NCBI GenBank assembly: GCA_046095045.1 | Contig: JBJTIO010000103.1 | Location: 1-61,984 of the forward strand | Reading direction: 5' to 3' | DNA length: 61,984 nucleotides | From: Actinomycetota bacterium | GTDB taxonomy: Bacteria; Actinomycetota; Acidimicrobiia; Acidimicrobiales; Ilumatobacteraceae | Shown here: positions 1 to 61,984 of the stretch, in pieces | How the letters are laid out: the number at the start of each line of letters is the position of its first letter | Position numbering within the stretch: the first letter of the stretch is position 1 | Notes under the pieces: model-generated | Seen by the model: the letters and a program-made list of their open reading frames with translations, nothing else | Databases searched by the model: none | Told to the model about the DNA's origin: nothing | Made by a program: the position numbers and the translations under genes

Positions 1-1
1 C

Positions 2-679
2 ACGAAACTTCCGGTGCTCATGGATCCGTACGGTGGTCCGCACGCACAGCGCGTGGTCGACTCGTACGCGGCGCACTGCACGTCGCAGTGGTTCGCCGAT
101 CAGGGATTCGCGGTGTTGGTCGTCGACGGACGCGGAACGCCGGGCCTCGGAACCGACTGGGAGCGAGCGGTGCACCTCGACTTGGCGACGCCGGTGCTCG
201 ACGATCAGGTCGATGCGTTGCACGCCGTCGCGAGCGAGTACGGCGATCTCGATCTCGGACGCGTCGCCATTCGTGGATGGAGCTTCGGCGGATATCTCGC
301 GGCGTTGGCCGTGTTGCGCCGACCCGACGTGTTTCACTGCGCCGTGGCGGGAGCACCGGTCACCGAGTGGCGTCTCTACGACACCTTCTACACCGAGCGT
401 TACCTCGGCAATCCGTCGATCGATGCCGCCGCGTACGACCGCACGTCGTTGCTGAGCGAGGCTCATCGACTGGAGCGTCCGCTGTTGTTGGTGCACGGTC
501 TCGCCGACGACAACGTGGTCGCGGCGCACACCTTGCAGTTGTCGTCGGCGCTGTTGGCCGCGGGCAAACCGCACGAGGTGCTTCCGCTGTCGGGAGTCAC
601 CCACATGACGCCACAAGCCGTCGTCGCCGAGAACCTGTTGCTCCACCAACTCGACTTCCTCCGGCGGTCCCTGTCGTAG
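2..679 (+). CDS. S9 family serine peptidase (prolyl oligopeptidase / dipeptidyl aminopeptidase type), C-terminal catalytic domain; 5' end outside window
   Basis: Frame of ORF 14..679 is open to the window edge. Catalytic motifs: GWSFGGY (nucleophile Ser), HGLADDNV (Asp), GVTHM (His). Confidence 0.85.
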   Translation, partial: TKLPVLMDPYGGPHAQRVVDSYAAHCTSQWFADQGFAVLVVDGRGTPGLGTDWERAVHLDLATPVLDDQVDALHAVASEYGDLDLGRVAIRGWSFGGYLAALAVLRRPDVFHCAVAGAPVTEWRLYDTFYTERYLGNPSIDAAAYDRTSLLSEAHRLERPLLLVHGLADDNVVAAHTLQLSSALLAAGKPHEVLPLSGVTHMTPQAVVAENLLLHQLDFLRRSLS

Positions 680-715
680 TGCGTCTCGGGGTCGGGCTGG
701 GCTACCGTTGAGGTC

Positions 716-1219
716 GTGGCAGCAACCCCCTCCCCCGACTTGATCCTCGAGCCGTTGTCGCTCGAAACCGACGGATTCCCCGCCCGACCGCTGAGTGAAT
801 GGCTCACCACGTTCCATCTCGCTTCGGTGGTTCTCGATCCCTACACCAACGAGAGTTCCTGGATCCTGCCGACCGCGGCCCGCATCCTGCGCGCCTTCTC
901 GGGTGCCGCGGCTCGCACCAATCTGATCGTCACCGCCCCGGCCGCCGACGCCGCGGCGTTCCTCGGACCCCTCGCCAAGGAGTTCCTCGTCTTCACCGAT
1001 CCCGATCGCGCCGCGGTTCGAGCATTCGGATTGTCGGCTCTTCCCGCGTTCGTCTTCGTGCGCTCCGACGGCACCATCCCCGCGAGCGCCCAAGGTTGGA
1101 ATCCTCTCGAGTGGCGCGCGGTCGCCAAGACCATCGCCGACGTCACGTCGTGGACCGCTCCGGCCATTCCCGCGCCGAGCGATCCGACGGCATTCGCCGG
1201 CACGTCGTCCGCCGGCTGA
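716..1219 (+). CDS. hypothetical protein, possibly thioredoxin-fold-like but without any Cys (no CxxC)
   Basis: ORF 716..1219 with GTG start and GAGG just upstream; coding-like composition. LPAFVFVRSDG strand-turn resembles TlpA/Trx-like folds, but the assignment is weak. Confidence 0.55.
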   Translation: MAATPSPDLILEPLSLETDGFPARPLSEWLTTFHLASVVLDPYTNESSWILPTAARILRAFSGAAARTNLIVTAPAADAAAFLGPLAKEFLVFTDPDRAAVRAFGLSALPAFVFVRSDGTIPASAQGWNPLEWRAVAKTIADVTSWTAPAIPAPSDPTAFAGTSSAG

Positions 1220-3714
1220 TTCTGACTCCGCTCACCGACCTCCCCGTCGAACACGTCGTCGACGATCTGCGTCGGGCGCTCGCCGATCATCTCTCGGCGA
1301 TCCTGATCGCCCCACCCGGAGCCGGCAAGACCACGCTCATCCCGCTTCGTTTGCTCGACCAACCTTGGGTCGGCGATCGACGCATCGTGATGCTCGAGCC
1401 TCGACGGTTGGCCGCACGCGCCGCGGCCCGTCGATTGTCATCGCTCATCGGCGACGAACCGGGTGGCATCGTCGGGTATCAAACGCGCGACGAGCGTCGC
1501 ATCGGATCGAGCACCCGCATCGAAGTCGTGACCGAAGGAATTCTCACGCGGCGTCTGCAGAGCGATCCGACTCTCGATGGAACCGCGCTCGTGATCTTCG
1601 ACGAGGTGCACGAGCGCAATCTCCCCACCGACCTCGGTCTGGCCCTCGCCCTCGACGCACGGCGATTGGTGCGACCAGATCTGCGCGTGCTCGCGATGTC
1701 GGCGACCGCCGACACCAAGGGACTGCTCGCCGTGCTCGGCGCCGACACGCCGGTGGTGTCGAGCGAGGGTCGACAGTTCCCGGTCGATGTTCGCTGGGCA
1801 CCGATGGCTCCGCAACAACGACTCGACGATGCCGTCGTCGACGTCACGTTGCGCGCTCTGCGCGAGAACGACGGAGACGTGCTGGTGTTCCTGCCCGGTG
1901 TCGGCGAGATCAACCGCGCCGTCGGCACTCTGGAGACACGGGTGAGCCCCGACGTCGACGTGCATCCGTTGGCCGGAGCACTGGCGTTGGCCGATCAGGA
2001 TCGCGCGCTCGCACCATCTCCGCCCGGCCGACGGCGCGTGGTGGTGAGCACCGACATCGCCGAGACGAGCCTCACCGTCGACGGAGTGAGCGTGGTCGTC
2101 GATGCCGGATTGGCACGCGTTCCGCGATTCGATCAGCGCACCGGTCTCACTCGCCTCACCACCGTGCCCACATCGCGCGCGTCGGCCGATCAACGCGCCG
2201 GTCGCGCCGGACGACTGGGCCCGGGCACGGCATACCGACTGTGGAGCAAGATCGAACACGGAAGTCGTCGCGCTCACCTCGAGCCCGAGATCACGATGGT
2301 CGATCTGTCGGGCTTGTTGCTCGAGGTCACCGTATGGGGCACCGCACTCGACGAATTGCGATTCATCGATTCACCACCCGCGGGCGCACTCAAACAAGCG
2401 CGCGAGTTGGTGGGCATGCTCGGTGCCATCGATCACGACGGTCATCTCACCGAGGTCGGTCGACGCATGTTGCGGCTACCCGTGCACCCGCGCCTCGCGC
2501 ACATGATCGGTGAGGCGCACGACGACGATCGAGGTCTCGCTTGTGTGTTGGCGGCCGTTCTCGACGATCGCGACATCATGCGTGGTCGACCCGACAGCCT
2601 TCCCGTCGACATCGCCGCTCGCGTGCAGATGATCACCGGTGAGCTGCATGACGAGCGCGCCGACCGCCGTGGCATGGCCCGAGTGCGCGATCGCGCCGAC
2701 GATCTGGCGCGCCGATCGGGTGCCCGTCTCGACTGGGCATCGATCGATGCCGATCACTGCGGACGCGTTCTGTTGCTCGCTTATCCCGATCGACTCGCGA
2801 TGCGACGTCAGCCCGGTCAATTTCAGATGCGTGTCGGCAATGAGGCACGCATGGCCAACACCGATCCTCTCGCGCGCGAGAACTTCATCGTCGTGGCCGA
2901 TCTCGATGGTGACCGCAAGAGCTCGCGCATTCGCCTGTGCGCGGTGGTCGATCAGGCATCGATCGCCCTCGCTCTCGGTGACGACGTGATCGAGGAAAGA
3001 ACCGTCGTCTACGACAAGGAACGCAAGGACATCATCGAACGAGTGACCGTGCGAGTCGATCGCATGCGCCTCAGCGAGTCGTCGCGCCGCCCATCACCCA
3101 GCGACACCACCGTCGACGCGTTGATCGAACGCATCACATCGACCCGACTCGCCGACCTGCCATGGTCGCGCCACACGTCGGAATTGCGCGCACGCGTCAA
3201 CTTTTTGCGTCGCGAGATCGGCGAATCGTGGCCGGATTGGAATGATCGCGCGTTGCTCGCGAGTGTCGACGCGTGGTTGCGGCCCTATCTCGTCGGCATG
3301 ACCTCGATGAGCGATGTCGCGGGACTCGATCTGGCGATGTTGCTCCGATCGCAGTTGCCGTGGCCCGAGGGTGCGCGCCTCGACGAACTCGCGCCCGCGC
3401 GCATCACGTTGGCGTCGGGTCGCGACCTGACCCTCGACTACGTGGCGGCCGTTACCGAGAACACTGCGCCCGTCGTGCGCGTGCGCGTGCAGGATTTGTT
3501 CGGCACCAAGGTGCATCCCACCATCGCCGACGGACGCGTGCCGGTGGTTCTGCATCTGTTGTCCCCCGCCGACCGACCGGTGCAGGTGACGTCCGATCTT
3601 CCCGGATTCTGGGCGGGAAGTTGGGCCGACGTTCGCAAGGACATGGCCGGTCGTTACCCGAAACATCGTTGGCCCGATGATCCGGCCAACGCCGATCCGA
3701 AGCGCACGAAGTGA
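1150..3714 (+). CDS. hrpB: ATP-dependent RNA helicase HrpB (DEAH-box)
   Basis: Walker A APPGAGKTT, DEAH box FDEVHERN, MSAT motif, long HA2/HrpB C-terminal region. Size of about 830-850 aa fits HrpB. The start is uncertain: the only canonical in-frame starts near the core are GTG 1150 and GTG 1111, both overlapping the upstream gene. Confidence 0.85.
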   Translation: MDRSGHSRAERSDGIRRHVVRRLILTPLTDLPVEHVVDDLRRALADHLSAILIAPPGAGKTTLIPLRLLDQPWVGDRRIVMLEPRRLAARAAARRLSSLIGDEPGGIVGYQTRDERRIGSSTRIEVVTEGILTRRLQSDPTLDGTALVIFDEVHERNLPTDLGLALALDARRLVRPDLRVLAMSATADTKGLLAVLGADTPVVSSEGRQFPVDVRWAPMAPQQRLDDAVVDVTLRALRENDGDVLVFLPGVGEINRAVGTLETRVSPDVDVHPLAGALALADQDRALAPSPPGRRRVVVSTDIAETSLTVDGVSVVVDAGLARVPRFDQRTGLTRLTTVPTSRASADQRAGRAGRLGPGTAYRLWSKIEHGSRRAHLEPEITMVDLSGLLLEVTVWGTALDELRFIDSPPAGALKQARELVGMLGAIDHDGHLTEVGRRMLRLPVHPRLAHMIGEAHDDDRGLACVLAAVLDDRDIMRGRPDSLPVDIAARVQMITGELHDERADRRGMARVRDRADDLARRSGARLDWASIDADHCGRVLLLAYPDRLAMRRQPGQFQMRVGNEARMANTDPLARENFIVVADLDGDRKSSRIRLCAVVDQASIALALGDDVIEERTVVYDKERKDIIERVTVRVDRMRLSESSRRPSPSDTTVDALIERITSTRLADLPWSRHTSELRARVNFLRREIGESWPDWNDRALLASVDAWLRPYLVGMTSMSDVAGLDLAMLLRSQLPWPEGARLDELAPARITLASGRDLTLDYVAAVTENTAPVVRVRVQDLFGTKVHPTIADGRVPVVLHLLSPADRPVQVTSDLPGFWAGSWADVRKDMAGRYPKHRWPDDPANADPKRTK

Positions 3715-3721
3715 GACGCGC

Positions 3722-4474
3722 ATGATCGCCATCGAGATCGCCGGGCTCTCGCTACCGATGGTGTTGCTCTGCACTGCGCTCGCGGTGATCGGGTCGAGCG
3801 TCCAGGGATCGCTCGGTTTCGGACTCGGAATGCTCACCTCACCACTGTTCGCGATGATCGACCATTCCTTCATTCCGGTCGCGATGATGCTCGCCGTGAT
3901 GCCGCTCACCTTCGGAGTCGCGATTCGCGATCGACATCACATCGACGCGACGGGATTCAAGTGGGCGATTCTCGGTCGGTTTCCCGGTGTGTTCCTCGGC
4001 ATCGTTGCGTTGAAAGCGATGGACGAGGACCTGCTCGCGTACGCGGTCGCGTCGTCGGTGGCGATCGCCGTCGTGATCTCGGTCGTCACCTCGCGGCGTG
4101 GTCAGGTGGTGCCCACGAACCCGGTCACGCTCACCAGTGCCGGATTCGCGAGCGGCTTCATGGGCACGGTCACTTCGATCGGTGGTCCGCCGATGGCGCT
4201 CGTCTACAAAGATGGTGATCCACGCACGGTGCGCGCCACCATCGCCGCGTTCTTCAGCATCGGCGTCGTGATCACCGTGAGCGGGTTCGTGCTGTCGGGC
4301 GAGATCGGTCACCACGAACTGGCACTCACCGCCGTGGTGCTCCCCGGCGTGTTGGCCGGACTCCCCCTGTCGTCCGTGCTCGCCAAACACATCTCCGCCA
4401 ACGTCATGCGACCGTTGATCCTCGTCATCTGCGCGTTGTCCGCAACCTTGTTGTTCCTGGAAACGGCGCTCTGA
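3722..4474 (+). CDS. sulfite exporter TauE/SafE family membrane protein
   Basis: About 250-aa polytopic hydrophobic protein with repeated GxGxG/GGP segments typical of TauE/SafE. ATG 3722 preferred over the ORF-track start 3677, which overlaps hrpB. Confidence 0.75.
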   Translation: MIAIEIAGLSLPMVLLCTALAVIGSSVQGSLGFGLGMLTSPLFAMIDHSFIPVAMMLAVMPLTFGVAIRDRHHIDATGFKWAILGRFPGVFLGIVALKAMDEDLLAYAVASSVAIAVVISVVTSRRGQVVPTNPVTLTSAGFASGFMGTVTSIGGPPMALVYKDGDPRTVRATIAAFFSIGVVITVSGFVLSGEIGHHELALTAVVLPGVLAGLPLSSVLAKHISANVMRPLILVICALSATLLFLETAL

Positions 4475-4515
4475 CGGGCTGGGCATCGGTGCGTCGCTGG
4501 GCGTAGCGTGACAGC

Positions 4516-6165
<1,650 letters not shown>

Positions 6166-6168
6166 CCG

Positions 6169-6189
6169 CGGTTCTGGGTCGGTGAACCG
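6169..6189. terminator. weak candidate bidirectional hairpin between convergent fumarase and crotonase genes
   Basis: Inverted repeat CGGTTC-n9-GAACCG in the 27-nt convergent gap; only 6 bp, no T-tract. Confidence 0.2.
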
Positions 6190-6192
6190 GCC

Positions 6193-7011
6193 TCAGTCGA
6201 AGAGGGCGCCGAGGCGCAGTTCACCGTCGCGGGTCTGACCACCGTCGGCCAGGAACTTGATCATCGCGTCGCGCGTGCCATCACCACCGAGACAGCGCGC
6301 GAACGCGTTCCACTCGGCGATGAGATCGGCTTCGACCTCTTTCTCGGCGCGCACCACCGACGCCTTGGCTTCGGCCACTGCATGTGCCGGGAACGAGGCG
6401 ATGCGCCGCGCCATGCGCTCGACGAACGGCCACAACTCGGCCGGCGGCAAGGCGCGATTGACCCACCCCCACGCTTCGGCCGTGCGCGCGTCGATGTCGT
6501 CGCACCCGAGTACCACCTCGAGCGCGCGCGAGCGACCGAGCAAGCGCGCGAGACGTTGCGTCCCACTTCCTCCCGGGATGATGCCCAACGCCACCTCGGG
6601 CTGATTGAAGATCGCTCCGTCACGTCCCGCGCTCGGAAGAGCGGCGAAACGAAGATCGCAACTCGACGCCAATTCGCTACCGCCTCCGCCCACGCGCCCC
6701 TCGATCACCGCAATGGTCGCTTTGGGCATGGTGCGCAACGTCTCGCACATGCGGTGATACGGACCGAGCTCGGTCGTGGGTGGCTGATCGGTCGGGAAAG
6801 TGAGAATCGCCTCGACGTCGAAGTGCGCGATGAAGAACTCGGGATTGGCCGACGACAAGATGACCACGCGCACCGAGTCGTCGACGGCGAGTTCCTCGAC
6901 GATGCGCGCCGTCTCGATGAACTGTTCGAACGTGAACAGGTTGATCGGTGGATGGTCGAACACCACCCGCGCGATTCCTGCGTCGATCGACACTCCCACT
7001 GCTGCACTCAT
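6193..7011 (-). CDS. enoyl-CoA hydratase/isomerase (crotonase) family protein
   Basis: 272 aa; crotonase fold signature region VIEGRVGGGGSELA (oxyanion-hole glycine stretch); GGGGGAG Shine-Dalgarno upstream. Confidence 0.88.
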   Translation of the reverse strand: MSAAVGVSIDAGIARVVFDHPPINLFTFEQFIETARIVEELAVDDSVRVVILSSANPEFFIAHFDVEAILTFPTDQPPTTELGPYHRMCETLRTMPKATIAVIEGRVGGGGSELASSCDLRFAALPSAGRDGAIFNQPEVALGIIPGGSGTQRLARLLGRSRALEVVLGCDDIDARTAEAWGWVNRALPPAELWPFVERMARRIASFPAHAVAEAKASVVRAEKEVEADLIAEWNAFARCLGGDGTRDAMIKFLADGGQTRDGELRLGALFD

Positions 7012-7042
7012 GACTCCCCCAGTCGTCGAGTGGTACGGACGT

Positions 7043-7951
7043 TTATTTCAGCAGGCTCTTCACCGCGTTGCGGGTGTCGTTCACCTCGTCGGGTGTGGCA
7101 CCGAACTCGACCGCCGCGAAGTCGGTGACGCCGATGTCGGCCAATGCGGCCACGCGCTCGGCCACCTCCGACTCGCTGCCGATGATCGCGATGTCGGCCG
7201 GACCGCCGACGCCTTCCTTGTCGAGCATGGCCCGATAACTGGGCAACTGTCCGTAGACCACGAACACCTTGGCGGCGCGCTCGAGGGCGGCGGCGCGGTC
7301 CTTCGTGACGCACACGGGCAAGGCCGCGATGACGCGCGTCGAATCGCGCCCCGCCTTTTCGGCGGCCGCACGCAACGTGGGCACGGTGTGATTCGCGAGC
7401 GTCTGGGGTCCGGTGCACCACGTGAGGGTTCCGTCGGCGAGCGCGGCGGTGACTTTCAACATCTGCTCACCGAGGGCCGCGATCACCACGCCCGGACGCG
7501 AACCGCCCGGAACGGCGACACCGCCGTTGACACGAAACTCCTCGCCGGCGTGCGACACGGGCTTGCCCTCGAGCAAGGGCATCATCACCTCGAGGTACTC
7601 GCGCATGTGACGCACGGGCTTGTCGAAACTCATTCCCCACATGCTCTCGACGACGATCTTGTGGCTGAGTCCGACGCCGAGACACAGGCGCCCGTTCGAC
7701 GCGGCGTTCACCGTGAGCGCCTGCTGAGCCATCATCATCGGATGGCGCGGATAGGTGGGCACAACGCTCGTTCCGAGTTCGATGCGCGGCACCTCGCGAC
7801 CGATCACCGCGAGAGCGGTGAGAGCGTCGTGTCCGAAGATCTGCGGGGCCCAATAACTCGCGAAGCCCGCGGCCTCGGCCGAACGGGCCTCGGCCACCAT
7901 CGCGTCGATCGTCCCGTCGTTCGCCGCACCACCGAAGATTCCGATTCTCAT
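7043..7951 (-). CDS. LLM class (luciferase-like) F420-dependent oxidoreductase
   Basis: Starts MRIGIFGG...; TIM-barrel luciferase-like sequence throughout. ATG 7951 chosen; the 62 upstream codons of the ORF track are Arg-rich junk. Confidence 0.85.
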   Translation of the reverse strand: MRIGIFGGAANDGTIDAMVAEARSAEAAGFASYWAPQIFGHDALTALAVIGREVPRIELGTSVVPTYPRHPMMMAQQALTVNAASNGRLCLGVGLSHKIVVESMWGMSFDKPVRHMREYLEVMMPLLEGKPVSHAGEEFRVNGGVAVPGGSRPGVVIAALGEQMLKVTAALADGTLTWCTGPQTLANHTVPTLRAAAEKAGRDSTRVIAALPVCVTKDRAAALERAAKVFVVYGQLPSYRAMLDKEGVGGPADIAIIGSESEVAERVAALADIGVTDFAAVEFGATPDEVNDTRNAVKSLLK

Positions 7952-7998
7952 GCCGCCACCGTACTCGCAACACCGACGATGCCCGGCACGGACGGGAA

Positions 7999-9615
7999 TC
8001 AGGCGAGGCTCACCACGTCGAGCCAATCGGGACCGAAGTAGTCGACCTGCCCGTCGGGCATGAGCAGAACCTTGGTGGGTGAGAGATTCTCGACGAACTC
8101 GGTGTCGTGACTGACGAAGATGATCGCGCCTTTCCAACCCGACAACGCTTCGGCGACGGCCTCGCGACTGGGCGGATCGAGGTTGTTCGTGGGCTCATCG
8201 AGCAACAACAGATTGTTGCGACCGACCATCAGCATCGCGAGAGCGAGTTTCGTCTTCTCCCCACCGCTGAGGGTGCCCGACTTCTGGAACACCTTCTCCC
8301 CCGACAAACCGAACATGCCGAGCAAACCGCGCAACTGGGTCTCGGTCAATTGCACGCCCGGTGGCACCTCGCGACGAATGTTGTCGAGCAACGACGCGTT
8401 GGTATCGAGGTTGTCGTGTTCCTGCGCGTAGTAACCGCACTGCACCTGATGTCCGAAGGCGAACTGACCGAGATCGGCGTTCGTCTCGCCGGCGAGAATC
8501 CGCAACAGACTCGTCTTGCCCGCACCGTTGAGACCGAGCACGAGCAACCGTTCACCGCGGCCGAGGTCGAACGACACGTCCTCGAACACGGGCGGGCCGC
8601 CGTATCCCTTGCACAGATGTTCGGCGGTGATGACCGTCGTGCCGCACGGGGGCGGGTCGGGGAACTTCACTTGGATGCGTCGAGTCGCGTTCGGTGCGTT
8701 GACCTTCTCGCCGTTCAAACGGTCGATGCGCTTCTCGATGCTGTGTGCCATCGCCGCCTTGGTCGCCTTGGCTCCGAAACGGTCGACCACGGTCTGTAGT
8801 CGGTCGATTTCCTTCGCTTGGAGTGCGGCTTTCTTCGCCAACCGCTCCTCGTCGTCGGCGCGGGCCCGTTGATACTGGCTGTAGGTGCCGCGGTATTCGA
8901 CGAGATGTCCGGTGGCGTCCTCGGCCACGCGATCGAGGTGCAACACGCGAGTGATCGCCTCGTCCAGCAGGTCGAGGTCGTGGCTGATCACGAGCAAGGC
9001 ACCGCGATATTGACGAAGGAATTCGAGCAACCACGACTTGGCGTCGACGTCGAGGTGGTTCGTCGGCTCGTCGAGAAGCAGTGCGTCGCTACCGGCGAAG
9101 AGGATGCGCGAGAGTTCGACGCGACGGCGCTCACCACCCGACAGCACTCCCACTGGAAGGTCGAGTCGACCTCCGCCCATGCCGAGTCCGGCCGCGATGC
9201 TGCGCGCCTCACTCTCGGCGGCGTATCCGCCCTTCATTGCGAACTCTTCTTCGGCTCGGCTGAAGCGCTGCACGTTGCGATCGCTCGCGTCCTCCTCCAT
9301 CGCGATGCGGAGTTTCTCGATGCGCATCAGATCGTCGTCGATGTTGCGCCCCGACAAGATGTGCGAGATCGCCGACCGCCCGTCGTAGATGCCCGCGATG
9401 CGCGGATCCTGCGGCAGATAGCCGAACCCGCCCTTGCGCATGATCTTTCCGGCGATCGGCTCGGCCTCGCCGCCCAAGACCTTGAACAGACTCGTCTTGC
9501 CCGCTCCATTGCGACCGACCAAACCGACCTTGTCCTTGGGCATCACGGTGAAGGTGGCGTCGGCCACCACGAGGCGACCTCCCACCTCGACCGAGAGCGA
9601 CTGGACCTGGAGCAT
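7999..9615 (-). CDS. ABC-F family ATPase (two ABC cassettes, no membrane domain)
   Basis: Walker A GRNGAGKTS and GLNGAGKTS; signatures LSGGERRR and LSGGEKTK; charged inter-domain linker. Confidence 0.92.
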   Translation of the reverse strand: MLQVQSLSVEVGGRLVVADATFTVMPKDKVGLVGRNGAGKTSLFKVLGGEAEPIAGKIMRKGGFGYLPQDPRIAGIYDGRSAISHILSGRNIDDDLMRIEKLRIAMEEDASDRNVQRFSRAEEEFAMKGGYAAESEARSIAAGLGMGGGRLDLPVGVLSGGERRRVELSRILFAGSDALLLDEPTNHLDVDAKSWLLEFLRQYRGALLVISHDLDLLDEAITRVLHLDRVAEDATGHLVEYRGTYSQYQRARADDEERLAKKAALQAKEIDRLQTVVDRFGAKATKAAMAHSIEKRIDRLNGEKVNAPNATRRIQVKFPDPPPCGTTVITAEHLCKGYGGPPVFEDVSFDLGRGERLLVLGLNGAGKTSLLRILAGETNADLGQFAFGHQVQCGYYAQEHDNLDTNASLLDNIRREVPPGVQLTETQLRGLLGMFGLSGEKVFQKSGTLSGGEKTKLALAMLMVGRNNLLLLDEPTNNLDPPSREAVAEALSGWKGAIIFVSHDTEFVENLSPTKVLLMPDGQVDYFGPDWLDVVSLA

Positions 9616-9672
9616 TGGATCAAGTGTGTGCCGTCACGACCCCGAGGACAACCATCCCCAAGGATTCGATGT

Positions 9673-10587
9673 TCAGCCCGGAGGAACCGCGGTTGTGGTC
9701 GTGGGCGTCACGACGGCCGACGCAATCGTGGTCGTGGTGGCCGATGGGTCGGCGGTCGTGGTGGTGACGTTCGGATCGACGGTCGTCGTCGATTGATCGG
9801 GCGGCATATTGGTCAGCGGAGCGTCGTCGGTGAATTCCGACGGCAGGCATTTGCCGTTCGCCGGTGCGGGGGCCGGTCCGAGAAGTTCGATCAAGTGATC
9901 CATCAACACTTCGTTACCGGCGGCGATCGGATGGATGCCGTCCTTCCACAACAGACCCGGGGCTTTCGAGATGTTGCGCCAGTCGAGCAACCACAAGTTG
10001 TCGCGAGCCGCGACCTCCTCGAGGATGACTTCGTTCACTTCGGCGATGTACGGCTTGTATTCGGTGGCCGTCATGATGATCACCGGTCGAGGGGCGAGAG
10101 CATCGAGGATCTGCCGCAACATCTCTCGATACTTCACCTGATCGCGGCCGTAGTTGGTGCCGAGGAACAGAACTGCCGCATCGAACCCCTGCGGCAACTT
10201 CTTCTTGACGATGCTCAATCCGAGATTGACCGGCTTTCCTCGTTCCGCCTCGATCGAAACCTGCCAGCCGAGCGGGACCAACAGATCGCACGCCGGTCCA
10301 CTGAATCGGCGCGATAAACCGGCGAGAATCGAGTCACCGATGAAGAGGAGGCGGTTGCCGTTGGCGACCTCGCCGATCGTCAACTGACGAGTGGTCGGCT
10401 CCGTGGTGGTCGAACCTCCGTTGCCCACGCCCGCACTGCCCGACTCGCTCGGGACGATGCCGACGCCCGCCACCGTTCCGAGCGGACCCGACGGAGTCGC
10501 CGGAGCATCCGAGCCACCGCACGCTGCAATGACGATCGACGCGGCGATGATGCAGGTGGCTCGACGGGTGAGCGAGTCGAGGATCAC
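9673..10587 (-). CDS. SGNH/GDSL-type hydrolase lipoprotein with Thr/Pro-rich C-terminal tail
   Basis: Signal peptide with lipobox IAAC-G; SGNH block I FIGDSI and block V DGIHP; tail TTTVDPNVTTTTADPSATTTT...TTTTAVPPG. GTG start overlaps the mscL stop (GTGA). Confidence 0.8.
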   Translation of the reverse strand: MILDSLTRRATCIIAASIVIAACGGSDAPATPSGPLGTVAGVGIVPSESGSAGVGNGGSTTTEPTTRQLTIGEVANGNRLLFIGDSILAGLSRRFSGPACDLLVPLGWQVSIEAERGKPVNLGLSIVKKKLPQGFDAAVLFLGTNYGRDQVKYREMLRQILDALAPRPVIIMTATEYKPYIAEVNEVILEEVAARDNLWLLDWRNISKAPGLLWKDGIHPIAAGNEVLMDHLIELLGPAPAPANGKCLPSEFTDDAPLTNMPPDQSTTTVDPNVTTTTADPSATTTTIASAVVTPTTTTAVPPG

Positions 10588-10973
10588 TTCTTCTCGTTCT
10601 GCTCGCGGATCGCTCTCAACTCGTCGCGAATGGAGGTCAGCAACGCAACTTCACTCGGGGGCGCCTCGGCCGGAGTTCCCGTGGCTTTGTTGTACGCCTT
10701 CAACATCAAGAAGAGGACGAACGCGATCGACAGGAAAGTCACCGCAACCGTAAGGAACGCGCCGAAGCGAATCTCAGCGTCGTTGAGATGGAGGATGAGG
10801 ACGTCATCGAACTTCGGCTCGCCGAACGGAATGGCGACGATGGGCATGATGATGTTCTCGACCAGAGCGGTCACGAGGCCGGAGAACGCCCCGCCCACCA
10901 CGAAACCGATGGCAATCGCCAGGAGATTCCCTCGGTTGATGAAGTCCTTGAATTCGGAAAACAGACGACGCAC
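10584..10973 (-). CDS. mscL: large-conductance mechanosensitive channel MscL
   Basis: FKDFINRGNLLAIAIGFVVGGAF...IIMPIV is the conserved MscL TM1 region. GTG 10973 is preceded by GGAGG at good spacing, and is preferred over the ORF-track start 11042. Confidence 0.93.
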   Translation of the reverse strand: MRRLFSEFKDFINRGNLLAIAIGFVVGGAFSGLVTALVENIIMPIVAIPFGEPKFDDVLILHLNDAEIRFGAFLTVAVTFLSIAFVLFLMLKAYNKATGTPAEAPPSEVALLTSIRDELRAIREQNEKK

Positions 10974-11042
10974 GTGATCACCTCCGGAGTGACGAAATCT
11001 ACCCAGATGTTCGGGGTATTCGTTCGGCAGTACCCTGTTCAC

Positions 11043-11909
11043 ATGGCGTTTGGAGCCGACGAATCACCCGAGAAGAAGGATGACGGCGCACTCTCGCAGG
11101 TGCCCGAGTTGCTCCTCGACCAGATCGACTCGTTGCGCGTCCTTCGAGCTGACAGCGACGAGGAGAAAGGTGCTCTTCTCGAACAGATCGGCGGCAAGGG
11201 CGTTGTCGAACAGGAGATGGTCGCCCAGATGGCGGCGGCGCGACCGTTGCATCATCCGACCCGCTTCGAGGAGGCGCACCGCATGGTGATGCGCGCCGTC
11301 GAGGTGCTCGATCGCAACGGTCAACGACCGGCGAACGTGCCCCGACTCGGACCGCTCACTCCCGTCGCCAAGTGGCTCGTTCAACAATCGACCCGCTGGA
11401 TCGTGCGCAGCCATCTCACTCGACTACTCAATCGCTTGTGTGGCTTGTACGAACGTCGCGAGGCCAACAGCGAGTGGTCGACACCCGAACACTCGATGCT
11501 TCGCCGCGCGCGTCTCGATGCCCGAAGGGTGCAAGGTGGAATGAGCAACAAGGCGCTCGGTCTGCCCACCTTCCTTCTCGGCGGTGCGTTCCTCACCTCG
11601 ATCGCGAGCGCCCTGCAGAGCGTCGCGCGAGCCGCACTCGAGTCGCGCACGGGTGTGATCGCCCTCAGCGTGGTGGTCGTCGCCATCCTCGCGGCGTTGT
11701 CGTGGGTCGCGCTCTACAGCGCCGGCGTCGCTCGTCGGCGCATTCGGTTGTCCACCGACCAACCAGTGAAGGCGTTGTGGGAGACGATCGGCATGGCGGG
11801 TCGACCTCCGCGCGACGAGAGTTACAACTTCGCCGTGTACGCGATCGTGTTGCTCGTGCTGTCGTGGATCGTCATTCCGTTCGCGGTGTGGCTGGCCATC
11901 ACCGCCTGA
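11043..11909 (+). CDS. hypothetical membrane protein (soluble N-terminal ~170 aa plus C-terminal TM helices)
   Basis: In-frame ATG 11043 inside ORF 10788..11909; the upstream part is antisense to mscL. Hydrophobic segments LPTFLLGGAFL..., VIALSVVVVAILAAL..., FAVYAIVLLVLSWIVIPFAVWLAI. No family recognised. Confidence 0.65.
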   Translation: MAFGADESPEKKDDGALSQVPELLLDQIDSLRVLRADSDEEKGALLEQIGGKGVVEQEMVAQMAAARPLHHPTRFEEAHRMVMRAVEVLDRNGQRPANVPRLGPLTPVAKWLVQQSTRWIVRSHLTRLLNRLCGLYERREANSEWSTPEHSMLRRARLDARRVQGGMSNKALGLPTFLLGGAFLTSIASALQSVARAALESRTGVIALSVVVVAILAALSWVALYSAGVARRRIRLSTDQPVKALWETIGMAGRPPRDESYNFAVYAIVLLVLSWIVIPFAVWLAITA

Positions 11910-11916
11910 CACAACC

Positions 11917-13179
11917 TCAGCGTGGGTTCTCGGGGGTCTCGAGTTCCTCGAATCGATCGACGCGACGAAGGGTCGGGAAGAAGACCGAGTACAGAGCCAC
12001 GATGCCGACTGTCGCCACGCCGCCACCGATCACAGCGGTTTGCGTGCCGAATGCCTGAGCGGCGACACCGCTCTCGAACGCACCGAGCTCGTTGCTCGCG
12101 CCGATGAAAACGTTCTCGACCGCCATCACGCGCCCGCGCTTGTCGTCCGGAGTCACGAGTGGCACGAGGGTGCTGCGAATGAACACGCTGATCATGTCGG
12201 CGCCCGCCAACACCACGAGCGCGATGAACGCAACGAGATAACTCGTGGTCACGCCCAACATGACCGTTGCCACGCCGAAGATTCCGACGACGAGGAGCAA
12301 GGTGCGGCCCACACGTCGGGTCACCGGTCGCGACGCCAACACCAAGGCCATCAATGCCGCACCGATGCCGGGTGCCGCACGCAACCAGCCGTAGGCGACG
12401 TCGCCGACGCCCAGACGTTCCTCGGCGATCGCCGGGAGCAACGCGACCGCACCACCGAACAGAACGGCGAACAAGTCGAGAGAGATCGCGGCGAGCAGGA
12501 TGGGAGTGCGACGGATGAAGCGCAACCCTTCGAGAGCCGTGTGCAACGACACCTTCTCGATGTTCGGGTCGCGCGGCGCCGGCGGGTTGACGAAACGGAT
12601 GGCGAGGATGAAGAACATGCCGCCGCCCACCATCGCCGCGGAAACCGCGTAAGCCACGAAAGGATCGACCGCGTAGAGGATGCCGCCGAGCGCGGGTCCG
12701 ATGATGGCCGCCGAAGTCCAGGTGGCCGAATAGAGCGCGATCGTTCGAGGCAACGCGCCGTTGGGGGCGACCATCGGAGGGATCGAGCGGATCGACGGAG
12801 CGGCGAAGGCGCGCGCCACACCGAACAGAACGGCGATCACGAAGAGCGGCCACACCGCCGTCGGATCGGAGAGCGCGTACATCATCAACGCGAGCGAGCA
12901 CAGCGCCTCGGCGCCGATCGCCAACGCACCGATGAGTTTGCGGTTGTAACGATCGGCCACGGTTCCGGTGACGAGAACCAACAAAGCGGCGGGCAGAAAC
13001 TCGGCGAGTCCGAGCAGGCCGATGTCGAGTTCGCGACCGGTGATGTCGTACACCTGCTTGCCGAGAACGGTGGCCTGCAACATCACGCCGGCCGAAGTGA
13101 GAATGCTCGAGCCAAGCAGATTGCGAACCGGCGCGACCCTCAGCAAAGCCCGCGTGCTCGTGGACGGATCATCGGTCAT
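11917..13179 (-). CDS. MFS transporter (EntS/MFS_3-like)
   Basis: 420 aa polytopic protein; N-terminal LLRVAPVRNLL...S motif and conserved DRYNRK loop typical of this MFS subgroup. Confidence 0.88.
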   Translation of the reverse strand: MTDDPSTSTRALLRVAPVRNLLGSSILTSAGVMLQATVLGKQVYDITGRELDIGLLGLAEFLPAALLVLVTGTVADRYNRKLIGALAIGAEALCSLALMMYALSDPTAVWPLFVIAVLFGVARAFAAPSIRSIPPMVAPNGALPRTIALYSATWTSAAIIGPALGGILYAVDPFVAYAVSAAMVGGGMFFILAIRFVNPPAPRDPNIEKVSLHTALEGLRFIRRTPILLAAISLDLFAVLFGGAVALLPAIAEERLGVGDVAYGWLRAAPGIGAALMALVLASRPVTRRVGRTLLLVVGIFGVATVMLGVTTSYLVAFIALVVLAGADMISVFIRSTLVPLVTPDDKRGRVMAVENVFIGASNELGAFESGVAAQAFGTQTAVIGGGVATVGIVALYSVFFPTLRRVDRFEELETPENPR

Positions 13180-13218
13180 TGATGGTTCACCCTAGTGTCA
13201 CCTGCTAGTAATTCGATC

Positions 13219-14658
13219 ATGGGTTCGATCGCCGACGACACACGATGGATGGACGCGACTGCACAAGCGGAACTCGTCGCTCGTGGTGACGTCACTCCGC
13301 TCGAGTTGGTCGAAGCTGCAATTTCGCGCATCGAGAAGTTCGATCCGATCCTGAATGCCGTGACGTATCGATGGTTCGACGACGCGCGCGCACTTGCCAA
13401 CAACCCCGATCTTCCGCGTGGTCCATTCCATGGGGTGCCCTATCTGTTGAAGGACCTCTTCGCCGCCGAGGCCGGCAAGCCCCTGAGCAATGGCAACAAG
13501 GCGCACAAGGCCGCTCACTACGTCTCCAGCGCCGACACCACCTTGGTGAGCCGTTACAAAGCGGCAGGACTCATCAGTCTCGGACGCACGAACAGTCCCG
13601 AACTCGGCAGCGTTCCGGTGACCGAACCCGAGGCCTGGGGACCGACGCGCAACCCCTGGGACACGTCGCGCACGTCGGGCGGTTCGAGTGGTGGTTCGGC
13701 ATCGGCAGTCGCGGCCGGCATGGTGCCCATCGCCCACGCGAGCGATGGTGGCGGCTCCATTCGCATTCCGGCGGCATGCTGCGGTCTCGTCGGGCTGAAA
13801 GTGTCGCAGGGTCGCATCTCGATGGGACCCGCACGCGACGAGAGCAACCTGGGTGTCGAACATTGCGTGAGTCGCACGGTGCGCGACTCGGCGCGTTTGC
13901 TCGACGCGACGCACGGACGAGGGATCGGCGACGTGATCATCGCGCCGGCACCGTCGCGACCCTTCATCGACGAAGTCGGTGCCGATCCCGGACGCCTGCG
14001 CATCGGTTTGCTCGACCACAGCCCGCGTGGGTTCGCCACCGACCCCGAATGCGTCACCGGCGTGCACAACACCGCCAAGTTGCTCGAGTCACTCGGTCAT
14101 CACGTGGAGCCCGCGTGGCCCGAAGCCCTCGCCGACAACGAGGCGGGACGAACCTTCGGACAAATGTGGAGCACGAACATGGGAATGTCGTTGCGCCGTT
14201 TCGCCGAGGCTCTCGGTCGCGAGATGACGGCCGACGATGTCGAGATGATGAACTGGGCTCAAGCGCAGTTCGCCAACGAGGTCAGTGGTGTCGATTACGC
14301 CGCCGCCTTGTCGGCCGCCGTGTCGTTCCGTCGTCGGGTGCAGTCATGGTGGAGCGAGGGTTGGGACCTGTTGCTCACACCCACTCTCGCCGCACCTCCG
14401 GTTCCCGTCGGTTCGATGCTGAACGATCCCGACAAGCCGATGCGTCCGCTGATGACGGCGGGGCAATGGGTCACCTTCACCGGACAGTTCAACATGAGCG
14501 GACAGCCGGCCATCAGCCTTCCGCTTCATCGCACCGCCTCCGGCCTGCCGGTCGGGATGCAACTGGTCGCTGCTTACGGTCGCGAGGACGTGCTCATTCG
14601 CGTCGCCTCGCAACTCGAGCAGGCCGCCCCGTGGGCGCACCTGACGCCAACTTTCTGA
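13219..14658 (+). CDS. amidase (amidase-signature family)
   Basis: AS-family motif GGSSGGSASAVAAG and Ser-cisSer-Lys context. Alternative GTG start at 13195. Confidence 0.9.
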   Translation: MGSIADDTRWMDATAQAELVARGDVTPLELVEAAISRIEKFDPILNAVTYRWFDDARALANNPDLPRGPFHGVPYLLKDLFAAEAGKPLSNGNKAHKAAHYVSSADTTLVSRYKAAGLISLGRTNSPELGSVPVTEPEAWGPTRNPWDTSRTSGGSSGGSASAVAAGMVPIAHASDGGGSIRIPAACCGLVGLKVSQGRISMGPARDESNLGVEHCVSRTVRDSARLLDATHGRGIGDVIIAPAPSRPFIDEVGADPGRLRIGLLDHSPRGFATDPECVTGVHNTAKLLESLGHHVEPAWPEALADNEAGRTFGQMWSTNMGMSLRRFAEALGREMTADDVEMMNWAQAQFANEVSGVDYAAALSAAVSFRRRVQSWWSEGWDLLLTPTLAAPPVPVGSMLNDPDKPMRPLMTAGQWVTFTGQFNMSGQPAISLPLHRTASGLPVGMQLVAAYGREDVLIRVASQLEQAAPWAHLTPTF

Positions 14659-14665
14659 GTCGTCG

Positions 14666-14980
14666 TCAACCGAGCGAGCGTTCGGCGCTCACCGCGTCAA
14701 TGTCGATCGTCCCGTATATGTGCGGAAATTCATCGGGAGCATCACCCAGTCGCTCGACGACGACCTTCGACGAGAGGCGAGTTTCGTCGATCTCGAGCAA
14801 CACCAACTCGTCGTCGGCGAGGTCGGCGTAGAAGCGCTCACGGACTCCGCGCCACTGGTGTTCGAAACTGCAGTGCGTGTATCCCTCATCCTCGACGGTG
14901 ATGCCCCGGGTCGACCACGGATAGCGACCCTCGGTCTTCGCTCGTTCCCAATCTGAACGAATCGCGAGATGCAGGATCAC
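14666..14980 (-). CDS. DUF952 domain-containing protein
   Basis: 104 aa; pattern ...EGYTHCS...LVLLEID...FPHIYG... characteristic of DUF952. GTG start overlaps the stop of the upstream SDR (GTGA). Confidence 0.8.
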   Translation of the reverse strand: MILHLAIRSDWERAKTEGRYPWSTRGITVEDEGYTHCSFEHQWRGVRERFYADLADDELVLLEIDETRLSSKVVVERLGDAPDEFPHIYGTIDIDAVSAERSLG

Positions 14981-15756
14981 CGAGCGGTCCAGCCGCCGTC
15001 GACCACGACTTCCTGGCCGGTCATGAACGTCGACGCATCGGACGCGAGCAACAACAGCGCGCCGTCGAGTTCGGCGAGTTCGCCCATCCGCGGAATGGGC
15101 GAGTTCTGACGAAGGAAGTTCATGCTCGCCTCATCGTCCATCGCCACGGTCATCTCGGACGGGAACCAACCCGGACACAGTGCGTTGACACGCACGTTGC
15201 GTCGCGCCCATTGCAAACCGAGTTCGCGGGTGAGGTTGAGCACCGCGCCCTTCGACGCGCAATAGTGCGACTGCTTCACGGGTGAGGCGCCCACGATGCC
15301 GAACATCGACGCGATGTTGACGATGCTGCCGCCACCGGCCTCACGCATGTACGGAGCGCACAACTTCGACAGATGCCAGATCGCCGTGACATTGACCTCC
15401 ATCGCGGTGCGGAAAGTCTCGAGGTCCTCGTCCTCGACCGCAACCTTGTGTCCGACACCGGCGTTGTTCACGAGCACGCGCGGGGGTCCGACACGTTCGA
15501 CGGTCTCGCGCACCAACCGTTCACGATCGGCGGGTTGCTGAAGATCAGTGGCGATCGCGATCGATCCGGGCAGCTCCGACATCAACTGCTCCAATCGATC
15601 CACCCGCCGAGCCGCCAACACCACCGTGGCACCGACGGCGTGAAGAACACGGGCGAAGTGAACTCCGAGACCGGACGATGCGCCGGTGACGATGGCGACG
15701 CGACCGTCGAGCCGAAATATCGAAAGGGGGTTCATCGCGGGAGACGTCGTGGACAT
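14977..15756 (-). CDS. SDR family oxidoreductase
   Basis: TGASSGLG cofactor motif, NNAG, and Y-x3-K (YCASKGA). Confidence 0.9.
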   Translation of the reverse strand: MSTTSPAMNPLSIFRLDGRVAIVTGASSGLGVHFARVLHAVGATVVLAARRVDRLEQLMSELPGSIAIATDLQQPADRERLVRETVERVGPPRVLVNNAGVGHKVAVEDEDLETFRTAMEVNVTAIWHLSKLCAPYMREAGGGSIVNIASMFGIVGASPVKQSHYCASKGAVLNLTRELGLQWARRNVRVNALCPGWFPSEMTVAMDDEASMNFLRQNSPIPRMGELAELDGALLLLASDASTFMTGQEVVVDGGWTAR

Positions 15757-15782
15757 GCGGCAAGGCTAGGGCGACCGGGTCG

Positions 15783-16526
15783 ATGGTGTGCCACGATGAG
15801 TCCATGGTTGCTCGTCACGTCGTGTTGGTTCATGGTGCCTGGCACGGTGCATGGTGCTGGTCGGCGTTGCAAGCCGAACTCGATCGTCGAGGAGTTCCGA
15901 GCATCGCCATCGATCTGCCCGGACACGGCGCGTCGACGGCACCGCTCACCGATCTGCACGGTGACGCCCAATGCGTGGTCGACGTGCTCGAGGTGCTCCG
16001 TAATCGAGGGGTCGAACAACCTGTCCTCGTGGGTCATTCCTACGGAGGCGCGGTCATCACCCAGGCCGCGGCTTGGCATCCACAACTGTCGCATCTCGTG
16101 TACGTCGCGGCCTTCGCTCCGAACGACGGAGAGAGCGTGATGAGTGCGCTTCTCTCATTTCCACCCGCCAAGGTCGGTCTGCAAGCCGCGATGGTGGGGC
16201 GCAACGATGGCACGTCGGTGCTCGATCCGATCCTCGCCAAGACCGCGTTGTACGGAGATTGCGATCCGGTCGCCGCCGATGCCGCACTGGCCCGTCTGTC
16301 GCCCCAGCCGAACGCGACCGTGTCGCAAGCAGTCGCCGGCTCACCGCGCGACTCGATCGCGTCGACCTACGTGCTGTGCACCCGCGACGACTCGGTGCAC
16401 CCCGACCATCAGGCGATCATGGCCGAGCGTTGCCGATCGACCGTGCGCATCGAAACCGATCACTCACCGTTCCTCTCGAGAGTGAGCGAGACCGCCGACG
16501 TACTCGAAGGAATCGCGCGCTCGTGA
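15783..16526 (+). CDS. alpha/beta hydrolase (esterase-type)
   Basis: VVLVHGAWHGAWCW N-terminal motif and nucleophile elbow GHSYGG. Alternative start ATG 15804. Confidence 0.85.
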   Translation: MVCHDESMVARHVVLVHGAWHGAWCWSALQAELDRRGVPSIAIDLPGHGASTAPLTDLHGDAQCVVDVLEVLRNRGVEQPVLVGHSYGGAVITQAAAWHPQLSHLVYVAAFAPNDGESVMSALLSFPPAKVGLQAAMVGRNDGTSVLDPILAKTALYGDCDPVAADAALARLSPQPNATVSQAVAGSPRDSIASTYVLCTRDDSVHPDHQAIMAERCRSTVRIETDHSPFLSRVSETADVLEGIARS

Positions 16527-17428
16527 AGATTCGAGTCGGATACGGACTGGGTGTGCGCACCCGACTCAACGACGAGGGATTCGGTCGTGTCGTCGACGCT
16601 CTCGAGAGTTTGCGCTTCGACAGTCTGTGGTTGAGCGAACGCATCGGCGGCGAGGCACCCGACCCGCTCGTTGGCATGGCCTACGCGGCCGGTCGCACCA
16701 CGCGCTTGAAGTTCGGCATGAGCGTGATGGTGTTGCCGGGTCGCAATCCGGTCGTGTTGGCGAAGGAACTCGCCACTCTCGATCGCTTGTCGGGCGGTCG
16801 CTTGCTGCCGGCCTTCGGCCTGGGCGTCGCCGACCCGCACGAGCAACAGGCGTTCGGTGTCGCGCGCGAACAACGCGCCAAGCTCTTCAATGAAGCGATC
16901 TCGGTGATTCGCGCGTGCTGGACCCAGGACTCGGTCACGCATCACGGCGACTTCTTCCACTACGACGACTTGCGGGTGCAACCGAAGCCCAAACAAACGC
17001 CGCCCGACGTGTGGCTCGGTGGAATCGCGCCGAGCGAGTTGAAGCGCGTCGGACGACTGGCCGATGGTTGGTTGCCGAGCGTCGTCACGGCAGCCGATGT
17101 CGAGAAGGGTCGCATCGAGGTCGAGCGCGCCGCGCGCGAACACGATCGCGAGATCGACCCCGAGCACTTCGGAGCGTTGATTCCCTACGCCCACGGCCCT
17201 CTGCCCGACGCGCTGATCGCCGGGTTGCGTCAACGCCGACCCGACCTCGACGATGTCGGGCAGTTGGTGCCACGAGGCTGGGACGAGTTGCGCGCGACCA
17301 TCGGGCGATTCGTCGACGTCGGCTTCTCGAAATTCGTGGTGCTACCGATCGTCGAGCCTTCGACCGCCGACGAATGGGTCGACCACCTCGGCGTTGCGGC
17401 AGGCGAACTCTTGAATCTGCAGACCTGA
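16523..17428 (+). CDS. LLM class F420-dependent oxidoreductase
   Basis: Starts VKIRVGYGLG at GTG 16523, overlapping the upstream stop (GTGA). Luciferase-like TIM barrel sequence. The ORF-track extension 16073..16522 is out-of-frame overlap with the hydrolase gene. Confidence 0.85.
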   Translation: MKIRVGYGLGVRTRLNDEGFGRVVDALESLRFDSLWLSERIGGEAPDPLVGMAYAAGRTTRLKFGMSVMVLPGRNPVVLAKELATLDRLSGGRLLPAFGLGVADPHEQQAFGVAREQRAKLFNEAISVIRACWTQDSVTHHGDFFHYDDLRVQPKPKQTPPDVWLGGIAPSELKRVGRLADGWLPSVVTAADVEKGRIEVERAAREHDREIDPEHFGALIPYAHGPLPDALIAGLRQRRPDLDDVGQLVPRGWDELRATIGRFVDVGFSKFVVLPIVEPSTADEWVDHLGVAAGELLNLQT

Positions 17429-17437
17429 GCGCGCGGC

Positions 17438-18475
17438 TCAGACGAACGGCGTCAGCCAGGCGTGAACGTTGCGACCGATCGCCTCGATGTCGTAGCCGCC
17501 CTCTTGCAACACGACCGTCGGTAGTCCGATTTGACGCACGACCTCACCGCAACGGCGATAACCATCGGTGGTGAGAGCCAAGTCGCTGATCGGGTCGTTC
17601 CAGTAGGTGTCGAGCCCCAGCGACACGATCACCATCGACGGCGCGAACGCCGCGATACTCGCGCACGCGATGCCGAGTCGGTCGACGTACTCGTCATCCT
17701 CGGCCTCGGCCTCGAACACCACGTTCAGGTTCGCCCCACGACCCTTGCCGGCGCCGATCTCGTCCTCGTGACCGATGAACCACGGATACGCGCGATTGGG
17801 GTTGCCATGCAGCGACACGAATTGCACGTCGTCACGCTCGTAGAAGATCTGCTGCGTGCCGTTGCCGTGGTGATAGTCGACGTCGAGAACCGTCACCTTC
17901 GTGCCGGTGGTCGACGCCACATGATGAGCGACGACAGCGGCGTTGTTGAAGTAGCAGAATCCGCCGAACACGCTGCGCGCCGCGTGATGTCCGGGAGGCC
18001 GACACAGCCCGTACGCCGACGACGCACCCGCGAGCACCTTGTCGGCGGCGGTGAGAGCGACGTCGACCGAGGCTCGCGCGGCGACGTATGTTCCCTCGAC
18101 CATCGGCGTCGCGGTCTCGTAGCACCAGTAGCCGAACGCGGCGGCGGCGCCATTGGGCGGACGAGCATCGCTCATTCCGTCGCGCAAGCCGGTGTGCAAC
18201 ATGGCTTCGGGAGCGAATTCGGAACGACCCGTCGCGCGATGCATCTCGGGCCACGCGGTTTCGAGGTAGTCGATCAAACCGTGATCGTGGACTGCTTCGA
18301 TCGGCGCGCGCCCGTGCTCGACCAAATCGACGAATCGAAAGCGATCGTCGGTCTCGAGTTCGCGACGAATGGTCTCGGCTCGCTCACCTCGCTCGTAGGT
18401 GGGGATCGGTTGTCCGAGGTTGATCTCGAGTTTCGGGTTCTGTCGCCGATGCAGATCGGTCCAAACGACGTCCAT
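17438..18475 (-). CDS. histone deacetylase-family amidohydrolase (acetylpolyamine/acetoin-utilisation type)
   Basis: RPPGHHA and DVDYHHGNGTQ zinc/active-site motifs. ATG 18475 (MDVVWTD...) chosen; the upstream 86 codons look non-coding. Confidence 0.88.
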   Translation of the reverse strand: MDVVWTDLHRRQNPKLEINLGQPIPTYERGERAETIRRELETDDRFRFVDLVEHGRAPIEAVHDHGLIDYLETAWPEMHRATGRSEFAPEAMLHTGLRDGMSDARPPNGAAAAFGYWCYETATPMVEGTYVAARASVDVALTAADKVLAGASSAYGLCRPPGHHAARSVFGGFCYFNNAAVVAHHVASTTGTKVTVLDVDYHHGNGTQQIFYERDDVQFVSLHGNPNRAYPWFIGHEDEIGAGKGRGANLNVVFEAEAEDDEYVDRLGIACASIAAFAPSMVIVSLGLDTYWNDPISDLALTTDGYRRCGEVVRQIGLPTVVLQEGGYDIEAIGRNVHAWLTPFV

Positions 18476-18485
18476 GAACGAGAGC

Positions 18486-19268
18486 CTAAGCGCGACCGGT
18501 GTCACGGAACGGTGTGTCGAGGAAAGGCGGCCAGTCACCGCCACCGTGCACTTCGATGGTGGCACCACTGACGTACGACGCCAACGGCGATGCAAGGTAC
18601 GCGCACACGTCGCCGATCTCCTCGGGCCATGCGAGCCGCCCGATCGGAATCTGCGCCCCCGTGCGCCGCACACCTTCCTCGTCGCCGTAATGCAGATGTG
18701 CCAACTCGGTGCGCACCATGCCAACGGTGACAAGGTTGACGCGCACCTTGGGAAGCCATTCCTGACCGGTGGTGCGTGTGTAGTTGGCCAACCCGGCCTT
18801 GGCCGCGCCGTACGCGGCGACGGTGGGTGCGGGACGCTCGGCCGACACGCTGCCGATGTTCACGATGGCTCCGCCGTCGGGTTGCTTCTGCATGTGGCGG
18901 TTGGCGGCCTGACTGCACCACATCGCCGAGAACAAGTTGACCGCGACGATCTTCTGCGCGAAGTTCGCCGACGCGGTCGACGTTTCCGACGGCGGACTTC
19001 CACCGGCGTTGTTCACCAGCACGTCGATGCGACCGAATCGTTCGACCACGGCATCGATCAGCGCGTCGGCTTGCTCCGGTTCGCGCAGATCGACCGCGAA
19101 TCCGGTCCAGTCGGCGGGAAGGTCATCGGGCAGGTTGCGCGCGCACACCACGACCGTCGCTCCGGCATCGGCGAAACGACGCGCGATGCCCTTGCCGACA
19201 CCCTTAGTCCCGCCGGTGATGAGAGCCACCTTGCCCGAGAAATCGATGGTCAATGCCACGACCTGCAC
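18486..19268 (-). CDS. SDR family oxidoreductase (positionally Rv3549c-like)
   Basis: TGGTKGVGKG, NNAG, Y-x3-K (YGAAKAG); divergent from the echA20-like gene. Confidence 0.88.
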   Translation of the reverse strand: MQVVALTIDFSGKVALITGGTKGVGKGIARRFADAGATVVVCARNLPDDLPADWTGFAVDLREPEQADALIDAVVERFGRIDVLVNNAGGSPPSETSTASANFAQKIVAVNLFSAMWCSQAANRHMQKQPDGGAIVNIGSVSAERPAPTVAAYGAAKAGLANYTRTTGQEWLPKVRVNLVTVGMVRTELAHLHYGDEEGVRRTGAQIPIGRLAWPEEIGDVCAYLASPLASYVSGATIEVHGGGDWPPFLDTPFRDTGRA

Positions 19269-19293
19269 CCTAGTGCCGCACCCGCCTTCGTTT

Positions 19294-19308
19294 CTGACGC
19301 TTCGTCAG
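19294..19308. promoter_or_regulatory. perfect palindrome CTGACG-CTT-CGTCAG abutting the ATG of the echA20-like gene
   Basis: Seen directly in the 40-nt divergent intergenic region 19269..19308. No Shine-Dalgarno between it and the ATG at 19309. Confidence 0.35.
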
Positions 19309-20094
19309 ATGGCGAGTAGCCTCGCCACCGTGGGAATCACTGCGAAGATCGACGACCGCGGCATCGCCGAAGTGGTCATGGACTGTCCGCCCGTCAATGC
19401 CCTCACCGTGGCCGAGTGGTTCGGACTCGCCGACACCATCACTGCTCTCGGACGTGATGCGGCGGTGCGCGTGGTCGTGCTGCGCGCCGAAGGTCGGGGC
19501 TTCAACGCCGGTGTCGACATCAAGGAGATGCAGAACACCGACGGCTTCGATGCACTCATCGGTGCCAACAAGGGTTGTTTCGCCGCCTTCGCCGCGATCT
19601 ACGACTGCCCGGTGCCGGTGATCTCGGCCGTCGCAGGATTCTGCGTCGGCGGAGGCATTGGCCTCGTCGGCAACAGCGACATCATCATCGCGAGCGACGA
19701 CGCGTTCTTCGGACTTCCCGAGGTCGACCGCGGCGCGCTGGGCGCGGCGACGCACCTCGCGCGTCTGGTGCCTCAGCACAAGATGCGGGCGATGGTCTAC
19801 ACCTCGGCCACGGCGACCGCCGCCGAGTTGCATGCTTTCGGCAGCGTTCTTCAAGTGGTTCCGCGAGCGGAGTTGCGCGATGCCGCGATGACGCTCGCCG
19901 CGAGCATCGCCGACAAGCATCCCACCGTCATTCGCGCCGCCAAGGAGAGCCTGAACGGCATCGACCTTTGGGATGTGAAGCGCAGCTACCGATTCGAACA
20001 AGGATTCACCTTCGAGTTGAACCTCACCGGAGTCAGCGACGAGTTACGCGACGATTTCGCGGGCACCAACAAGAAGAACGAAAAGAAGAACTGA
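19309..20094 (+). CDS. enoyl-CoA hydratase family protein, EchA20-like by position
   Basis: Crotonase fold (AEGRGFNAGVDIKE, oxyanion-hole region); sits directly upstream of the ipdAB-like genes. Confidence 0.85.
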   Translation: MASSLATVGITAKIDDRGIAEVVMDCPPVNALTVAEWFGLADTITALGRDAAVRVVVLRAEGRGFNAGVDIKEMQNTDGFDALIGANKGCFAAFAAIYDCPVPVISAVAGFCVGGGIGLVGNSDIIIASDDAFFGLPEVDRGALGAATHLARLVPQHKMRAMVYTSATATAAELHAFGSVLQVVPRAELRDAAMTLAASIADKHPTVIRAAKESLNGIDLWDVKRSYRFEQGFTFELNLTGVSDELRDDFAGTNKKNEKKN

Positions 20095-20098
20095 TCAC

Positions 20099-20995
20099 AT
20101 GTCCGATGTTCGCAACAAGGTGATCGACGAACAGCAAGCGATCGCCACGATCGAGAGCGGCATGACCATCGGCATCGGTGGTTGGGGCAGCCGACGCAAA
20201 CCCATGAGCCTCGTGCGCGCGCTGTTGCGCTCCGACGTGCGCGACCTCACCGTCGTGTCGTACGGCGGACCCGACGTCGGACTGTTGTGCGCCGCCGGCA
20301 AGGTGCGACGTCTGATCTACGGTTTCGTGTCGCTCGATTCGATCGCCCTGGAGCCACACTTCCGTGCGGCGCGTCAGGCCGGAACGATCGCCGAGCCGGT
20401 GGAATACGACGAGGGAATGTTGCAGTGGGCGTTGTACGCCGGCTCGTTGCGGTTGCCGTTCCTCCCCACCCGCGCCGGACTCGGCAGCGGGGTGATGGAT
20501 GTGAACCCGAACCTGAAGACCGTCGCGTCTCCGTACGCCGACGGCGAACAACTGCTCGCCGTCCCCGCGATTCGTCTCGACGCCGCCTTCGTGCACATGA
20601 ATCGCGCCGATGCCCGTGGCAACGCGCAATACCTCGGACCCGATCTCTACTTCGACGACTTGTTCCTCGGAGCCTGCGAACCCGGACGTCGTTTCGTGTC
20701 GGCGGAAAAGATCATCGACACCACCGAATTGCTGAACGAGGGCACGTTCCACACCCTTCGCATCAACCGTGCCATGGTCGACGGCGTGATTCACGCTCCG
20801 AACGGTGCGCACTTCACCACGTGCGAACCCGACTACGGACGCGACGAGGCATTCCAAAAGGCCTACGTCGATGCCGCCCGTGACGCCGACACGTGGAAGG
20901 CGTTCGTCGATCGGTTCTTGTCGGGCGACGAGTCGAGCTATCAACGGGCCGTCGCGGAGTGGCGCGCCGACAAGGCGAAGGAGGCGACGAAGTGA
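20099..20995 (+). CDS. ipdA: CoA-transferase family I alpha subunit, IpdA-like
   Basis: GIGGWGSRRKPM, VVSYGGPD, FVSLD and GAHFTT strings; synteny with crotonase upstream and beta subunit downstream. Confidence 0.75.
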   Translation: MSDVRNKVIDEQQAIATIESGMTIGIGGWGSRRKPMSLVRALLRSDVRDLTVVSYGGPDVGLLCAAGKVRRLIYGFVSLDSIALEPHFRAARQAGTIAEPVEYDEGMLQWALYAGSLRLPFLPTRAGLGSGVMDVNPNLKTVASPYADGEQLLAVPAIRLDAAFVHMNRADARGNAQYLGPDLYFDDLFLGACEPGRRFVSAEKIIDTTELLNEGTFHTLRINRAMVDGVIHAPNGAHFTTCEPDYGRDEAFQKAYVDAARDADTWKAFVDRFLSGDESSYQRAVAEWRADKAKEATK

Positions 20996-21747
20996 GCGAG
21001 TCTCCCGCATTGGCCGACGTCATCGCGGTCGCCTGCGCCGAAGCGTGGCGAGGCGACGGCGAGATCTTCGCGTCCGGCATGGGAGTGATGCAGATGCTCG
21101 GCGCACGTCTGGCCCGCGCGACGTTCGAACCCGATCTGATGGTGTCCGATGGCGAAGCGTTCTACGTGGCCGGCGATCTGCCGATCGGTGGTTCGAACAA
21201 GGTCGTCGAAGGTTGGATCCCCTTCCGCAGCGTGTTCGACACGCTCGCGGGCGGGCGACGTCACGTGATGATGGGTGCGAGCCAGATCGATCGCTACGGA
21301 AACACCAACATCGCCAACATCGGGCCGTGGGCCAAGCCGAAGGCGCAGTTGCTCGGCGTACGAGGCGGACCGGGCAACACGGTGAACAACGCGACGAGTT
21401 TCTTCATTCCGAAACATCAGTCGTCGGTGTTCGTCGCGTCGGTCGACATGGTCAGTGGTGTCGGCTACGACCGAGCCAAGAAGATCGGCGGATTCATCGC
21501 CAAGCGTCACGATCTGCGCCGGGTCGTCACCAACCTCGCCGTGCTCGATTTCGCGACGCCCGACAATTCGATGCGCATCGTGAGCATTCATCCCGGTGCG
21601 ACCGTCGACGACGTGATCGCCAACACCGGCTTCGAGCTCGTGGTCCCGGCCAACGTGCCGACCAGTCGCCCTCCGACATCCGACGAGATGGCCGCGATCG
21701 AACGCATCGATCCCAAGGGTCTGCGTCATCGGGAGATTCCGTCGTGA
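20992..21747 (+). CDS. ipdB: CoA-transferase family I beta subunit, IpdB-like
   Basis: GTG 20992 overlaps the ipdA stop (GTGA). Beta-subunit-like sequence (GASQIDRYGNTN...GGPGN). Confidence 0.72.
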   Translation: MSESPALADVIAVACAEAWRGDGEIFASGMGVMQMLGARLARATFEPDLMVSDGEAFYVAGDLPIGGSNKVVEGWIPFRSVFDTLAGGRRHVMMGASQIDRYGNTNIANIGPWAKPKAQLLGVRGGPGNTVNNATSFFIPKHQSSVFVASVDMVSGVGYDRAKKIGGFIAKRHDLRRVVTNLAVLDFATPDNSMRIVSIHPGATVDDVIANTGFELVVPANVPTSRPPTSDEMAAIERIDPKGLRHREIPS

Positions 21748-22823
21748 CGGTGATCCCGCACGAACGCCTGCGCACATCGTTGTGCGACCTGGTGGGCGTG
21801 CGATATCCCATCGTTCAGACCGGCATGGGGTGGGTCGCCGGTCCCAAGTTGGTGAGCGCCACCGCAAACGCCGGTGCACTCGGCATCATCGCGAGCGCGA
21901 CGATGGACTTCGATCAGTTGAAGCAGTCGATCGCCGAGGTGAAGAGTCGCACCACCGCGCCCTTCGGCGTCAACTTGCGCGCCGACTCGGCCGACGTGAA
22001 GGACCGCATCGCGCTGATGATCGACGAGGGCGTGAAGGTTGCGAGCTTCGCTCAAGCGCCCAAGCCCGACCTCATCGCGCGTCTCAAGGACGCCGGAGTC
22101 GTGGTGATCCCCTCGATCGGAGCCAAGCGCCACGCCGAGAAGGTTCTCGAATGGGGTGTCGACGCGGTGCTCGTGCAAGGTGGCGAGGGCGGCGGACACA
22201 CCGGAGCGGTGCCGACCACGGTGTTGCTCCCCCAGGTGGTCGATGCCGTGGCCGGGCGGGTGCCCGTGATCGCCGCCGGCGGATTCTTCGACGGACGCGG
22301 ACTCGTGGCGGCTCTGGCTTACGGCGCATCCGGAGTTGCCATGGGCACGCGCTTTCTTCTCACCAGTGATTCGTCGGTGCCCCAATCGGTGAAGGACTAC
22401 TACCTCGGCAAAGGTGTCCTCGACACCGTGGTGTCGGTTCAGGTCGATGGCGTGCCGCATCGTGTATTGCGCACCGAGTTGGTCGATCAACTCGAATCGG
22501 GCAGTGGCAAGGTGCTCGCGATTCCCCGAGCGGCGATCAACGCGTTGCGGTTTCGCAAGATGACCGGAGCCCGCCTCGGCGACATGTTCCGTGAGGGCAT
22601 GGCGATGAAGAAGTCGATGGATCTCTCGTGGACCCAGATGGTGATGGCCGCCAACACGCCGATGTTGCTCAAGTTGTCGCTCGTCGATGGTCGTACCGAG
22701 AGTGGTGTGATGGCGAGCGGTCAGGTGGTCGGGATCATCGACGACCTGCCCTCGTGCGAGGAACTCGTTCAGCGCATCATCGCGCAGGCGAACGACGTGC
22801 TCGACGGTCTCGGCCGTCGGTGA
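21744..22823 (+). CDS. nitronate monooxygenase / FabK-like NAD(P)H-dependent flavin oxidoreductase, IpdC-like by position
   Basis: GTG 21744 overlaps the upstream stop (GTGA). IVQTGMGWVAG and QGGEGGGHTG FMN-barrel motifs. Confidence 0.8.
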   Translation: MTVIPHERLRTSLCDLVGVRYPIVQTGMGWVAGPKLVSATANAGALGIIASATMDFDQLKQSIAEVKSRTTAPFGVNLRADSADVKDRIALMIDEGVKVASFAQAPKPDLIARLKDAGVVVIPSIGAKRHAEKVLEWGVDAVLVQGGEGGGHTGAVPTTVLLPQVVDAVAGRVPVIAAGGFFDGRGLVAALAYGASGVAMGTRFLLTSDSSVPQSVKDYYLGKGVLDTVVSVQVDGVPHRVLRTELVDQLESGSGKVLAIPRAAINALRFRKMTGARLGDMFREGMAMKKSMDLSWTQMVMAANTPMLLKLSLVDGRTESGVMASGQVVGIIDDLPSCEELVQRIIAQANDVLDGLGRR

Positions 22824-22839
22824 TTCGGAGGAATTTCTG

Positions 22840-23298
22840 ATGGCAGCAACCGTTCTCGACGGCCCCGATGCCGTGCGCGCCCATCTCGGTCGTCACCTCG
22901 GCTTCAGCGAATGGATCACGATCGATCAATCGCGAGTCGACTTGTTCGCCGACGCCACCGGCGACCATCAGTGGATCCACGTCGATCCCGAACGTGCCAA
23001 GGCCGGACCATTCGGCGCCCCGATTGCGCACGGATATCTCACGTTGTCGATCTCGAACTTGTTCCTGCCCCAGATCGTCGACGTGCGTGGATTCTCGGCC
23101 GGAGTGAATTACGGCGTCGACAAGGTGCGTTTCCCGAATCCCGTTCGGGTCGGCTCGCGCATTCGCGCCGGCGCGGAGTTGACCGCCATCTCCGATGTCA
23201 CCGGCGGACTGCAGACCACGATCGTCATCACCATCGAGATCGAAGGCGAGAGCAAGCCCGCCTGCGTCATCGAATCGCTGAGCCGCTGGCTCTTCTGA
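22840..23298 (+). CDS. MaoC family (R-specific enoyl-CoA) dehydratase, hot-dog fold
   Basis: 152 aa; DATGDHQWIHVDPERA hydratase-2 motif. Confidence 0.88.
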   Translation: MAATVLDGPDAVRAHLGRHLGFSEWITIDQSRVDLFADATGDHQWIHVDPERAKAGPFGAPIAHGYLTLSISNLFLPQIVDVRGFSAGVNYGVDKVRFPNPVRVGSRIRAGAELTAISDVTGGLQTTIVITIEIEGESKPACVIESLSRWLF

Positions 23299-23322
23299 AT
23301 CCCCGAGTCAAAGGAAGTCACC

Positions 23323-24129
23323 ATGAGTGTTCTCGCCCGTTTCGACATGTCCGGCAAGGTGGCCCTGTTGTCGGGTGCCGGTCGCGGCATCGGGGCCGCC
23401 AGTGCGCTGGCGCTGGCCGAGTCGGGGGCCGACATCGCCGTGATGGCCCGCAGCGTCGATCAGATCGAGTCGGTCGCCAAGCGCGCGCGAGCCATGGGGC
23501 GCCGAGCGATCGCCATCGCGACCGATGCCAATGATGCCGACGCCGTGAAAGCCGCGGTGGCGCGCACGGCCAAAGAACTCGGACGCATCGACACCGTCGT
23601 GAGCGTGGTCGGCGGAGCGATGCCGCAACCGTTCATGAACACATCCGACAAGGATCTGCGCAACTCGTTCGAGAACAACGTCGTCAACGGGCTGCGACTC
23701 GTGCGCGAGTGCGTGCCTCATCTGCTCGCGGCGGCCGGCGATCGCCCCGGCGGAGCATCGGTGGTGATGGTCTCGAGCGCGATCGGACACCTGGTTGGAC
23801 GCGGATACGTCTCATACGGCTCGGCCAAAGCGGCTCTCGATCATGCCGTCGAACTAATGGCGGCCGATTTGAATCCTCGCATTCGCGTCAATGCGGTCGC
23901 TCCCGGTGCGATTCTCACCGAAGCGCTCGAGATCGTTGCGGCGAACCCCGAATTGAAGGCTTCGATCGAGAACGCCACTCCCTTACGCCGTCTCGGCGAA
24001 CCCGACGACATCGCCGCCGCCGTCCTCTATCTCGCGTCGAGCGCGTCGAGTTACGTCACCGGCCAAGTACTCCCCGTCGACGGGGGCACCGTCACAACCA
24101 ACTTCAACTTTCCGATCGCCGATCTGTGA
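23323..24129 (+). CDS. SDR family oxidoreductase
   Basis: SGAGRGIGAA, Y-x3-K (YGSAKAA), C-terminal PVDGG. Confidence 0.9.
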   Translation: MSVLARFDMSGKVALLSGAGRGIGAASALALAESGADIAVMARSVDQIESVAKRARAMGRRAIAIATDANDADAVKAAVARTAKELGRIDTVVSVVGGAMPQPFMNTSDKDLRNSFENNVVNGLRLVRECVPHLLAAAGDRPGGASVVMVSSAIGHLVGRGYVSYGSAKAALDHAVELMAADLNPRIRVNAVAPGAILTEALEIVAANPELKASIENATPLRRLGEPDDIAAAVLYLASSASSYVTGQVLPVDGGTVTTNFNFPIADL

Positions 24130-25400
24130 ACTCGTCGCGACGACATAGTTCGCTCGGGGCCTTGCGCCACCGCGACTTCGCGTTGTTCTGGACCGCGGCC
24201 GCCATCTCGAACGGCGGCGGCTGGATGCAGATGGTCGCGGTGCCCGCGCTGTTGTTCGACATGACCGGCAGCTCGACGTGGCTCGGATTGGCGTCGATGG
24301 CGTCGTTGTTGCCCGCGGTGTTCCTGACACCGTACGCGGGCGTGCTGGCCGATCGCATGAGTCGTCGTTCGATCCTTCTGATCACCCAGACGGTGCAGAT
24401 GTTGTGCGCTTTCGGCTTGTGGACGTTTTACCTGACTGATTCGATTCGACCGGGACTCATCGTCGGGATCGGTTTCATCGGTGGTATCGCCACGGGCTTC
24501 CAAACCGCGGCCTGGCAGAGTTTCGTGCCGTTGCTCGTTCCCGCCGACGAATTGCTCGACGCGGTGAAGTTGAACTCGGTGCAGTTCACGTTGGCGCGCG
24601 CCATCGGACCGGGGTTGGCCGGTGCGGTGGTGAGCACCCTCGGCACCGGCGCCGCGATTCTGATCAACGCGATCACGTACCTATTGGTGATCGGCGCATT
24701 GTTCATCTCGAACCCCCGCCAGAGCATCATCCCGACGAGTTCCGGGCGAGTGTCGGAGGTCCTGCGGGACGGCCGGCGCTTCGTGTGGCACAACCGACCC
24801 TTGCGACTCGCGGTTTTCCTCGCCTTCGTCACCTCGCTGTGCGGCCAAGCTCTGCAACACGTCGCGCCGGCCATCGCGAATCGCATCTACGACCGTCCGT
24901 CGACCGACAACGCCGGACTGCTGGTGGCGCTCGGACTCGGTGCGCTGGCATCATCGGTGATCTCGGTTGCCGTCGGCGACCGCCTGCGTCGTTCGACACG
25001 AGTGATCGTCGCACTCGTGTTGTTCGCGGCGAGCACCGCTCTGATTCCGATCACGTCCTCGTACACGGTCGGTCTCATCGCCTACTTCATCGGTGGTCTC
25101 GCCCATCTTCAATCGGCCGTCGCCCTGAACACCCTCATCCAAGGCACGGTGCCCGATCACCTGCGCGGTCGCACCATGAGCTTCTACGTGCTCGGCATCC
25201 TCGCCGGCATTCCGCTCGGAGCGTTCACCCTCGGTCGACTTGGCGACATCTTCACCATGCGCGTCGCGGTGTACGCCGATGCCGCGGTGTTCGCGCTGTT
25301 GATCATCGTGCTCGTCGCTCGGGGTTGGCTCTCCGACCTCGACGTGAGCAGAATCGATGATGTGACGAGTGAGGATTCAGTGTCGGGAGACGCGCGATGA
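24126..25400 (+). CDS. MFS transporter (EntS/MFS_3-like), paralogous in type to 11917..13179
   Basis: GTG 24126 overlaps the SDR stop (GTGA). LRHRDFALFWTAAAISNGGGWMQ N-terminus and DRMSRR loop; polytopic. Confidence 0.85.
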   Translation: MNSSRRHSSLGALRHRDFALFWTAAAISNGGGWMQMVAVPALLFDMTGSSTWLGLASMASLLPAVFLTPYAGVLADRMSRRSILLITQTVQMLCAFGLWTFYLTDSIRPGLIVGIGFIGGIATGFQTAAWQSFVPLLVPADELLDAVKLNSVQFTLARAIGPGLAGAVVSTLGTGAAILINAITYLLVIGALFISNPRQSIIPTSSGRVSEVLRDGRRFVWHNRPLRLAVFLAFVTSLCGQALQHVAPAIANRIYDRPSTDNAGLLVALGLGALASSVISVAVGDRLRRSTRVIVALVLFAASTALIPITSSYTVGLIAYFIGGLAHLQSAVALNTLIQGTVPDHLRGRTMSFYVLGILAGIPLGAFTLGRLGDIFTMRVAVYADAAVFALLIIVLVARGWLSDLDVSRIDDVTSEDSVSGDAR

Positions 25401-26032
25401 AGCACCCCGAGGGTGAGGATCTCCACTACGACGCGGCGCGCATCGAGTTGGGCGCCACCGCACGCCGACTGAACCACGCTATCGTGGCGCGCGACGTCGA
25501 ACTCGAGCAATTGCAGTCCGCGATCGCGGAGTTGTCGTCGATCGCCGAGGAGTTCGAGCGCTCCGACCGACGCGAGCGGAGCTTCACTCATTTCAAGGAC
25601 AGCAAGCGCGTCGAGTTCGTCGACGGCGACATCATGACGAGCCACATCTGCCGTCCCGGATCGGGCCCCGGAAGCCCCCATGGCCTGGAGATGACCGTCA
25701 CCCGCAACGGTGACGTGGCCGAGGCTCGGTTCGTGATCGGCGATTCGTACGAAGGGGCACCCGGGCGCAGTCACGGGGGCATCGTCGCTCTCGCGTTCGA
25801 CGATGCGATGGGTTTCGTGCTCAGCATCATCCATTCGGTGGCCTACACCGGTGAGATCTCGGTCCGCTACAAGGCGCCGACTCCGCTGAACACTCCCCTC
25901 GTCATCCGAGCCCGACTCGACCGAATCGAGGGACGCAAGCTCCATCTCGTGGCCGAGATGAGCGAGGATCGACCCGACGCACCCCTGATCGCCACGTCGC
26001 ACGCACTCTTCATCGCGATCGAAACGTACTGA
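25397..26032 (+). CDS. PaaI-family (hot-dog) thioesterase-like protein
   Basis: ATG overlaps the MFS stop (ATGA). HGGIVALAFDDAMG motif. Confidence 0.75.
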   Translation: MKHPEGEDLHYDAARIELGATARRLNHAIVARDVELEQLQSAIAELSSIAEEFERSDRRERSFTHFKDSKRVEFVDGDIMTSHICRPGSGPGSPHGLEMTVTRNGDVAEARFVIGDSYEGAPGRSHGGIVALAFDDAMGFVLSIIHSVAYTGEISVRYKAPTPLNTPLVIRARLDRIEGRKLHLVAEMSEDRPDAPLIATSHALFIAIETY

Positions 26033-26039
26033 CGCGACT

Positions 26040-26062
26040 CTGACACAATGATCAACTGACAC
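26040..26062. promoter_or_regulatory. direct repeat CTGACAC-n9-CTGACAC upstream of the Rieske oxygenase gene
   Basis: Seen in the 53-nt gap 26033..26085; followed by a GGGGGGAAC ribosome-binding region and ATG 26086. Confidence 0.25.
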
Positions 26063-26085
26063 TGGCGTCCGACCTTGGGGGGAAC

Positions 26086-27234
26086 ATGACGGCACTCGAC
26101 AACGAACGTTCGACCGCACGCTTTCCACGCGATCTGGTGCGTCGACTCGTCGACAACTATCGCAACAAGACCCTCGACCATTGCGCCGAGGCCATCACTG
26201 AGCCAGCAACGGTGTTCACCGACCCCGTTCGATTCCAGCGCGAACTCGACGTGCTCTTTCGGCACGGTGCGCACATCGTCGGATGGACGGGCGAACTGCC
26301 GACACCCGGAACGTTCGTCACCAAAGACGTCGCCGGACATCCCGTGCTGATCACCCGCGCCGAGGATGGTCGACTACGGGCATTCCGCAACGCGTGCACG
26401 CACCGCGGAGCGCAAGTGGCCCAAGGTTGCGGCGAGGCGCGCCGTCTGACGTGCCCGTACCACGCGTGGTCGTTCGAACTCGACGGCTCGTTGGTCGGCC
26501 AACCCCAGGCCTACGCCTTCGACGCGATCGACAAGGCCACGCTCGGTCTCGAACCCCTTCCGGTCGCGAGTGTCGCCGGTTTGATCGCCGTCGGCTTGAT
26601 CGGCGATGTCGATCCGGCGGCCGCCTTCGCCGACATCGAACCCGAATTGCGTTGGTGCGGATACGAGACACACGAGATCGTGTGTCAGCACACGTTCCAC
26701 CTCAAGGCGAATTGGAAGATCGCCTTCGACGTGAATCTCGAGACGTATCACGTCGACTATCTCCATCGTGAGACGCTGTCGAACCTCGTGAAGCACAACC
26801 CGATCTACGACACCTTCGGTCGACACGCTCGCTGGGGTTTCCCCACGACCGGAGTCGAGCACTTGGTCGATCTACCCGAGGATCAGTGGCCCGATGTCTC
26901 GCCGGTGAGCATCATCCACACCTTGTTCCCGAGCGTGGTGCTTCTCGAGACACCCGTGAGCTGTCAGATGTTCCGCATCTATCCGGGTCGCACCGTCGGT
27001 GAATGCACCGTCGATCTCACGGAGGCCGCCCTGACGCCGGTGACCAACGACGAGGATCGTGCCGCCCGCAAACGCGGCGCCGATTTCGCGGCGTTGGTGG
27101 TGGGCAAGGAGGACTTCCCCGCGGCCGAACAATGCCAACGTGGCGCCGAGATCGGACTGAAGAAGTTCGTGTTCGGCGCGAACGAACCGATGCTGCAACA
27201 CTGGCACCGCACCTGGAACGCCGCGCTCGCCTGA
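26086..27234 (+). CDS. Rieske non-haem iron oxygenase, alpha subunit (alpha-only type)
   Basis: Rieske motif CTHRG...CPYHAWSF; catalytic-domain NWK...ETYHVDYLH iron-ligand region. Confidence 0.88.
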   Translation: MTALDNERSTARFPRDLVRRLVDNYRNKTLDHCAEAITEPATVFTDPVRFQRELDVLFRHGAHIVGWTGELPTPGTFVTKDVAGHPVLITRAEDGRLRAFRNACTHRGAQVAQGCGEARRLTCPYHAWSFELDGSLVGQPQAYAFDAIDKATLGLEPLPVASVAGLIAVGLIGDVDPAAAFADIEPELRWCGYETHEIVCQHTFHLKANWKIAFDVNLETYHVDYLHRETLSNLVKHNPIYDTFGRHARWGFPTTGVEHLVDLPEDQWPDVSPVSIIHTLFPSVVLLETPVSCQMFRIYPGRTVGECTVDLTEAALTPVTNDEDRAARKRGADFAALVVGKEDFPAAEQCQRGAEIGLKKFVFGANEPMLQHWHRTWNAALA

Positions 27235-27259
27235 TCCATCGACACCTAGAAAGCACGCC

Positions 27260-28702
27260 ATGAACACCGCCAACATCGTTTCGATCATGAAGGCCCTCGC
27301 CGATAAAGCGGCCGCCGATCCGAGCCGCCCCGCAATCACGTGCGGCGATCAGAGCATCACGCGCGGCGACCTGGAGTCGCGCACCAATCGACTCGCCCGT
27401 GCCTACGCCGAACGCGGCGTGACCTTCGGTCGCTTCGTTACGGTGGCCTTACCGAACTCGGTCGAGTTCTACGAGGCGTGCATCGCCACCTGGAAGTTGG
27501 GCGCGACTCCGCAGCCGGTCAGTTATCGCCTGCCCGATCGTGAACGCCAAGCGATCGTCGAACTCGCGGACTCGGCGTTGGTCGTCGGTGTCGAGCCGTC
27601 CGCTCATCCCGGACGTAACACGGTCGCGGCTGGTTTCGATCCGTCGGGTTACGACGACTCGCCGTTGCCCGATGTGACCGCTCCGGCGATGAAAGCACCG
27701 ACGTCGGGGGGTTCGACGGGTCGACCGAAATTGATCGTCGCCGGCGATCCCGGAATCGTGAACGTGGGCGCTCCCGGCATGGGCCAGCGCGTCGACGGAG
27801 TGGTGTGCATCCCCGGACCGCTCTATCACAACGCGCCGTTCTCGTTCGGCGCCGGTGCGCTCTTCCAAGGCAATCATCTCGTGCTGTTGCCGCAGTTCGA
27901 TGCCGAGGCGACACTCGCCGCCGTCGACAAGCATCGCGCCGACTGGATTTTGTTCGTGCCCACCATGATGTCGCGCATCTCGCGACTGCCCGACGACGTG
28001 AAGAATCGTTACGACCTGTCGTCGCTCACGACCGTGTGGCACATGGCGGCACCGTGCCCGCCGTGGCTGAAAGAAGAGTGGTGCCATTGGTTGGGTGGCG
28101 AGAAGATCTTCGAGCTCTACGCCGGCACCGAAGCGCAGGCCGTGACGATCATCCGAGGCGACGAGTGGTTGGCCCACCGCGGTTCGGTCGGTCGATGCGT
28201 CACCGGTGAGATGAAAGTGCTCGATCCCGAGACATACGAGGACCTGCCCGCGGGCACGGTTGGCGAGATCTTCATGCGCAACAGTCGCGTCACGTACAAG
28301 TACCTCGGCGCCGAGGCGCGACGGTCGCCCGATGGCTGGGAGAGCCTCGGCGACATGGGCAAGATCGACGCCGAGGGATACGTGTACCTCACCGATCGTC
28401 GCGGCGACATGATCCTGTCGGGTGGTGCCAACATCTACCCCGCCGAAGTGGAGATCGCGCTCAGCGAACACCCCGACGTGGTGTCGAGTGCCGTGATCGG
28501 ATTGCCCGACGAGGATCTCGGTAATCGCATCCATGCCGTGGTACAGGTGTCGAAGCCCATCGACGAGGACACACTGCGCACCTTTCTCGGCGAGCGACTG
28601 GTGCGTTACAAGGTGCCGCGCTCGTTCGAGTTCACGAGCGAGCCAGTGCGTGACGACGCCGGCAAGGTGCGACGCTCGGCCCTGCGCGACGAACGCAGCT
28701 AG
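27260..28702 (+). CDS. AMP-dependent acyl-CoA synthetase/ligase
   Basis: AMP-binding motif TSGGSTGRPK, GTEA, and C-terminal GK...R. Confidence 0.9.
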   Translation: MNTANIVSIMKALADKAAADPSRPAITCGDQSITRGDLESRTNRLARAYAERGVTFGRFVTVALPNSVEFYEACIATWKLGATPQPVSYRLPDRERQAIVELADSALVVGVEPSAHPGRNTVAAGFDPSGYDDSPLPDVTAPAMKAPTSGGSTGRPKLIVAGDPGIVNVGAPGMGQRVDGVVCIPGPLYHNAPFSFGAGALFQGNHLVLLPQFDAEATLAAVDKHRADWILFVPTMMSRISRLPDDVKNRYDLSSLTTVWHMAAPCPPWLKEEWCHWLGGEKIFELYAGTEAQAVTIIRGDEWLAHRGSVGRCVTGEMKVLDPETYEDLPAGTVGEIFMRNSRVTYKYLGAEARRSPDGWESLGDMGKIDAEGYVYLTDRRGDMILSGGANIYPAEVEIALSEHPDVVSSAVIGLPDEDLGNRIHAVVQVSKPIDEDTLRTFLGERLVRYKVPRSFEFTSEPVRDDAGKVRRSALRDERS

Positions 28703-29865
28703 ACCGCGCGGAACGTCACCGGCAAACTCTTCATTCCACGCACGAACGACGCGTGGCCATACTCTGGCACGAAATCGGCATCGGCAAAACGCAAGTCGAC
28801 CATGCGCGTCAGCACTTCGGTGTAGATAATTTTCAACTCGAGGCGTGCCAGGCTGGCCCCCAGACACAGGTGCGGCCCCCATCCGAACGAGATGTGCGGG
28901 TTCGGGTCGCGCGTGACGTCGAACTCGTCGGGATCAGCGAAGTGGTCCTCGTCCCGATTGGCCGCCGTGTAGTGCATCAGCACCTGTGCGCCGGCAGGAA
29001 TAGTGACCCCGCGAACCTCGACATCTCGCGTGGTGACCCGCACCATGTTGATGATCGGTGTCACCCAACGGATGCTCTCCTCGATCGCTCGTTCGAGATC
29101 CTCGGGTGATCGACGAGCGATCGCCATCTGGTCGGGTCGACGAATGAGCGCTTCGAGACCGCCGGCAATCACGTTGCGCGTCGTCTCGTTGCCGCCGACG
29201 AGCAACAACAACGCGTTACCGATCACGTGGGCATCGTCCATCACCGTGCCGTCGTCGAGCGGCGTCATGAACTTGCTGATCAGATCGTCGCCCGGATGCG
29301 AACGCCGCTCTTCCATCACCCGCCCGGTGTAGGTGTAGAACTCGATCGCCGCGTTGATCACCTCGTCCGTGACGTAACGCGGATCATCGGCGCCGGTGAT
29401 CATCACGTCGGAGAGGTGCTGCAGCCAGTCGTACTCCGAAGGCTGAGCACCGAGCATCTCACCGATGAGAGTCATGGGAAGCGGTTTGGCGATGTCCTCG
29501 ACGATGTCGCACGACCCCTTCTCGATCACCGCGTCGACCAGTGCTCGCGCCACGTCGCGCACGTGCGCCTCATAGGCCGCCATTTGTCGGGGTCCAAACC
29601 CTCTCGCCACGCTTCGACGTTGGTCGGCGTGGGCCGGGTCGTCACTGTCGATCATCGACGGCTGGGGTTGCCCGTTCGGTCGTGAACCGATCGCGCCGCT
29701 CGAGAACAAGGCGGGTTGCCGCTCGGCCCAGCGAATGTCGTCGATCTTGGTGAGAGCCCAGATGCCGTTCGGATCGCAATAGACCGGTTGGTTATTGCGA
29801 ATCCACGCCAACGTCGGATATGGATCGCCCTGATACAAGTCACGATCGAGAATCTGCACCTGCAT
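28699..29865 (-). CDS. cytochrome P450
   Basis: I-helix LLLVGGNETT, ExxR (EESIRW), haem-Cys loop FGWGPHLCLGASLA. ATG 29865 preceded by GAGGGGG. The ORF-track extension to 30396 is antisense to the binding-protein gene. Confidence 0.92.
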   Translation of the reverse strand: MQVQILDRDLYQGDPYPTLAWIRNNQPVYCDPNGIWALTKIDDIRWAERQPALFSSGAIGSRPNGQPQPSMIDSDDPAHADQRRSVARGFGPRQMAAYEAHVRDVARALVDAVIEKGSCDIVEDIAKPLPMTLIGEMLGAQPSEYDWLQHLSDVMITGADDPRYVTDEVINAAIEFYTYTGRVMEERRSHPGDDLISKFMTPLDDGTVMDDAHVIGNALLLLVGGNETTRNVIAGGLEALIRRPDQMAIARRSPEDLERAIEESIRWVTPIINMVRVTTRDVEVRGVTIPAGAQVLMHYTAANRDEDHFADPDEFDVTRDPNPHISFGWGPHLCLGASLARLELKIIYTEVLTRMVDLRFADADFVPEYGHASFVRGMKSLPVTFRAV

Positions 29866-29899
29866 GTCGCCCCCTCTTGGACAACAGTAATGACTCGAC

Positions 29900-29918
29900 G
29901 GCGACAGCACCCGTCGCC
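29900..29918. promoter_or_regulatory. inverted repeat GGCGAC-n7-GTCGCC in the divergent P450 / binding-protein intergenic region
   Basis: Seen directly; the intergenic region 29866..29959 is one of the few non-coding stretches. Confidence 0.25.
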
Positions 29919-29959
29919 CAGAAATGGAGTGATGTCCCTCGATCCGCCAGAATGACGAG

Positions 29960-31408
29960 GTGCGAAAACTCCCTTCATTGATCCTCGTGTCGTCTCTATT
30001 CGTGGCAGCCGCCTGCGCCAATCGTGGTGACGAGGTCACCACCACCTCGTCGGCTGGGTCGACCGACTCGACCGTGCCGGTGACCGAGGCCCCGACCCCG
30101 GAAAGCATCACTTTCGGTGACCTCCCGTCTCCGTGTGGTCCGGCCCCCGAGGGTGTCACCCCGTCGGTGGCTGACGGTGAAGGTGGAGGCGCCACCGACG
30201 TCATCCGCATCGCCGCTGCGTCTGACAAGGGCAATGTTGCGGTTCCCGGCTTGAACGCCGAGCTGTACGACGCCACCGCTGCATTCGCCGGTTGGTGCAA
30301 CGAGCAGGGCGGAATCGCGGGCCTACCCCTCGAGGTGATCGACGCCGACGCCAAGTTGTTCGAGGTGCCGGCACAAATGGAAAACGTGTGCAGCAATGCC
30401 TTCGCGATGGTCGGTGGTGGTTGGGCGTTCGACGACCAGGAGTTCCCGCGCTTTCACGAGTGCGACATGATCGACTTCGCGGGTTTCACCGTGAGCGCCG
30501 CCAAGTCGTCGTCCGACAATCTGGTGTCGGCCATGCCCAACCCGTCGAACCTGAAAGATGCGGGATGGTTCAAGTGGGCCGTGGCGCAGTACCCCGACGC
30601 GATGCAGAAGTTCGCCACGGTGTACTCCGACATCACCACCGCACAGGTCGTCGAGCAGCAGTACATCGAGGCCGCCGAGATCATCGGTGGGGTCACCACG
30701 GTCGAACGCATCACCTACAACTCCCTCGGAGAAACCTCGTGGGTTCCGATCGCGCAGAAGTTGAAGACTTCCGGCGTGCAGGCATTGGCTTTCGTCGGTG
30801 TACCTGAAGTGCTCGCCCTGCTCACAAAGGCGATGGACGAGATCGGCTACCGACCCGAACTCATCATGGCCGACGCCGGTTTCTACGCGAACGTGCTCAT
30901 CGAACGCGGTGGTTCGAGCGTCGAAGGAGTCGTGGTGCGCACCGCGTACGCGTTGCTCGAGGAGTCGGACCGCGTGAAGGCCGTGCGCGATTACGTCGAC
31001 ATAGTCGGTACGTACACGACGGATGGAAAGATCTCCGGACTCGGAATGCAAGGTGCCTCGGCCGCGTTGCTCTTCGCCTCGGCGGCCCGTGACTGCATCG
31101 TCGCCGAAGGCGTTCTCAGTCGCGCTTGCGTGCTCGAAGCGGCCAAGGCCTACACCACTTGGACCGGCGGCGGACTTCACGCACCATCACAGTCCGGTCT
31201 CGGCATTCCTTCGCCGTGCTACCAGATGATCACAGTCAAAGACGGTGGCTTCGCCCGCTTGTATCCCCCGCTCGAGCCGACCGAGGCCGACCGCGCCATC
31301 GTCGACTCCGTGACGATCACCGATGATGGTTGGGCGTGCGATGAGTCGACGCTCGTCGAATTGGTGGGTGACTACGGAGACGTCACCGCCGGCAAGAAGC
31401 CGAGCTGA
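29960..31408 (+). CDS. ABC transporter substrate-binding lipoprotein, LivK/Peripla_BP_6-like (orphan copy)
   Basis: Signal peptide with lipobox VAAAC. Clear paralogue of 47778..49235; shared strings include FAGWCNEQGGI, AMVGGGW, PRFHEC. Confidence 0.85.
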   Translation: MRKLPSLILVSSLFVAAACANRGDEVTTTSSAGSTDSTVPVTEAPTPESITFGDLPSPCGPAPEGVTPSVADGEGGGATDVIRIAAASDKGNVAVPGLNAELYDATAAFAGWCNEQGGIAGLPLEVIDADAKLFEVPAQMENVCSNAFAMVGGGWAFDDQEFPRFHECDMIDFAGFTVSAAKSSSDNLVSAMPNPSNLKDAGWFKWAVAQYPDAMQKFATVYSDITTAQVVEQQYIEAAEIIGGVTTVERITYNSLGETSWVPIAQKLKTSGVQALAFVGVPEVLALLTKAMDEIGYRPELIMADAGFYANVLIERGGSSVEGVVVRTAYALLEESDRVKAVRDYVDIVGTYTTDGKISGLGMQGASAALLFASAARDCIVAEGVLSRACVLEAAKAYTTWTGGGLHAPSQSGLGIPSPCYQMITVKDGGFARLYPPLEPTEADRAIVDSVTITDDGWACDESTLVELVGDYGDVTAGKKPS

Positions 31409-31411
31409 TTC

Positions 31412-33490
31412 TCAGGCGAGTTCGACCTCGACCAGAGTGTCGTAGAACGCCACGCCACCACCGAAATCGGTGGGTGTGTCGCTGGTGAGCATGTTCACCG
31501 TCGCGCGGTCGTCGGTGCGATCGCCGACCCAACCGAACGGCACGATCACGACACCGGGTCGCACCCGCGAACGATCGTGCGACACTCGAGCGAACGCCGT
31601 CAGGCTGGCTCGATCGTTACGCACGCGCACCATCGAACCGTCCGTGATGCCGCGCGACGCGGCGTCGTCAGGGTGCAGTTCGCAATACATGCCACCCTCG
31701 GGCTCGGCATGGGCGTCGAGATGCGAATACGACGAGTTGAGGAATCGCACGTGGGCCTTCGGCGACATCATCGCCAGCGGATAACGCGACAACAGGCTCG
31801 CATCACCGTCGAGTGTCTCGCGCCCCGGCTCGTACGTCGGCACGTCGGGCAGTCCGAGCGAGGCGAACTTGTGACTCGCCAGCAAAGCTCGTCCCGAATC
31901 GGTGAGGTATCCGCCATCGACGTAGGGAAGCACCGGATCGGGCAACGACAACCGCACGAAACCATCGCGTTCGAGAGCGACTCGGTCGAGATCGAACAGA
32001 GCCGCGTCGAGCAACGACTCGTCGGATTCATAGAGCTCGGGTTCCTCGAAACCCATCGCTCGCGACAGTCGGCGCCAGAGCTCGGTGTTCGGAACGCTCT
32101 CACCCACCGGTTCGATCGCCTTGTGGTTGTAACCGAGATACAAGTGGCCCCACGCCGGAACCACGTCGACCTGTTCGATCTGGGTGCTTGCGGGAAAGAT
32201 CACGTCGGCGTAACGCGCGGTGTCGGTCACGAAGTGTTCGGACACCACCGTGAACAGATCTTCGCGCTCGAGTCCGCGCCGCAACAGGTCGGCGTTCGGC
32301 GCCGTGACCATGGGGTTGCCGTTGTAGACGAAGAGCACCGACACCGGCGGGTCGAGCGTTTCGTCGGTGAGATGGGTGCCGAGCTTGTTCATGCTCAGCG
32401 AGCGTCGGTCGGAATCGACCTCGAGCGACGGCACGTCGAACACCGAATCATCGACGTTGATTTCTGCGTACGAACCGACGCTGCGACTGAATCCTCCGCC
32501 TTGATGACGCCACGCACCCACCAATGCGGGAAGACAGGTGATCGCGCGGAAGAACATCGCGCCCTTCTCTCGGTGCTCGGCGCCGATGAGGGTGCGGATC
32601 ATGACCGGCGTGGTGGTCGCGTAGTCGCGCGCCAGGGTTTCGATTTCGCTGGCATCGATGCCACAGATCGCGGCGGCACGCTGAGGCGACCACTGTGACA
32701 CGTGCTCGGACAACCGGTCGAAACCCTCGGTGTGATGGAGCACGTATTCGGCGTCGATCAGACCGTCGCGAATGATCACGTGCATCATCGCCAGCATCAA
32801 CGCCACGTCCGTTCCGGGTCGGGGCTGAATGAACCAATCGGCCGACTCGGCGGTGATGGTGCGGATCGGATCGATCACCACCACGCGCGCGCCGTTGGCC
32901 CGTGCTTCCTCGATGAAGGGCCAGAGGTGTCGATTCGTGAGGCGAGTGTTGGTGCCCCACAACAGGATGAGTCGACTGAAGCGCACATCCATCGGATCGG
33001 AACCGAGCGGCGATCCGAGGGTGAGGCTCGACGCCACCTTGGCCGTCCCGCCGCATAAAGAGTCGACCTGGCGCGAGGCACCGAGGCGCGCGAAGAACCG
33101 TCGATCGAGACAATTCATCTGCAGCAAGCCCTGGGTACCGGCATCTCCCCATGGCAGCACCGTCTCGCCCCCAAATCGCGCGACCGAGTCGCCGACGCGG
33201 GTAGCGACGAGAGCCAAGGCCTCGTCCCACGTCGCCCGACGAAACTCGGCCGTTCCCTTGTCTCCGACGCGAATGAGTGGGGTGGTGACGCGATCGGGGT
33301 TGTAGACCCGATCGACGAAGCGATTGACCTTCGGGCACAACTCGCCACGCGAGAAGGGATGCTCGGCGTTGCCCCGCATGCGCACGGCGACCCCATCGAC
33401 CACCTCGACTTCCCATCCGCACGAATCGGGGCAATCGTGATGGCAGGTGCCCTTCACGAGAATCGGACTCGACGATCGCGGGGACGACAT
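31412..33490 (-). CDS. molybdopterin (Mo-bisPGD) oxidoreductase, cytoplasmic, single-subunit type
   Basis: N-terminal 4Fe-4S motif CHHDCPDSC...C; 692 aa MopB-type sequence with C-terminal MopB_CT-like beta-barrel; no twin-arginine signal. Confidence 0.88.
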   Translation of the reverse strand: MSSPRSSSPILVKGTCHHDCPDSCGWEVEVVDGVAVRMRGNAEHPFSRGELCPKVNRFVDRVYNPDRVTTPLIRVGDKGTAEFRRATWDEALALVATRVGDSVARFGGETVLPWGDAGTQGLLQMNCLDRRFFARLGASRQVDSLCGGTAKVASSLTLGSPLGSDPMDVRFSRLILLWGTNTRLTNRHLWPFIEEARANGARVVVIDPIRTITAESADWFIQPRPGTDVALMLAMMHVIIRDGLIDAEYVLHHTEGFDRLSEHVSQWSPQRAAAICGIDASEIETLARDYATTTPVMIRTLIGAEHREKGAMFFRAITCLPALVGAWRHQGGGFSRSVGSYAEINVDDSVFDVPSLEVDSDRRSLSMNKLGTHLTDETLDPPVSVLFVYNGNPMVTAPNADLLRRGLEREDLFTVVSEHFVTDTARYADVIFPASTQIEQVDVVPAWGHLYLGYNHKAIEPVGESVPNTELWRRLSRAMGFEEPELYESDESLLDAALFDLDRVALERDGFVRLSLPDPVLPYVDGGYLTDSGRALLASHKFASLGLPDVPTYEPGRETLDGDASLLSRYPLAMMSPKAHVRFLNSSYSHLDAHAEPEGGMYCELHPDDAASRGITDGSMVRVRNDRASLTAFARVSHDRSRVRPGVVIVPFGWVGDRTDDRATVNMLTSDTPTDFGGGVAFYDTLVEVELA

Positions 33491-33524
33491 TCGTACATTC
33501 TGCCAACAAGAGAGTGGGCAGCGG

Positions 33525-33544
33525 GTTCCGTTTAGGATCGGAAC
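33525..33544. promoter_or_regulatory. inverted repeat GTTCCG-n8-CGGAAC between divergent Mo-oxidoreductase and NTF2-like genes
   Basis: Seen directly in the 75-nt intergenic region 33491..33565. Confidence 0.3.
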
Positions 33545-33565
33545 GTCACCACCAAAGGGGAAATC

Positions 33566-33979
33566 ATGAACGAAGCACTCGACCGCGCACTGATCGCCGA
33601 CCTGCTGGCGCGTTATTCATGGGCACTCGCCGATCGCGATTGGCCCACCTGGGTGGGATGCTTCACCGCCGATGCCAAGGTCGACTACTCGACTGCCGGT
33701 GGTCCGGTCGGTTCGCCCATCGAGGCCGCGGCCACCTTCGGCAACATGATGTCGATGTTCGACGTGTCTTTGTCGTCGGGCGGAAACGTGACGATCTCGT
33801 TCGACGGCGAGGACTCCGCCAAGGTGCGATCGATCTACACCATGACCATGCGCATCCCCGGTGACCAACCCACGTACATGCAGGCGAGTGGTTGGTACAA
33901 CGACACCATCGTGCGCACCGCCGAAGGTTGGCGCATTGCGAACCGCTTCGAACAGCTCGTCTACGTGAAGCCGGCCTGA
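33566..33979 (+). CDS. NTF2-superfamily (SnoaL-like) protein
   Basis: 137 aa; LLARYSWALADRDW opening typical of SnoaL_4/NTF2-like proteins. Confidence 0.75.
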   Translation: MNEALDRALIADLLARYSWALADRDWPTWVGCFTADAKVDYSTAGGPVGSPIEAAATFGNMMSMFDVSLSSGGNVTISFDGEDSAKVRSIYTMTMRIPGDQPTYMQASGWYNDTIVRTAEGWRIANRFEQLVYVKPA

Positions 33980-33981
33980 TC

Positions 33982-35058
33982 GTGCCCTTACCGTCGAAAC
34001 GTAATCCCGAGCAGTTGGCTCGCACACTCGAAGCGTGGTTCACCGCGCAGTTCGGGCATGCCTGCACGGTGTCGGATGTCGGCATTCCCGAAGGAACCGG
34101 CATGAGCAGTGAAACGTTGCTCTTCACCATTCATCACGACGGCCGATCCGAAGCGGTGGTCACCCGCTTGAGCCCTGACATGAACGACTGGCCGGTGTTC
34201 CCGGTGTACGACCTGGCAGCGCAAGCCGGTGCGATGCGTCTGGTCGCCGTCCGCAGTGACGTGCCCGTACCCAACGTGCGCTTTCTCGAGACCGACCCGA
34301 CGATTCTCGGTTCGCCCTTCATCGTGATGGATCGCGTCGACGGCCGTGCGTTGCCCGACATGCCGCCGTACGTGTTCGGCGGCAGTTACATGGACGCCTT
34401 CGATGTCGAACAGCAACGCGAGTTGGGCCGCCGAGTGGCGCGCCTGCAGGCTCGGATTCACGCCATCGACCTCGACGCGGCCGAAGCCGCCGGTTTCGAC
34501 GTGTCGTTCCTACCGTCACGTCGGGGTGACGCGATCGAGCGCCTGCTGAAGGAGCAACGCGATTACTACGACTGGGCGCGCGGCGATCTGCGCCTGCCCA
34601 TCATCGAACGTGCGCTCGACTGGTTGGCCGCCCACAAACCGACCAATCCGGGTCCGACGGTCATCAATTGGGGTGACGCGCGACCGGGCAACGTGTTGTT
34701 CGATGGTTTGAATCCCACGGCCGTACTCGACTGGGAAATGATCAACGTCGGACCGGCCGCGGTCGATGTGGGCTGGCTGATCTTCATGCACACGTTCTTC
34801 CAGTCGTTGGCCGACGTGTTCCAGATGCCCGGCTTTCCCGAGTTCTGCCGTCGCGATGACATCGTCGAGGCTTACACGACGGCGGGTGGCGGCTCGTTGG
34901 ACGATCTCGACTGGTACGTGGTGTACGCGAGCCTGCGCTTCGCCGCCATCGCGATTCGCACCTCGTTGCGCGAGGTGAGTTACGGCAATCGCGAGATGCC
35001 CGACGACCCCGAGGACCTCGTGATGCACAAGGCCCTGTTGTACGCGCAGATCGCCTAG
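33982..35058 (+). CDS. phosphotransferase family protein (APH/choline-kinase-like fold)
   Basis: GTG 33982 right after the upstream stop. Kinase-like HGDARPGNVLF catalytic loop (here NWGDARPGNVLF) and DWE motif. Confidence 0.82.
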   Translation: MPLPSKRNPEQLARTLEAWFTAQFGHACTVSDVGIPEGTGMSSETLLFTIHHDGRSEAVVTRLSPDMNDWPVFPVYDLAAQAGAMRLVAVRSDVPVPNVRFLETDPTILGSPFIVMDRVDGRALPDMPPYVFGGSYMDAFDVEQQRELGRRVARLQARIHAIDLDAAEAAGFDVSFLPSRRGDAIERLLKEQRDYYDWARGDLRLPIIERALDWLAAHKPTNPGPTVINWGDARPGNVLFDGLNPTAVLDWEMINVGPAAVDVGWLIFMHTFFQSLADVFQMPGFPEFCRRDDIVEAYTTAGGGSLDDLDWYVVYASLRFAAIAIRTSLREVSYGNREMPDDPEDLVMHKALLYAQIA

Positions 35059-35996
35059 TTCTTCAGTAATTCGGGCCGCATGGTGGCGATCTGACGGCGG
35101 ATGCCGTCGCGCCAATCGATCGACGAATGGAATCCGACGTCGTGCAACTTCTGCAGGTCGGGAACGATCGATGCAATCGTCGCCGTCGTGGGTGCGAACT
35201 TCGGCGTGAGGCTGGTGAGTCGACCCATCTCCTCGCACCAGTCCTCGATCGACACCAGTTGATCGCCTCCCCAGTTGACGATGGTTGCATCGTTGCTGGC
35301 GTACGACATCAGATACGGAATGCTGCGCGTGATGTCCTCGGCGTGGATTGGGGTGTACGTGGTGGGCTGGTCGACGTGAACCGGCACCGCGATGTCGCGC
35401 TCCATCATCATCAGGTGGAACGCCATCCAGCCGTAGTTGTCGCCGTAGGGAACGTTGAGCCGAGCGATCACGGTCGGCACGCCGAGTCGGCGGGCCGTGT
35501 GGGTGACGAGCACCTCACCGGCGATCTTGGAGATGCTGTAGGTGGGCATACCTGGCATCGGTCGGTGACTGTCACCGAGCAGGTCGGTCTCCTTGCGAGC
35601 GACGCCGTGCTTGGGCTCGTACACCGCGGTCGACGAGCAGTGGAAGAAACTCAGCGAATCGCTGCGCGATGCGGCGACTTCCATCAGGTTCGCACTGCCG
35701 TGCGCGTTCGACGCGAAAGCCTCCTCGAAGTTGTTGCTCTTGGCCACGGCGAAGTGCAACACCATGTCGAGGTCGCTCGGCACCTCGTCGAGCTGTCCGG
35801 CGGCCAGATCGATGCTCACCGTCTGCACATCCTTGGCGTGCCACGGCGCGCGGGTGTCGGGATCCTTGAAGCGAGCGGCACCGTACACGGTGTTCCCCGC
35901 GGCGGCCAACGACTCGGCCAACGGTCCGGCCACCCAACCCGTGACGCCGGTGACGAGGATTTTCTTGCCCGTAATCGCTTGCATGTTCTCCCCCAT
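35055..35996 (-). CDS. NAD-dependent epimerase/dehydratase family (extended SDR) protein
   Basis: KKILVTGVTGWVAG Rossmann motif and Y-x3-K (YSISKIA). Start is ATG 35996 (1-nt overlap with the upstream stop) or ATG 35984. Confidence 0.85.
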   Translation of the reverse strand: MGENMQAITGKKILVTGVTGWVAGPLAESLAAAGNTVYGAARFKDPDTRAPWHAKDVQTVSIDLAAGQLDEVPSDLDMVLHFAVAKSNNFEEAFASNAHGSANLMEVAASRSDSLSFFHCSSTAVYEPKHGVARKETDLLGDSHRPMPGMPTYSISKIAGEVLVTHTARRLGVPTVIARLNVPYGDNYGWMAFHLMMMERDIAVPVHVDQPTTYTPIHAEDITRSIPYLMSYASNDATIVNWGGDQLVSIEDWCEEMGRLTSLTPKFAPTTATIASIVPDLQKLHDVGFHSSIDWRDGIRRQIATMRPELLKN

Positions 35997-36790
35997 CACC
36001 ACAGTTGATCGGTGTACGTGTCGGTGCCGAACACGGTGTTCTTGAACGGCGCGGTCCAGAGGTGCGTGGCCAACCCACTCGCCTCGAGTTCGGCTCCGAA
36101 TCGACCGTAGCCCTGCGCCCATTCGGCTTCGGGCGCGTGATCGAGAAAGTGGATCTGTAGGAATCGTTGATCGGCCTTGGGCACGCGCGGCACGTCGGGC
36201 GGCGCATCGGGCAGCAACGGAAGAAGCGTCGTGTAGTTGAACACGTCGGGACCCCACGAAGAGGCGAACGCTTGCGGCGCCCACTTCTGACGCATCCAGT
36301 CACTCATCTGTTGGTGAGTGACTCCGTCCTTCAGTTCGCCGACGTTGACGACGATTCCCGGGTATCCGCGATCGAGCGCCAACTCGATGTTGGTGGTGTT
36401 CTCGGTGCGAGTCATCGACCACTGGTTGTCGTACAACTGGGTGTGAATGTGGGTTCGCTCGGGGAACATGCGCCCGGTCGCGTGGAGATTCTTCACCGTG
36501 TCGACGCTCCAACGGTTCCAGTCGTCGTGATGGCCCTTCAACACCCAATAGATCGCCAGATACGAACCGGTCGAGGTGTCGGGGGTCATCGGTGACTCGG
36601 CCGGGTACCGCAGTGCCTTCAGATCGCGCGTCGCCACGAAGCGATCGCCCGCGAACGAGTACGCACCGACCAACACTCCGCCGTAGAAGTGGTCGCGTTC
36701 GTACCAGCGGTTGTACTCGACCTCGTGACCTTTGTGGGGCTCGACCATCGTGAAGAGCAGGGTGCCCAGTTGGATCGGATACGTCTTCAT
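35996..36790 (-). CDS. conserved hypothetical protein (no family recognised)
   Basis: 264-aa ORF with coding-like composition, e.g. EVEYNRWYERDHFYGG; coupled to the downstream epimerase gene. Confidence 0.7.
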   Translation of the reverse strand: MKTYPIQLGTLLFTMVEPHKGHEVEYNRWYERDHFYGGVLVGAYSFAGDRFVATRDLKALRYPAESPMTPDTSTGSYLAIYWVLKGHHDDWNRWSVDTVKNLHATGRMFPERTHIHTQLYDNQWSMTRTENTTNIELALDRGYPGIVVNVGELKDGVTHQQMSDWMRQKWAPQAFASSWGPDVFNYTTLLPLLPDAPPDVPRVPKADQRFLQIHFLDHAPEAEWAQGYGRFGAELEASGLATHLWTAPFKNTVFGTDTYTDQLW

Positions 36791-36840
36791 ACTCGCACCC
36801 TAGAGCGTGCCGCCACCGAGCCCGCAACCGACCAGTGGGG

Positions 36841-37109
36841 TCAGGGAAGGTGATCCAGATCGTCGATGTCCTTCGGGCGTCCCGACGCCTTCTTGTTCCT
36901 CTTCAGGTCCTCGAGAGAAATCACGGTCACTAATTCACCATCGACGTCGAACCGCATCGCTCGCGAGTGACAGCCGTCTAATCAGCGGTCGTGCGAACGT
37001 AGCCATGAAGCGCGACCGCGAATCCGCCGACCAGGAGATAATCAATCTCGTGATCGTGGAGCAATCGCAAGAACTCTTTGAAGTCTTGCGGAAACTCGAT
37101 CGGTTCCAT
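36841..37109 (-). pseudogene. decayed nucleotidyltransferase-fold gene (internal deletion plus frameshift)
   Basis: N-terminal piece MEPIEF..FLRLLHDHEIDYLLVGGFAVALHGYVRTTAD stops at TAG 36978-36980. A different frame then reads ...MRFDVDGELVTVISLEDLKRNKKASGRPKDIDDLDHLP to TGA 36841. The middle roughly 70 aa of the usual ~150-aa protein are missing. Region is visibly lower in GC. Confidence 0.65.
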
Positions 37110-37236
37110 AGTTGATCCGTCGGAGTAACAGAAGATGCTGAAGCCGAGCAGCCGGTGTCTGAGCATGCCAGTAGGCGATGTCAGCGTTCTCGGCTTCCTC
37201 GTGGGATTCGAAGATTCGAACGGAACGGTTCAGCAC
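37042..37236 (-). CDS. small partner ORF of the decayed module (64 aa), possibly also degenerate
   Basis: IFESHEEAENADIAYWHAQTPAARLQHLL resembles the small proteins usually encoded just upstream of such nucleotidyltransferase-fold genes. Overlaps the pseudogene N-terminus by 68 nt. Confidence 0.4.
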   Translation of the reverse strand: MLNRSVRIFESHEEAENADIAYWHAQTPAARLQHLLLLRRINYGTDRVSARLQRVLAIAPRSRD

Positions 37237-37276
37237 ATCCTCATTCTACCGACCCATGACGAGGCTTTGACGAGGG

Positions 37277-37903
37277 TCAGTCGAGTCTCCGAGACAACCC
37301 GGCTTTCACGTCGAGCCAATCGCGACGGATGATCGCGAACACCGCGGTGTCGCGCAGCGTTCCTTCCTCACCTGCCACGTAACTCGGACGATGCGACCGC
37401 AACACCCCTTCGAATTCGGCGCCGATGCGCAAGATCGCATTCCGACTCCGCTCGTTGCGCGCGTCGGTGCAGATCGCCACACGCTGCACTTCCCACGTTT
37501 CGAAGGCGTGGGTCAACAACATCAGCTTCGCTTCGGTGTTCACCGCCGTGCGTTGCACCGAAGCGGCGAGCCACGTGCCACCGATCTCCACCTCGTCGGG
37601 AACGGCGGATTCGGCCGTCCTGCGTCCCAACGGGTGACGAATCTCCATGAATCGCGTGCACCCCACCACACGTCCAATCGCACCCGACGTGTCGACCAGA
37701 CACTGAGCGAGCGGGATGACTCTTCCCTCGTCGCGATCGTGCAACAGCGACGCCACGTACGCATCCATCGTGCGCTCGGAATCGGGAACCGCGGTGAAGT
37801 CGTAAGTCGAGCGATCCTCGACGGCGGCCCGCACGAGATCCGGCACATGATCGATCGCGAGTGGCACCAACGCCACGTGACGACCGACGAGGGTCGGGGT
37901 CAT
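37277..37903 (-). CDS. GNAT family N-acetyltransferase (RimJ/RimL-like)
   Basis: ATG 37903 overlaps the EthD stop (ATGA). Acetyltransf_3-like pattern GRHVALVPL...NERSRNAILRIGAEFEG. Confidence 0.85.
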   Translation of the reverse strand: MTPTLVGRHVALVPLAIDHVPDLVRAAVEDRSTYDFTAVPDSERTMDAYVASLLHDRDEGRVIPLAQCLVDTSGAIGRVVGCTRFMEIRHPLGRRTAESAVPDEVEIGGTWLAASVQRTAVNTEAKLMLLTHAFETWEVQRVAICTDARNERSRNAILRIGAEFEGVLRSHRPSYVAGEEGTLRDTAVFAIIRRDWLDVKAGLSRRLD

Positions 37904-38247
37904 TCGCCGATGACGATGCGAGGTTCCTCGGTGAGGATCCAATTCAACGACGACGAGTCGAGGAACCGCGCGGTGTCGGCCATCACCTCGGGGAAGTCGG
38001 GTTCACCCATGTGCGCGAAGAAGTCGGCTGGCGAGTCGAAGTATTGGATCGTCACGCCGTCGAAGTCGGGTTCGGGTTGCTTGCTGCCTTCCGGCGGCCA
38101 TGAGGCGGGGTGCTGCTCGTAGCGACGCACGTACTTGGCCGCCGAACAATTCTTGATGAGCGGAGCGTGCACGTCGAACCAGTAGTCGAGGAACTCCTGG
38201 TGAGTCGTACCGGGCTTGCGCTTCAGCATCGAGATGAGTTTGATCAT
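37900..38247 (-). CDS. EthD family protein
   Basis: MIKLISMLKRKPGTTHQEFLDYW opening is typical of EthD/TIGR02118 proteins. Confidence 0.82.
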   Translation of the reverse strand: MIKLISMLKRKPGTTHQEFLDYWFDVHAPLIKNCSAAKYVRRYEQHPASWPPEGSKQPEPDFDGVTIQYFDSPADFFAHMGEPDFPEVMADTARFLDSSSLNWILTEEPRIVIGE

Positions 38248-38279
38248 GCGTTCAGTCTCGCATCTCACGCGGTCTCGGT

Positions 38280-39059
38280 CTACAAGCCGAGGAACGATCC
38301 GCCGTCGCAGATGATCGTCTGACCAGTGACGAACGCCGAATCGTCGCTCGCGAGGAACAGCGCGACCGAGCCGATGTCATCGGTGATGTCACCGACACGA
38401 CCGAGCGGGGTGCGGGCCTCGATCGCCTGCTGCAACGCCGGATTGCGCTCGAAGGCCGTCAGCAGAGCCGGACTACCCGCGACCGGACCGATGCAATTCA
38501 CGGTCACGCCGTGCGGACCCCATTCGCGCGCCAGGCTCTTGGCGATGGCTCGTTGCGCCGCCTTGGCCGGTGAATACAGCGGGATGTTGGCACTGCCCTC
38601 GACTCCCGACGGTGAGGTGATCAGAATCAATCGACCGCCACCATCAGGACGACGCGAACTCTCGACGAGGTGCGGCATGGCGGCCCGAGCACAAAACAGG
38701 CTGGCCCACACGCCGGTGCGCGACATGTTGTTCCAGTGCTTGTCGATGCGCGCGTCCTCGAGACGGTGCGGGATGCCACCCATGAACGCATTGTGCACGA
38801 CGATGTCGAGACGACCGTGACGATCGACGGTTGTCGCGACACAGTTGTCGACTGACGACGACTCTGACACGTCGGTCACCACGCATTCAGCCCGACCACC
38901 CGCGTCACGAATGGACTGCGCCACCGGCTCTCCGGTGTCGGCTCGTCGTGCGGCCACGATTACGACACACCCTTCCGACGCGAGGCGACGCGCGATGCCC
39001 TCACCCACGCCCTGACCGGCTCCGGTCACGATGGCCACTCGTCCGCTCAGACGGCTCAC
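38280..39059 (-). CDS. SDR family oxidoreductase (intact)
   Basis: GTG 39059 overlaps the upstream stop (GTGA). TGAGQGVGEG, HNAF, Y-x3-K (YSPAKAA). Confidence 0.88.
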   Translation of the reverse strand: MSRLSGRVAIVTGAGQGVGEGIARRLASEGCVVIVAARRADTGEPVAQSIRDAGGRAECVVTDVSESSSVDNCVATTVDRHGRLDIVVHNAFMGGIPHRLEDARIDKHWNNMSRTGVWASLFCARAAMPHLVESSRRPDGGGRLILITSPSGVEGSANIPLYSPAKAAQRAIAKSLAREWGPHGVTVNCIGPVAGSPALLTAFERNPALQQAIEARTPLGRVGDITDDIGSVALFLASDDSAFVTGQTIICDGGSFLGL

Positions 39060-39595
39060 ATCCACAGCCCTCCGTCGCAGACGATCGTCTGACCGGTCAC
39101 GTGCCCGGCCGCCGACGCGCACAACCACGAGACCAAAGAGGTGGGATCGACCTCGCCGGACAGTGCCCGAGGAGCGATCGAGACGGGTCCCGACACCGCA
39201 ACATCGACATCGAACTCGTCGGGCGACAAGGCGACGGCGTTCACCGTCACGCCGTTCGCACCCCACTGTCGAGCCGCCGACTTCACGAGCACCCGAGCGG
39301 CCTCGGCAAACGCGGCGTGCACCGCATGACGATCGCCTCCGGACATCCCGATGGTCGGCACCACCACGACGATCCGCTTGGCTCCCGCATGAAAGGCGGT
39401 CTGAAGCGAAGCGATCAGCCGTTGCATCGGTTGCTCGAAGCAGGAGTCGATTTCGTCGTCGGTCAGACGTTCGATCGGTGTCACCGCTCGACCGCCGTCG
39501 ACTTCGGCCACCACCACCGCCGATTCGATGTCGCTCTGCACCGCATCACGCAAACGTGCCGCCACCGCACAGTCACCATGAACCGTCGCGAGCAT
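39056..39595 (-). CDS. truncated SDR-like protein lacking the glycine-rich cofactor motif and the Tyr/Lys dyad
   Basis: 179 aa; aligns by eye with the C-terminal two-thirds of the neighbouring SDR (…WGANGVTVNAVAL…TGQTIVCDGG). It starts after the first beta-alpha-beta unit, and has H and A where Y and K should be. Confidence 0.7.
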   Translation of the reverse strand: MLATVHGDCAVAARLRDAVQSDIESAVVVAEVDGGRAVTPIERLTDDEIDSCFEQPMQRLIASLQTAFHAGAKRIVVVVPTIGMSGGDRHAVHAAFAEAARVLVKSAARQWGANGVTVNAVALSPDEFDVDVAVSGPVSIAPRALSGEVDPTSLVSWLCASAAGHVTGQTIVCDGGLWM

Positions 39596-40041
39596 CACAG
39601 ACCTCCGACGAGGTGCGCCGACACGTCGCCGTGGGCATCGACCAACATCACGCGTTCGTCGAACCGCCACCGATCCCCGTCATCGCGGACGAATCGGTCG
39701 TGATAACGACCGGAAGCCACCACTTGAAGGGGCAAGACGTCGGGCACCGCTTGCAACACGGTGAACTGCGACCGTGAGGTGGCTTCGTCGGGACCCGTCG
39801 ACTCAATGATCGAGTTGGTGACCAGATGCTTGGTGAGCGGCGAACCGTCGTAGGTGCGAACGAACTTGGCCATCACCGCGCCCACCATCGAACCCGGCAC
39901 CGCGGGATGATCCGGACCCGCCATGAACACTTGTGCCCGTTCGAACAAGGCCGACACACCATCGAAGTCGCCAGCGTCGACGCGCTCGGCGTAGGAGAAG
40001 AGCAGGTTGAGAATCGCCCGCTCGTCGGCCGATGTGAGCAT
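39595..40041 (-). CDS. NTF2-superfamily (SnoaL_4-like) protein
   Basis: ILNLLFSYAERVDAGDFDGVSALF opening. Its stop overlaps the start of the truncated SDR by 1 nt. Confidence 0.78.
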   Translation of the reverse strand: MLTSADERAILNLLFSYAERVDAGDFDGVSALFERAQVFMAGPDHPAVPGSMVGAVMAKFVRTYDGSPLTKHLVTNSIIESTGPDEATSRSQFTVLQAVPDVLPLQVVASGRYHDRFVRDDGDRWRFDERVMLVDAHGDVSAHLVGGL

Positions 40042-40064
40042 GCGGACACCGTAGACCAACTACC

Positions 40065-40919
40065 GTGGCGAGCGTGTCCGAAACGAATGAACCCACTCCC
40101 TCGTGGCCTCTCGCCGGTGAGCAGACCGACGAGATTGTCCGCGCCGCATTTCCGCTCCGCCTCGGTCTCGCCGAGGGCAAGGTTGCTCTCGTCACTGGTG
40201 CCGGGCGTGGCATCGGTGAAGCGACCGCACGATTGTTCGCGACCGAAGGTGCGGCCGTCGTGGTGTGCGACATCGACGTCGCTTCGGCCGAGAAGGTGGC
40301 CCAATCCATTCAGGAGCGCGGCGGCGAAGCTGTCGCCGTCGCGGCCGATCTCACGAAAGAAGACGATGTCGCGGCGGTGATCAACACCGCGATCGATCGC
40401 TACGGGCGTCTCGATTGCGCGGTCAACAACGCGGGCATCAGTGGTCGGTTCGGGTCGTTCATCGATTTGCCGCTCCACGAGTGGCACCAGATGATCAATG
40501 CCAACCTCACGAGCGTCTTCCTCTGCCTCAAGTACGAACTCGGCGTGATGGCGGCCCAAGGATCGGGCGCCATCGTGAACGTGTCGTCGGGGGCCGGTGT
40601 CGTGGCAGCACCCGGGTTGCCTCACTACACGGCGGCCAAGCATGGCGTGCTCGGACTCACCAAGTGCGCGGCGCAGGAATACGCGGCCAAGGGCGTTCGC
40701 GTGAACGCGATCCTTCCCGGCACCACCCGCACGCCGATGATCGAGAACTTCATCAACGGTGATCCGCAGATCGAGAAGATGGTCAGTCGTGGCATCGGAC
40801 GCGGACATCTCGGCGAACCCACCGAGATCGCCGAAGCCGCGGTGTGGTTGTGCAGTGATCGGGCCAGCTTCGTGTGTGGTGAATCGTTGCTGGTCGACGG
40901 CGCCACCGTCTGTCGCTGA
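40065..40919 (+). CDS. SDR family oxidoreductase
   Basis: TGAGRGIGEA, NNAG, Y-x3-K (YTAAKHG). N-terminal ~35-aa extension, so the start is uncertain. Confidence 0.88.
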   Translation: MASVSETNEPTPSWPLAGEQTDEIVRAAFPLRLGLAEGKVALVTGAGRGIGEATARLFATEGAAVVVCDIDVASAEKVAQSIQERGGEAVAVAADLTKEDDVAAVINTAIDRYGRLDCAVNNAGISGRFGSFIDLPLHEWHQMINANLTSVFLCLKYELGVMAAQGSGAIVNVSSGAGVVAAPGLPHYTAAKHGVLGLTKCAAQEYAAKGVRVNAILPGTTRTPMIENFINGDPQIEKMVSRGIGRGHLGEPTEIAEAAVWLCSDRASFVCGESLLVDGATVCR

Positions 40920-40922
40920 CGA

Positions 40923-42026
40923 TCAGCCCCACTCGGCGATGATCTCGCCGATGTCGACCGCACCGGGGTGACCCGGCTCACGGGCCGACGCCGCCGTGCG
41001 CGAGAACCTCGGCGCGATCTGAGCCTGCACCGAGCCGTTCACGTCGACTGTCACACCACGAGCCGCGGTGTGCGGATGCGTCACCACCTCGTGCGGAGCG
41101 AGCACCGGCGCGAAACAGGCGTCGGAACCGTCGAAGATGGTTTCCCATTCGGCGCGCGTGCGAGTGGCGAAGATCGCGGCGAATCGACGTTTGCCTTCGG
41201 CCCATACCGAACGATCGTTCTGACGACTCGCCGACAGAATCTCGTCATCGGTCACCCCGAGACGTTCGAGCAACTCGGCGTAGAACTGCGGCTCGATCGC
41301 GCCCACCGACACCCACTTACCGTCACTCGTTGCGTAGACGTTGTAGAAGTGCGCTCCCCCATCGAGATGATTCGTGCCACGCTCGCTCCAGAAACCGTTC
41401 GTCGCGGCCACGAAGAACGGACCGAGGATCATCGCCGCCCCGTCGACCATCGCAACGTCGATCACTTGACCCATTCCGCTGGTGTGGCGTTCGACGAGTG
41501 CCGCCGACACACCCATCGCCAGCAATAACCCACCACCGGCGAAGTCCCCGAGCATGTTGATCGGCATCGTCGGTGGTTGTCCTTCGTAACCGATGGTGTG
41601 CAACGCGCCCGACAGTGCGATGTAGTTGATGTCGTGTCCGGCGCGATCGACCCACGGGCCACTCTGACCCCAACCGGTCATGCGGGCGAAGACCAGTCGC
41701 GTGTTCCGCTCGCACAACACCGTCGGACCGAGACCGAGTCGTTCGCACACGCCGGGTCGAAACGGGTCGACCAGAACATCGGCGCGATCGACGAGGTCGA
41801 GCAGTCGCGCGCGATCAGCGTCATCTTTCAGGTCGAGCGCAACACCGCGCTTGCCGCGCATCATCGGATTGGTCGCTGGGCGATCGCGTTTCGCGCGCGA
41901 GGCGACCTCGGGTCGGTCGACGGCGATCACGTCGGCCCCGAGATCGGCCAACAGGGCCGCACCATACGGGCCGGGGCCCTGACCCACGAGTTCGACGACT
42001 CGAATACCCGCGAGGGGACCCGTCAT
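40923..42026 (-). CDS. mcr: family III CoA-transferase fold protein, alpha-methylacyl-CoA racemase-like
   Basis: MTGPLAGIRVVELVGQGPGPYGA...LGADVI opening, GHDINYIALSG and GDFAGGG motifs. ATG 42026 chosen; the upstream part of the ORF track overlaps the next gene. Confidence 0.72.
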   Translation of the reverse strand: MTGPLAGIRVVELVGQGPGPYGAALLADLGADVIAVDRPEVASRAKRDRPATNPMMRGKRGVALDLKDDADRARLLDLVDRADVLVDPFRPGVCERLGLGPTVLCERNTRLVFARMTGWGQSGPWVDRAGHDINYIALSGALHTIGYEGQPPTMPINMLGDFAGGGLLLAMGVSAALVERHTSGMGQVIDVAMVDGAAMILGPFFVAATNGFWSERGTNHLDGGAHFYNVYATSDGKWVSVGAIEPQFYAELLERLGVTDDEILSASRQNDRSVWAEGKRRFAAIFATRTRAEWETIFDGSDACFAPVLAPHEVVTHPHTAARGVTVDVNGSVQAQIAPRFSRTAASAREPGHPGAVDIGEIIAEWG

Positions 42027-42028
42027 GT

Positions 42029-43597
42029 TCAGCGGCCCGCGTCCTCGATGGCTCGCTCCTTGGCCCAGCGATAGTCGCTCTTGCCGGCTGGTGAGCGCAC
42101 CATCATCTCGACGAGCGTCAGCTGACGCGGAACTTTGTAACCGGCCACGTGCTTGCGACAGTGTTCCTGCACGCTCTCGAGCGTCGGGGTGGTACCAGCC
42201 CGCGCTTGCACGACCGCCGTCACTCGTTCGCCCCAGCGTTCGTCGGGAACCCCGACAACGACCGCGTCGAAAACCTCGGGATGGCTCTTCAGGGCGTTCT
42301 CCACTTCCTCGGGGAAGATCTTCTCGCCACCGCTGTTGATGCACACCGAACCACGACCGATCAACGTGATCGAACCGTCTTCTTGCATCACCGCGAAATC
42401 GCCGGGGATCGAATAGCGCGTGCCGTCGGGTCCGGTCACGAAGGTGGCCGCCGACTTCTCGGGATCCTTGTGATAGCGCAACGGAATATTTCCCGTGCGC
42501 GCGAGCTTGCCCATCACACCGGCGGGCACCGGACGGAAGTCGTCACCGAGAACCACGGAATCGGGCGCGGCCTTCACCGTGAGGCCGGGTGTCTTCGGCG
42601 CGTCCTTGCCCACCATCGTGATCCCGTTCGCACCGCCCTCGCTCGAACCGACGGCATCGGTCAGAACGATGTTGGGGAACATCGACATGAACTGGTCCTT
42701 GCACGCTTGGGAGAACAGAACCGCACTCGAACTGACGGCGAACATCGACGAGAGGTCGTACTGCGCGCGGTTGTCGACGAGGTGATCGAGCATCGGTCGC
42801 GCCATGGCGTCGCCGGTGATCATCACGAGGTTCACCTTCTCGGCGTCGATGGTGCGGAACACGTCGGCCGGATCGAACTTGGCGCGCAACACCACCTTGT
42901 TGCCGATGAAGCTCTGCCCCATCACGCTCCATTGGGTCGCTCCATGCATCAACGGTGCGATCGGCAGACCGCAGAGGTGAAAACCGTTGCGGCCCTTCTC
43001 GACGAATTGATGTGGTTCGGTGAGTTTGATTCCGGTGGTGATGTCGACGCCGCCACCGAGGGCCATCACCACGTCCTGGTGGCGCCACACCACACCTTTG
43101 GGCATGCCGGTGGTGCCACCCGTGAAAAGCATGTAGATGTCGTCGTTGCTGCGCGGTTCGAAGTCGCGCTCGTCGGACTGCGCAGCCAACGCTGCCTCGA
43201 ACTCTGGTCCGATCACGAGTTGCGGTAGGTCGGGTTGCACCGCGCGGGCCCGATCGGCGAACTCGGGCTCGACGATGAGATACGTGAGATCGGCGTTGCC
43301 GAACAAGTAGGCGAGTTCGTCCTCGACGTAGCGGTAATTGATGTTGATCCATACGGCTCGGATCTTGAAGATCGCCCACAACGACTCGACCCACTCGACG
43401 CGGTTGAGCGCGTAGATCCCCACGTGGTCACCGGGGCGGACGCCTTGCTGACGCAGGTGGTGCGCCAAGCGATTCGCCCGTCGGTCCATCTCGAGGTAGG
43501 TGCGACGCACGTTCTCATCGACCACGTACTCGCGGTCGGGCCACTCGTCGACCGACGCCTCGAAGAGATCCGCGATGTTGAAGGTGCGAGCAGGCAT
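42029..43597 (-). CDS. acyl-CoA synthetase, FadD19/FadD17-like (steroid/branched-acid CoA ligase type)
   Basis: NIADLFE..VDEWPDR opening, NINYRYVEDELAYLF, AMP motif FTGGTTGMPKG. Divergent from an echA19-like crotonase, as in mycobacteria. Confidence 0.8.
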   Translation of the reverse strand: MPARTFNIADLFEASVDEWPDREYVVDENVRRTYLEMDRRANRLAHHLRQQGVRPGDHVGIYALNRVEWVESLWAIFKIRAVWININYRYVEDELAYLFGNADLTYLIVEPEFADRARAVQPDLPQLVIGPEFEAALAAQSDERDFEPRSNDDIYMLFTGGTTGMPKGVVWRHQDVVMALGGGVDITTGIKLTEPHQFVEKGRNGFHLCGLPIAPLMHGATQWSVMGQSFIGNKVVLRAKFDPADVFRTIDAEKVNLVMITGDAMARPMLDHLVDNRAQYDLSSMFAVSSSAVLFSQACKDQFMSMFPNIVLTDAVGSSEGGANGITMVGKDAPKTPGLTVKAAPDSVVLGDDFRPVPAGVMGKLARTGNIPLRYHKDPEKSAATFVTGPDGTRYSIPGDFAVMQEDGSITLIGRGSVCINSGGEKIFPEEVENALKSHPEVFDAVVVGVPDERWGERVTAVVQARAGTTPTLESVQEHCRKHVAGYKVPRQLTLVEMMVRSPAGKSDYRWAKERAIEDAGR

Positions 43598-43646
43598 GTG
43601 AATGTGCTACCACAGAACGCACACAACGAGGGAAAACGGAGTCGAC

Positions 43647-44447
43647 ATGTCGGGGACCGAGCATCTACTGGTCGAGCAAGAGGGTCACACGTTGATCGTC
43701 ACCATGAATCGTCCCGAGGCCAAGAACGCCCTCAGCCCGGCGATGATCGTCGGTCTCGCCGATGCCTGGGTCCGACTCAACGAGGACGACGACCTGCGCT
43801 GCGCGATCCTCACCGGTTCGGGCGGATCGTTCTGCACCGGCATGGACCTCAAGGCCCGCGCCAACGACGACGCCGGACCGAACCCCTACCAAGAGCGTTG
43901 GGCCGCCGACCCCGATCTCCACTGGAAGGCCCTGCTGCGTCATTACCGCTTGCGCAAACCGCTGATCGCCGCGGTCGAGGGTTACGCCGTCGCGGGTGGC
44001 ACCGAGATTCTGCAAGCCACGCATCTGCGGGTCGCCGGAGAGAGCGCGACGTTCGGAGTGTTCGAAGCGCGTCGCGGTTTGTTCCCCGTCGGTGGTAGCA
44101 CCGTTCGACTGCAGCGTCAGATCGGTTACACGAACGCGCTCGAGATGTTGCTCACAGCCCGCGGTTACACGGCGAGCGAAGCCCGAGAGATCGGATTGAT
44201 CGGACACGTCGTGCCCGACGGCACCGCGTTGGCCAAGGCGAAGGAACTGGCCGACATGATTTGCGCCAACGGCCCACTCGCCGTCGAGGCCATCTTGAAG
44301 TCGGTGCAGGAGACCGCGTCGATGCCCGAGGCCGAGGCGTTGAAACTAGAGTTCGAAATCGGTTGGCCGATCTTCAGCACGAACGATTCGAAAGAGGGCC
44401 CACGAGCATTCGCCGAGAAGCGCGCGCCCAACTGGACGCGCACCTGA
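43647..44447 (+). CDS. enoyl-CoA hydratase, EchA19-like by position
   Basis: Crotonase fold (LIVTMNRPEAKNAL, GSGGSFCTGMDLK, EGYAVAGGTE). ATG 43647. Confidence 0.85.
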   Translation: MSGTEHLLVEQEGHTLIVTMNRPEAKNALSPAMIVGLADAWVRLNEDDDLRCAILTGSGGSFCTGMDLKARANDDAGPNPYQERWAADPDLHWKALLRHYRLRKPLIAAVEGYAVAGGTEILQATHLRVAGESATFGVFEARRGLFPVGGSTVRLQRQIGYTNALEMLLTARGYTASEAREIGLIGHVVPDGTALAKAKELADMICANGPLAVEAILKSVQETASMPEAEALKLEFEIGWPIFSTNDSKEGPRAFAEKRAPNWTRT

Positions 44448-44448
44448 G

Positions 44449-45615
44449 TCAGGGTTTGCCGTTCGACACCAGCCACATCGCGAAGAACTGACTGCCGCCG
44501 CCGTACGCGTGGCCGACCGCCTTGCGGGCCCCGTCGATCTGGTGTTCACCGGCTTTGCCCATCACCTGCATCGCGGCCTCGCCGAAACGCAGCATGCCCG
44601 AGGCGCCGATCGGGTTGGTCGACATCACGCCGCCCGACGGGTTGATCGGTAGCGAACCGCCGATATCGGTGACGCCGTCCTCGACCCAACGCCAACCCTC
44701 ATTGCGCGGAGCAAACCCGAGGTTCTCGAGCCACATCGGCTCGAACCAAGCGAATGGAACGTAGATCTCGGCGACGTCGATCTCCTTGGCCGGGTTGGTG
44801 ATGCCGCCTTTGCGCCACAAGTCCTCGGCGCACATCTCACCGGCTCGCGGACTCACTTGTTCGCGTCCGGCGAAGGCCGTCGGCTCGCTGCGCATGGCCG
44901 TGGCGTGCACCCACGCTTTCGGTCCGGGGTGCTTGTCGGCGCGCTCCTCGCTCATCAGAACGAGAGCCATCGCACCGTCGCTCGACGGACACGTCTCGAC
45001 GAAGCGAATCGGATCCCACATCATCGGACTCTCGAGCGCCTTCTCGAGGGTCCAGTCGGGTTCGTGCAGATGCGCGTACGGGTTCTTGCACGCGTTGGTG
45101 CGATCCTTCACCGCGACCATCGCACCGATGTGCGTCGGTGCGTTGGAACGCTTGATGTAACCGCGCACGATCGGCGAGAAATAGCCGCCCGCACCGGCGT
45201 GCACCGGCATACCGAACGGAATCGGAACGCTCAGTGCCCACATCGCGTTGCCATCGCTCTGCTTCTCGAAACCGATGGTGAGCACAGTGCCGTGGATACC
45301 AGCCATCACATGATGCGCCGCGACGATGGCGGTCGATCCACCAACCGACCCGGCCGTGTGCACGCGGAACACCGGCTTACCGTGCGCGGCGAGGGCATCG
45401 GCGAGCCACAGTTCGGGCATCGCCACACCTTCGAGCGGATCCGGAGCCTTGCCGATGACGATCGCGTCGACATCGTCGATACCGATGTTCGCATCGGCGA
45501 GCGCACGATCGACCGCCTCACGCACGAGACCGGCGATCGACACGTCGGCGCGACATGACGCGTGCTTGGTCTGTCCGACACCGACTACCGCACAGAGATC
45601 GGCCATCTCACTCAC
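44449..45615 (-). CDS. thiolase-fold lipid-transfer protein (Ltp, SCP-x-type), nucleophile Cys apparently replaced
   Basis: SCP-x-thiolase-like sequence (VVGVGQTK..., NPSGGVMSTNPIGASG). At the N-C-A-T-G-S-T-A nucleophile motif it reads T-A-G-S-V-G-G-S-T-A. Confidence 0.82.
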   Translation of the reverse strand: MSEMADLCAVVGVGQTKHASCRADVSIAGLVREAVDRALADANIGIDDVDAIVIGKAPDPLEGVAMPELWLADALAAHGKPVFRVHTAGSVGGSTAIVAAHHVMAGIHGTVLTIGFEKQSDGNAMWALSVPIPFGMPVHAGAGGYFSPIVRGYIKRSNAPTHIGAMVAVKDRTNACKNPYAHLHEPDWTLEKALESPMMWDPIRFVETCPSSDGAMALVLMSEERADKHPGPKAWVHATAMRSEPTAFAGREQVSPRAGEMCAEDLWRKGGITNPAKEIDVAEIYVPFAWFEPMWLENLGFAPRNEGWRWVEDGVTDIGGSLPINPSGGVMSTNPIGASGMLRFGEAAMQVMGKAGEHQIDGARKAVGHAYGGGSQFFAMWLVSNGKP

Positions 45616-46666
45616 CCTCCATGACGCACACCAGGTTCTGTTGAATCAACGGTCCGCTCGTGCAGTGAGCCAACACGCGGTCGGCCGAGCCCGAGAACAC
45701 GCTCTCGGCGGCCTCGACGAAACGCGCGAGACCGGCGGCCATCGCGGGGTTCGACACCAACGCTCCGCCACTCGGATTCACGTGCGTCGCATCGGTCAAC
45801 TTCATGGCCTTGCGCAACAGGATCTCTTGGTGGCTGTACGGGGCGTGAATCTCGGCGACGTCGATGCGATCGGTGCCGACACCGGCCTTCTCGGCGGCGA
45901 CCGCGGCCGAATGGCTCTCGATCATCGAACGCGCTCCGAGGCGCTGGGTGTCGATGCGATGATCGATGCCACGAATCCAGGCCGGGCGTTCGGCCAGTCG
46001 CCGCGCCGCGTCTCCCGCCGCGAGGATCACGGCGTTCGCGCCGTCGACGGGCACACCGCAGTCGTGAGCCCGCAACGGAGCCGTGGTGTAGGGCCGCTGC
46101 AACAGCGCCTCGGCGGTGACGTTCTCCTTGGCGTAAGCGACCGGATTCTTCAATGCGTCGCGATAGCTGCGCGCCGCCACTTCGGCCATGTCGGCCTCGG
46201 TCAACACGCCGGCGTCGAGACACGCGCGCGCCTGCAACGCCGCAAGCGCGTCGAAACCGGGCCACAACGGGGTGACCATGTAGGGATCGGCTTGCAGGTT
46301 GAGAATGCGGTCGATCGGACCCGAAGTTGTCTTGCCATTCGAGAAAACGAGCGCGACATCACATTCGCCGGTCTGGATCTTCACCCACGCCTCGTACAAC
46401 GCCAACGCGCCGTCACCTTCGACGTGGCTCTCGACGATCGGTGGCCACGCGCCGATCGCATCGACGGCAGCGACGAAACTGAACGGCTGACCGCTCATGT
46501 AGTCACAACTGCCGTGGCACCAGAACCCGATCTCCTTGCGATCGATGCCGACCTTGGTGATCACGTCGTTGATCACCGGAAGAATCAACTCGACCGATGT
46601 GAGGGTTGTGCCCACTTGGTTCGGTCGCTGTGCCACGCCGACAATGGCCACCTCACGCCGCGCCAT
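45608..46666 (-). CDS. thiolase-fold lipid-transfer protein (Ltp), second divergent copy, nucleophile Cys apparently replaced
   Basis: IVGVAQRP..., VNPSGGALVSNPAMAAG; reads ESHVEGDGALA at the nucleophile motif. 8-nt overlap with the downstream ltp; 1-nt overlap with the upstream DUF35 gene. Confidence 0.8.
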   Translation of the reverse strand: MARREVAIVGVAQRPNQVGTTLTSVELILPVINDVITKVGIDRKEIGFWCHGSCDYMSGQPFSFVAAVDAIGAWPPIVESHVEGDGALALYEAWVKIQTGECDVALVFSNGKTTSGPIDRILNLQADPYMVTPLWPGFDALAALQARACLDAGVLTEADMAEVAARSYRDALKNPVAYAKENVTAEALLQRPYTTAPLRAHDCGVPVDGANAVILAAGDAARRLAERPAWIRGIDHRIDTQRLGARSMIESHSAAVAAEKAGVGTDRIDVAEIHAPYSHQEILLRKAMKLTDATHVNPSGGALVSNPAMAAGLARFVEAAESVFSGSADRVLAHCTSGPLIQQNLVCVMEGE

Positions 46667-47163
46667 CAGCTGGCCCCCGCTTCGCTCGACATGTCGCGAT
46701 CGGGCTCACCCGTCGGACGGAAGTGCGCGATGCTCTCGAGCGTCGGACCCCACTCACTGCGGTCCTTCCACACCGGCTCGACTCGCATGCCGATACGCAC
46801 GTCGGAGGCTTCGCACTCTTGGATGAGGTGTTGCATCGAGATGTCGGCTCCATCGAGAAGGATCTGGGCCGCCACGTACGGAAGCTTGATCTTCTGTCCG
46901 AGGAACGGAACGTTGACCACGCAGAAGGTCGTGATCGTTCCGCGCGGTCCGACCACGACGTCGTCGCCGAGGATGCGAGCGCACTTCGGGCACACACCGT
47001 TGCGCGGCGGGAAGTAGACGAGTGAGCAACCCGGGCAACGCTTGCCCACGAGTTTGCCCTCGAGCAGTCCATTGAGATGACTGGTCGCATTCGGACCGGC
47101 CGACCAGTTGTAGGTGACCGAAATCGGCTGCCGAAGTCGCAGGATGCCGTCGGCTTCGCTCAT
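46666..47163 (-). CDS. DUF35 OB-fold / zinc-ribbon acyl-CoA-associated protein
   Basis: Zinc ribbon CPGC...CPKC followed by an OB-fold region. ATG 47163 overlaps the upstream stop (ATGA). Confidence 0.82.
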   Translation of the reverse strand: MSEADGILRLRQPISVTYNWSAGPNATSHLNGLLEGKLVGKRCPGCSLVYFPPRNGVCPKCARILGDDVVVGPRGTITTFCVVNVPFLGQKIKLPYVAAQILLDGADISMQHLIQECEASDVRIGMRVEPVWKDRSEWGPTLESIAHFRPTGEPDRDMSSEAGAS

Positions 47164-47639
47164 GACGCCTCCCCGATCAGGTCGAAACACGCGATGTCGC
47201 GAATCCCGCCGTTGCGTTCGGCGGACCAACGCACTTTCACTCGCGATCCGGTGCGGACTCGCGACATGTCGCCGGCGTCGACCGCGTGCAACAGGGGTAC
47301 ATCGGCGCCGTCGAGGGTGATCATCGCCCACGCGAAGGGACGGTCGAGGGGCTGATCTGGTTGGGGCACCGATTGCCAGGCCCACGTGGTGACCGTGCCC
47401 GTCTCGGGGAGCGTCACCCATTCGTCGAGTTGTGCGCCCGTCACGGGGTCGAACTCGGCCGGTGGGAAGTACACCCGACCGTCCGATCCTCGGGTGCCCT
47501 CGAGGCGGCCCTCCTGCAGAGACATGAAGAAGCGCGACAGCAGGGTGCCCACCGTGCGCTTGTAGGGATACGCGACTTCGAGGGGTGCGACGAAGACTCC
47601 GTCGGCACCCGAAGTCGACGACGATGCTGAAGTCGACAC
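47160..47639 (-). CDS. DUF35-like OB-fold protein lacking the four zinc-ribbon cysteines
   Basis: Same architecture (…GRVYFPPAEFDPVTG… then OB-fold), but no Cys where the ribbon should be. Confidence 0.72.
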   Translation of the reverse strand: MSTSASSSTSGADGVFVAPLEVAYPYKRTVGTLLSRFFMSLQEGRLEGTRGSDGRVYFPPAEFDPVTGAQLDEWVTLPETGTVTTWAWQSVPQPDQPLDRPFAWAMITLDGADVPLLHAVDAGDMSRVRTGSRVKVRWSAERNGGIRDIACFDLIGEAS

Positions 47640-47777
47640 GGCTTCGTTCTTATCACTCCCGGGTCGATCGGCGCATGTCGGTGCCGGGTCACTGACGCCC
47701 TATCGGTGAGGGGAGCGTGCTTGCTAATGTCGGTCGTGAGTCGGAGCGGGGGCTCCGATCGACATCTCGGGGGAATC

Positions 47778-49235
47778 ATGATCAAGAACCGTCGTTCGGT
47801 CCGTGCGTTGTTCACATTGGGTGTCGTGGTCGTCACCGCGGTCGGATGTTCGAACCGCGAAGGGGGCGCCGACTCCACCAACGCCCCCGCCGCCGAGGCA
47901 CCTTCCACTGAAGCTCCCACGTCGGATGCCCCGACCACGGAAGCTCCCGCTGGCGAGATGTTCGGCGACATGGCCAGCCCCTGCGGTCCGGCCACCGACG
48001 CTGGCGTGCCCACATTCGCCGACGGTCAGAACGGTGGCGACACCTTGAAGATCGGAACCGCCACCGATCACGGATACGAGGCCGCGCCCGGTTTGACGGT
48101 CGAGATGCTCGACGCCGCCGAGGCCTTCGCCGGATGGTGCAACGAGCAGGGCGGCATCCGCGGACTGCCGATCGAGATCGTCGACCTGGACGGAAAGTTG
48201 TTCAACGTTCCCGCCGCGACCGAGCAGGCATGCGCGGAAGTGTTCGCCATGGTTGGCGGTGGATGGGTGTTCGACAATCAGATGTACCCCCGATTCCACG
48301 AGTGCGGGATGATCTCGTTCCCCGGTTACGCCGTCACCGCCGAGGCGTCGATGGCCAATGGTCGTGTGCAGCCAATCCCGAACCCGTCGAACAAGAAGCC
48401 GGCGTCGTGGTTCTTGTGGGCCAAGGAGTATCAGGCCGAGGCCATCGGTAAGCCAGCCATCATCTACGGCGACTTCGTGAGCACGAAGATGGTCGCCGAA
48501 CAGATCAGAGCAACGATGGTCGCGGTCGGGGGTTTCGGAGATCCGTTGATGATCCCCACCAACCCAGCGGGTGAAGCCAACTGGACGCCGTTCGCTCAGC
48601 AACTGAAGGACGAAGGCATCACCATGCTTTCGGTCGTCGGCGAGCCCGGCAACATGATCCTGCTGTACAAGGCGATGCGCGAGGTGGGTTACGTGCCCGA
48701 CCTCGTGCTGAACGACGCCAACCACTACAGCGAGCAGATCGTGGCCGAGGGCAACGCCGAATCGACCGAGGGTCTGCGCGTGCGAACGGTGTACTCACCG
48801 TTCGAGGAGGCCGACACGAACCCGGCTCTCGCCAAGTTCCTCGACATCATGGCGACGTACAACCCCGATGGGCGCATCGCCGGACTTGGTCAGCAAGCAA
48901 TGTCGGCTCTGTTGCTCTTCGCCCAGTCGGCCAACGCATGTCTGGATGCCAACGACAACGTGCTCGAACGTGAATGCGTGCTCGCTGAGGGCAAGAAGGT
49001 CACGTCGTGGACCGCCGGTGGTCTGCACGCCGAGTCGAACCCCGGTGAGAACGAACCGCCCAAGTGCGGTCTCATCATGGGAGTCGTCGAGGGCAAGTGG
49101 ACCCGCATCTACCCCGAACTCGGTAGCGCCGACGACAACAGCGGCGGCTGGCACTGCGACGAGAACGGTGCGGTCGACATCGAAGGCGACTTCGGTGATG
49201 TCACGGCCGCGGTCGATCCGACGCGACCCAACTGA
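47778..49235 (+). CDS. ABC transporter substrate-binding lipoprotein, LivK/Peripla_BP_6-like
   Basis: ATG 47778 with GGGGG upstream; signal peptide with lipobox AVGC; paralogue of 29960..31408. Confidence 0.88.
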   Translation: MIKNRRSVRALFTLGVVVVTAVGCSNREGGADSTNAPAAEAPSTEAPTSDAPTTEAPAGEMFGDMASPCGPATDAGVPTFADGQNGGDTLKIGTATDHGYEAAPGLTVEMLDAAEAFAGWCNEQGGIRGLPIEIVDLDGKLFNVPAATEQACAEVFAMVGGGWVFDNQMYPRFHECGMISFPGYAVTAEASMANGRVQPIPNPSNKKPASWFLWAKEYQAEAIGKPAIIYGDFVSTKMVAEQIRATMVAVGGFGDPLMIPTNPAGEANWTPFAQQLKDEGITMLSVVGEPGNMILLYKAMREVGYVPDLVLNDANHYSEQIVAEGNAESTEGLRVRTVYSPFEEADTNPALAKFLDIMATYNPDGRIAGLGQQAMSALLLFAQSANACLDANDNVLERECVLAEGKKVTSWTAGGLHAESNPGENEPPKCGLIMGVVEGKWTRIYPELGSADDNSGGWHCDENGAVDIEGDFGDVTAAVDPTRPN

Positions 49236-49274
49236 ACGACCTGATTGTTTCGTGAACCGAGCGACAGACCGCTG

Positions 49275-51548
49275 ATGCAGGAACTACTCACGTTCACCAT
49301 CATCGGTCTGTCGACCGGAGCGATCTACGCGGTGGTGGCGAGCGGTCTCGTCGTCACCTACACCACCTCGGGCATCTTCAACTTGGCGCACGGTGCCACG
49401 GGCATGCTGTCCGCGTTCACCTACTGGCAGTTGCGTTTCGACTGGGATCTGCCCGCGCCTCTCGCGCTGTTCATCACGCTGTTCATCCTGTGCCCGCTCT
49501 TCGGCATCGTGACCGAACGTTTCGTGATGCGCGGTCTGCAGGGAACGACCGAAGTGGTGCGCCTGTCGGTCACCGTGGCGCTGTTCGCCTTCATGATCGG
49601 CTTGGCCAACTGGATCTGGCCGAACGACGCCAGTCGGGAGGCGTTCCTCAAGTTCTATGAAGGCAACAGCATCTCGATCGGAGGCTTCAACGTCAGTTGG
49701 CACCGCCTCATCACGTTCGGGTGCGCGGTCGTCGTCGCGATCGTTCTTCGCATCGTGCTCTACAAGACCCGCATGGGTGTCGCAATGCGTGCGGTGGTCG
49801 ACGACCGCAATCTCACCGAGCTCAACGGTGGGCGACCCGATCGGGTGTCGATGTTCGCGTGGGGCATCAGCGCCTCGCTCGCCGGTCTCGCGGGAATCCT
49901 GCTCGCGGGTGATCAGCAGTTGAACATCGAACCGCTGGTGTTGCTCGTCATCAACGCGTACGCCGCGGCGATCATCGGTCGGCTGCGCAGCCTGCCTCTC
50001 ACGTTCCTCGGAGCTGGTCTGCTCGGTTTGCTCGACGCCTACTACCTGATGATCTCCGACGAGTCGTGGTTCCCGCAGACCGCCTTCGGCTTCTCCTTGT
50101 CGGGTGTTCGCGCCGCGCTTCCCACGATCGTGCTGTTCATCGCATTGTTGGCCCGACCGCAGAGTCGATTGAAGGTCGGCACGGTGAAGTTCCGCGAGGA
50201 GCATCGGGTTCCCGAATGGCGCACCGCGGTGCTCGGGGCGATCGTGTTGGTTGTCGCGGTCATCGGCATCTCGGGAATGTTGACCCGCGCCAACACCTTG
50301 TTGCTCCTCAACGGCTTCACCTTCGCGATGGTCACGTTGTCGTTGGTTCCGCTCACCGGATACGCGGGTCAGATGTCACTCGCTCCGTTGACGTTCGCCG
50401 GTCTCGGAGCGATCGCGATGTCGAAGTTGCCCGGGAACGGCAACCTGCTCACGCTTCTCGTCGCGGTGACGATCGTCGCGATCGTTGGCGCGATCGTGGC
50501 ACTGCCGGCTTTGCGATTGTCGGGTATCTACCTCGCCTTGTCGACGGCGGCGTTCGCCGTGATGGTGAGCAAGATGGTGTTCAATCAACGCCAGACGTTC
50601 CAGACCGGCAACATCACCGTGCCCGTGCTGAAGGTTCCCTTCGTCACCATCGACACTCCCCGCGGCCGTCTGATTCTCGCCTCGATCGTGTTCGCACTGC
50701 TCGGACTCGCCGTGACCGCCGTCCGACGCAGTCGACTCGGACGCAGATTGGTCGCGTTGAAGGACTCCCCCGCCGCTGCCGCCACGCTCGGCATGAGTCT
50801 CACGCGCACCAAGTTGGCCGCGTTCGCCATCTCGGCGGCCATCGCCGCGTGCGCGGGTGCTCTCGCCGGCGACAAGGTGAGCCCGCAGCAATACGAGTTC
50901 ACGCAGAGTCTGCCGATCGTGTTGCTCGCCGTCGTCGGCGGAGTTGGCTCGGTCGCGGGAGCGCTGTTCGGTGGTTTGTTGCTCGGTGGAAACTCGGTGC
51001 TCGCGACCATCGTGCCCACGGTGAAGAACATCACCAAGATCGGCCCCGGCACCATCGGCATCACCCTCGGTCGCAATCCACAGGGCGCGGCGTCGCAGAT
51101 CGGCGACGCATTCCGACCGCTCACGCAACAGCCCCGTCTCGTCACGATCTCGCTCACTGGCGCGGTGGCGATCTGGGCGCTCACGACCGTCGATGCGATC
51201 TCCCATTGGACGTTCTTCGTCACGATGATCGTTTGGGTGCTCGCGGTGTCTCCGAATCTCCCCGCGTTGCTGGCCGCGGATCGAGGTCGTCGCCTCGTGG
51301 CCGGCGCCTGGTTGGTGATCGGACTCGCGGTGTCCGCGGGCATCGATTGGGGTACCGCACTCGATGCAACGGGCAAGCGAATCATCGTCATCGTCGGACT
51401 CGTTGCCTTGTTCGGAGTCGGCGCCCAACGCTTCACCGAGAATGCTCCGCGCGTGCACACCGCGTCACCCGATCTCGCGGGTCTCGACACCGCGTTCACG
51501 CGCGAGGAGATCGAAGTCGCGGAGCAAAAGGTCGGGGTGGTGATCTGA
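49275..51548 (+). CDS. fused branched-chain-amino-acid-type ABC permease (LivH-like plus LivM-like halves, extra C-terminal TM region)
   Basis: N-terminus IIGLSTGAIYAVVASGLVVTY..FNLAHG (LivH-like); second half PLTGYAGQMSLAPLTFAGLGA (LivM-like); about 757 aa. Confidence 0.88.
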   Translation: MQELLTFTIIGLSTGAIYAVVASGLVVTYTTSGIFNLAHGATGMLSAFTYWQLRFDWDLPAPLALFITLFILCPLFGIVTERFVMRGLQGTTEVVRLSVTVALFAFMIGLANWIWPNDASREAFLKFYEGNSISIGGFNVSWHRLITFGCAVVVAIVLRIVLYKTRMGVAMRAVVDDRNLTELNGGRPDRVSMFAWGISASLAGLAGILLAGDQQLNIEPLVLLVINAYAAAIIGRLRSLPLTFLGAGLLGLLDAYYLMISDESWFPQTAFGFSLSGVRAALPTIVLFIALLARPQSRLKVGTVKFREEHRVPEWRTAVLGAIVLVVAVIGISGMLTRANTLLLLNGFTFAMVTLSLVPLTGYAGQMSLAPLTFAGLGAIAMSKLPGNGNLLTLLVAVTIVAIVGAIVALPALRLSGIYLALSTAAFAVMVSKMVFNQRQTFQTGNITVPVLKVPFVTIDTPRGRLILASIVFALLGLAVTAVRRSRLGRRLVALKDSPAAAATLGMSLTRTKLAAFAISAAIAACAGALAGDKVSPQQYEFTQSLPIVLLAVVGGVGSVAGALFGGLLLGGNSVLATIVPTVKNITKIGPGTIGITLGRNPQGAASQIGDAFRPLTQQPRLVTISLTGAVAIWALTTVDAISHWTFFVTMIVWVLAVSPNLPALLAADRGRRLVAGAWLVIGLAVSAGIDWGTALDATGKRIIVIVGLVALFGVGAQRFTENAPRVHTASPDLAGLDTAFTREEIEVAEQKVGVVI

Positions 51549-52255
51549 TGTCGTTGCTCGAGGTGCGCGGAGTGATGGTGCGTTTCGGCGGTGTGATGGC
51601 CGTCGGCGGCGTCGACCTCACCGCCGAGGTCGGGCAAGTGACGGGCCTGATCGGGCCGAACGGCGCCGGCAAGACCACGTTGTTCAACGTCATCAGCGGC
51701 ATGCAGGAACCGACTGCTGGACAGGTCTTCGTGAGCGGTATCGACATCACACGCGAGGCGCCCCACAAGCGAGCCAAGCGCGGTCTCGCCCGCACGTTCC
51801 AACGACTCGAATTGTTCGCCTCGCTGACGGTGCGCGACAACGTGCGCGTCGCGGCCGAACTCGCCGGCGTACCGGACGTCGATTCGACCGTCGACGATCT
51901 GATGACCAAGGTGGGCGTGGCCCATCTCGCCGACTCGGTCGCTGGTGATCTACCCACCGGTTCGGCTCGATTGGTCGAGATAGCTCGCGCTCTCGCCACC
52001 ATGCCCCGACTGTTGTTGCTCGACGAGCCGGCATCGGGACTCGACGACGGTGAAACCGAGCGACTCGGCGCGTTGCTGCGTGAGTTGGCGAGCGACGGAC
52101 TCGGTGTGCTCTTGGTCGAACACGACATGGATCTCGTGATGCACGTGTGCGACCGCATTCATGTGCTCGATCTCGGAAACATCATCGCCGTCGGCGATCC
52201 GAACTCCATCCAACACGATACGGCCGTGCTGCAGGCCTACCTGGGGACGGCATGA
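51548..52255 (+). CDS. ABC transporter ATP-binding protein, LivG-like
   Basis: Walker A GPNGAGKTT, signature LPTGSARL, Walker B LLLLDEP. The ATG shares 1 nt with the permease stop. Confidence 0.92.
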   Translation: MSLLEVRGVMVRFGGVMAVGGVDLTAEVGQVTGLIGPNGAGKTTLFNVISGMQEPTAGQVFVSGIDITREAPHKRAKRGLARTFQRLELFASLTVRDNVRVAAELAGVPDVDSTVDDLMTKVGVAHLADSVAGDLPTGSARLVEIARALATMPRLLLLDEPASGLDDGETERLGALLRELASDGLGVLLVEHDMDLVMHVCDRIHVLDLGNIIAVGDPNSIQHDTAVLQAYLGTA

Positions 52256-52959
52256 GCGACCAACCGATTCTCGAACTGCGCAACGTGCGCGCGGGCTACG
52301 GATCGATCGACGTGTTGCATGGCGTCAATCTGACGATCGGTCGTGGAGAAGTTGTCGCACTGCTCGGCCCGAACGGCGCGGGCAAGAGCACGACGATCAA
52401 GGTGATCAGTGGTCTGTTGCGACCGTCGGCCGGACAACTGATCGTCGCCGGACGTGACGTCACCGGTGCGGCGGCGAGTTCGCTCGCCCGTGCCGGACTT
52501 TGCACCATTCCCGAGGGTCGCGGAATCTTCCCCAATCTCACCGTGCGCGAGAACCTGATCATGGCGACGTTCAGTGGTCACAAGATGCACGACATCGAGG
52601 AGCGCACCTATTCGCGCTTTCCGCGTCTCGGCGAGCGTCGCACGCAACTGGCCGGAACGATGTCAGGTGGCGAGCAGCAGATGTTGTCGCTGGCCCGAGC
52701 GCTCGCCACCGATCCGGCGATTCTGTTGCTCGACGAGTTGTCGATGGGTTTGGCACCGTTGATCGTCGCCGAGTTGTACGCCCAGGTCGCGGCTATCGCC
52801 TCCGAAGGTGTGTCGGTGCTCGTCGTCGAACAGTTCGCGCGCACCGTGCTCGGAGTCGCCGACACCGCCGTGTTGCTGGCGCACGGAACGGTGCGAATGG
52901 CCGGCAAGGCCTCCGAAATCGGCGATGATGTGTTGGCGGGGGCCTATCTCGGCTCGTGA
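52252..52959 (+). CDS. ABC transporter ATP-binding protein, LivF-like
   Basis: Walker A GPNGAGKST, signature MSGGEQQM, Walker B LLLDELS. ATGA overlap with the LivG-like gene. Confidence 0.92.
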   Translation: MSDQPILELRNVRAGYGSIDVLHGVNLTIGRGEVVALLGPNGAGKSTTIKVISGLLRPSAGQLIVAGRDVTGAAASSLARAGLCTIPEGRGIFPNLTVRENLIMATFSGHKMHDIEERTYSRFPRLGERRTQLAGTMSGGEQQMLSLARALATDPAILLLDELSMGLAPLIVAELYAQVAAIASEGVSVLVVEQFARTVLGVADTAVLLAHGTVRMAGKASEIGDDVLAGAYLGS

Positions 52960-53369
52960 CCCACGATCGCAAACAAGAAGAACCACGAGGAAACGGACAC
53001 CACATGAACGAGAACCGAATCCAGACCTTCACCGAGGAAATCGGCGAGATGAAGTTGCGCGGCGCTCGCGCCGACCGCGAGCGGTGGCTGCTCGTCATCG
53101 GCACGGTCGCACTCATCGCCGGAGTCGCACTGGCGATCGTCGGTGGGTTCCAGGCGAGTGGCACCCAGGAATTGGGTGATCAGATCGCCTTCCTCGCCAC
53201 CGGAACGCTCATCGGTCTGGCGCTCGTGATAGCCGGCACCGCGCTCTTCGTGCGCTACTCACTCGCGCGCTTCATGCGCTTCTGGTTGATCCGATTGGTG
53301 CACGAGCACCGCAGCGAGACCGACCGTACGATCGAGGCGCTGAAGCGCATCGAGGACAAGCTGCACTGA
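52956..53369 (+). CDS. small two-TM membrane protein, apparently the fifth gene of the ABC operon
   Basis: GTG 52956 overlaps the LivF-like stop (GTGA); alternative ATG 53004. TM segments WLLVIGTVALIAGVALAIVGGF and FLATGTLIGLALVIAGTALFV. No family recognised. Confidence 0.6.
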   Translation: MTHDRKQEEPRGNGHHMNENRIQTFTEEIGEMKLRGARADRERWLLVIGTVALIAGVALAIVGGFQASGTQELGDQIAFLATGTLIGLALVIAGTALFVRYSLARFMRFWLIRLVHEHRSETDRTIEALKRIEDKLH

Positions 53370-53373
53370 AAAG

Positions 53374-54792
53374 TCAACGGCTGCGATACGTGCCGCCGCT
53401 ACCCGAGCTCTGATCCTTGTTCAGACGCTTCGAGAGGTGCATGCCCTCGAGCACGAACTCGACCGCCGCAGCGACGTTGGCCGGACTGTTGTCTCCGGCC
53501 AACAGCGGTGTCACCGCCGCACTCAGGGCGGGCATCGCATCGACGAGTGCGGCCTGCTCGACCGAGGGAACGTCCTCACCGGTGTGCACGATCGCGCCCT
53601 CCTCGAAGGCCGTGACGATGTCGCGCGTCAGCTCGGGACTCACCACGTCGCGATAGGTGGTGAGCACGGCGGCCTTCACCAGATCGCGCAGGATCGCACC
53701 CTCGCGACCGTCCTCCATCGCCTCGATCTCGATCTTGCCACCGGTCGACGCCGCGAACGCGTCGAGGTCGCACACTCGCGGCACCACGTTCGTCTCACCG
53801 AGACGCAGACCGCGGCGCAAGGCGTTGGCCGCCATCACCTCGTAGTTGCTCACGCTGAGTCGCACCGACACACCGCTGCGTTGGTTCACCTGACTGCTAG
53901 ATCGCGCGAGTTGGCTGAACGTCGCCACGACGGTCTCCATGTACGCCGGAACGGTGACCGTGATGTCGCCCACACTCGGCGGTCGGGCCTCCTGACGGAT
54001 GATGCTCACCTCGGTCGCCGCCTCGAGCGGATAGTGAGTGCGAATCTGACTTCCGAAACGATCCTTCAACGGCGTGATGATGCGTCCGCGGTTGGTGTAG
54101 TCCTCGGGGTTCGCCGACGCCACAAGAAACACGTCGAGTGGCAGTCGAATCTTGTAGCCACGCACCTGAACGTCGCGCTCCTCGAGAATGTTGAGCAGAC
54201 CGACCTGAATTCGCTCCGAGAGGTCGGGCAACTCGTTGATCGCGAAGATGCCACGATTGGTGCGCGGCACCAGTCCGTAGTGAAGGGTCAGTTCGTCGCT
54301 GAGATAACGACCTTCGGCCACCTTGATCGGATCCACCTCGCCGATGAGATCGGCGATCGCGGTGTCCGGAGTCGCCAACTTCTCACCGAAGCGCTCGGAA
54401 CGGTGCACCCAGGAGATCGGCGTGTCATCACCCATGCGGGCGACGAGATCGCGTGCGTGCTTCGACACCGGATCGTAGGGATCGTCATTGATTTCGCTGC
54501 CCGCGATGATCGGCATCCACTCGTCGAGCAACCCCGTGAGACTGCGGATCATGCGCGTCTTCGCCTGACCGCGCTCACCGAGGAAGATCACGTCATGTCC
54601 GGCGAGGATGGCGTTCTCGAGTTGGGGCATCACCGTGTCCTCGTAACCGAGCACGCCCTCGAACAACGGCTGCTTGGCCATGATGCGGGCGACCGCGTTG
54701 AGCCGCATCTCTTCTTTCACCGGGCGCGACACCCATCCCGCGGCCCGCAGGTCCTTGATCGTTGCAACTTCGGGCGCTCGTGATTCAGCCAT
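53374..54792 (-). CDS. AAA+ ATPase of the Mg-chelatase ChlI / MoxR-like type
   Basis: Walker A-like FLGERGQAKT, Walker B/sensor region GIFAINELPDL; about 470 aa with a long helical C-terminus. ATG 54792. Confidence 0.8.
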   Translation of the reverse strand: MAESRAPEVATIKDLRAAGWVSRPVKEEMRLNAVARIMAKQPLFEGVLGYEDTVMPQLENAILAGHDVIFLGERGQAKTRMIRSLTGLLDEWMPIIAGSEINDDPYDPVSKHARDLVARMGDDTPISWVHRSERFGEKLATPDTAIADLIGEVDPIKVAEGRYLSDELTLHYGLVPRTNRGIFAINELPDLSERIQVGLLNILEERDVQVRGYKIRLPLDVFLVASANPEDYTNRGRIITPLKDRFGSQIRTHYPLEAATEVSIIRQEARPPSVGDITVTVPAYMETVVATFSQLARSSSQVNQRSGVSVRLSVSNYEVMAANALRRGLRLGETNVVPRVCDLDAFAASTGGKIEIEAMEDGREGAILRDLVKAAVLTTYRDVVSPELTRDIVTAFEEGAIVHTGEDVPSVEQAALVDAMPALSAAVTPLLAGDNSPANVAAAVEFVLEGMHLSKRLNKDQSSGSGGTYRSR

Positions 54793-54861
54793 GTCGCGAC
54801 AGTACTGCCCAGCGGCCGTCAGCGACACGGCGGAACCAGCCGTCCACTACGGTTTGTCGTC

Positions 54862-57015
54862 GTGAGCATCGAGACCGAACGCATTCATCGGCCGGGTCTC
54901 GACCTGAGCGGCGAGTGGCGGGTCACCATTGCGTCCGACGACACCCTGCGCACGAGCGTTGGTCTCGAGACCGACGATTCGGAATGGCCTGCCATCACTG
55001 TGCCCGGGCATTGGCAGTCGCACCCCGGATTCGCCACGAGCAACGGTCCCCTGCTGTATCGACGGGAATTCTCGTTGCCCGCACCCTCCGACGGCGAGCG
55101 ACGTTTCGTCGTGGTCGACGGAATCTTCTATCAGGGGGACGTGTGGCTCGACGGCGCGTATCTCGGTGACCCCGAGGGCTACTTCATTCCACACGCGTAC
55201 GACGTGACCGCCTTGTCGAAACTCGACGACGACCACGTGCTGGCGATCGGTGCCACATGTTCACCACAACGCGACAAACGGAACAAGCGCAACATCACCG
55301 GCGTGTTCCAGCACTGGGACTGCATCGATCCCGCGTTCAACCCCGGTGGCATCTGGCGCGGCGTGCGCATCGAATCCACCGGACCGGTGCGGATCGACGC
55401 ACTTCGGGTTCTCTGCCGCGACGCCAACGAGGGTCGGGCGAACCTGCGACTTCATGCTCGACTCGACTGCGATGTCGAACGACCCGTGAAGGTCTCCACT
55501 TTCGTCGACGGTGTTCTCACCGACGAACAGCAACGCACCGTGGCCGCGGGTTCGAACGACATCGAATGGGATGTCGACGTGCGGCGACCGGCCTTGTGGT
55601 GGCCGTGGTCGCTCGGTGATCAGAACCTCACCGATGTGCGCGTCGAGGTGTCGTGCGACGGTGTCACGAGCCATTCGGCCGATCGCCGCACCGGTTTGCG
55701 CGAGGTCGCCGTGCGCGACTGGGTGTACACGATCAATGGCGAGCGGATGTTCATCAAGGGCGCGAATCTCGCACCGACGCGCGCGATGCTCGGCGACGCG
55801 ACCGCCGCCGAGTTGCGACGTGACGTCGAACTGGCGCGCGACGCCGGACTCGATCTCATTCGGGTGCACGGACACATCTCGCGCCCCGAGTTGTACGACG
55901 CGGCCGACGAACTCGGCATGCTCGTGTGGCAGGACTTCCCGTTGCAATGGGGTTACGCCCGACAGATTCGTCGACAAGCGGTGCGTCAGGCGACCGAGGC
56001 GGTGAACCTGCTCGGACATCATCCGAGCATCGTCACGTGGTGCGGTCACAACGAACCCCTCGCTCTGTCGGTGGGCGACGGCGACTCTTTCGACCTGAAG
56101 AAACTGGCGATCCCCTTCATCGCCGGACATCAGTTGCCGTCGTGGAACAAGAGCGTGCTCGATCGTTGGCTGAAGCGAGCATTCGAGAAGGCCGACGTCA
56201 CTCGCCCCGTCGTGGCGCACAGCGGCATCCTTCCGCACCTGCCCACGCTGGAAGGCACCGACAGTCATCTCTACTTCGGCTGGTATCACGGCAACGAACG
56301 TGATCTACCGGGTTTCGCGGCCGCACTCCCCCGGTTGGTGCGATTCGTGAGCGAGTTCGGCGCCCAAGCCGTGCCGGAGTCGGCTGCGTTCATGGAGCCC
56401 GAACGTTGGCCCGATCTCGATTGGAGTCACCTCGCCGCCCACCACGGTCTGCAGAAGGCGATCTTCGACGAGCGCGTTCCACCGAATGCCTTCGAATCGT
56501 TCGACGAGTGGCGCATCGCGACACAGGTGCATCAGGCCGACTTGTTGCGATTCCACATCGAGACCTTGCGTCGTTTGAAGTATTCACCCACCGGCGGTTT
56601 CTGCATGTTCGCGCTCAATGATTCGATGCCGATGGTGTCGTGGAGCGTGCTCGATCACGAGCGGGTGCCCAAGATCGGATACACCGCGCTCGCCGAAGCA
56701 TGCCGACCCGTGATCGTGGTCGCCGATCGTCCGCCCGCCGAGATGCGACCCGGTGACCGACTGTCGATGAACGTCCACGTCGTCAGCGACCTTCGCCACG
56801 ATCTGCAGGACGCGGTTGTCACTGCGCGAGTCGAGAGCGAGCACGACGACAAGACGTGGAAGTGGGAAGGCGACATCGGCGCCGACGAGTGCTGTCGCGT
56901 CGGATCGATCGACGTCGTGGCTCCGTTCACTCCCGGCCGAATCACGATCGACCTGACGCTCGAGTGCGGCGACGTGGTGGCGACGAATCGCTACGTCACC
57001 CACATCACCGACTAG
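54862..57015 (+). CDS. glycoside hydrolase family 2 protein (beta-mannosidase/beta-galactosidase-like)
   Basis: 717 aa. N-terminal sugar-binding/Ig-like domains (WPAITVPGHW..., VVDGIFYQGDVWLDG) and TIM-barrel region (IRVHGH, WCGHNEP acid/base context, SEFGAQ nucleophile context). Confidence 0.85.
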   Translation: MSIETERIHRPGLDLSGEWRVTIASDDTLRTSVGLETDDSEWPAITVPGHWQSHPGFATSNGPLLYRREFSLPAPSDGERRFVVVDGIFYQGDVWLDGAYLGDPEGYFIPHAYDVTALSKLDDDHVLAIGATCSPQRDKRNKRNITGVFQHWDCIDPAFNPGGIWRGVRIESTGPVRIDALRVLCRDANEGRANLRLHARLDCDVERPVKVSTFVDGVLTDEQQRTVAAGSNDIEWDVDVRRPALWWPWSLGDQNLTDVRVEVSCDGVTSHSADRRTGLREVAVRDWVYTINGERMFIKGANLAPTRAMLGDATAAELRRDVELARDAGLDLIRVHGHISRPELYDAADELGMLVWQDFPLQWGYARQIRRQAVRQATEAVNLLGHHPSIVTWCGHNEPLALSVGDGDSFDLKKLAIPFIAGHQLPSWNKSVLDRWLKRAFEKADVTRPVVAHSGILPHLPTLEGTDSHLYFGWYHGNERDLPGFAAALPRLVRFVSEFGAQAVPESAAFMEPERWPDLDWSHLAAHHGLQKAIFDERVPPNAFESFDEWRIATQVHQADLLRFHIETLRRLKYSPTGGFCMFALNDSMPMVSWSVLDHERVPKIGYTALAEACRPVIVVADRPPAEMRPGDRLSMNVHVVSDLRHDLQDAVVTARVESEHDDKTWKWEGDIGADECCRVGSIDVVAPFTPGRITIDLTLECGDVVATNRYVTHITD

Positions 57016-57021
57016 TGGCGG

Positions 57022-57546
57022 TTAGGAGGCTGTGCGCTGCACCTCGGTGATCTTGCAGATCGCACCCGCCGGAAGTTCATTGGTGAACATTCCCTCCTCG
57101 GTCATCGTCTGACCGGAAGCAAGTTCGGTGATCATGATTGTCGTGTCGTCATACTTGGTTGCACCATCAGCAGATTCCGCAACAACCGTGATGAAGTAAG
57201 TCGACGTCTTCGAGGAATTATTGGTCACACTCACCGACGGGTAAGTAATTCCAATTGAATCCGGAGTTCCACAGTCCAGGGAGTTGATGTCAGCGGAAGC
57301 GTCTTTCGAGCCCAAACCAGTGCCAATGGAATTGTCGGTGCTTGATTCTCCAGAACCGGAAGATTTTGAAGAGCCAGAATCGCTAGAACCTTCCGAACCA
57401 CTCGAACCAAGAGCAGACCCGACAGCAATGGCAACCACAATGGCCAACAGCCACCATCGCTTCATCTTGTAAAAAGGTCGCAAGCCTTTGGCTCGTGCCT
57501 TCGCGGCTTTCGCCTCTGCTTTTGCTTCGCGTGCTGCATCCGACAT
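57022..57546 (-). CDS. membrane-anchored Ser/Gly-rich protein with small C-terminal beta-rich domain (FxLYD/DUF4352-like?), low-GC gene
   Basis: ATG 57546 preceded by AAGGAGG. Lys/Ala-rich N-terminus, one TM (WWLLAIVVAIAVGSAL), SSGSEGSSDSGSSKSSGSGESS linker, then ...SVTNNSSKTSTYFITVVAESADG... Codon usage is visibly AT-richer than the neighbours. Confidence 0.7.
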   Translation of the reverse strand: MSDAAREAKAEAKAAKARAKGLRPFYKMKRWWLLAIVVAIAVGSALGSSGSEGSSDSGSSKSSGSGESSTDNSIGTGLGSKDASADINSLDCGTPDSIGITYPSVSVTNNSSKTSTYFITVVAESADGATKYDDTTIMITELASGQTMTEEGMFTNELPAGAICKITEVQRTAS

Positions 57547-57645
57547 CGTGTCCTCCTTGACAGGAGAAATGTAACGAGACACAAAGGGTCAGTGGATTCG
57601 AGCCACACCGTTAATGAATACTGATTTGGAATCAACCGAACCCGG

Positions 57646-58422
57646 TTAATTGCGGCTGAGTTCCTTGCGGTTCTTGACCTTGGCCTTGCGGTAGTCCTTG
57701 TTCATCAAGGCGATCACGTCGATCGAGATCTCCTTGGGGCAGGCCGCCTCGCACTCACCATGGTTGGTGCACGATCCGAAGTACTCGTCCATCGTCTCGA
57801 CCATCGCCTCGACACGCTTGAACCGCTCGGCCTGACCTTGCGGCAACAGGTTGAGGTGATTGATCTTGGCCGCGGTGAACAAGTTGGCCGCACCGTTCGG
57901 GCAGGCCGCCACGCAGGCTCCGCATCCGATGCACTCGGCCGAGTCCATCGCCGCGTCGGACACGGGCTTCGGAATCGGGATGAGGTTCGCATCGGGAGCG
58001 CCACCCGTCGGAGCGGTGATGAAACCGCCCGACTCGATGATGCGATCGAACGCCGAGCGATCGACCATGAGGTCCTTGATGATCGGGAACGCCGAGGCGC
58101 GCCACGGCTCGATCACGATCTCGTCGTTGCTCTTGAACTTGCGCATGTGCAACTGGCAGGTGGCGGTGCGGCGCTCGGGACCGTGCGCCTGACCGTTGAT
58201 CATCAACGAACACGTGCCACAGATGCCCTCGCGGCAATCGTGGTCGAACACCACCGGCAACTTGTTGTTGGCGATGAGTCGCTCGTTGAGCACGTCGAGC
58301 ATCTCGAGGAACGAGGCCTCGTCGCTGATCTCGTCGATGACGTAATCCTCGAAGTGACCGGCCGACGTCGGCCCGTCCTGACGCCAGATCTTGAGTTTGA
58401 GGTTCTTGAGGTGGTTGCTCAC
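57646..58422 (-). CDS. sdhB: succinate dehydrogenase / fumarate reductase iron-sulfur subunit
   Basis: Cys clusters [36 protein letters not shown] 58422 overlaps the sdhA stop (GTGA). Confidence 0.93.
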
Positions 58423-60341
58423 TTGTAGCTCCGTGTCGCGAGATGAACGGCTTCGAACTTGAGTTCCTCGGTGTGTCGGACCGAGGCGGTGGGGTCTCCG
58501 GTCCATTCCCAGGCGGCAACATGCGCGAACTTGTCGTCGTCGCGCAACGCTTCGCCTTCGTCGGTCTGGTACTCGGCGCGGAAGTGACCGCCGCACGACT
58601 CCTGACGCTCGAGAGCGTCTCGACACATCAACATGCCGAGCTGGAAGAAGTCGTCGACGCGACCGGCCTTCTCGAGCGTCTGGTTCAGGCTGTTGCCATC
58701 GCCGGTGACGCGCAGGTCCTTCTGGAACTCCTCGTACAACGCGGGCAGTTCCGAGAGCGCCTTCTCGAGACCCTGTTGCGTGCGTTCCATGCCGCAGTAG
58801 TCCCAGATGATGCGTCCGACCTCGCGATGGAAGAAGTCGGGCGAACGCGTGCCCTTGATGTCGAGGTAACCCTGATAGCGCTGACGCGCGGCCTGCTCGG
58901 CCTCCTTGAACGCCGGATGATCGGTGCCCGGGATCGGCTTGTTCAACATCGGCGCCAGGTAGTTGCCGATCGTGTACGGCAACACGAAGTAGCCGTCCGC
59001 CAGACCCTGCATGAGAGCCGAGGCACCGAGACGGTTCGCACCGTGATCGGAGAAGTTGGCCTCGCCCGCCGCGTACAAACCGGGGATCGACGTCATCAAC
59101 TCGTAGTCAACCCACAGGCCGCCCATCGTGTAGTGCGATGCCGGGTAGATGCGCATCGGCATGTCGTACGGGTTCTCGCCGGCGATGCGCTCGTACATCT
59201 CGAAGAGGTTTCCGTAACGCTCCTCGACGACGTTGCGGCCGAGACGATTGATCGCGTCGCTGAAATCGAGATACACGCCGTTCTTCAGCGGACCCACACC
59301 ACGGCCGGAGTCGACCGCTCGCTTGGCGGCTCGCGACGAGATATCACGCGGCGCGAGGTTGCCGTAGCTCGGATACAGACGTTCGAGGATGTAGTCGCGC
59401 TCCTCCTCGGGGATCTGCGCCGCCGCACGATTGTCGTCGGGATTCTTCGGCACCCAAACGCGACCGTCGTTACGCAACGACTCCGACATCAAGGTGAGCT
59501 TCGACTGCGTCGGATCGCTCTGCGGAATGCAGGTCGGGTGGATCTGCGTGTAGCAGGGGTTCGCGAACAACGCGCCCTTGCGGTGCGCGCGCCACGCGGC
59601 GGTGACGTTGCAGGCCATGGCGTTGGTCGACAGGAAGAACACGTTGCCGTAACCACCGGTGGCCATCACGACCGCGTGCGCCGCGTGCGACACCACTTCG
59701 CCGGTCATGAGATCGCGCGTGACGATGCCGGCGCAACGACCATCGACGGTGACGACATCGACCAACTCGGTGCGATTGAAGAGTCGCACGTTGCCGAGGC
59801 CGATCTGACGGGCCAATTGCTGGTACGCGCCGAGCAACAACTGCTGGCCGGTCTGGCCACGCGCGTAAAAGGTGCGGCTCACCTGAGCGCCACCGAACGA
59901 ACGGTTGTCGAGCAATCCACCGTACTCGCGCGCGAACGGCACGCCCTGAGCAACCATTTGGTCGATGATGTTCACCGACACCTCGGCGAGGCGATACACG
60001 TTGCCCTCGCGAGCGCGGAAGTCACCACCCTTGATGGTGTCGTAGAACAAACGGTGCACGCTGTCACCATCGCCCTGGTAGTTCTTGGCCGCGTTGATGC
60101 CACCTTGAGCGGCGATCGAGTGCGCGCGACGCGGCGAATCGTGGAACGTGAACGCGTCGACCTGATAGCCGAGTTCGGCGAGTGTGGCCGCGGCCGAGGC
60201 ACCGGCGAGACCGGTTCCGACCACGATCACCTTGAACTTGCGCTTGTTACCCGGTGCGACGAGTTTGACGTCGGACTTGTAGTTGCTCCACGCATCGGCG
60301 ACGGGGCCGGTGGGGATCTTGGAATCGAGAGTGATCGACAT
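58419..60341 (-). CDS. sdhA: succinate dehydrogenase / fumarate reductase flavoprotein subunit
   Basis: FAD motif [21 protein letters not shown] (covalent-FAD His context), HYTMGG. ATG 60341 preceded by CAGGAG. Confidence 0.95.
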
Positions 60342-60363
60342 TTTTGTCTCCTGATGATCCGGG

Positions 60364-61140
60364 TCAGCCGACGATTCCGGCGAGAACAGCGATGGGGAAC
60401 GACACGTTGCCGACGACAACGATCGTGGCGATGCCAGTCGACAATCCGTTGCGCCACTTGTTGAACTTGGGATTGTTCCAACCGAGCGACTGGAAGAGGC
60501 TCCACACACCGTGGAAGAGGTGGATGCCGAGCATGATGTTGGCGAGCACGTAGAAGATCGCGACCGGCAAACGGTCGAGGCTGAACGCCACCGCGCCGTA
60601 GACGTCCTTCAATCTTTCGGAACCCTCACCGGTCATCTTTCCGGTCTGCGAGTTCACCACACCGAAGGTGAGGTCGAGCAGGTGCCACACGATGAAGAGC
60701 AACACCACGATGCCGGTGAGACGCATCGAGCGACTGGCGAAGCTCGCCACCTGGTAATCACGCTCGCTCTGGTACTTCACGGGGCGCGCGTGTCGGTTGA
60801 GGATCGTGAGCGAATACGCCGCGTGAAGGTGCAGCAACACCATGCCGATCAGCCCGGCGCGCAGGATCCAGAGCATTACCTTCTCGGGAAGGATCGGGTA
60901 GAGCAGTCGCTCGAGGAAGTGGGCGTAGTGATTCAGGTCGGATGCACCCATGTACATCTTCAGGTTGCCGATCATGTGGAACACGACGAAGCCCATGAGT
61001 CCGATGCCCGTGATGGCCATGGCGTACTTCTTGCCCACGGCCGTGCTGTACAGGTCGAGGAGGAAGGGTTTGCGTTTGCGCGCTGACCGCGCCACGGCGG
61101 TTCCGGTGACCGGACCCCGCTTGGAGACTGTTTGCGCCAT
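60364..61140 (-). CDS. sdhC: succinate dehydrogenase cytochrome b subunit (single large five-TM, b558-type)
   Basis: 258-aa polytopic protein with conserved His-containing helices ([32 protein letters not shown]); first gene of sdhCAB. Confidence 0.88.
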
Positions 61141-61436
61141 GACCTGCGCCTTTCGCGAACGGCCCCTCGGGCCACCAGCGGCTCACCACCCGGTGAACCC
61201 GCCGAAACGCTACTCCCCGTGCGCTCGCGACCCCGAAATCGACCCCCGGATTGGAGCCGCCGGAGCCAACAGTCACAACCACCCGTGGTCACCCACTTTC
61301 GTCACCTGTGATCGCCCGAGCAGACTCAAAGGGTCCCTGCCATCTCGCCCGAACGGGGTCGGAGTCTCTAATATCCATTCGCCCCTGGCAGGGCGGTCAT
61401 CCGGGCCGTCCCGAAATCATCTCGAGGAGAGATCTG
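61141..61436. promoter_or_regulatory. divergent promoter / leader region of sdhCAB and hppA
   Basis: Longest non-coding stretch of the window (296 nt). Contains three GTCAC copies (61272, 61288, 61301), the palindrome TCAC-CT-GTGA (61302..61311) and a short GGCCC-CTC-GGGCC stem near the sdhC start. Confidence 0.5.
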
Positions 61437-61984
61437 GTGTTTTCACTTATTGCCGCAGAAGGCGGTTGGCAGTCGTTCACGTTGAAGGGTGGTGAATGGG
61501 CCGTTCTGTGGTTGTCCGCAGCCGCTGCCCTCCTCGCCCTCGGTGTGGGCTTCTTCCTCGTCAAGAAGGTCATGGCCGAGAGCGAAGGCTCACCGAAGAT
61601 GATCGAGATCGCCACGGCGATCCAAGAGGGCGCCTGGGCCTACCTCAAGCGCCAGTTCAAGACCATCGGGCTGATCCTGATCCCACTGATCGTCATCGTG
61701 TTCGTGACCTCGACCGAGATTCTGAAGCCGTCGGGTGACTCGGCGCTCTCCTTCGCGCAAGCGGGCATCTTCCGAACGATCGCGTTCGTTCTTGGTTGCC
61801 TCGCGTCGGGACTCACCGGCTACATCGGCATGACCTTGGCGACCCGCGGCAACGTGCGCACCGCCGCGGCCGCGCTGAGCAACAGCATGCCGCGCGCACT
61901 CACGGTCGCTTTCCGCACCGGCGGAGTGGCCGGCATGTTCACCGTCGGCCTCGGTCTGCTCGGCGCCACCGCGATCATCATGGT
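61437..61984 (+). CDS. hppA: membrane-bound proton-translocating pyrophosphatase, N-terminal part (3' end outside window)
   Basis: GTG 61437 preceded by GAGGAGAG. The open frame to the window end reads ...KMIEIATAIQEGAWAYLKRQFKTIG...GYIGMTLATRGNVRTAAAA..., typical of H+-PPase. Not in the ORF track because no stop is reached. Confidence 0.88.
   Translation, partial: MFSLIAAEGGWQSFTLKGGEWAVLWLSAAAALLALGVGFFLVKKVMAESEGSPKMIEIATAIQEGAWAYLKRQFKTIGLILIPLIVIVFVTSTEILKPSGDSALSFAQAGIFRTIAFVLGCLASGLTGYIGMTLATRGNVRTAAAALSNSMPRALTVAFRTGGVAGMFTVGLGLLGATAIIM

Follow-up and report, generated by a model that had tools for sequence, protein, structure and literature searches.

What purpose could be served by a protein that belongs to the SDR family but has lost its catalytic residues together with a part of its fold, and what is its relation to the intact SDR encoded next to it? 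This question is raised by three consecutive minus-strand genes in a stretch of 61,984 nucleotides of contig JBJTIO010000103.1 from a bacterium of the Acidimicrobiia (the window). The upstream gene (39595..40041) codes for an NTF2-like SnoaL_4 protein of 148 residues (Pfam PF13577, E 1.3e-19), the middle gene (39056..39595) for a short, catalytically dead SDR-like protein of 179 residues with only partial SDR matches in Pfam and NCBIfam, and the third gene (38280..39059), starting with GTG, for a classical SDR of 259 residues matching Pfam adh_short_C2 over its full length (167 bits). As described in an initial annotation of this DNA, the three genes are joined by overlaps: in TGATG at 39595, the TGA of the SnoaL_4 gene and the ATG of the 179-residue open reading frame have one A in common, and in GTGA at 39056-39059 the TGA of the latter overlaps with the GTG start of the intact SDR. 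We could equally confirm from the sequence that two further genes follow in the same direction, with an EthD-domain protein of 115 residues (37900..38247, minus strand; PF07110, E 7e-19) located 3′ of the intact SDR after a gap of 32 nucleotides and an ATGA coupling this gene to a GNAT acetyltransferase of 208 residues (37277..37903, minus strand; Acetyltransf_3, E 1e-12). On the same strand, we find a conserved protein of 264 residues without Pfam or NCBIfam match (35996..36790). On the other side of the three genes, a full-length SDR of 284 residues is transcribed divergently (40065..40919, plus strand; adh_short_C2, 225 bits), next to a family III CoA-transferase/racemase-like gene (about 40923-42030, minus strand), an AMP-binding acyl-CoA ligase (42029-43597, minus strand) and a crotonase (43602-44447, plus strand), the latter three assigned by synteny with the Pfam-annotated loci L004 and L006.

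The Pfam profile adh_short_C2 covers the 179-residue protein over positions 113-235 only (31 bits), the match to adh_short is limited to positions 86-179, and in BLASTP residues 52-179 align with residues 123-257 of the intact SDR at 31% identity. In the alignment to the intact SDR, the position of the catalytic Tyr is occupied by His, the Lys by Ala and the Ser by Pro80. The TGxxxGxG cofactor loop is absent from the N-terminus (residues 1-20, MLATVHGDCAVAARLRDAVQ), where the Gly pattern, GxGxLA in relatives, reads HGDC. The absence of this loop and of the Tyr/Lys dyad had been recognized previously, and the loss extends to the catalytic Ser. Residues 25-179 encompass SDR strand 4 through strand 7, and the protein terminates in GGLWM. 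Its AF2 model is of high confidence (pLDDT 93.8, pTM 0.91) and finds FabG and butanediol dehydrogenase in Foldseek, with TMq values of 0.6-0.7 and TMt values of 0.45-0.54 against SDR structures, about two-thirds of the SDR fold being present. The protein had been proposed to start after the first β-α-β unit, a view in line with profile alignments that place residues 3-8 at SDR positions ~63-70. Longer relatives contradict this view and show residues 1-20 as vestigial, probably comprising remains of strand 1 and of a degenerate GxG loop, followed by the beginning of helix 1. The series of these relatives suggests that the loss was internal and covered roughly the stretch from strand 2 via helix 2 and strand 3 to helix 3. 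As claimed initially, the missing N-terminus is not hidden in another frame, since that DNA encodes the SnoaL_4 protein, whose 70.8 bits (gathering cut-off 24) and coverage of profile positions 3-125 of 126 mark the gene as complete. A longer start can also be ruled out, as the sole in-frame candidate, a GTG at 39670, adds 25 Arg-rich residues that are not conserved in homologues and overlap with the complete SnoaL_4 gene, instead of a Rossmann N-terminus.

The appearance of an SDR fragment and its weak Pfam scores might indicate a decaying remnant of a gene, or an artefact of assembly or annotation, an explanation that we consider refuted for practical purposes. We have identified 228 homologues of mostly 177-200 residues. 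In a library comprising 1.84 billion representatives, 36 clusters match the protein with E<=1e-30, and relaxing the cut-off to E<=1e-10 raises this number to 452. The ends of the protein are conserved in hundreds of sequences, and its fold is confidently predicted. Compared to the 98%-identical copy L119, the gene shows synonymous differences in 15 codons and non-synonymous ones in 3, and its pN/pS of 0.07 is close to the values of 0.04 and 0 of its neighbours. Contigs from four independent metagenome studies span both gene junctions and differ by substitutions but not by a single indel, which rules out the assembly error that had initially been considered. The 179-residue protein is thus a real protein under purifying selection. 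Another reading, namely that the short protein itself catalyses a reaction via non-canonical residues or a different cofactor, appears very improbable. It could draw on the His at the Tyr position of the window copy, on the retention of the Tyr in full-length dead relatives and on a GxGxxA...acidic pattern in the dead forms of family f2, which resembles a dinucleotide-binding fingerprint. However, the His is not conserved, with Gln, Val, Thr or Ile found at this position in other members, Ser (replaced by Pro in a conserved Pro-Thr) and Lys (replaced by Ala, Val, Leu or Met) are lost in all forms, and the Gly pattern has decayed in the window. Canonical TGxxxGxG and NNAG motifs are absent from the family, and members of 151-156 residues lack the N-terminal unit altogether, which is thus not essential. 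Dead relatives come in lengths of about 248, 226, 190-206, 180-190 and 151-156 residues, and since Ser and Lys are already gone in every class, these sequences suggest that the loss of activity is older than the shortening and that the shortening was graded, as expected if only the C-terminal two-thirds of the protein matters. The Tyr of the full-length forms would leave room for a residual or altered chemistry in those proteins.

Residues that are invariant in the family alignment include VKSAARQW, TGQT, DGG and the C-terminal Met, and they are located in αE, αF (VKSAARQW), strand 7 and the extreme C-terminus. In classical SDR tetramers, αE, αF, the last strand and the C-terminus constitute subunit interfaces. 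The motifs KSxARxWG and TGxTxxxDGG are intensified versions of motifs conserved in all SDRs for folding, and their conservation thus provides weak evidence for an interface. Weak contig matches in mycobacteria and Rhodococcus (L027-L029, L046, L053) turned out to be ordinary full-length SDRs that are unpaired and were rejected as equivalents.

In contrast to its short neighbour, the intact SDR contains the motifs TGAGQGVG, the catalytic Ser and YSPAK, and it ends in CDGGSFLGL; among solved structures, 5jy1 is its closest relative (E 1.6e-45). In each of 50 loci across the Acidimicrobiia, the dead gene is immediately followed by an orthologue of this protein, with identities of 58-91% (45% in the distant L020) compared to 38-70% for the dead gene. 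The two genes share the same relative reading frame in all but one of these loci (49/50), as expected for stop/start overlaps of 1 or 4 nucleotides, and with 49 pairs in the +2 and one in the +1 frame, none of the 50 contains an in-frame fusion or read-through of dead and active chains. An orthologue of the active SDR with at least 60% identity is found in 35 of 401 genomes of the class and adjoins the dead gene in 34, the exception being situated at a contig end. The dead family as a whole is present in at least 57 of the 401 sampled Acidimicrobiia genomes, often in several copies. The conserved unit is the pair of dead and intact SDR, not the trio. The initial view of a pseudo-enzyme subunit kept for pairing with the intact SDR is indirectly supported by the purifying selection, the invariable adjacency, the retention of those parts of the fold that make subunit contacts in SDRs and the precedent of BbsCD (see below), whereas an obligate membership of the NTF2-like protein in this unit is not supported. 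Adjacency and coupling of the two SDR genes prove co-expression, not the formation of a complex. An origin of the pair by tandem duplication is suggestive only, with KSxARxWG and the same best PDB match (5jy1) shared by both chains, but the active chain being at least as distant from the dead one as from the divergent neighbouring SDR in BLAST comparisons.

We propose, with a probability of about 0.6, that the 179-residue protein acts as non-catalytic partner (α) of the downstream intact SDR (β), where we infer heteromer, stoichiometry and substrate. Both chains would be made together by translational coupling and assemble into a mixed SDR oligomer, most likely α2β2, in which NAD(P) binding and turnover would be confined to β. 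The α-subunit would contribute the usual SDR contacts, consisting of the two long helices corresponding to αE and αF, the last strand and the C-terminal tail, by which it would stabilize β and might shape its substrate groove. If α does no chemistry, its cofactor-binding half would have become dispensable and could have been eroded step by step within this lineage. The pair probably oxidises the hydroxyl of a bulky branched acyl-CoA, such as a 3-hydroxyacyl-CoA made by crotonase, presumably as part of the surrounding beta-oxidation-like cluster of the sterol-side-chain type. In all lineages, the neighbours of the pair are acyl-CoA enzymes or a P450. Moreover, two independent samples (including L120) contain a natural fusion of a full crotonase with a short dead SDR, with a partner SDR that is 51% identical to the one of the window located immediately downstream, supporting a link of the pair to a beta-oxidation-like acyl-CoA pathway. 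The P450 found directly upstream in other families leaves an alcohol other than a 3-hydroxyacyl-CoA conceivable. A bolder version of this proposal, which is possible though doubtful, regards the shortened subunit as a free-standing counterpart of the structural subdomain of a ketoreductase (KR), turned into an assembly hub that holds the catalytic SDR in a heteromer. The surface laid bare when the cofactor-binding half was lost would either dock the enzyme preceding in the pathway, the crotonase to which it is fused in some lineages, or widen the cleft so as to accommodate a bulky sterol-like acyl-CoA. The series, ranging from 248 down to 151 residues, would in this case record the stepwise minimization of a pseudoenzyme to a pure scaffold.

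Both the fusion and the gene order have also to be considered in light of other partners. The fusion would be compatible with an adaptor or regulator acting on another enzyme of the pathway, such as crotonase, CoA-transferase or thiolase-like proteins, and not as subunit of the neighbouring SDR, and there is precedent in an inactive alanine-dehydrogenase-like pseudoenzyme that regulates an unrelated enzyme, a CoA-transferase (bioRxiv 10.1101/2025.10.31.685773). We consider this role unlikely because the intact SDR is the only invariant neighbour over the 50 loci, whereas crotonase, CoA-transferase and SnoaL_4 come and go, and because even the fusion locus retains its partner SDR, which is better described by a three-way complex than by an SDR-independent function. 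Less likely still is the three-gene isomerase/reductase unit of the initial annotation, in which the NTF2-like protein, the dead and the intact SDR would be obligate components and the former might replace the lost N-terminal half. The overlap of all three genes in the window, the same order in L004-L010 and L090, and a coupled upstream gene that is always present with the shortest dead forms (151-156 residues) would be in its favour. The search for the same cassette in other genomes found the trio in these loci only, and it is this pattern of co-occurrence that rules out SnoaL_4 as obligate third member. In other loci, the position is filled by a protein of 362 residues or a P450, or else by divergent SnoaL_4, SDR or acyl-CoA dehydrogenase genes. 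The 362-residue protein (L001 and L013) is unrelated and has no significant match in Pfam, and short forms without co-directional SnoaL_4 are found in L012, L014 and L091-L094 as well as in the whole of family f2. The SnoaL_4 protein itself has only weak relatives in the PDB (best E-value 1e-3), none of them close and characterised. SnoaL_4 is thus a lineage-variable accessory gene outside the conserved core.

The proposed pairing of a dead with an active SDR resembles known systems. BbsCD is reported to be an α2β2 SDR in which two inactive subunits support two active ones, and it similarly originates from neighbouring SDR genes, a catalytic and a catalytically dead one, as found here in 50 of 50 loci. 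It acts on a bulky branched hydroxyacyl-CoA as part of a beta-oxidation-like operon with family III CoA-transferase, crotonase and a thiolase with zinc-finger subunit, to which the gene set of the window is similar in flavour. BbsC is reportedly a full-length SDR. The dead chain of the window, in contrast, lacks about a third of the fold, its heteromer is putative, and the hosts of the pair, unlike that of BbsCD, are aerobic freshwater Acidimicrobiia. Our PDB comparison of the active chain and a full-length dead relative did not reveal orthology to BbsC or BbsD: BbsD (7pcs_B) is a generic match to the two, with E-values of 1.3e-32, a middle rank among the matches of the active chain, and 1.3e-20, and scores much worse than the best match 5jy1, and BbsC is not among the best 60 matches of the full-length dead relative. 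The FabG-type 3-oxoacyl-ACP reductases are the closest solved relatives of the 179-residue protein (3osu, E 9e-17, TMq 0.71) and share a similar C-terminus (GGMYM compared to GGLWM), but they form homotetramers of full-length active chains with TGxxxGxG and S-Y-K, whereas the short protein has neither these motifs nor the full length.

In human HSD17B8/CBR4 ketoacyl reductase, both subunits are of full length and bind cofactors. Like petunia benzaldehyde synthase (α2β2), this enzyme is a heterotetramer of two different SDR chains, and chains of its structures (PDB 4cql, 4cqm), of which the title of 4cqm specifies NAD and NADP as bound, are among the Foldseek matches of the 179-residue model. 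Both subunits of the petunia enzyme are members of the SDR family (PMC13418739), and in neither system is a subunit truncated as in the window. Truncation is a feature of the structural subdomain of polyketide synthase (PKS) KRs, where a Rossmann fold that does not bind NADPH only supports the catalytic subdomain (PMC11228615). As in this subdomain and the pseudo-KR of animal fatty acid synthase (FAS), the short protein is SDR-derived, truncated and devoid of cofactor motifs, with a putative pairing. In PKS and FAS both parts reside on the same polypeptide, whereas here the truncated part is a protein of its own, made by translational coupling, and this arrangement in trans instead of cis makes the structural KR an analogy and not a case of membership. 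Common descent of the two appears unlikely. Most likely, the pair represents a known kind of arrangement, a dead SDR beside an active one, though reduced to an unusual extent.

Very few heteromeric SDRs with a dead subunit are known, and in those compared here the dead chain is of full length. What is new is a family-wide dead chain whose cofactor-binding half was lost in graded steps. This natural deletion experiment would reveal how little of an SDR suffices to support a partner, and it has a parallel, here in the form of a separate protein, in the structural KR subdomain of PKS and FAS. Current annotations name the genes concerned oxidoreductases or FabG, functions that they cannot have, and the crotonase fusion offers a testable handle on an uncharacterised catabolic cluster of the lipid or sterol type in abundant freshwater bacteria.

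The remaining neighbours are conserved to variable degree. EthD follows the pair in the majority of loci from the window's own family, and GNAT is kept in L004, L005, L009 and L014 and missing from L006 and L010. Homologues of the 264-residue protein (56-91% identity) are located downstream of the pair in L001-L010, L012-L014, L094 and L099, and the position of the divergently transcribed SDR is also filled in L004 and L006.

On the minus strand of the window, three genes are joined by overlaps, as described in the initial annotation. A complete gene of the SnoaL_4/NTF2-like family (39595-40041) ends in a TGA whose final A also opens the ATG start codon of a 179-codon open reading frame (39056-39595), and the TGA of the latter overlaps in a GTGA with the GTG start of a 259-codon intact SDR (38280-39059), which is matched by Pfam over its full length. 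The EthD gene, located 32 nt further downstream (37900-38247), and the ATGA-coupled GNAT gene (37277-37903), both assigned by Pfam, continue in the same direction, again as previously noted, and are followed on the same strand by a gene encoding a 264-residue protein (35996-36790) with the sequence HKGHEVEYNRWYERDHFY near its N-terminus and no match in Pfam or NCBIfam.

The 179-residue product matches SDR profiles of Pfam only in their C-terminal part (adh_short_C2 positions 113-235, adh_short 86-179) and its residues 52-179 align in BLASTP with residues 123-257 of the intact SDR at 31% identity, in line with the proposed resemblance to the C-terminal part of its neighbor. The same alignment bears out the predicted loss of the Tyr/Lys dyad, with Tyr replaced by His and Lys by Ala, and shows that the catalytic Ser is also gone (Pro80). 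The sole longer in-frame start would add 25 Arg-rich residues that overlap the 3' end of the SnoaL_4 gene and are absent from homologues, which confirms that there is no hidden N-terminus. A model of the short SDR obtained by AlphaFold2 with the family alignment as input (pLDDT 93.8, pTM 0.91) is matched in Foldseek to classical SDRs, including butanediol dehydrogenase, FabG and the human HSD17B8/CBR4 complex, with TM-scores of 0.6-0.7 when normalized to the query but only 0.45-0.54 when normalized to the target, indicating that about two-thirds of an SDR are present. The initial annotation had placed the start of the chain after the first β-α-β unit. Although the cofactor loop of this unit is indeed lost, residues 1-20 (MLATVHGDCAVAARLRDAVQ) are, in light of intermediates found within the family, best read as what remains of strand 1, of the Gly loop and of the first helix, in which case the deletion would be internal. 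Alignments to generic SDR profiles instead place these residues at positions ~63-85.

These intermediates emerged from an alignment of the dead genes of 30 genomes of the class Acidimicrobiia with the intact SDR, which defines five length classes that track taxonomy. The longest forms (~246-249 residues; family f33, genera g127 and g120) retain every SDR element and contain a degenerate VTGAxQPLGRG loop, whereas forms of 218-242 residues (f33 genera g100, g70 and g168, and family f49) are devoid of the second helix and the third strand. In family f2, which belongs to the same order as the window, proteins of 189-206 residues proceed from strand 1 via VGxGPLA, a helix and a short strand 2 directly to strand 4. 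Proteins of 179-190 residues from the family of the window (f1) contain strand 1, GxG and a short helix before strand 4, and the shortest forms of 151-156 residues (loci L090, L001 and L013) begin at strand 4. In every class the catalytic Ser is a Pro and the Lys is replaced and followed by a conserved Glu, which implies that the chain was dead before it was shortened and then lost its cofactor-binding half piecemeal. The Tyr is kept only in the longest forms, with Leu found in f49 and Trp in f2. The ~195-residue forms of f2 (loci L095-L101) start with VGxGPLAxxLxxxLxxxG followed by a short strand ending in an acidic residue, a pattern that recalls the classical GxGxxA dinucleotide-binding fingerprint more than the TGxxxGxG of SDRs.

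A short and catalytically incompetent gene of this kind could reflect a pseudogene or an artefact. Among 5.8 billion clustered proteins, 228 relatives were identified, nearly all 156-200 and in majority 177-179 residues long, whose sources are metagenomes of freshwater and lakes as well as MAGs of Actinomycetota or Ilumatobacteraceae. When 1.84 billion representatives were searched exhaustively with a profile, 36 clusters scored E<=1e-30 and 452 scored E<=1e-10. In an alignment of 48 family members, invariant positions comprise E54 and P56 in the first long helix, a run of eight residues (V104-K-S-A-A-R-Q-W111) in the second, T167-G-Q-T and D174-G-G in the last strand, and the C-terminal Met. 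Between the short gene and its 98%-identical counterpart from a different sample (L119), 15 codons differ synonymously and 3 non-synonymously (pN/pS of 0.07, compared to 0.04 for the intact SDR and 0 for EthD). Finally, both gene junctions are spanned in contigs of four independent metagenome studies, which differ by substitutions only, with no indels. Together with the confident fold, these results rule out an artefact or pseudogene.

The initial annotation had also proposed that the SnoaL_4 gene and both SDRs might form an isomerase/reductase unit. With the family profile, we screened 401 genomes of this class and inspected the 30 best loci together with 20 from other searches, finding an orthologue of the intact SDR directly downstream of the dead gene in all 50 cases, in 49 of them in the same relative frame (+2), matching stop/start overlaps of 1 or 4 nt. 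The orthologues are 58-91% identical to the intact SDR of the window, except for 45% in the distant locus L020, while the dead genes share only 38-70%. Conversely, among 35 genomes with an intact-SDR orthologue of at least 60% identity, all but one, in which the gene is located at a contig end, contain the dead gene directly upstream. A co-directional SnoaL_4 gene is found upstream only in the window, L004-L010 and L090. Elsewhere the slot is occupied by a 362-residue protein without significant Pfam match (L001, L013), a divergently transcribed SnoaL_4 gene (L091), a divergent SDR (L094), a divergent acyl-CoA dehydrogenase (f2) or a cytochrome P450 (f33 and relatives, L016). The three-gene cassette recurs in only some of these loci, the proposed isomerase/reductase unit is unsupported and the conserved unit is the pair. 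Several genomes harbor two or more paralogous pairs at different loci (G019, G039, G248, G228, G335, G278, G160, G175), and this dead-plus-active architecture was evidently duplicated and reused. Both SDRs are absent from the 97% complete genome G163, which belongs to the same genus as the window, and likewise from most genomes of the window's family, which defines the cluster as an accessory trait.

Invariable adjacency, translational coupling, purifying selection and the loss of all catalytic and cofactor-binding features are, as strong although indirect genomic evidence, best explained if the short SDR is a non-catalytic partner subunit in a mixed oligomer with the intact SDR, where it would contact the latter without performing catalysis of its own. 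Two long helices, the last strand and the C-terminal tail constitute the subunit interfaces of classical SDR tetramers, and the same elements are retained and most conserved in the short SDR. Inactive SDR subunits reportedly have a bacterial precedent in the α2β2 enzyme BbsCD, where two of them support two active subunits. Its likeness to the pair is a functional analogy and not orthology: BbsD matches the intact SDR generically (1.3e-32, compared to 1.6e-45 for the best match 5jy1) and BbsC is not among the top 60 matches of a full-length dead relative. A parallel in truncation is provided by the structural subdomain of PKS ketoreductases, a truncated Rossmann fold that does not bind NADPH and only supports the catalytic subdomain (PMC11228615), although its counterpart in the window would be a separate protein. 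This kind of system is already known, and what is new is the stepwise shortening of its dead chain across a widespread family in Acidimicrobiia.

The neighborhood of the pair relates throughout to acyl-CoA metabolism, with a conserved order of thiolase, crotonase, acyl-CoA ligase, family III CoA-transferase, divergent SDR, SnoaL_4, short SDR, SDR, EthD, sometimes GNAT, a 250-264-residue protein and an epimerase-like protein. A natural fusion of 496 residues, present in two independent samples (L120:2978-4468 and L121:3581-5071), joins a crotonase domain that is complete (ECH_1 positions 4-249 of 251) with a short dead SDR, and the gene after it encodes a partner SDR that shares 51% identity with that of the window. 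This Rosetta-stone fusion links the pair to the enoyl-CoA hydratase step and suggests that it may act directly thereafter as hydroxyacyl-CoA dehydrogenase, and that the dead chain is capable of acting as a tether. Families whose dead chains are full-length encode a cytochrome P450 directly upstream of the pair (L016:2553-3770, L105, L107, L111), a context unlike that of the window, and the pair may instead oxidize an alcohol made by the P450. In L016, a CMD-family (AhpD-like) gene follows the pair. The 362-378-residue protein replacing SnoaL_4 in L001 (4916-6004) and L013 (2725-3780), for which the best Pfam hit, DUF7064 at E 0.002, falls below the cut-off, overlaps with the shortest (156-residue) dead SDRs downstream. 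The 264-residue protein has homologues (56-91% identity) that travel with the pair in most related loci, and in L013 the corresponding gene immediately follows that of the partner SDR. The GNAT gene, positioned between EthD and the 264-residue protein, is found in L004, L005, L009 and L014 but not in L006 and L010, and looks like a lineage-specific insertion.

Follow-up and report, generated by a model that had tools for sequence, protein, structure and literature searches.

Retro-aldol cleavage by a thiolase fold that lacks its nucleophilic cysteine and is bound to a DUF35 partner, the precedent to which a first-pass annotation of the present locus appealed, is correctly ascribed to Ltp2 and Sal (PMC12329534). 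In both enzymes, the equivalent of the thiolase HDCF motif (YDHF in TcLtp2, YDCY in CtSal) starts with a tyrosine that is the proven base, and in Sal the position of the thiolase cysteine is held by a glycine (PMC12329534). A further pair, Ltp3 and Ltp4, was held in that annotation to have no established function; however, gene deletions in Rhodococcus rhodochrous (Wilbrink 2012) already assign ltp3 and ltp4 to the degradation of C24-branched sterol side chains, and the literature describes the two genes as essential for this process and names their products aldol lyases. One review uses the term 'heteromeric aldol-lyase (Ltp3-Ltp4)' (PMC6678751), and a Nocardioides pathway table places ltp3 and ltp4 at two pathway steps, IX-X and XI-XII (PMC7807495). 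Phytosterol raises the expression of both genes about 97-fold (PMC6593523), and the region upstream of Rv3521, in the Mycobacterium tuberculosis Rv3521-ltp4-ltp3 operon, is bound by KstR (PMC1995591).

The window analysed here, a stretch of 61,984 nucleotides from a member of the Ilumatobacteraceae (Acidimicrobiia), contains four minus-strand genes, g1 to g4, confirmed by reading the sequence together with the list of open reading frames:

47160..47639, minus strand: g1, DUF35 protein of 159 aa that lacks the zinc-ribbon cysteines
46666..47163, minus strand: g2, DUF35 protein of 165 aa that bears a Cys4 zinc ribbon
45608..46666, minus strand: g3, Ltp4-type thiolase fold, 352 aa
44449..45606 (alternative GTG start at 45615), minus strand: g4, Ltp3-type thiolase fold, 385 aa from ATG 45606

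The resemblance to Rv3521-ltp4-ltp3 that had been pointed out is one of orthology: g3 scores 488.7 bits with NCBIfam PRK07937 (cut-off 419) and g4 654.6 bits with PRK08313 (cut-off 514). The four genes are the freshwater-Acidimicrobiia version of this known actinobacterial operon, and none of 80 Acidimicrobiia loci with sufficient contig departs from their order. In Tsukamurella and Streptomyces, a fused double-DUF35 gene followed by ltp4 and ltp3 lies beside FadD19/EchA19-type genes, inside a kstR/mce4/hsa cluster in the former and among polyketide and terpene genes in the latter.

The genes are chained by tight junctions. The ATGA overlap annotated between g1 and g2 is seen at 47163-47160, and the 1-nt overlap of g2 and g3 at 46666 is present as TGATG. 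The 8-nt overlap proposed for g3 and g4 (45608-45615) is doubtful, as it requires GTG 45615. Since this codon is not conserved in relatives, whereas ATG 45606 is conserved (with GGAGG ahead of it) and the NCBIfam profile of g4 begins there, the junction most likely reads TGA-g-ATG, that is, a 1-nt spacer with coupling that would still be tight. Among the 80 related loci, the g1/g2 junction is -4 nt in 60/75, the g2/g3 junction -1 or -4 nt in 58/75 and the g3/g4 junction +1 or -1 nt in 58/66; the tight junctions are conserved rather than fortuitous.

The two DUF35 proteins differ in their zinc ribbon, as had been noticed at first pass. g2 matches both Pfam zf-ChsH2 (43 bits) and OB_ChsH2_C (49.5 bits); its ribbon cysteines C43, C46 and C58 are found in 77/77 sequences and C61 in 69/77, with Asp in the remaining eight. 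g1 matches OB_ChsH2_C only (44.7 bits; no match to zf-ChsH2), reads GSDG...DPVTG at the ribbon positions and has cysteines there in 0/76 sequences. With 32% identity, g1 and g2 are diverged paralogues that share the DUF35 fold: all significant Foldseek matches of the g1 AF2 model (pLDDT 87; ranks 1-21, E<=1e-3) are DUF35 chains (3irb, 6esq_E-G, 6ok1_B/D, 9myr_B, PhlB, BbsA, MucB and the DUF35 protein Trf), and the PDB sequence matches of g2 are 6esq_E (1e-8), 6ok1_B (the DUF35 of ChsH2), PhlB and 9myr_B. The nearest solved relatives of both all partner thiolase-fold enzymes. The equivalents of g1 and g2 form one fused protein in the Tsukamurella and Streptomyces loci (about 310 aa in these two annotated loci), and fused forms also occur among Mycobacterium and Streptosporangiaceae proteins; partial or N-terminally truncated database entries measure 266-279 aa. 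The linker between the fused halves, read by eye from the alignment, is short, roughly 12-20 residues. In the Tsukamurella and Streptomyces fusions, the N-terminal half is 50% identical to g1, which is orthologous to that half of Rv3521-type fused proteins; g2 is orthologous to their C-terminal half. Because they are fused elsewhere (Rosetta-stone evidence), g1 and g2 probably act together; since the fusion is found in most cultured Actinomycetes, the free-standing pair is a lineage variant.

Catalytic residues of the Ltp proteins were located with HMMER alignments to the Cys-bearing thiolases 6hsj, 7yvy, 7pxp and 6esq, and with hhalign. In agreement with the first-pass annotation, neither protein has the nucleophilic Cys, and the GHP His is lost in both, replaced by Asn (TNP, SNP); in addition, the HDCF Cys is replaced by Pro in both. 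Two of the earlier residue assignments have to be shifted: the Ser placed at the g4 nucleophile position was one residue off, the alignments giving Gly86 (TA-G-SVGG), and the Val proposed for g3 gives way to Glu83 or residue 84, the loop having lost two residues here. Lacking both the nucleophilic Cys and the GHP His, neither Ltp can be a thiolase. It is thus highly improbable that one or both proteins are ordinary thiolases of a thiolytic beta-oxidation operon, as one might expect from the fold and from database entries named, for instance, 'acetyl-CoA acetyltransferase', since the loss of these two residues and of the HDCF Cys is invariant across the families. The reading that we favour, and to which we give about an even chance, is that the operon encodes an unfused Rv3521-Ltp4-Ltp3 retro-aldol module for branched, sterol-type side-chain catabolism.

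Of the four proteins, g4 (Pfam Thiolase_N and Thiolase_C_1) shows the strongest conservation (66-98% identity). Residues G86, C206, Y282-V-P-F285, N331, H366 and Y368 are invariant in 68/68 sequences and are also kept in Tsukamurella and Streptomyces, which represent two other orders; the nearest paralogues display the same G/Y/N pattern. Y282VPF aligns with the HDCF of SCP2 thiolases, and Asn331 occupies the position inferred to match Tyr344 of Ltp2. It tells against the favoured reading that both known second catalytic residues are missing: at the third motif position, Cys in Sal and His in Ltp2, Ltp3 has Pro. By these alignments, Ltp3 carries an aldolase signature, Gly86/Tyr282/Asn331, and g4 is the putative catalytic aldolase subunit.

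g3 has Pfam thiolase matches below threshold only; its AF2 model (pLDDT 90, pTM 0.91) matches thiolase folds, best 6et9_C (TM 0.92). Across the 80 loci, Ltp4 is 56-95% identical to its counterpart in the window, less than Ltp3. At the position of the HDCF His and of the aldolase Tyr, H274 is present in 61/79 sequences, the others having Y (13), L (2), S (2) or C (1), and the protein is devoid of the 17-residue Ltp3 loop 300-316 and of two nucleophile-loop residues (hhalign); Ltp4 looks degenerate at the aldolase-Tyr position. S80, H81, V82, E83 and D85 are invariant in 79/79 sequences. Since Ltp4 keeps many invariant polar residues at positions equivalent to the active site (S80, H81, E83, D85, N306 and H334), beyond the needs of a pure scaffold, it may be catalytic. 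The invariant stretch 48-83 is the sole low-confidence part of the monomer model, suggesting that it folds against a partner.

In the retro-aldol module that we favour, Ltp4 would most likely be a pared-down thiolase-fold paralogue that pairs with Ltp3 in a structural or substrate-shaping role, both DUF35 proteins would cap the thiolase-fold subunits, like ChsH2-DUF35 on Ltp2, and translational coupling would ensure matched amounts of the DUF35 proteins. Against this reading, a mirror-tree test gave no sign that Ltp3 and Ltp4 co-evolve once phylogeny is accounted for (partial r about 0); the signal for DUF35/Ltp pairing in the test lacked robustness. The lack of residual co-evolution speaks for a rather unlikely arrangement in two sub-complexes, (Ltp3)2 capped by one DUF35 type and (Ltp4)2 by the other, each with its own branch-removal step, e.g. 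successive C-C cleavages, the fused DUF35 tandem of Actinomycetes stapling both dimers for channelling; PhlB staples PhlA2 to PhlC2 in this manner, and ChsH2-DUF35 tethers the hydratase to Ltp2. The invariant polar residues of Ltp4, the separate steps of the Nocardioides table (PMC7807495), the DUF35 bridges between two different thiolase-fold dimers in 6esq, 5m3k and 9vbo and the short linker of the fusions point the same way, but the catalytic-Tyr equivalent of Ltp4 is variable, its substrate-side loops are deleted, its stretch 48-83 suggests a partner contact and the review describes a heteromeric pair (PMC6678751).

The surroundings of the four genes bear on the substrate:

43602..44447, plus strand: EchA19-type enoyl-CoA hydratase, convergent with g4 (NCBIfam PRK07799, 413.5 bits, cut-off 316)
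42029..43597, minus strand: FadD19-type acyl-CoA synthetase (NCBIfam PRK07798, 678 bits, cut-off 543)
40923..42026, minus strand: family III CoA-transferase / alpha-methylacyl-CoA-racemase-like protein (Pfam CoA_transf_3, 295 bits)
40065-40919, plus strand: SDR (Pfam)
39595-40059, minus strand: SnoaL_4 protein (Pfam)
47706..52959, plus strand: ABC importer with a Peripla_BP_6 binding protein, a fused double permease and two ATPases (Pfam)

The EchA19-type gene, which scores 370.5 with the EchA19 equivalog model, under the cut-off of 400, adjoins g4 in most related loci as well as in Tsukamurella and Streptomyces, and the synteny of the FadD19-type gene is conserved in the same sets. The CoA-transferase gene starts 2 nt past the FadD19-type stop codon and lies downstream of that gene in many loci; a racemase role for its product is conjectural. 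The SnoaL_4 and SDR genes are conserved neighbours in Ilumatobacteraceae (loci L002, L003, L012, L014-L018, L021-L026, L037 and L063). From synteny, the importer, whose binding-protein gene lies divergently ahead of g1 in most close loci, may take up the substrate of the module. The window also contains an IpdA orthologue (6co6_A, E 1.7e-95) adjoining an enoyl-CoA hydratase that matches NCBIfam PRK07938 and is probably EchA20-type, an IpdB-type gene, a P450 and further acyl-CoA ligases; no KstR operator, KshA-type oxygenase or carboxylase was found in it.

The favoured scheme would run as follows: (i) the neighbouring FadD19-type ligase would make the CoA thioester; (ii) dehydrogenation (with carboxylation too in the sterol pathway) and then the EchA19-type hydratase, which probably provides the 3-hydroxyacyl-CoA substrate, would yield a 3-hydroxy-2-methyl-branched acyl-CoA; (iii) the Ltp complex would cut the C-alpha/C-beta bond, so that a carbonyl product is set free along with propionyl- or acetyl-CoA. 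Within Ltp3, the catalytic subunit of the scheme, Tyr282, located where TcLtp2 (Tyr294) and CtSal (Tyr302) have their catalytic base, would take the hydroxyl proton, Gly86 would replace the thiolase nucleophile and offer its backbone amide, and Asn331 would stand in place of the GHP His. With the KstR operator, KshA-type oxygenase and carboxylase missing from the window, the substrate in this lineage may be other than a C24-branched sterol; the EchA19 equivalog score under its cut-off also tells against the scheme. An unlikely variant keeps the aldolase chemistry and assigns to the module another 2-methyl-branched or isoprenoid-type acyl-CoA (e.g. hopanoid-, carotenoid- or phytol-derived), imported by the adjacent ABC system. 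The Leu/Ile/Val-type binding protein/importer and the AMACR-like CoA-transferase-III, SDR and SnoaL genes next to the module are consistent with this, as are the absence of mce4, cyp125 and kstR beside it and of a KstR operator from the window, the polyketide and terpene surroundings of the Streptomyces module and the lack of any mention of Acidimicrobiia in the steroid-degradation literature searched. However, the window contains IpdA/IpdB- and EchA20-type genes typical of steroid ring C/D catabolism besides the P450 and the additional ligases, and the four core and FadD19/EchA19-type proteins all match sterol-cluster families.

Compared to M. tuberculosis Rv3521-Ltp4(Rv3522)-Ltp3(Rv3523) and to R. 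rhodochrous Ltp3/Ltp4 (KstR regulon), the locus has families PRK07937 and PRK08313 in common; with Rv3521-ltp4-ltp3 it also shares the DUF35-DUF35-ltp4-ltp3 order, the start/stop overlaps, the FadD19/EchA19-type neighbours and the Ltp3 motifs VHTAGSVGGSTA, ETCPSSDGA, YVPF, NPIGASG and GHAYGGG. It differs in that the DUF35 pair, fused in Mycobacteriales, Streptomyces and Streptosporangiaceae, is separate and translationally coupled; that the second DUF35 has a Cys4 ribbon, whereas the Mycobacterium sequences compared are Cys-less; that the Ltp4 motif is the Cys/His-rich FWCHGSCDY instead of the FWCSGSSDY or FTCSGSSDY of Actinomycetes; and that the host belongs to the Acidimicrobiia, with a window devoid of a KstR operator.

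With TcLtp2-ChsH2(DUF35) (6OK1), a steroid C3 side-chain aldolase, Ltp3 shares an SCP2-thiolase-like fold without nucleophilic Cys, a Tyr at the head of the HDCF-equivalent motif and a DUF35 partner, obligatory for TcLtp2, although sequence similarity is modest (E 5e-22). TcLtp2 releases propionyl-CoA from a tertiary 3-hydroxy-2-methylacyl-CoA by a retro-aldol reaction that is here proposed only; Ltp2 is a homodimer with one DUF35 kind within the hydratase ChsH2, against two kinds here, and its YDHF motif and acid Tyr344 are replaced in Ltp3 by YVPF and, at the inferred Tyr344 position, by Asn. CtSal-CtShy(DUF35) (9MYR), a bile-acid C5 side-chain aldolase, resembles our locus by the Gly at the nucleophile position, the catalytic Tyr of the HDCF-equivalent motif and a partner DUF35 whose zinc ribbon shapes the substrate cleft (PMC12329534), and the Ltp4 and g1 models match 9myr_A (TM 0.85) and 9myr_B, respectively. 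This proteobacterial enzyme differs by its acid, Cys304 of YDCY, where Ltp3 has Pro, and by its build, a homodimer whose one DUF35 type is fused to a MaoC hydratase.

DUF35 proteins also staple thiolase-fold enzymes in the archaeal acetoacetyl-CoA thiolase/HMG-CoA synthase/DUF35 complex (6ESQ), PhlACB (5M3K), MucABC (9VBO) and the benzoylsuccinyl-CoA thiolase BbsAB (7PXP). Leaving aside 3irb, an uncharacterised DUF35 protein of Sulfolobus, these complexes are structurally the closest to g1; among them are also the best structural matches of the Ltp4 model and the top sequence match of g2. All but BbsAB contain two different thiolase-fold proteins per complex. The proposed two-Ltp/two-DUF35 hetero-complex, initially thought to represent a new architecture, would thus be less unprecedented, being preceded by PhlACB, MucABC and the archaeal complex. 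Type II polyketide synthases may provide another parallel: their KS-CLF heterodimers associate an active thiolase-fold subunit with a paralogue without the catalytic nucleophile, and the KS and CLF genes, like those of Ltp3 and Ltp4, are adjacent and translationally coupled, although KS-CLF belongs to another branch of the superfamily, performs condensation on ACP substrates and has no DUF35. Finally, the four DUF35 complexes each comprise one or more Cys-dependent enzymes (thiolase, HMGCS or KAS III type) and a single DUF35 type, whereas both thiolase folds of the present operon are SCP2-type and Cys-less and are accompanied by two diverged DUF35 paralogues.

The four genes considered here lie on the minus strand of the window and, in the direction of transcription, read as follows (forward-strand coordinates):

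47160-47639, minus strand: g1, 159 aa, a DUF35 protein with the OB domain only
46666-47163, minus strand: g2, 165 aa, a DUF35 protein with a zinc ribbon and an OB domain
45608-46666, minus strand: g3, 352 aa, the putative Ltp4-type protein, with its stop codon at 45610-45608
44449-45606 (from the ATG at 45606), minus strand: g4, the putative Ltp3-type protein, with thiolase N- and C-terminal domains

Third-position GC is 0.79-0.81 in g1, g3 and g4, and the long ORFs on the opposite strand over 44449-47639 fail the coding filter (GC3 > 0.72 / GC2 < 0.56). The overlaps that a first-pass annotation had described between g1 and g2 and between g2 and g3 can be read directly in the sequence: the TGA of g1 falls within the ATG of g2 (ATGA, 47163-47160), and the stop codon of g2 and the ATG of g3 share one base at 46666 (TGATG). 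The 8-nt overlap described between g3 and g4 has to be revised, since the GTG start at 45615 on which it depends is not kept in relatives, the ATG at 45606 and a GGAGG 9 nt upstream are conserved among g4 relatives, and the NCBIfam profile for g4 starts at the Met of this ATG; TGA-g-ATG, still a tight junction, is thus the most likely arrangement. Scanning genomes with an Ltp4 alignment gave 80 related loci, and the junctions recur across them (g1/g2, -4 nt in 60/75; g2/g3, -1 or -4 nt in 58/75; g3/g4, +1 or -1 nt in 58/66), so that they are not due to chance. The four genes are tightly coupled and co-translated. A promoter and terminator scan of the 43.5-48.2 kb region gave no signal exceeding shuffled controls.

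The g3 product matches NCBIfam PRK07937 over residues 4-352 (488.7 bits, cut-off 419) and the g4 product matches PRK08313 over residues 5-388 of the 388-aa reading (654.6 bits, cut-off 514). We take these two families to represent Ltp4 and Ltp3, respectively, an assignment backed by comparison with Tsukamurella. There, ltp4 and ltp3 come after a gene for a 309-aa double-DUF35 protein, the junctions being overlaps of 4 and 1 nt, and AMP-binding and crotonase genes lie beside them; the same record carries kstR, mce4, hsaEFG-type genes, P450s and a steroid thiolase. Streptomyces has the same five genes, with a fusion of 313 aa. The g3 and g4 products are 53-55% and 65-66% identical, respectively, to their Tsukamurella and Streptomyces counterparts, and g4 displays the context of the Ltp3 family, being directly downstream of ltp4, with a DUF35 gene, near fadD19- and echA19-type genes. 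Both NCBIfam cut-offs are passed and the fused loci match, which bears out the earlier proposal that the gene set mirrors Rv3521-ltp4-ltp3 of M. tuberculosis. More specifically, in alignments with the Tsukamurella and Streptomyces double-DUF35 fusions, g1 covers the N-terminal and g2 the C-terminal half; together with the shared context, this indicates that the window carries a split form of Rv3521-ltp4-ltp3.

DUF35 proteins combine a zinc ribbon (Pfam PF12172) and an OB fold (PF01796, cut-off 27.1 bits). The OB fold is found in both g1 (44.7 bits) and g2 (49.5 bits). The g2 product also has a rubredoxin-like Cys4 zinc ribbon of the ChsH2 type (43 bits), with C43, C46, C58 and C61 conserved, whereas g1 gives no zf-ChsH2 match in Pfam and has a Cys at the ribbon positions in 0/76 sequences; Pfam and conservation thus agree with the initial reading of one ribbon-bearing and one ribbon-less DUF35. 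A ribbon-like backbone segment is retained in g1 despite the loss of the Cys residues, and all significant matches of its AF2 model (pLDDT 87; ranks 1-21, E<=1e-3) are DUF35 chains (3irb, 6esq_E-G, 6ok1_B/D, 9myr_B, PhlB, BbsA, MucB and Trf). The two proteins are paralogues (32% identical, E 3e-18). Stand-alone g1 homologues of about 158 aa come from Acidimicrobiia and freshwater metagenomes, and two-domain homologues come from Mycobacterium and Streptosporangiaceae, the copies returned being 266-279 aa long and partial or N-terminally truncated. Thus, two diverged DUF35 paralogues make up the partner, as one polypeptide in some lineages and as separate proteins in others, and they probably act together, since they are fused elsewhere.

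Of the 80 loci, most of those with a classification finer than phylum belong to Acidimicrobiia or Ilumatobacteraceae MAGs, a good number of them from lakes or rivers and two labelled acIV; several loci carry only generic or evidently wrong taxon labels. The order g1-g2-g3-g4 is kept in all 80, which dates the arrangement and points to where the window comes from. Of the four proteins, Ltp3 stays closest to its version in the window (66-98% identity), the ranges being 45-97% for g2, 56-95% for Ltp4 and 46-87% for g1, and clustering at 50% leaves the entire Ltp3 family with a single full-length representative. To find out which DUF35 goes with which Ltp, mirror-tree partial correlations were computed for the four families in 64 loci and favored g2-Ltp3 (0.79) and g1-Ltp4 (0.62); with EchA19- and FadD19-type controls, in 21 loci, the g2-Ltp3 value fell to 0.17 and the rank-based values shifted again, a pairing signal that is not robust. 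A genuine Ltp4-Ltp3 fusion would be informative, and we searched the 50%-identity representatives for Ltp4-Ltp3 or DUF35-Ltp fusions. Two database proteins, P0310 and P0382, have Ltp4-like and Ltp3-like segments within one ORF and were rejected as Ltp4-Ltp3 fusions because they look like fragments or frameshifts with Arg/Pro-rich wrong-frame stretches; like P0350, they have no Pfam match at all. P0242, P0326 and P0292 contain thiolase domains only, save for a sub-threshold TsaD match in P0242, and were, with P0350, likewise rejected as evidence.

The positions of the catalytic residues in the two Ltps were located using HMMER alignments to the Cys-bearing proteins 6hsj (zebrafish SCP2 thiolase), 7yvy (Pyrococcus thiolase), 7pxp (BbsB) and 6esq (archaeal thiolase), together with a profile of Ltp3 and its nearest paralogues; Ltp3 residues are numbered from the ATG at 45606. 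In Ltp3, Gly86 aligns with the nucleophilic Cys of 6hsj, 7yvy and 7pxp and is followed by Ser87, so that the Ser first assigned to this position was one residue off. The counterpart of the SCP2 HDCF motif is Y282-V-P-F, with Y282 on the His. Ltp4 has a nucleophile loop shortened by two residues, in which the Cys position falls on Glu83 in pairwise alignments or on residue 84 (A/G/M) with hhalign, instead of the Val read by eye; the HDCF counterpart is H274-A-P-Y. The His of the GHP motif is replaced by Asn331 in Ltp3 and Asn306 in Ltp4. The broader statements of the first-pass annotation stand, namely that both thiolase folds lack the nucleophilic Cys and that both lack the GHP His. Altogether, the nucleophilic Cys, the acid/base Cys (CxG or HDCF) and the GHP His are missing from both proteins, without exception across the two families. 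Plain thiolase activity is excluded for either Ltp by these residue states, and neither protein is predicted to be capable of thiolysis.

The Ltp3 pattern is strongly conserved: G86, C206, Y282, V283, P284, F285, N331, H366 and Y368 are invariant in 68/68 sequences and identical in Tsukamurella and Streptomyces. The next paralogues (31-45% identity) mostly share the Gly/Tyr/Asn pattern, and Cys-less, His-less thiolase folds of this type form a large group rather than a rarity. The PDB set searched contained no solved relative closer than 4yzo (ST0096 of Sulfolobus tokodaii, 1e-36). Note that 4yzo is also devoid of the nucleophilic Cys, reading DNTSGSGGS at the C-[AS]-[ST]-G site of thiolases; it retains the GHP His, has a His rather than a Tyr at the first HDCF-equivalent position (ELHDMA) and does not show the Gly/Tyr/Asn pattern. 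From 4yzo and the paralogues, loss of the nucleophilic Cys is common in this clade.

Two characterized aldolases of this fold provide a reference for the chemistry. TcLtp2 uses the Tyr of its YDHF motif (Y294) as catalytic base and Tyr344 as acid, and the catalytic pair of CtSal consists of Tyr302 and Cys304 of the YDCY motif; both motifs correspond to HDCF of the SCP2 thiolases, and Sal has a Gly at the nucleophile position, the backbone of which contacts the substrate hydroxyl (PMC12329534). We traced the equivalences with Ltp3 through the HDCF motif and the chain numbering. The Gly replacing the nucleophilic Cys is present in Ltp3 (G86) and ambiguous in Ltp4 (E83 or residue 84). According to the published motif mapping, Ltp3 Y282, present in 68/68 sequences, would be the counterpart of Ltp2 Y294 and Sal Y302. 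No equivalent of the second catalytic residue, Sal Cys304 or Ltp2 Tyr344, was found in Ltp3, where Pro284 occupies the position of the motif Cys/His; judging from spacing and chain numbering, Asn331 probably sits at the position of Sal Gln352 and Ltp2 Tyr344. We infer C206, H366 and Y368 as candidate acids.

Ltp4 looks different. Its Pfam thiolase matches are sub-threshold only; its AF2 model (pLDDT 90, pTM 0.91) superposes on thiolase folds that partner DUF35 proteins, namely the archaeal thiolase 6et9_C (TM 0.92), BbsB, ST0096, SCP2 thiolases and CtSal (TM 0.85). The base Tyr is not a family feature, position 274 being His in 61 of the 79 sequences, Tyr in 13 and another residue in 5 (L 2, S 2, C 1), and Ltp4 is without the 17-residue loop 300-316 of Ltp3 (hhalign). 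Ltp4 thus appears degenerate at the catalytic-base position. The exact Ltp4 protein sequence has no entry in the database consulted. The only low-confidence part of the model, residues 51-80 (block pLDDT 57-67), falls in a largely invariant stretch, residues 48-83 (FWCHGSCDYMSGQPFSF...WPPIVESHVE), in which Cys50, His51 and Cys54 are invariant in Acidimicrobiia, His51 and Cys54 being Ser in Tsukamurella and Streptomyces. Low confidence inside such a conserved segment (FWCHGSCDY...WPPIVESH) points to a partner-dependent surface; the stretch could serve as an interface with a partner or as a lineage-specific metal/redox site.

Ltp4 nevertheless keeps invariant residues, polar ones among them: S80, H81, V82, E83, D85 and H334 are invariant and N306 is found in 78/79 sequences. 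The polar residues would suit an organization in two homodimeric sub-complexes, with a separate DUF35 and a separate step for each, which the DUF35 tandem would staple together where fused. A Nocardioides pathway table assigns ltp3 and ltp4 to two steps (PMC7807495), and PhlACB and the archaeal thiolase/HMGCS complex offer precedents; we consider this organization rather unlikely. A heterodimer of Ltp3 with a pseudoenzyme Ltp4 is a picture that we favor tentatively, with somewhat less than even confidence.

The substrate may be approached through the neighboring genes. The EchA19-type hydratase gene, convergent with g4, scores 413 bits against PRK07799 (cut-off 316) and 370 bits with the EchA19 equivalog model, just under its cut-off of 400; the two convergent genes end 1 nt apart (44447-44449), and no terminator-like site is found between them. 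Next to it, the FadD19-type ligase scores 678 bits against PRK07798 (cut-off 543), and beyond lie genes for a family III CoA-transferase (AMACR-like), an SDR and a SnoaL protein, the AMACR-like gene beginning 2 nt past the FadD19-type stop codon (42024-42031). The other features of interest in the window are:

18937-21747, plus strand: EchA20-type hydratase, then CoA-transferase alpha and beta subunits (echA20-ipdA-ipdB-like)
22840-23298: MaoC dehydratase, with SDRs also in this part of the window
26086-27234: Rieske/Ring_hydroxyl_A oxygenase
27260-28702: acyl-CoA ligase, with the BaiB bile-acid ligase model as best NCBIfam match, well below its cut-off
within 28699-31408, minus strand: cytochrome P450
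29960-31408: second Peripla_BP_6 binding protein
33566-33979: second SnoaL_4 protein
47706-52959, plus strand, divergent from g1: importer comprising a Peripla_BP_6 binding protein, a 767-aa fused double permease and two ABC ATPases
57646-61140, minus strand: succinate dehydrogenase/fumarate reductase operon (flavoprotein, Fe-S and cytochrome b subunits)

The last of these is an ordinary housekeeping operon with no relation to the aldolase module. The Rieske oxygenase was discarded as a KshA candidate because of its Ring_hydroxyl_A domain. The hydratase at 18937-21747 matches PRK07938 (420 bits), which we read as EchA20-type, and the best PDB matches by far of the CoA-transferase alpha subunit are 6co6_A and 6con_A (E 1.7e-95; next family 5e-22), which we take to be IpdAB, the hydrolase that opens steroid ring D in Rhodococcus and M. 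tuberculosis. The cluster looks like echA20-ipdA-ipdB in an Acidimicrobiia genome, a class not mentioned in the steroid-degradation literature searched, and the window as a whole has the look of an island for lipid or steroid catabolism. The Peripla_BP_6 gene holds the same position in most close relatives (loci L001-L030), which suggests an importer dedicated to the pathway substrate. This importer and the AMACR-like context would also suit a non-sterol branched lipid processed by the same chemistry in Ilumatobacteraceae, as would the lack of any match to the KstR operator TnnAACnnGTTnnA in the window; the IpdA/IpdB- and EchA20-type genes 25 kb away argue against such a substrate, and we regard it as unlikely.

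The function of Rv3521-ltp4-ltp3, initially described as not established, has in fact a published genetic side. The KstR regulon includes ltp3 and ltp4, with KstR binding in the intergenic region between Rv3520c and Rv3521 (PMC1995591); according to papers citing Wilbrink 2012, an ltp3/ltp4 deletion in R. rhodochrous blocks the degradation of C24-branched sterol side chains; Ltp3 and Ltp4 have been described as aldol lyases releasing propionyl-CoA (PMC10832528) and labelled a "heteromeric aldol-lyase (Ltp3-Ltp4)" (PMC6678751); both genes are induced about 97-fold by phytosterol (PMC6593523). Neither a structure nor an enzyme assay was found for Ltp3, Ltp4 or an Rv3521-type protein in the PDB and the open literature searched, and the literature searched contains no biochemical or structural study of a DUF35-Rv3521-Ltp3-Ltp4 complex.

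From the residue patterns and the gene context, the module is very probably a retro-aldolase and an orthologue of Ltp3/Ltp4. Its substrate, a 3-hydroxy-2-methyl-branched acyl-CoA, would be supplied by the FadD19-type ligase with the EchA19-type hydratase; Tyr282 of Ltp3 would deprotonate the substrate hydroxyl, and breakage of the Cα-Cβ bond would yield propionyl- or acetyl-CoA and a ketone; Ltp4 would pair with Ltp3 as a non-catalytic or substrate-shaping subunit, with one DUF35 capping each thiolase-fold subunit. In its most complete and rather doubtful form, this would be one asymmetric aldol-lyase, made of a competent Ltp3 and a pseudo-enzyme Ltp4 with a dedicated DUF35 each (one zinc, one zinc-free), used by acIV Acidimicrobiia with IpdAB-type ring enzymes on algal or plant sterols. 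If true, sterol degradation by these abundant freshwater bacteria would extend the known steroid degraders by an entire class; the wide spread of the module among lake Ilumatobacteraceae is a hint of an unrecognized sink for sterol-like lipids. Within the degradation of phytosterol side chains, the step understood least is the removal of the C24 alkyl branch, which bears on industrial steroid-synthon production and on mycobacterial cholesterol catabolism; the split DUF35 version provides separately expressible parts to study DUF35-Ltp pairing.

Prior knowledge covers the gene set, including its regulation and genetic role, as well as the principle that a Cys-less SCP2-type fold with a DUF35 protein makes an aldolase; the split-DUF35 variant and its prevalence in freshwater Acidimicrobiia are new, as is a residue-level account in which Ltp3 appears to fit the catalytic pair of neither Ltp2 nor Sal. 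The "new architecture" is a hypothesis with partial precedents; an asymmetric four-protein aldol-lyase, if it exists, would be an arrangement absent from every solved thiolase-fold/DUF35 complex. Compared to Ltp2 and Sal, Ltp3 shares the Gly (as in Sal) and the base Tyr and has the acid of neither, its predicted catalytic signature, Gly86/Tyr282/Asn331, being without a counterpart of the Sal Cys or of the second Tyr of Ltp2; because it combines these features, Ltp3 would represent a third active-site variant within the aldolase group.
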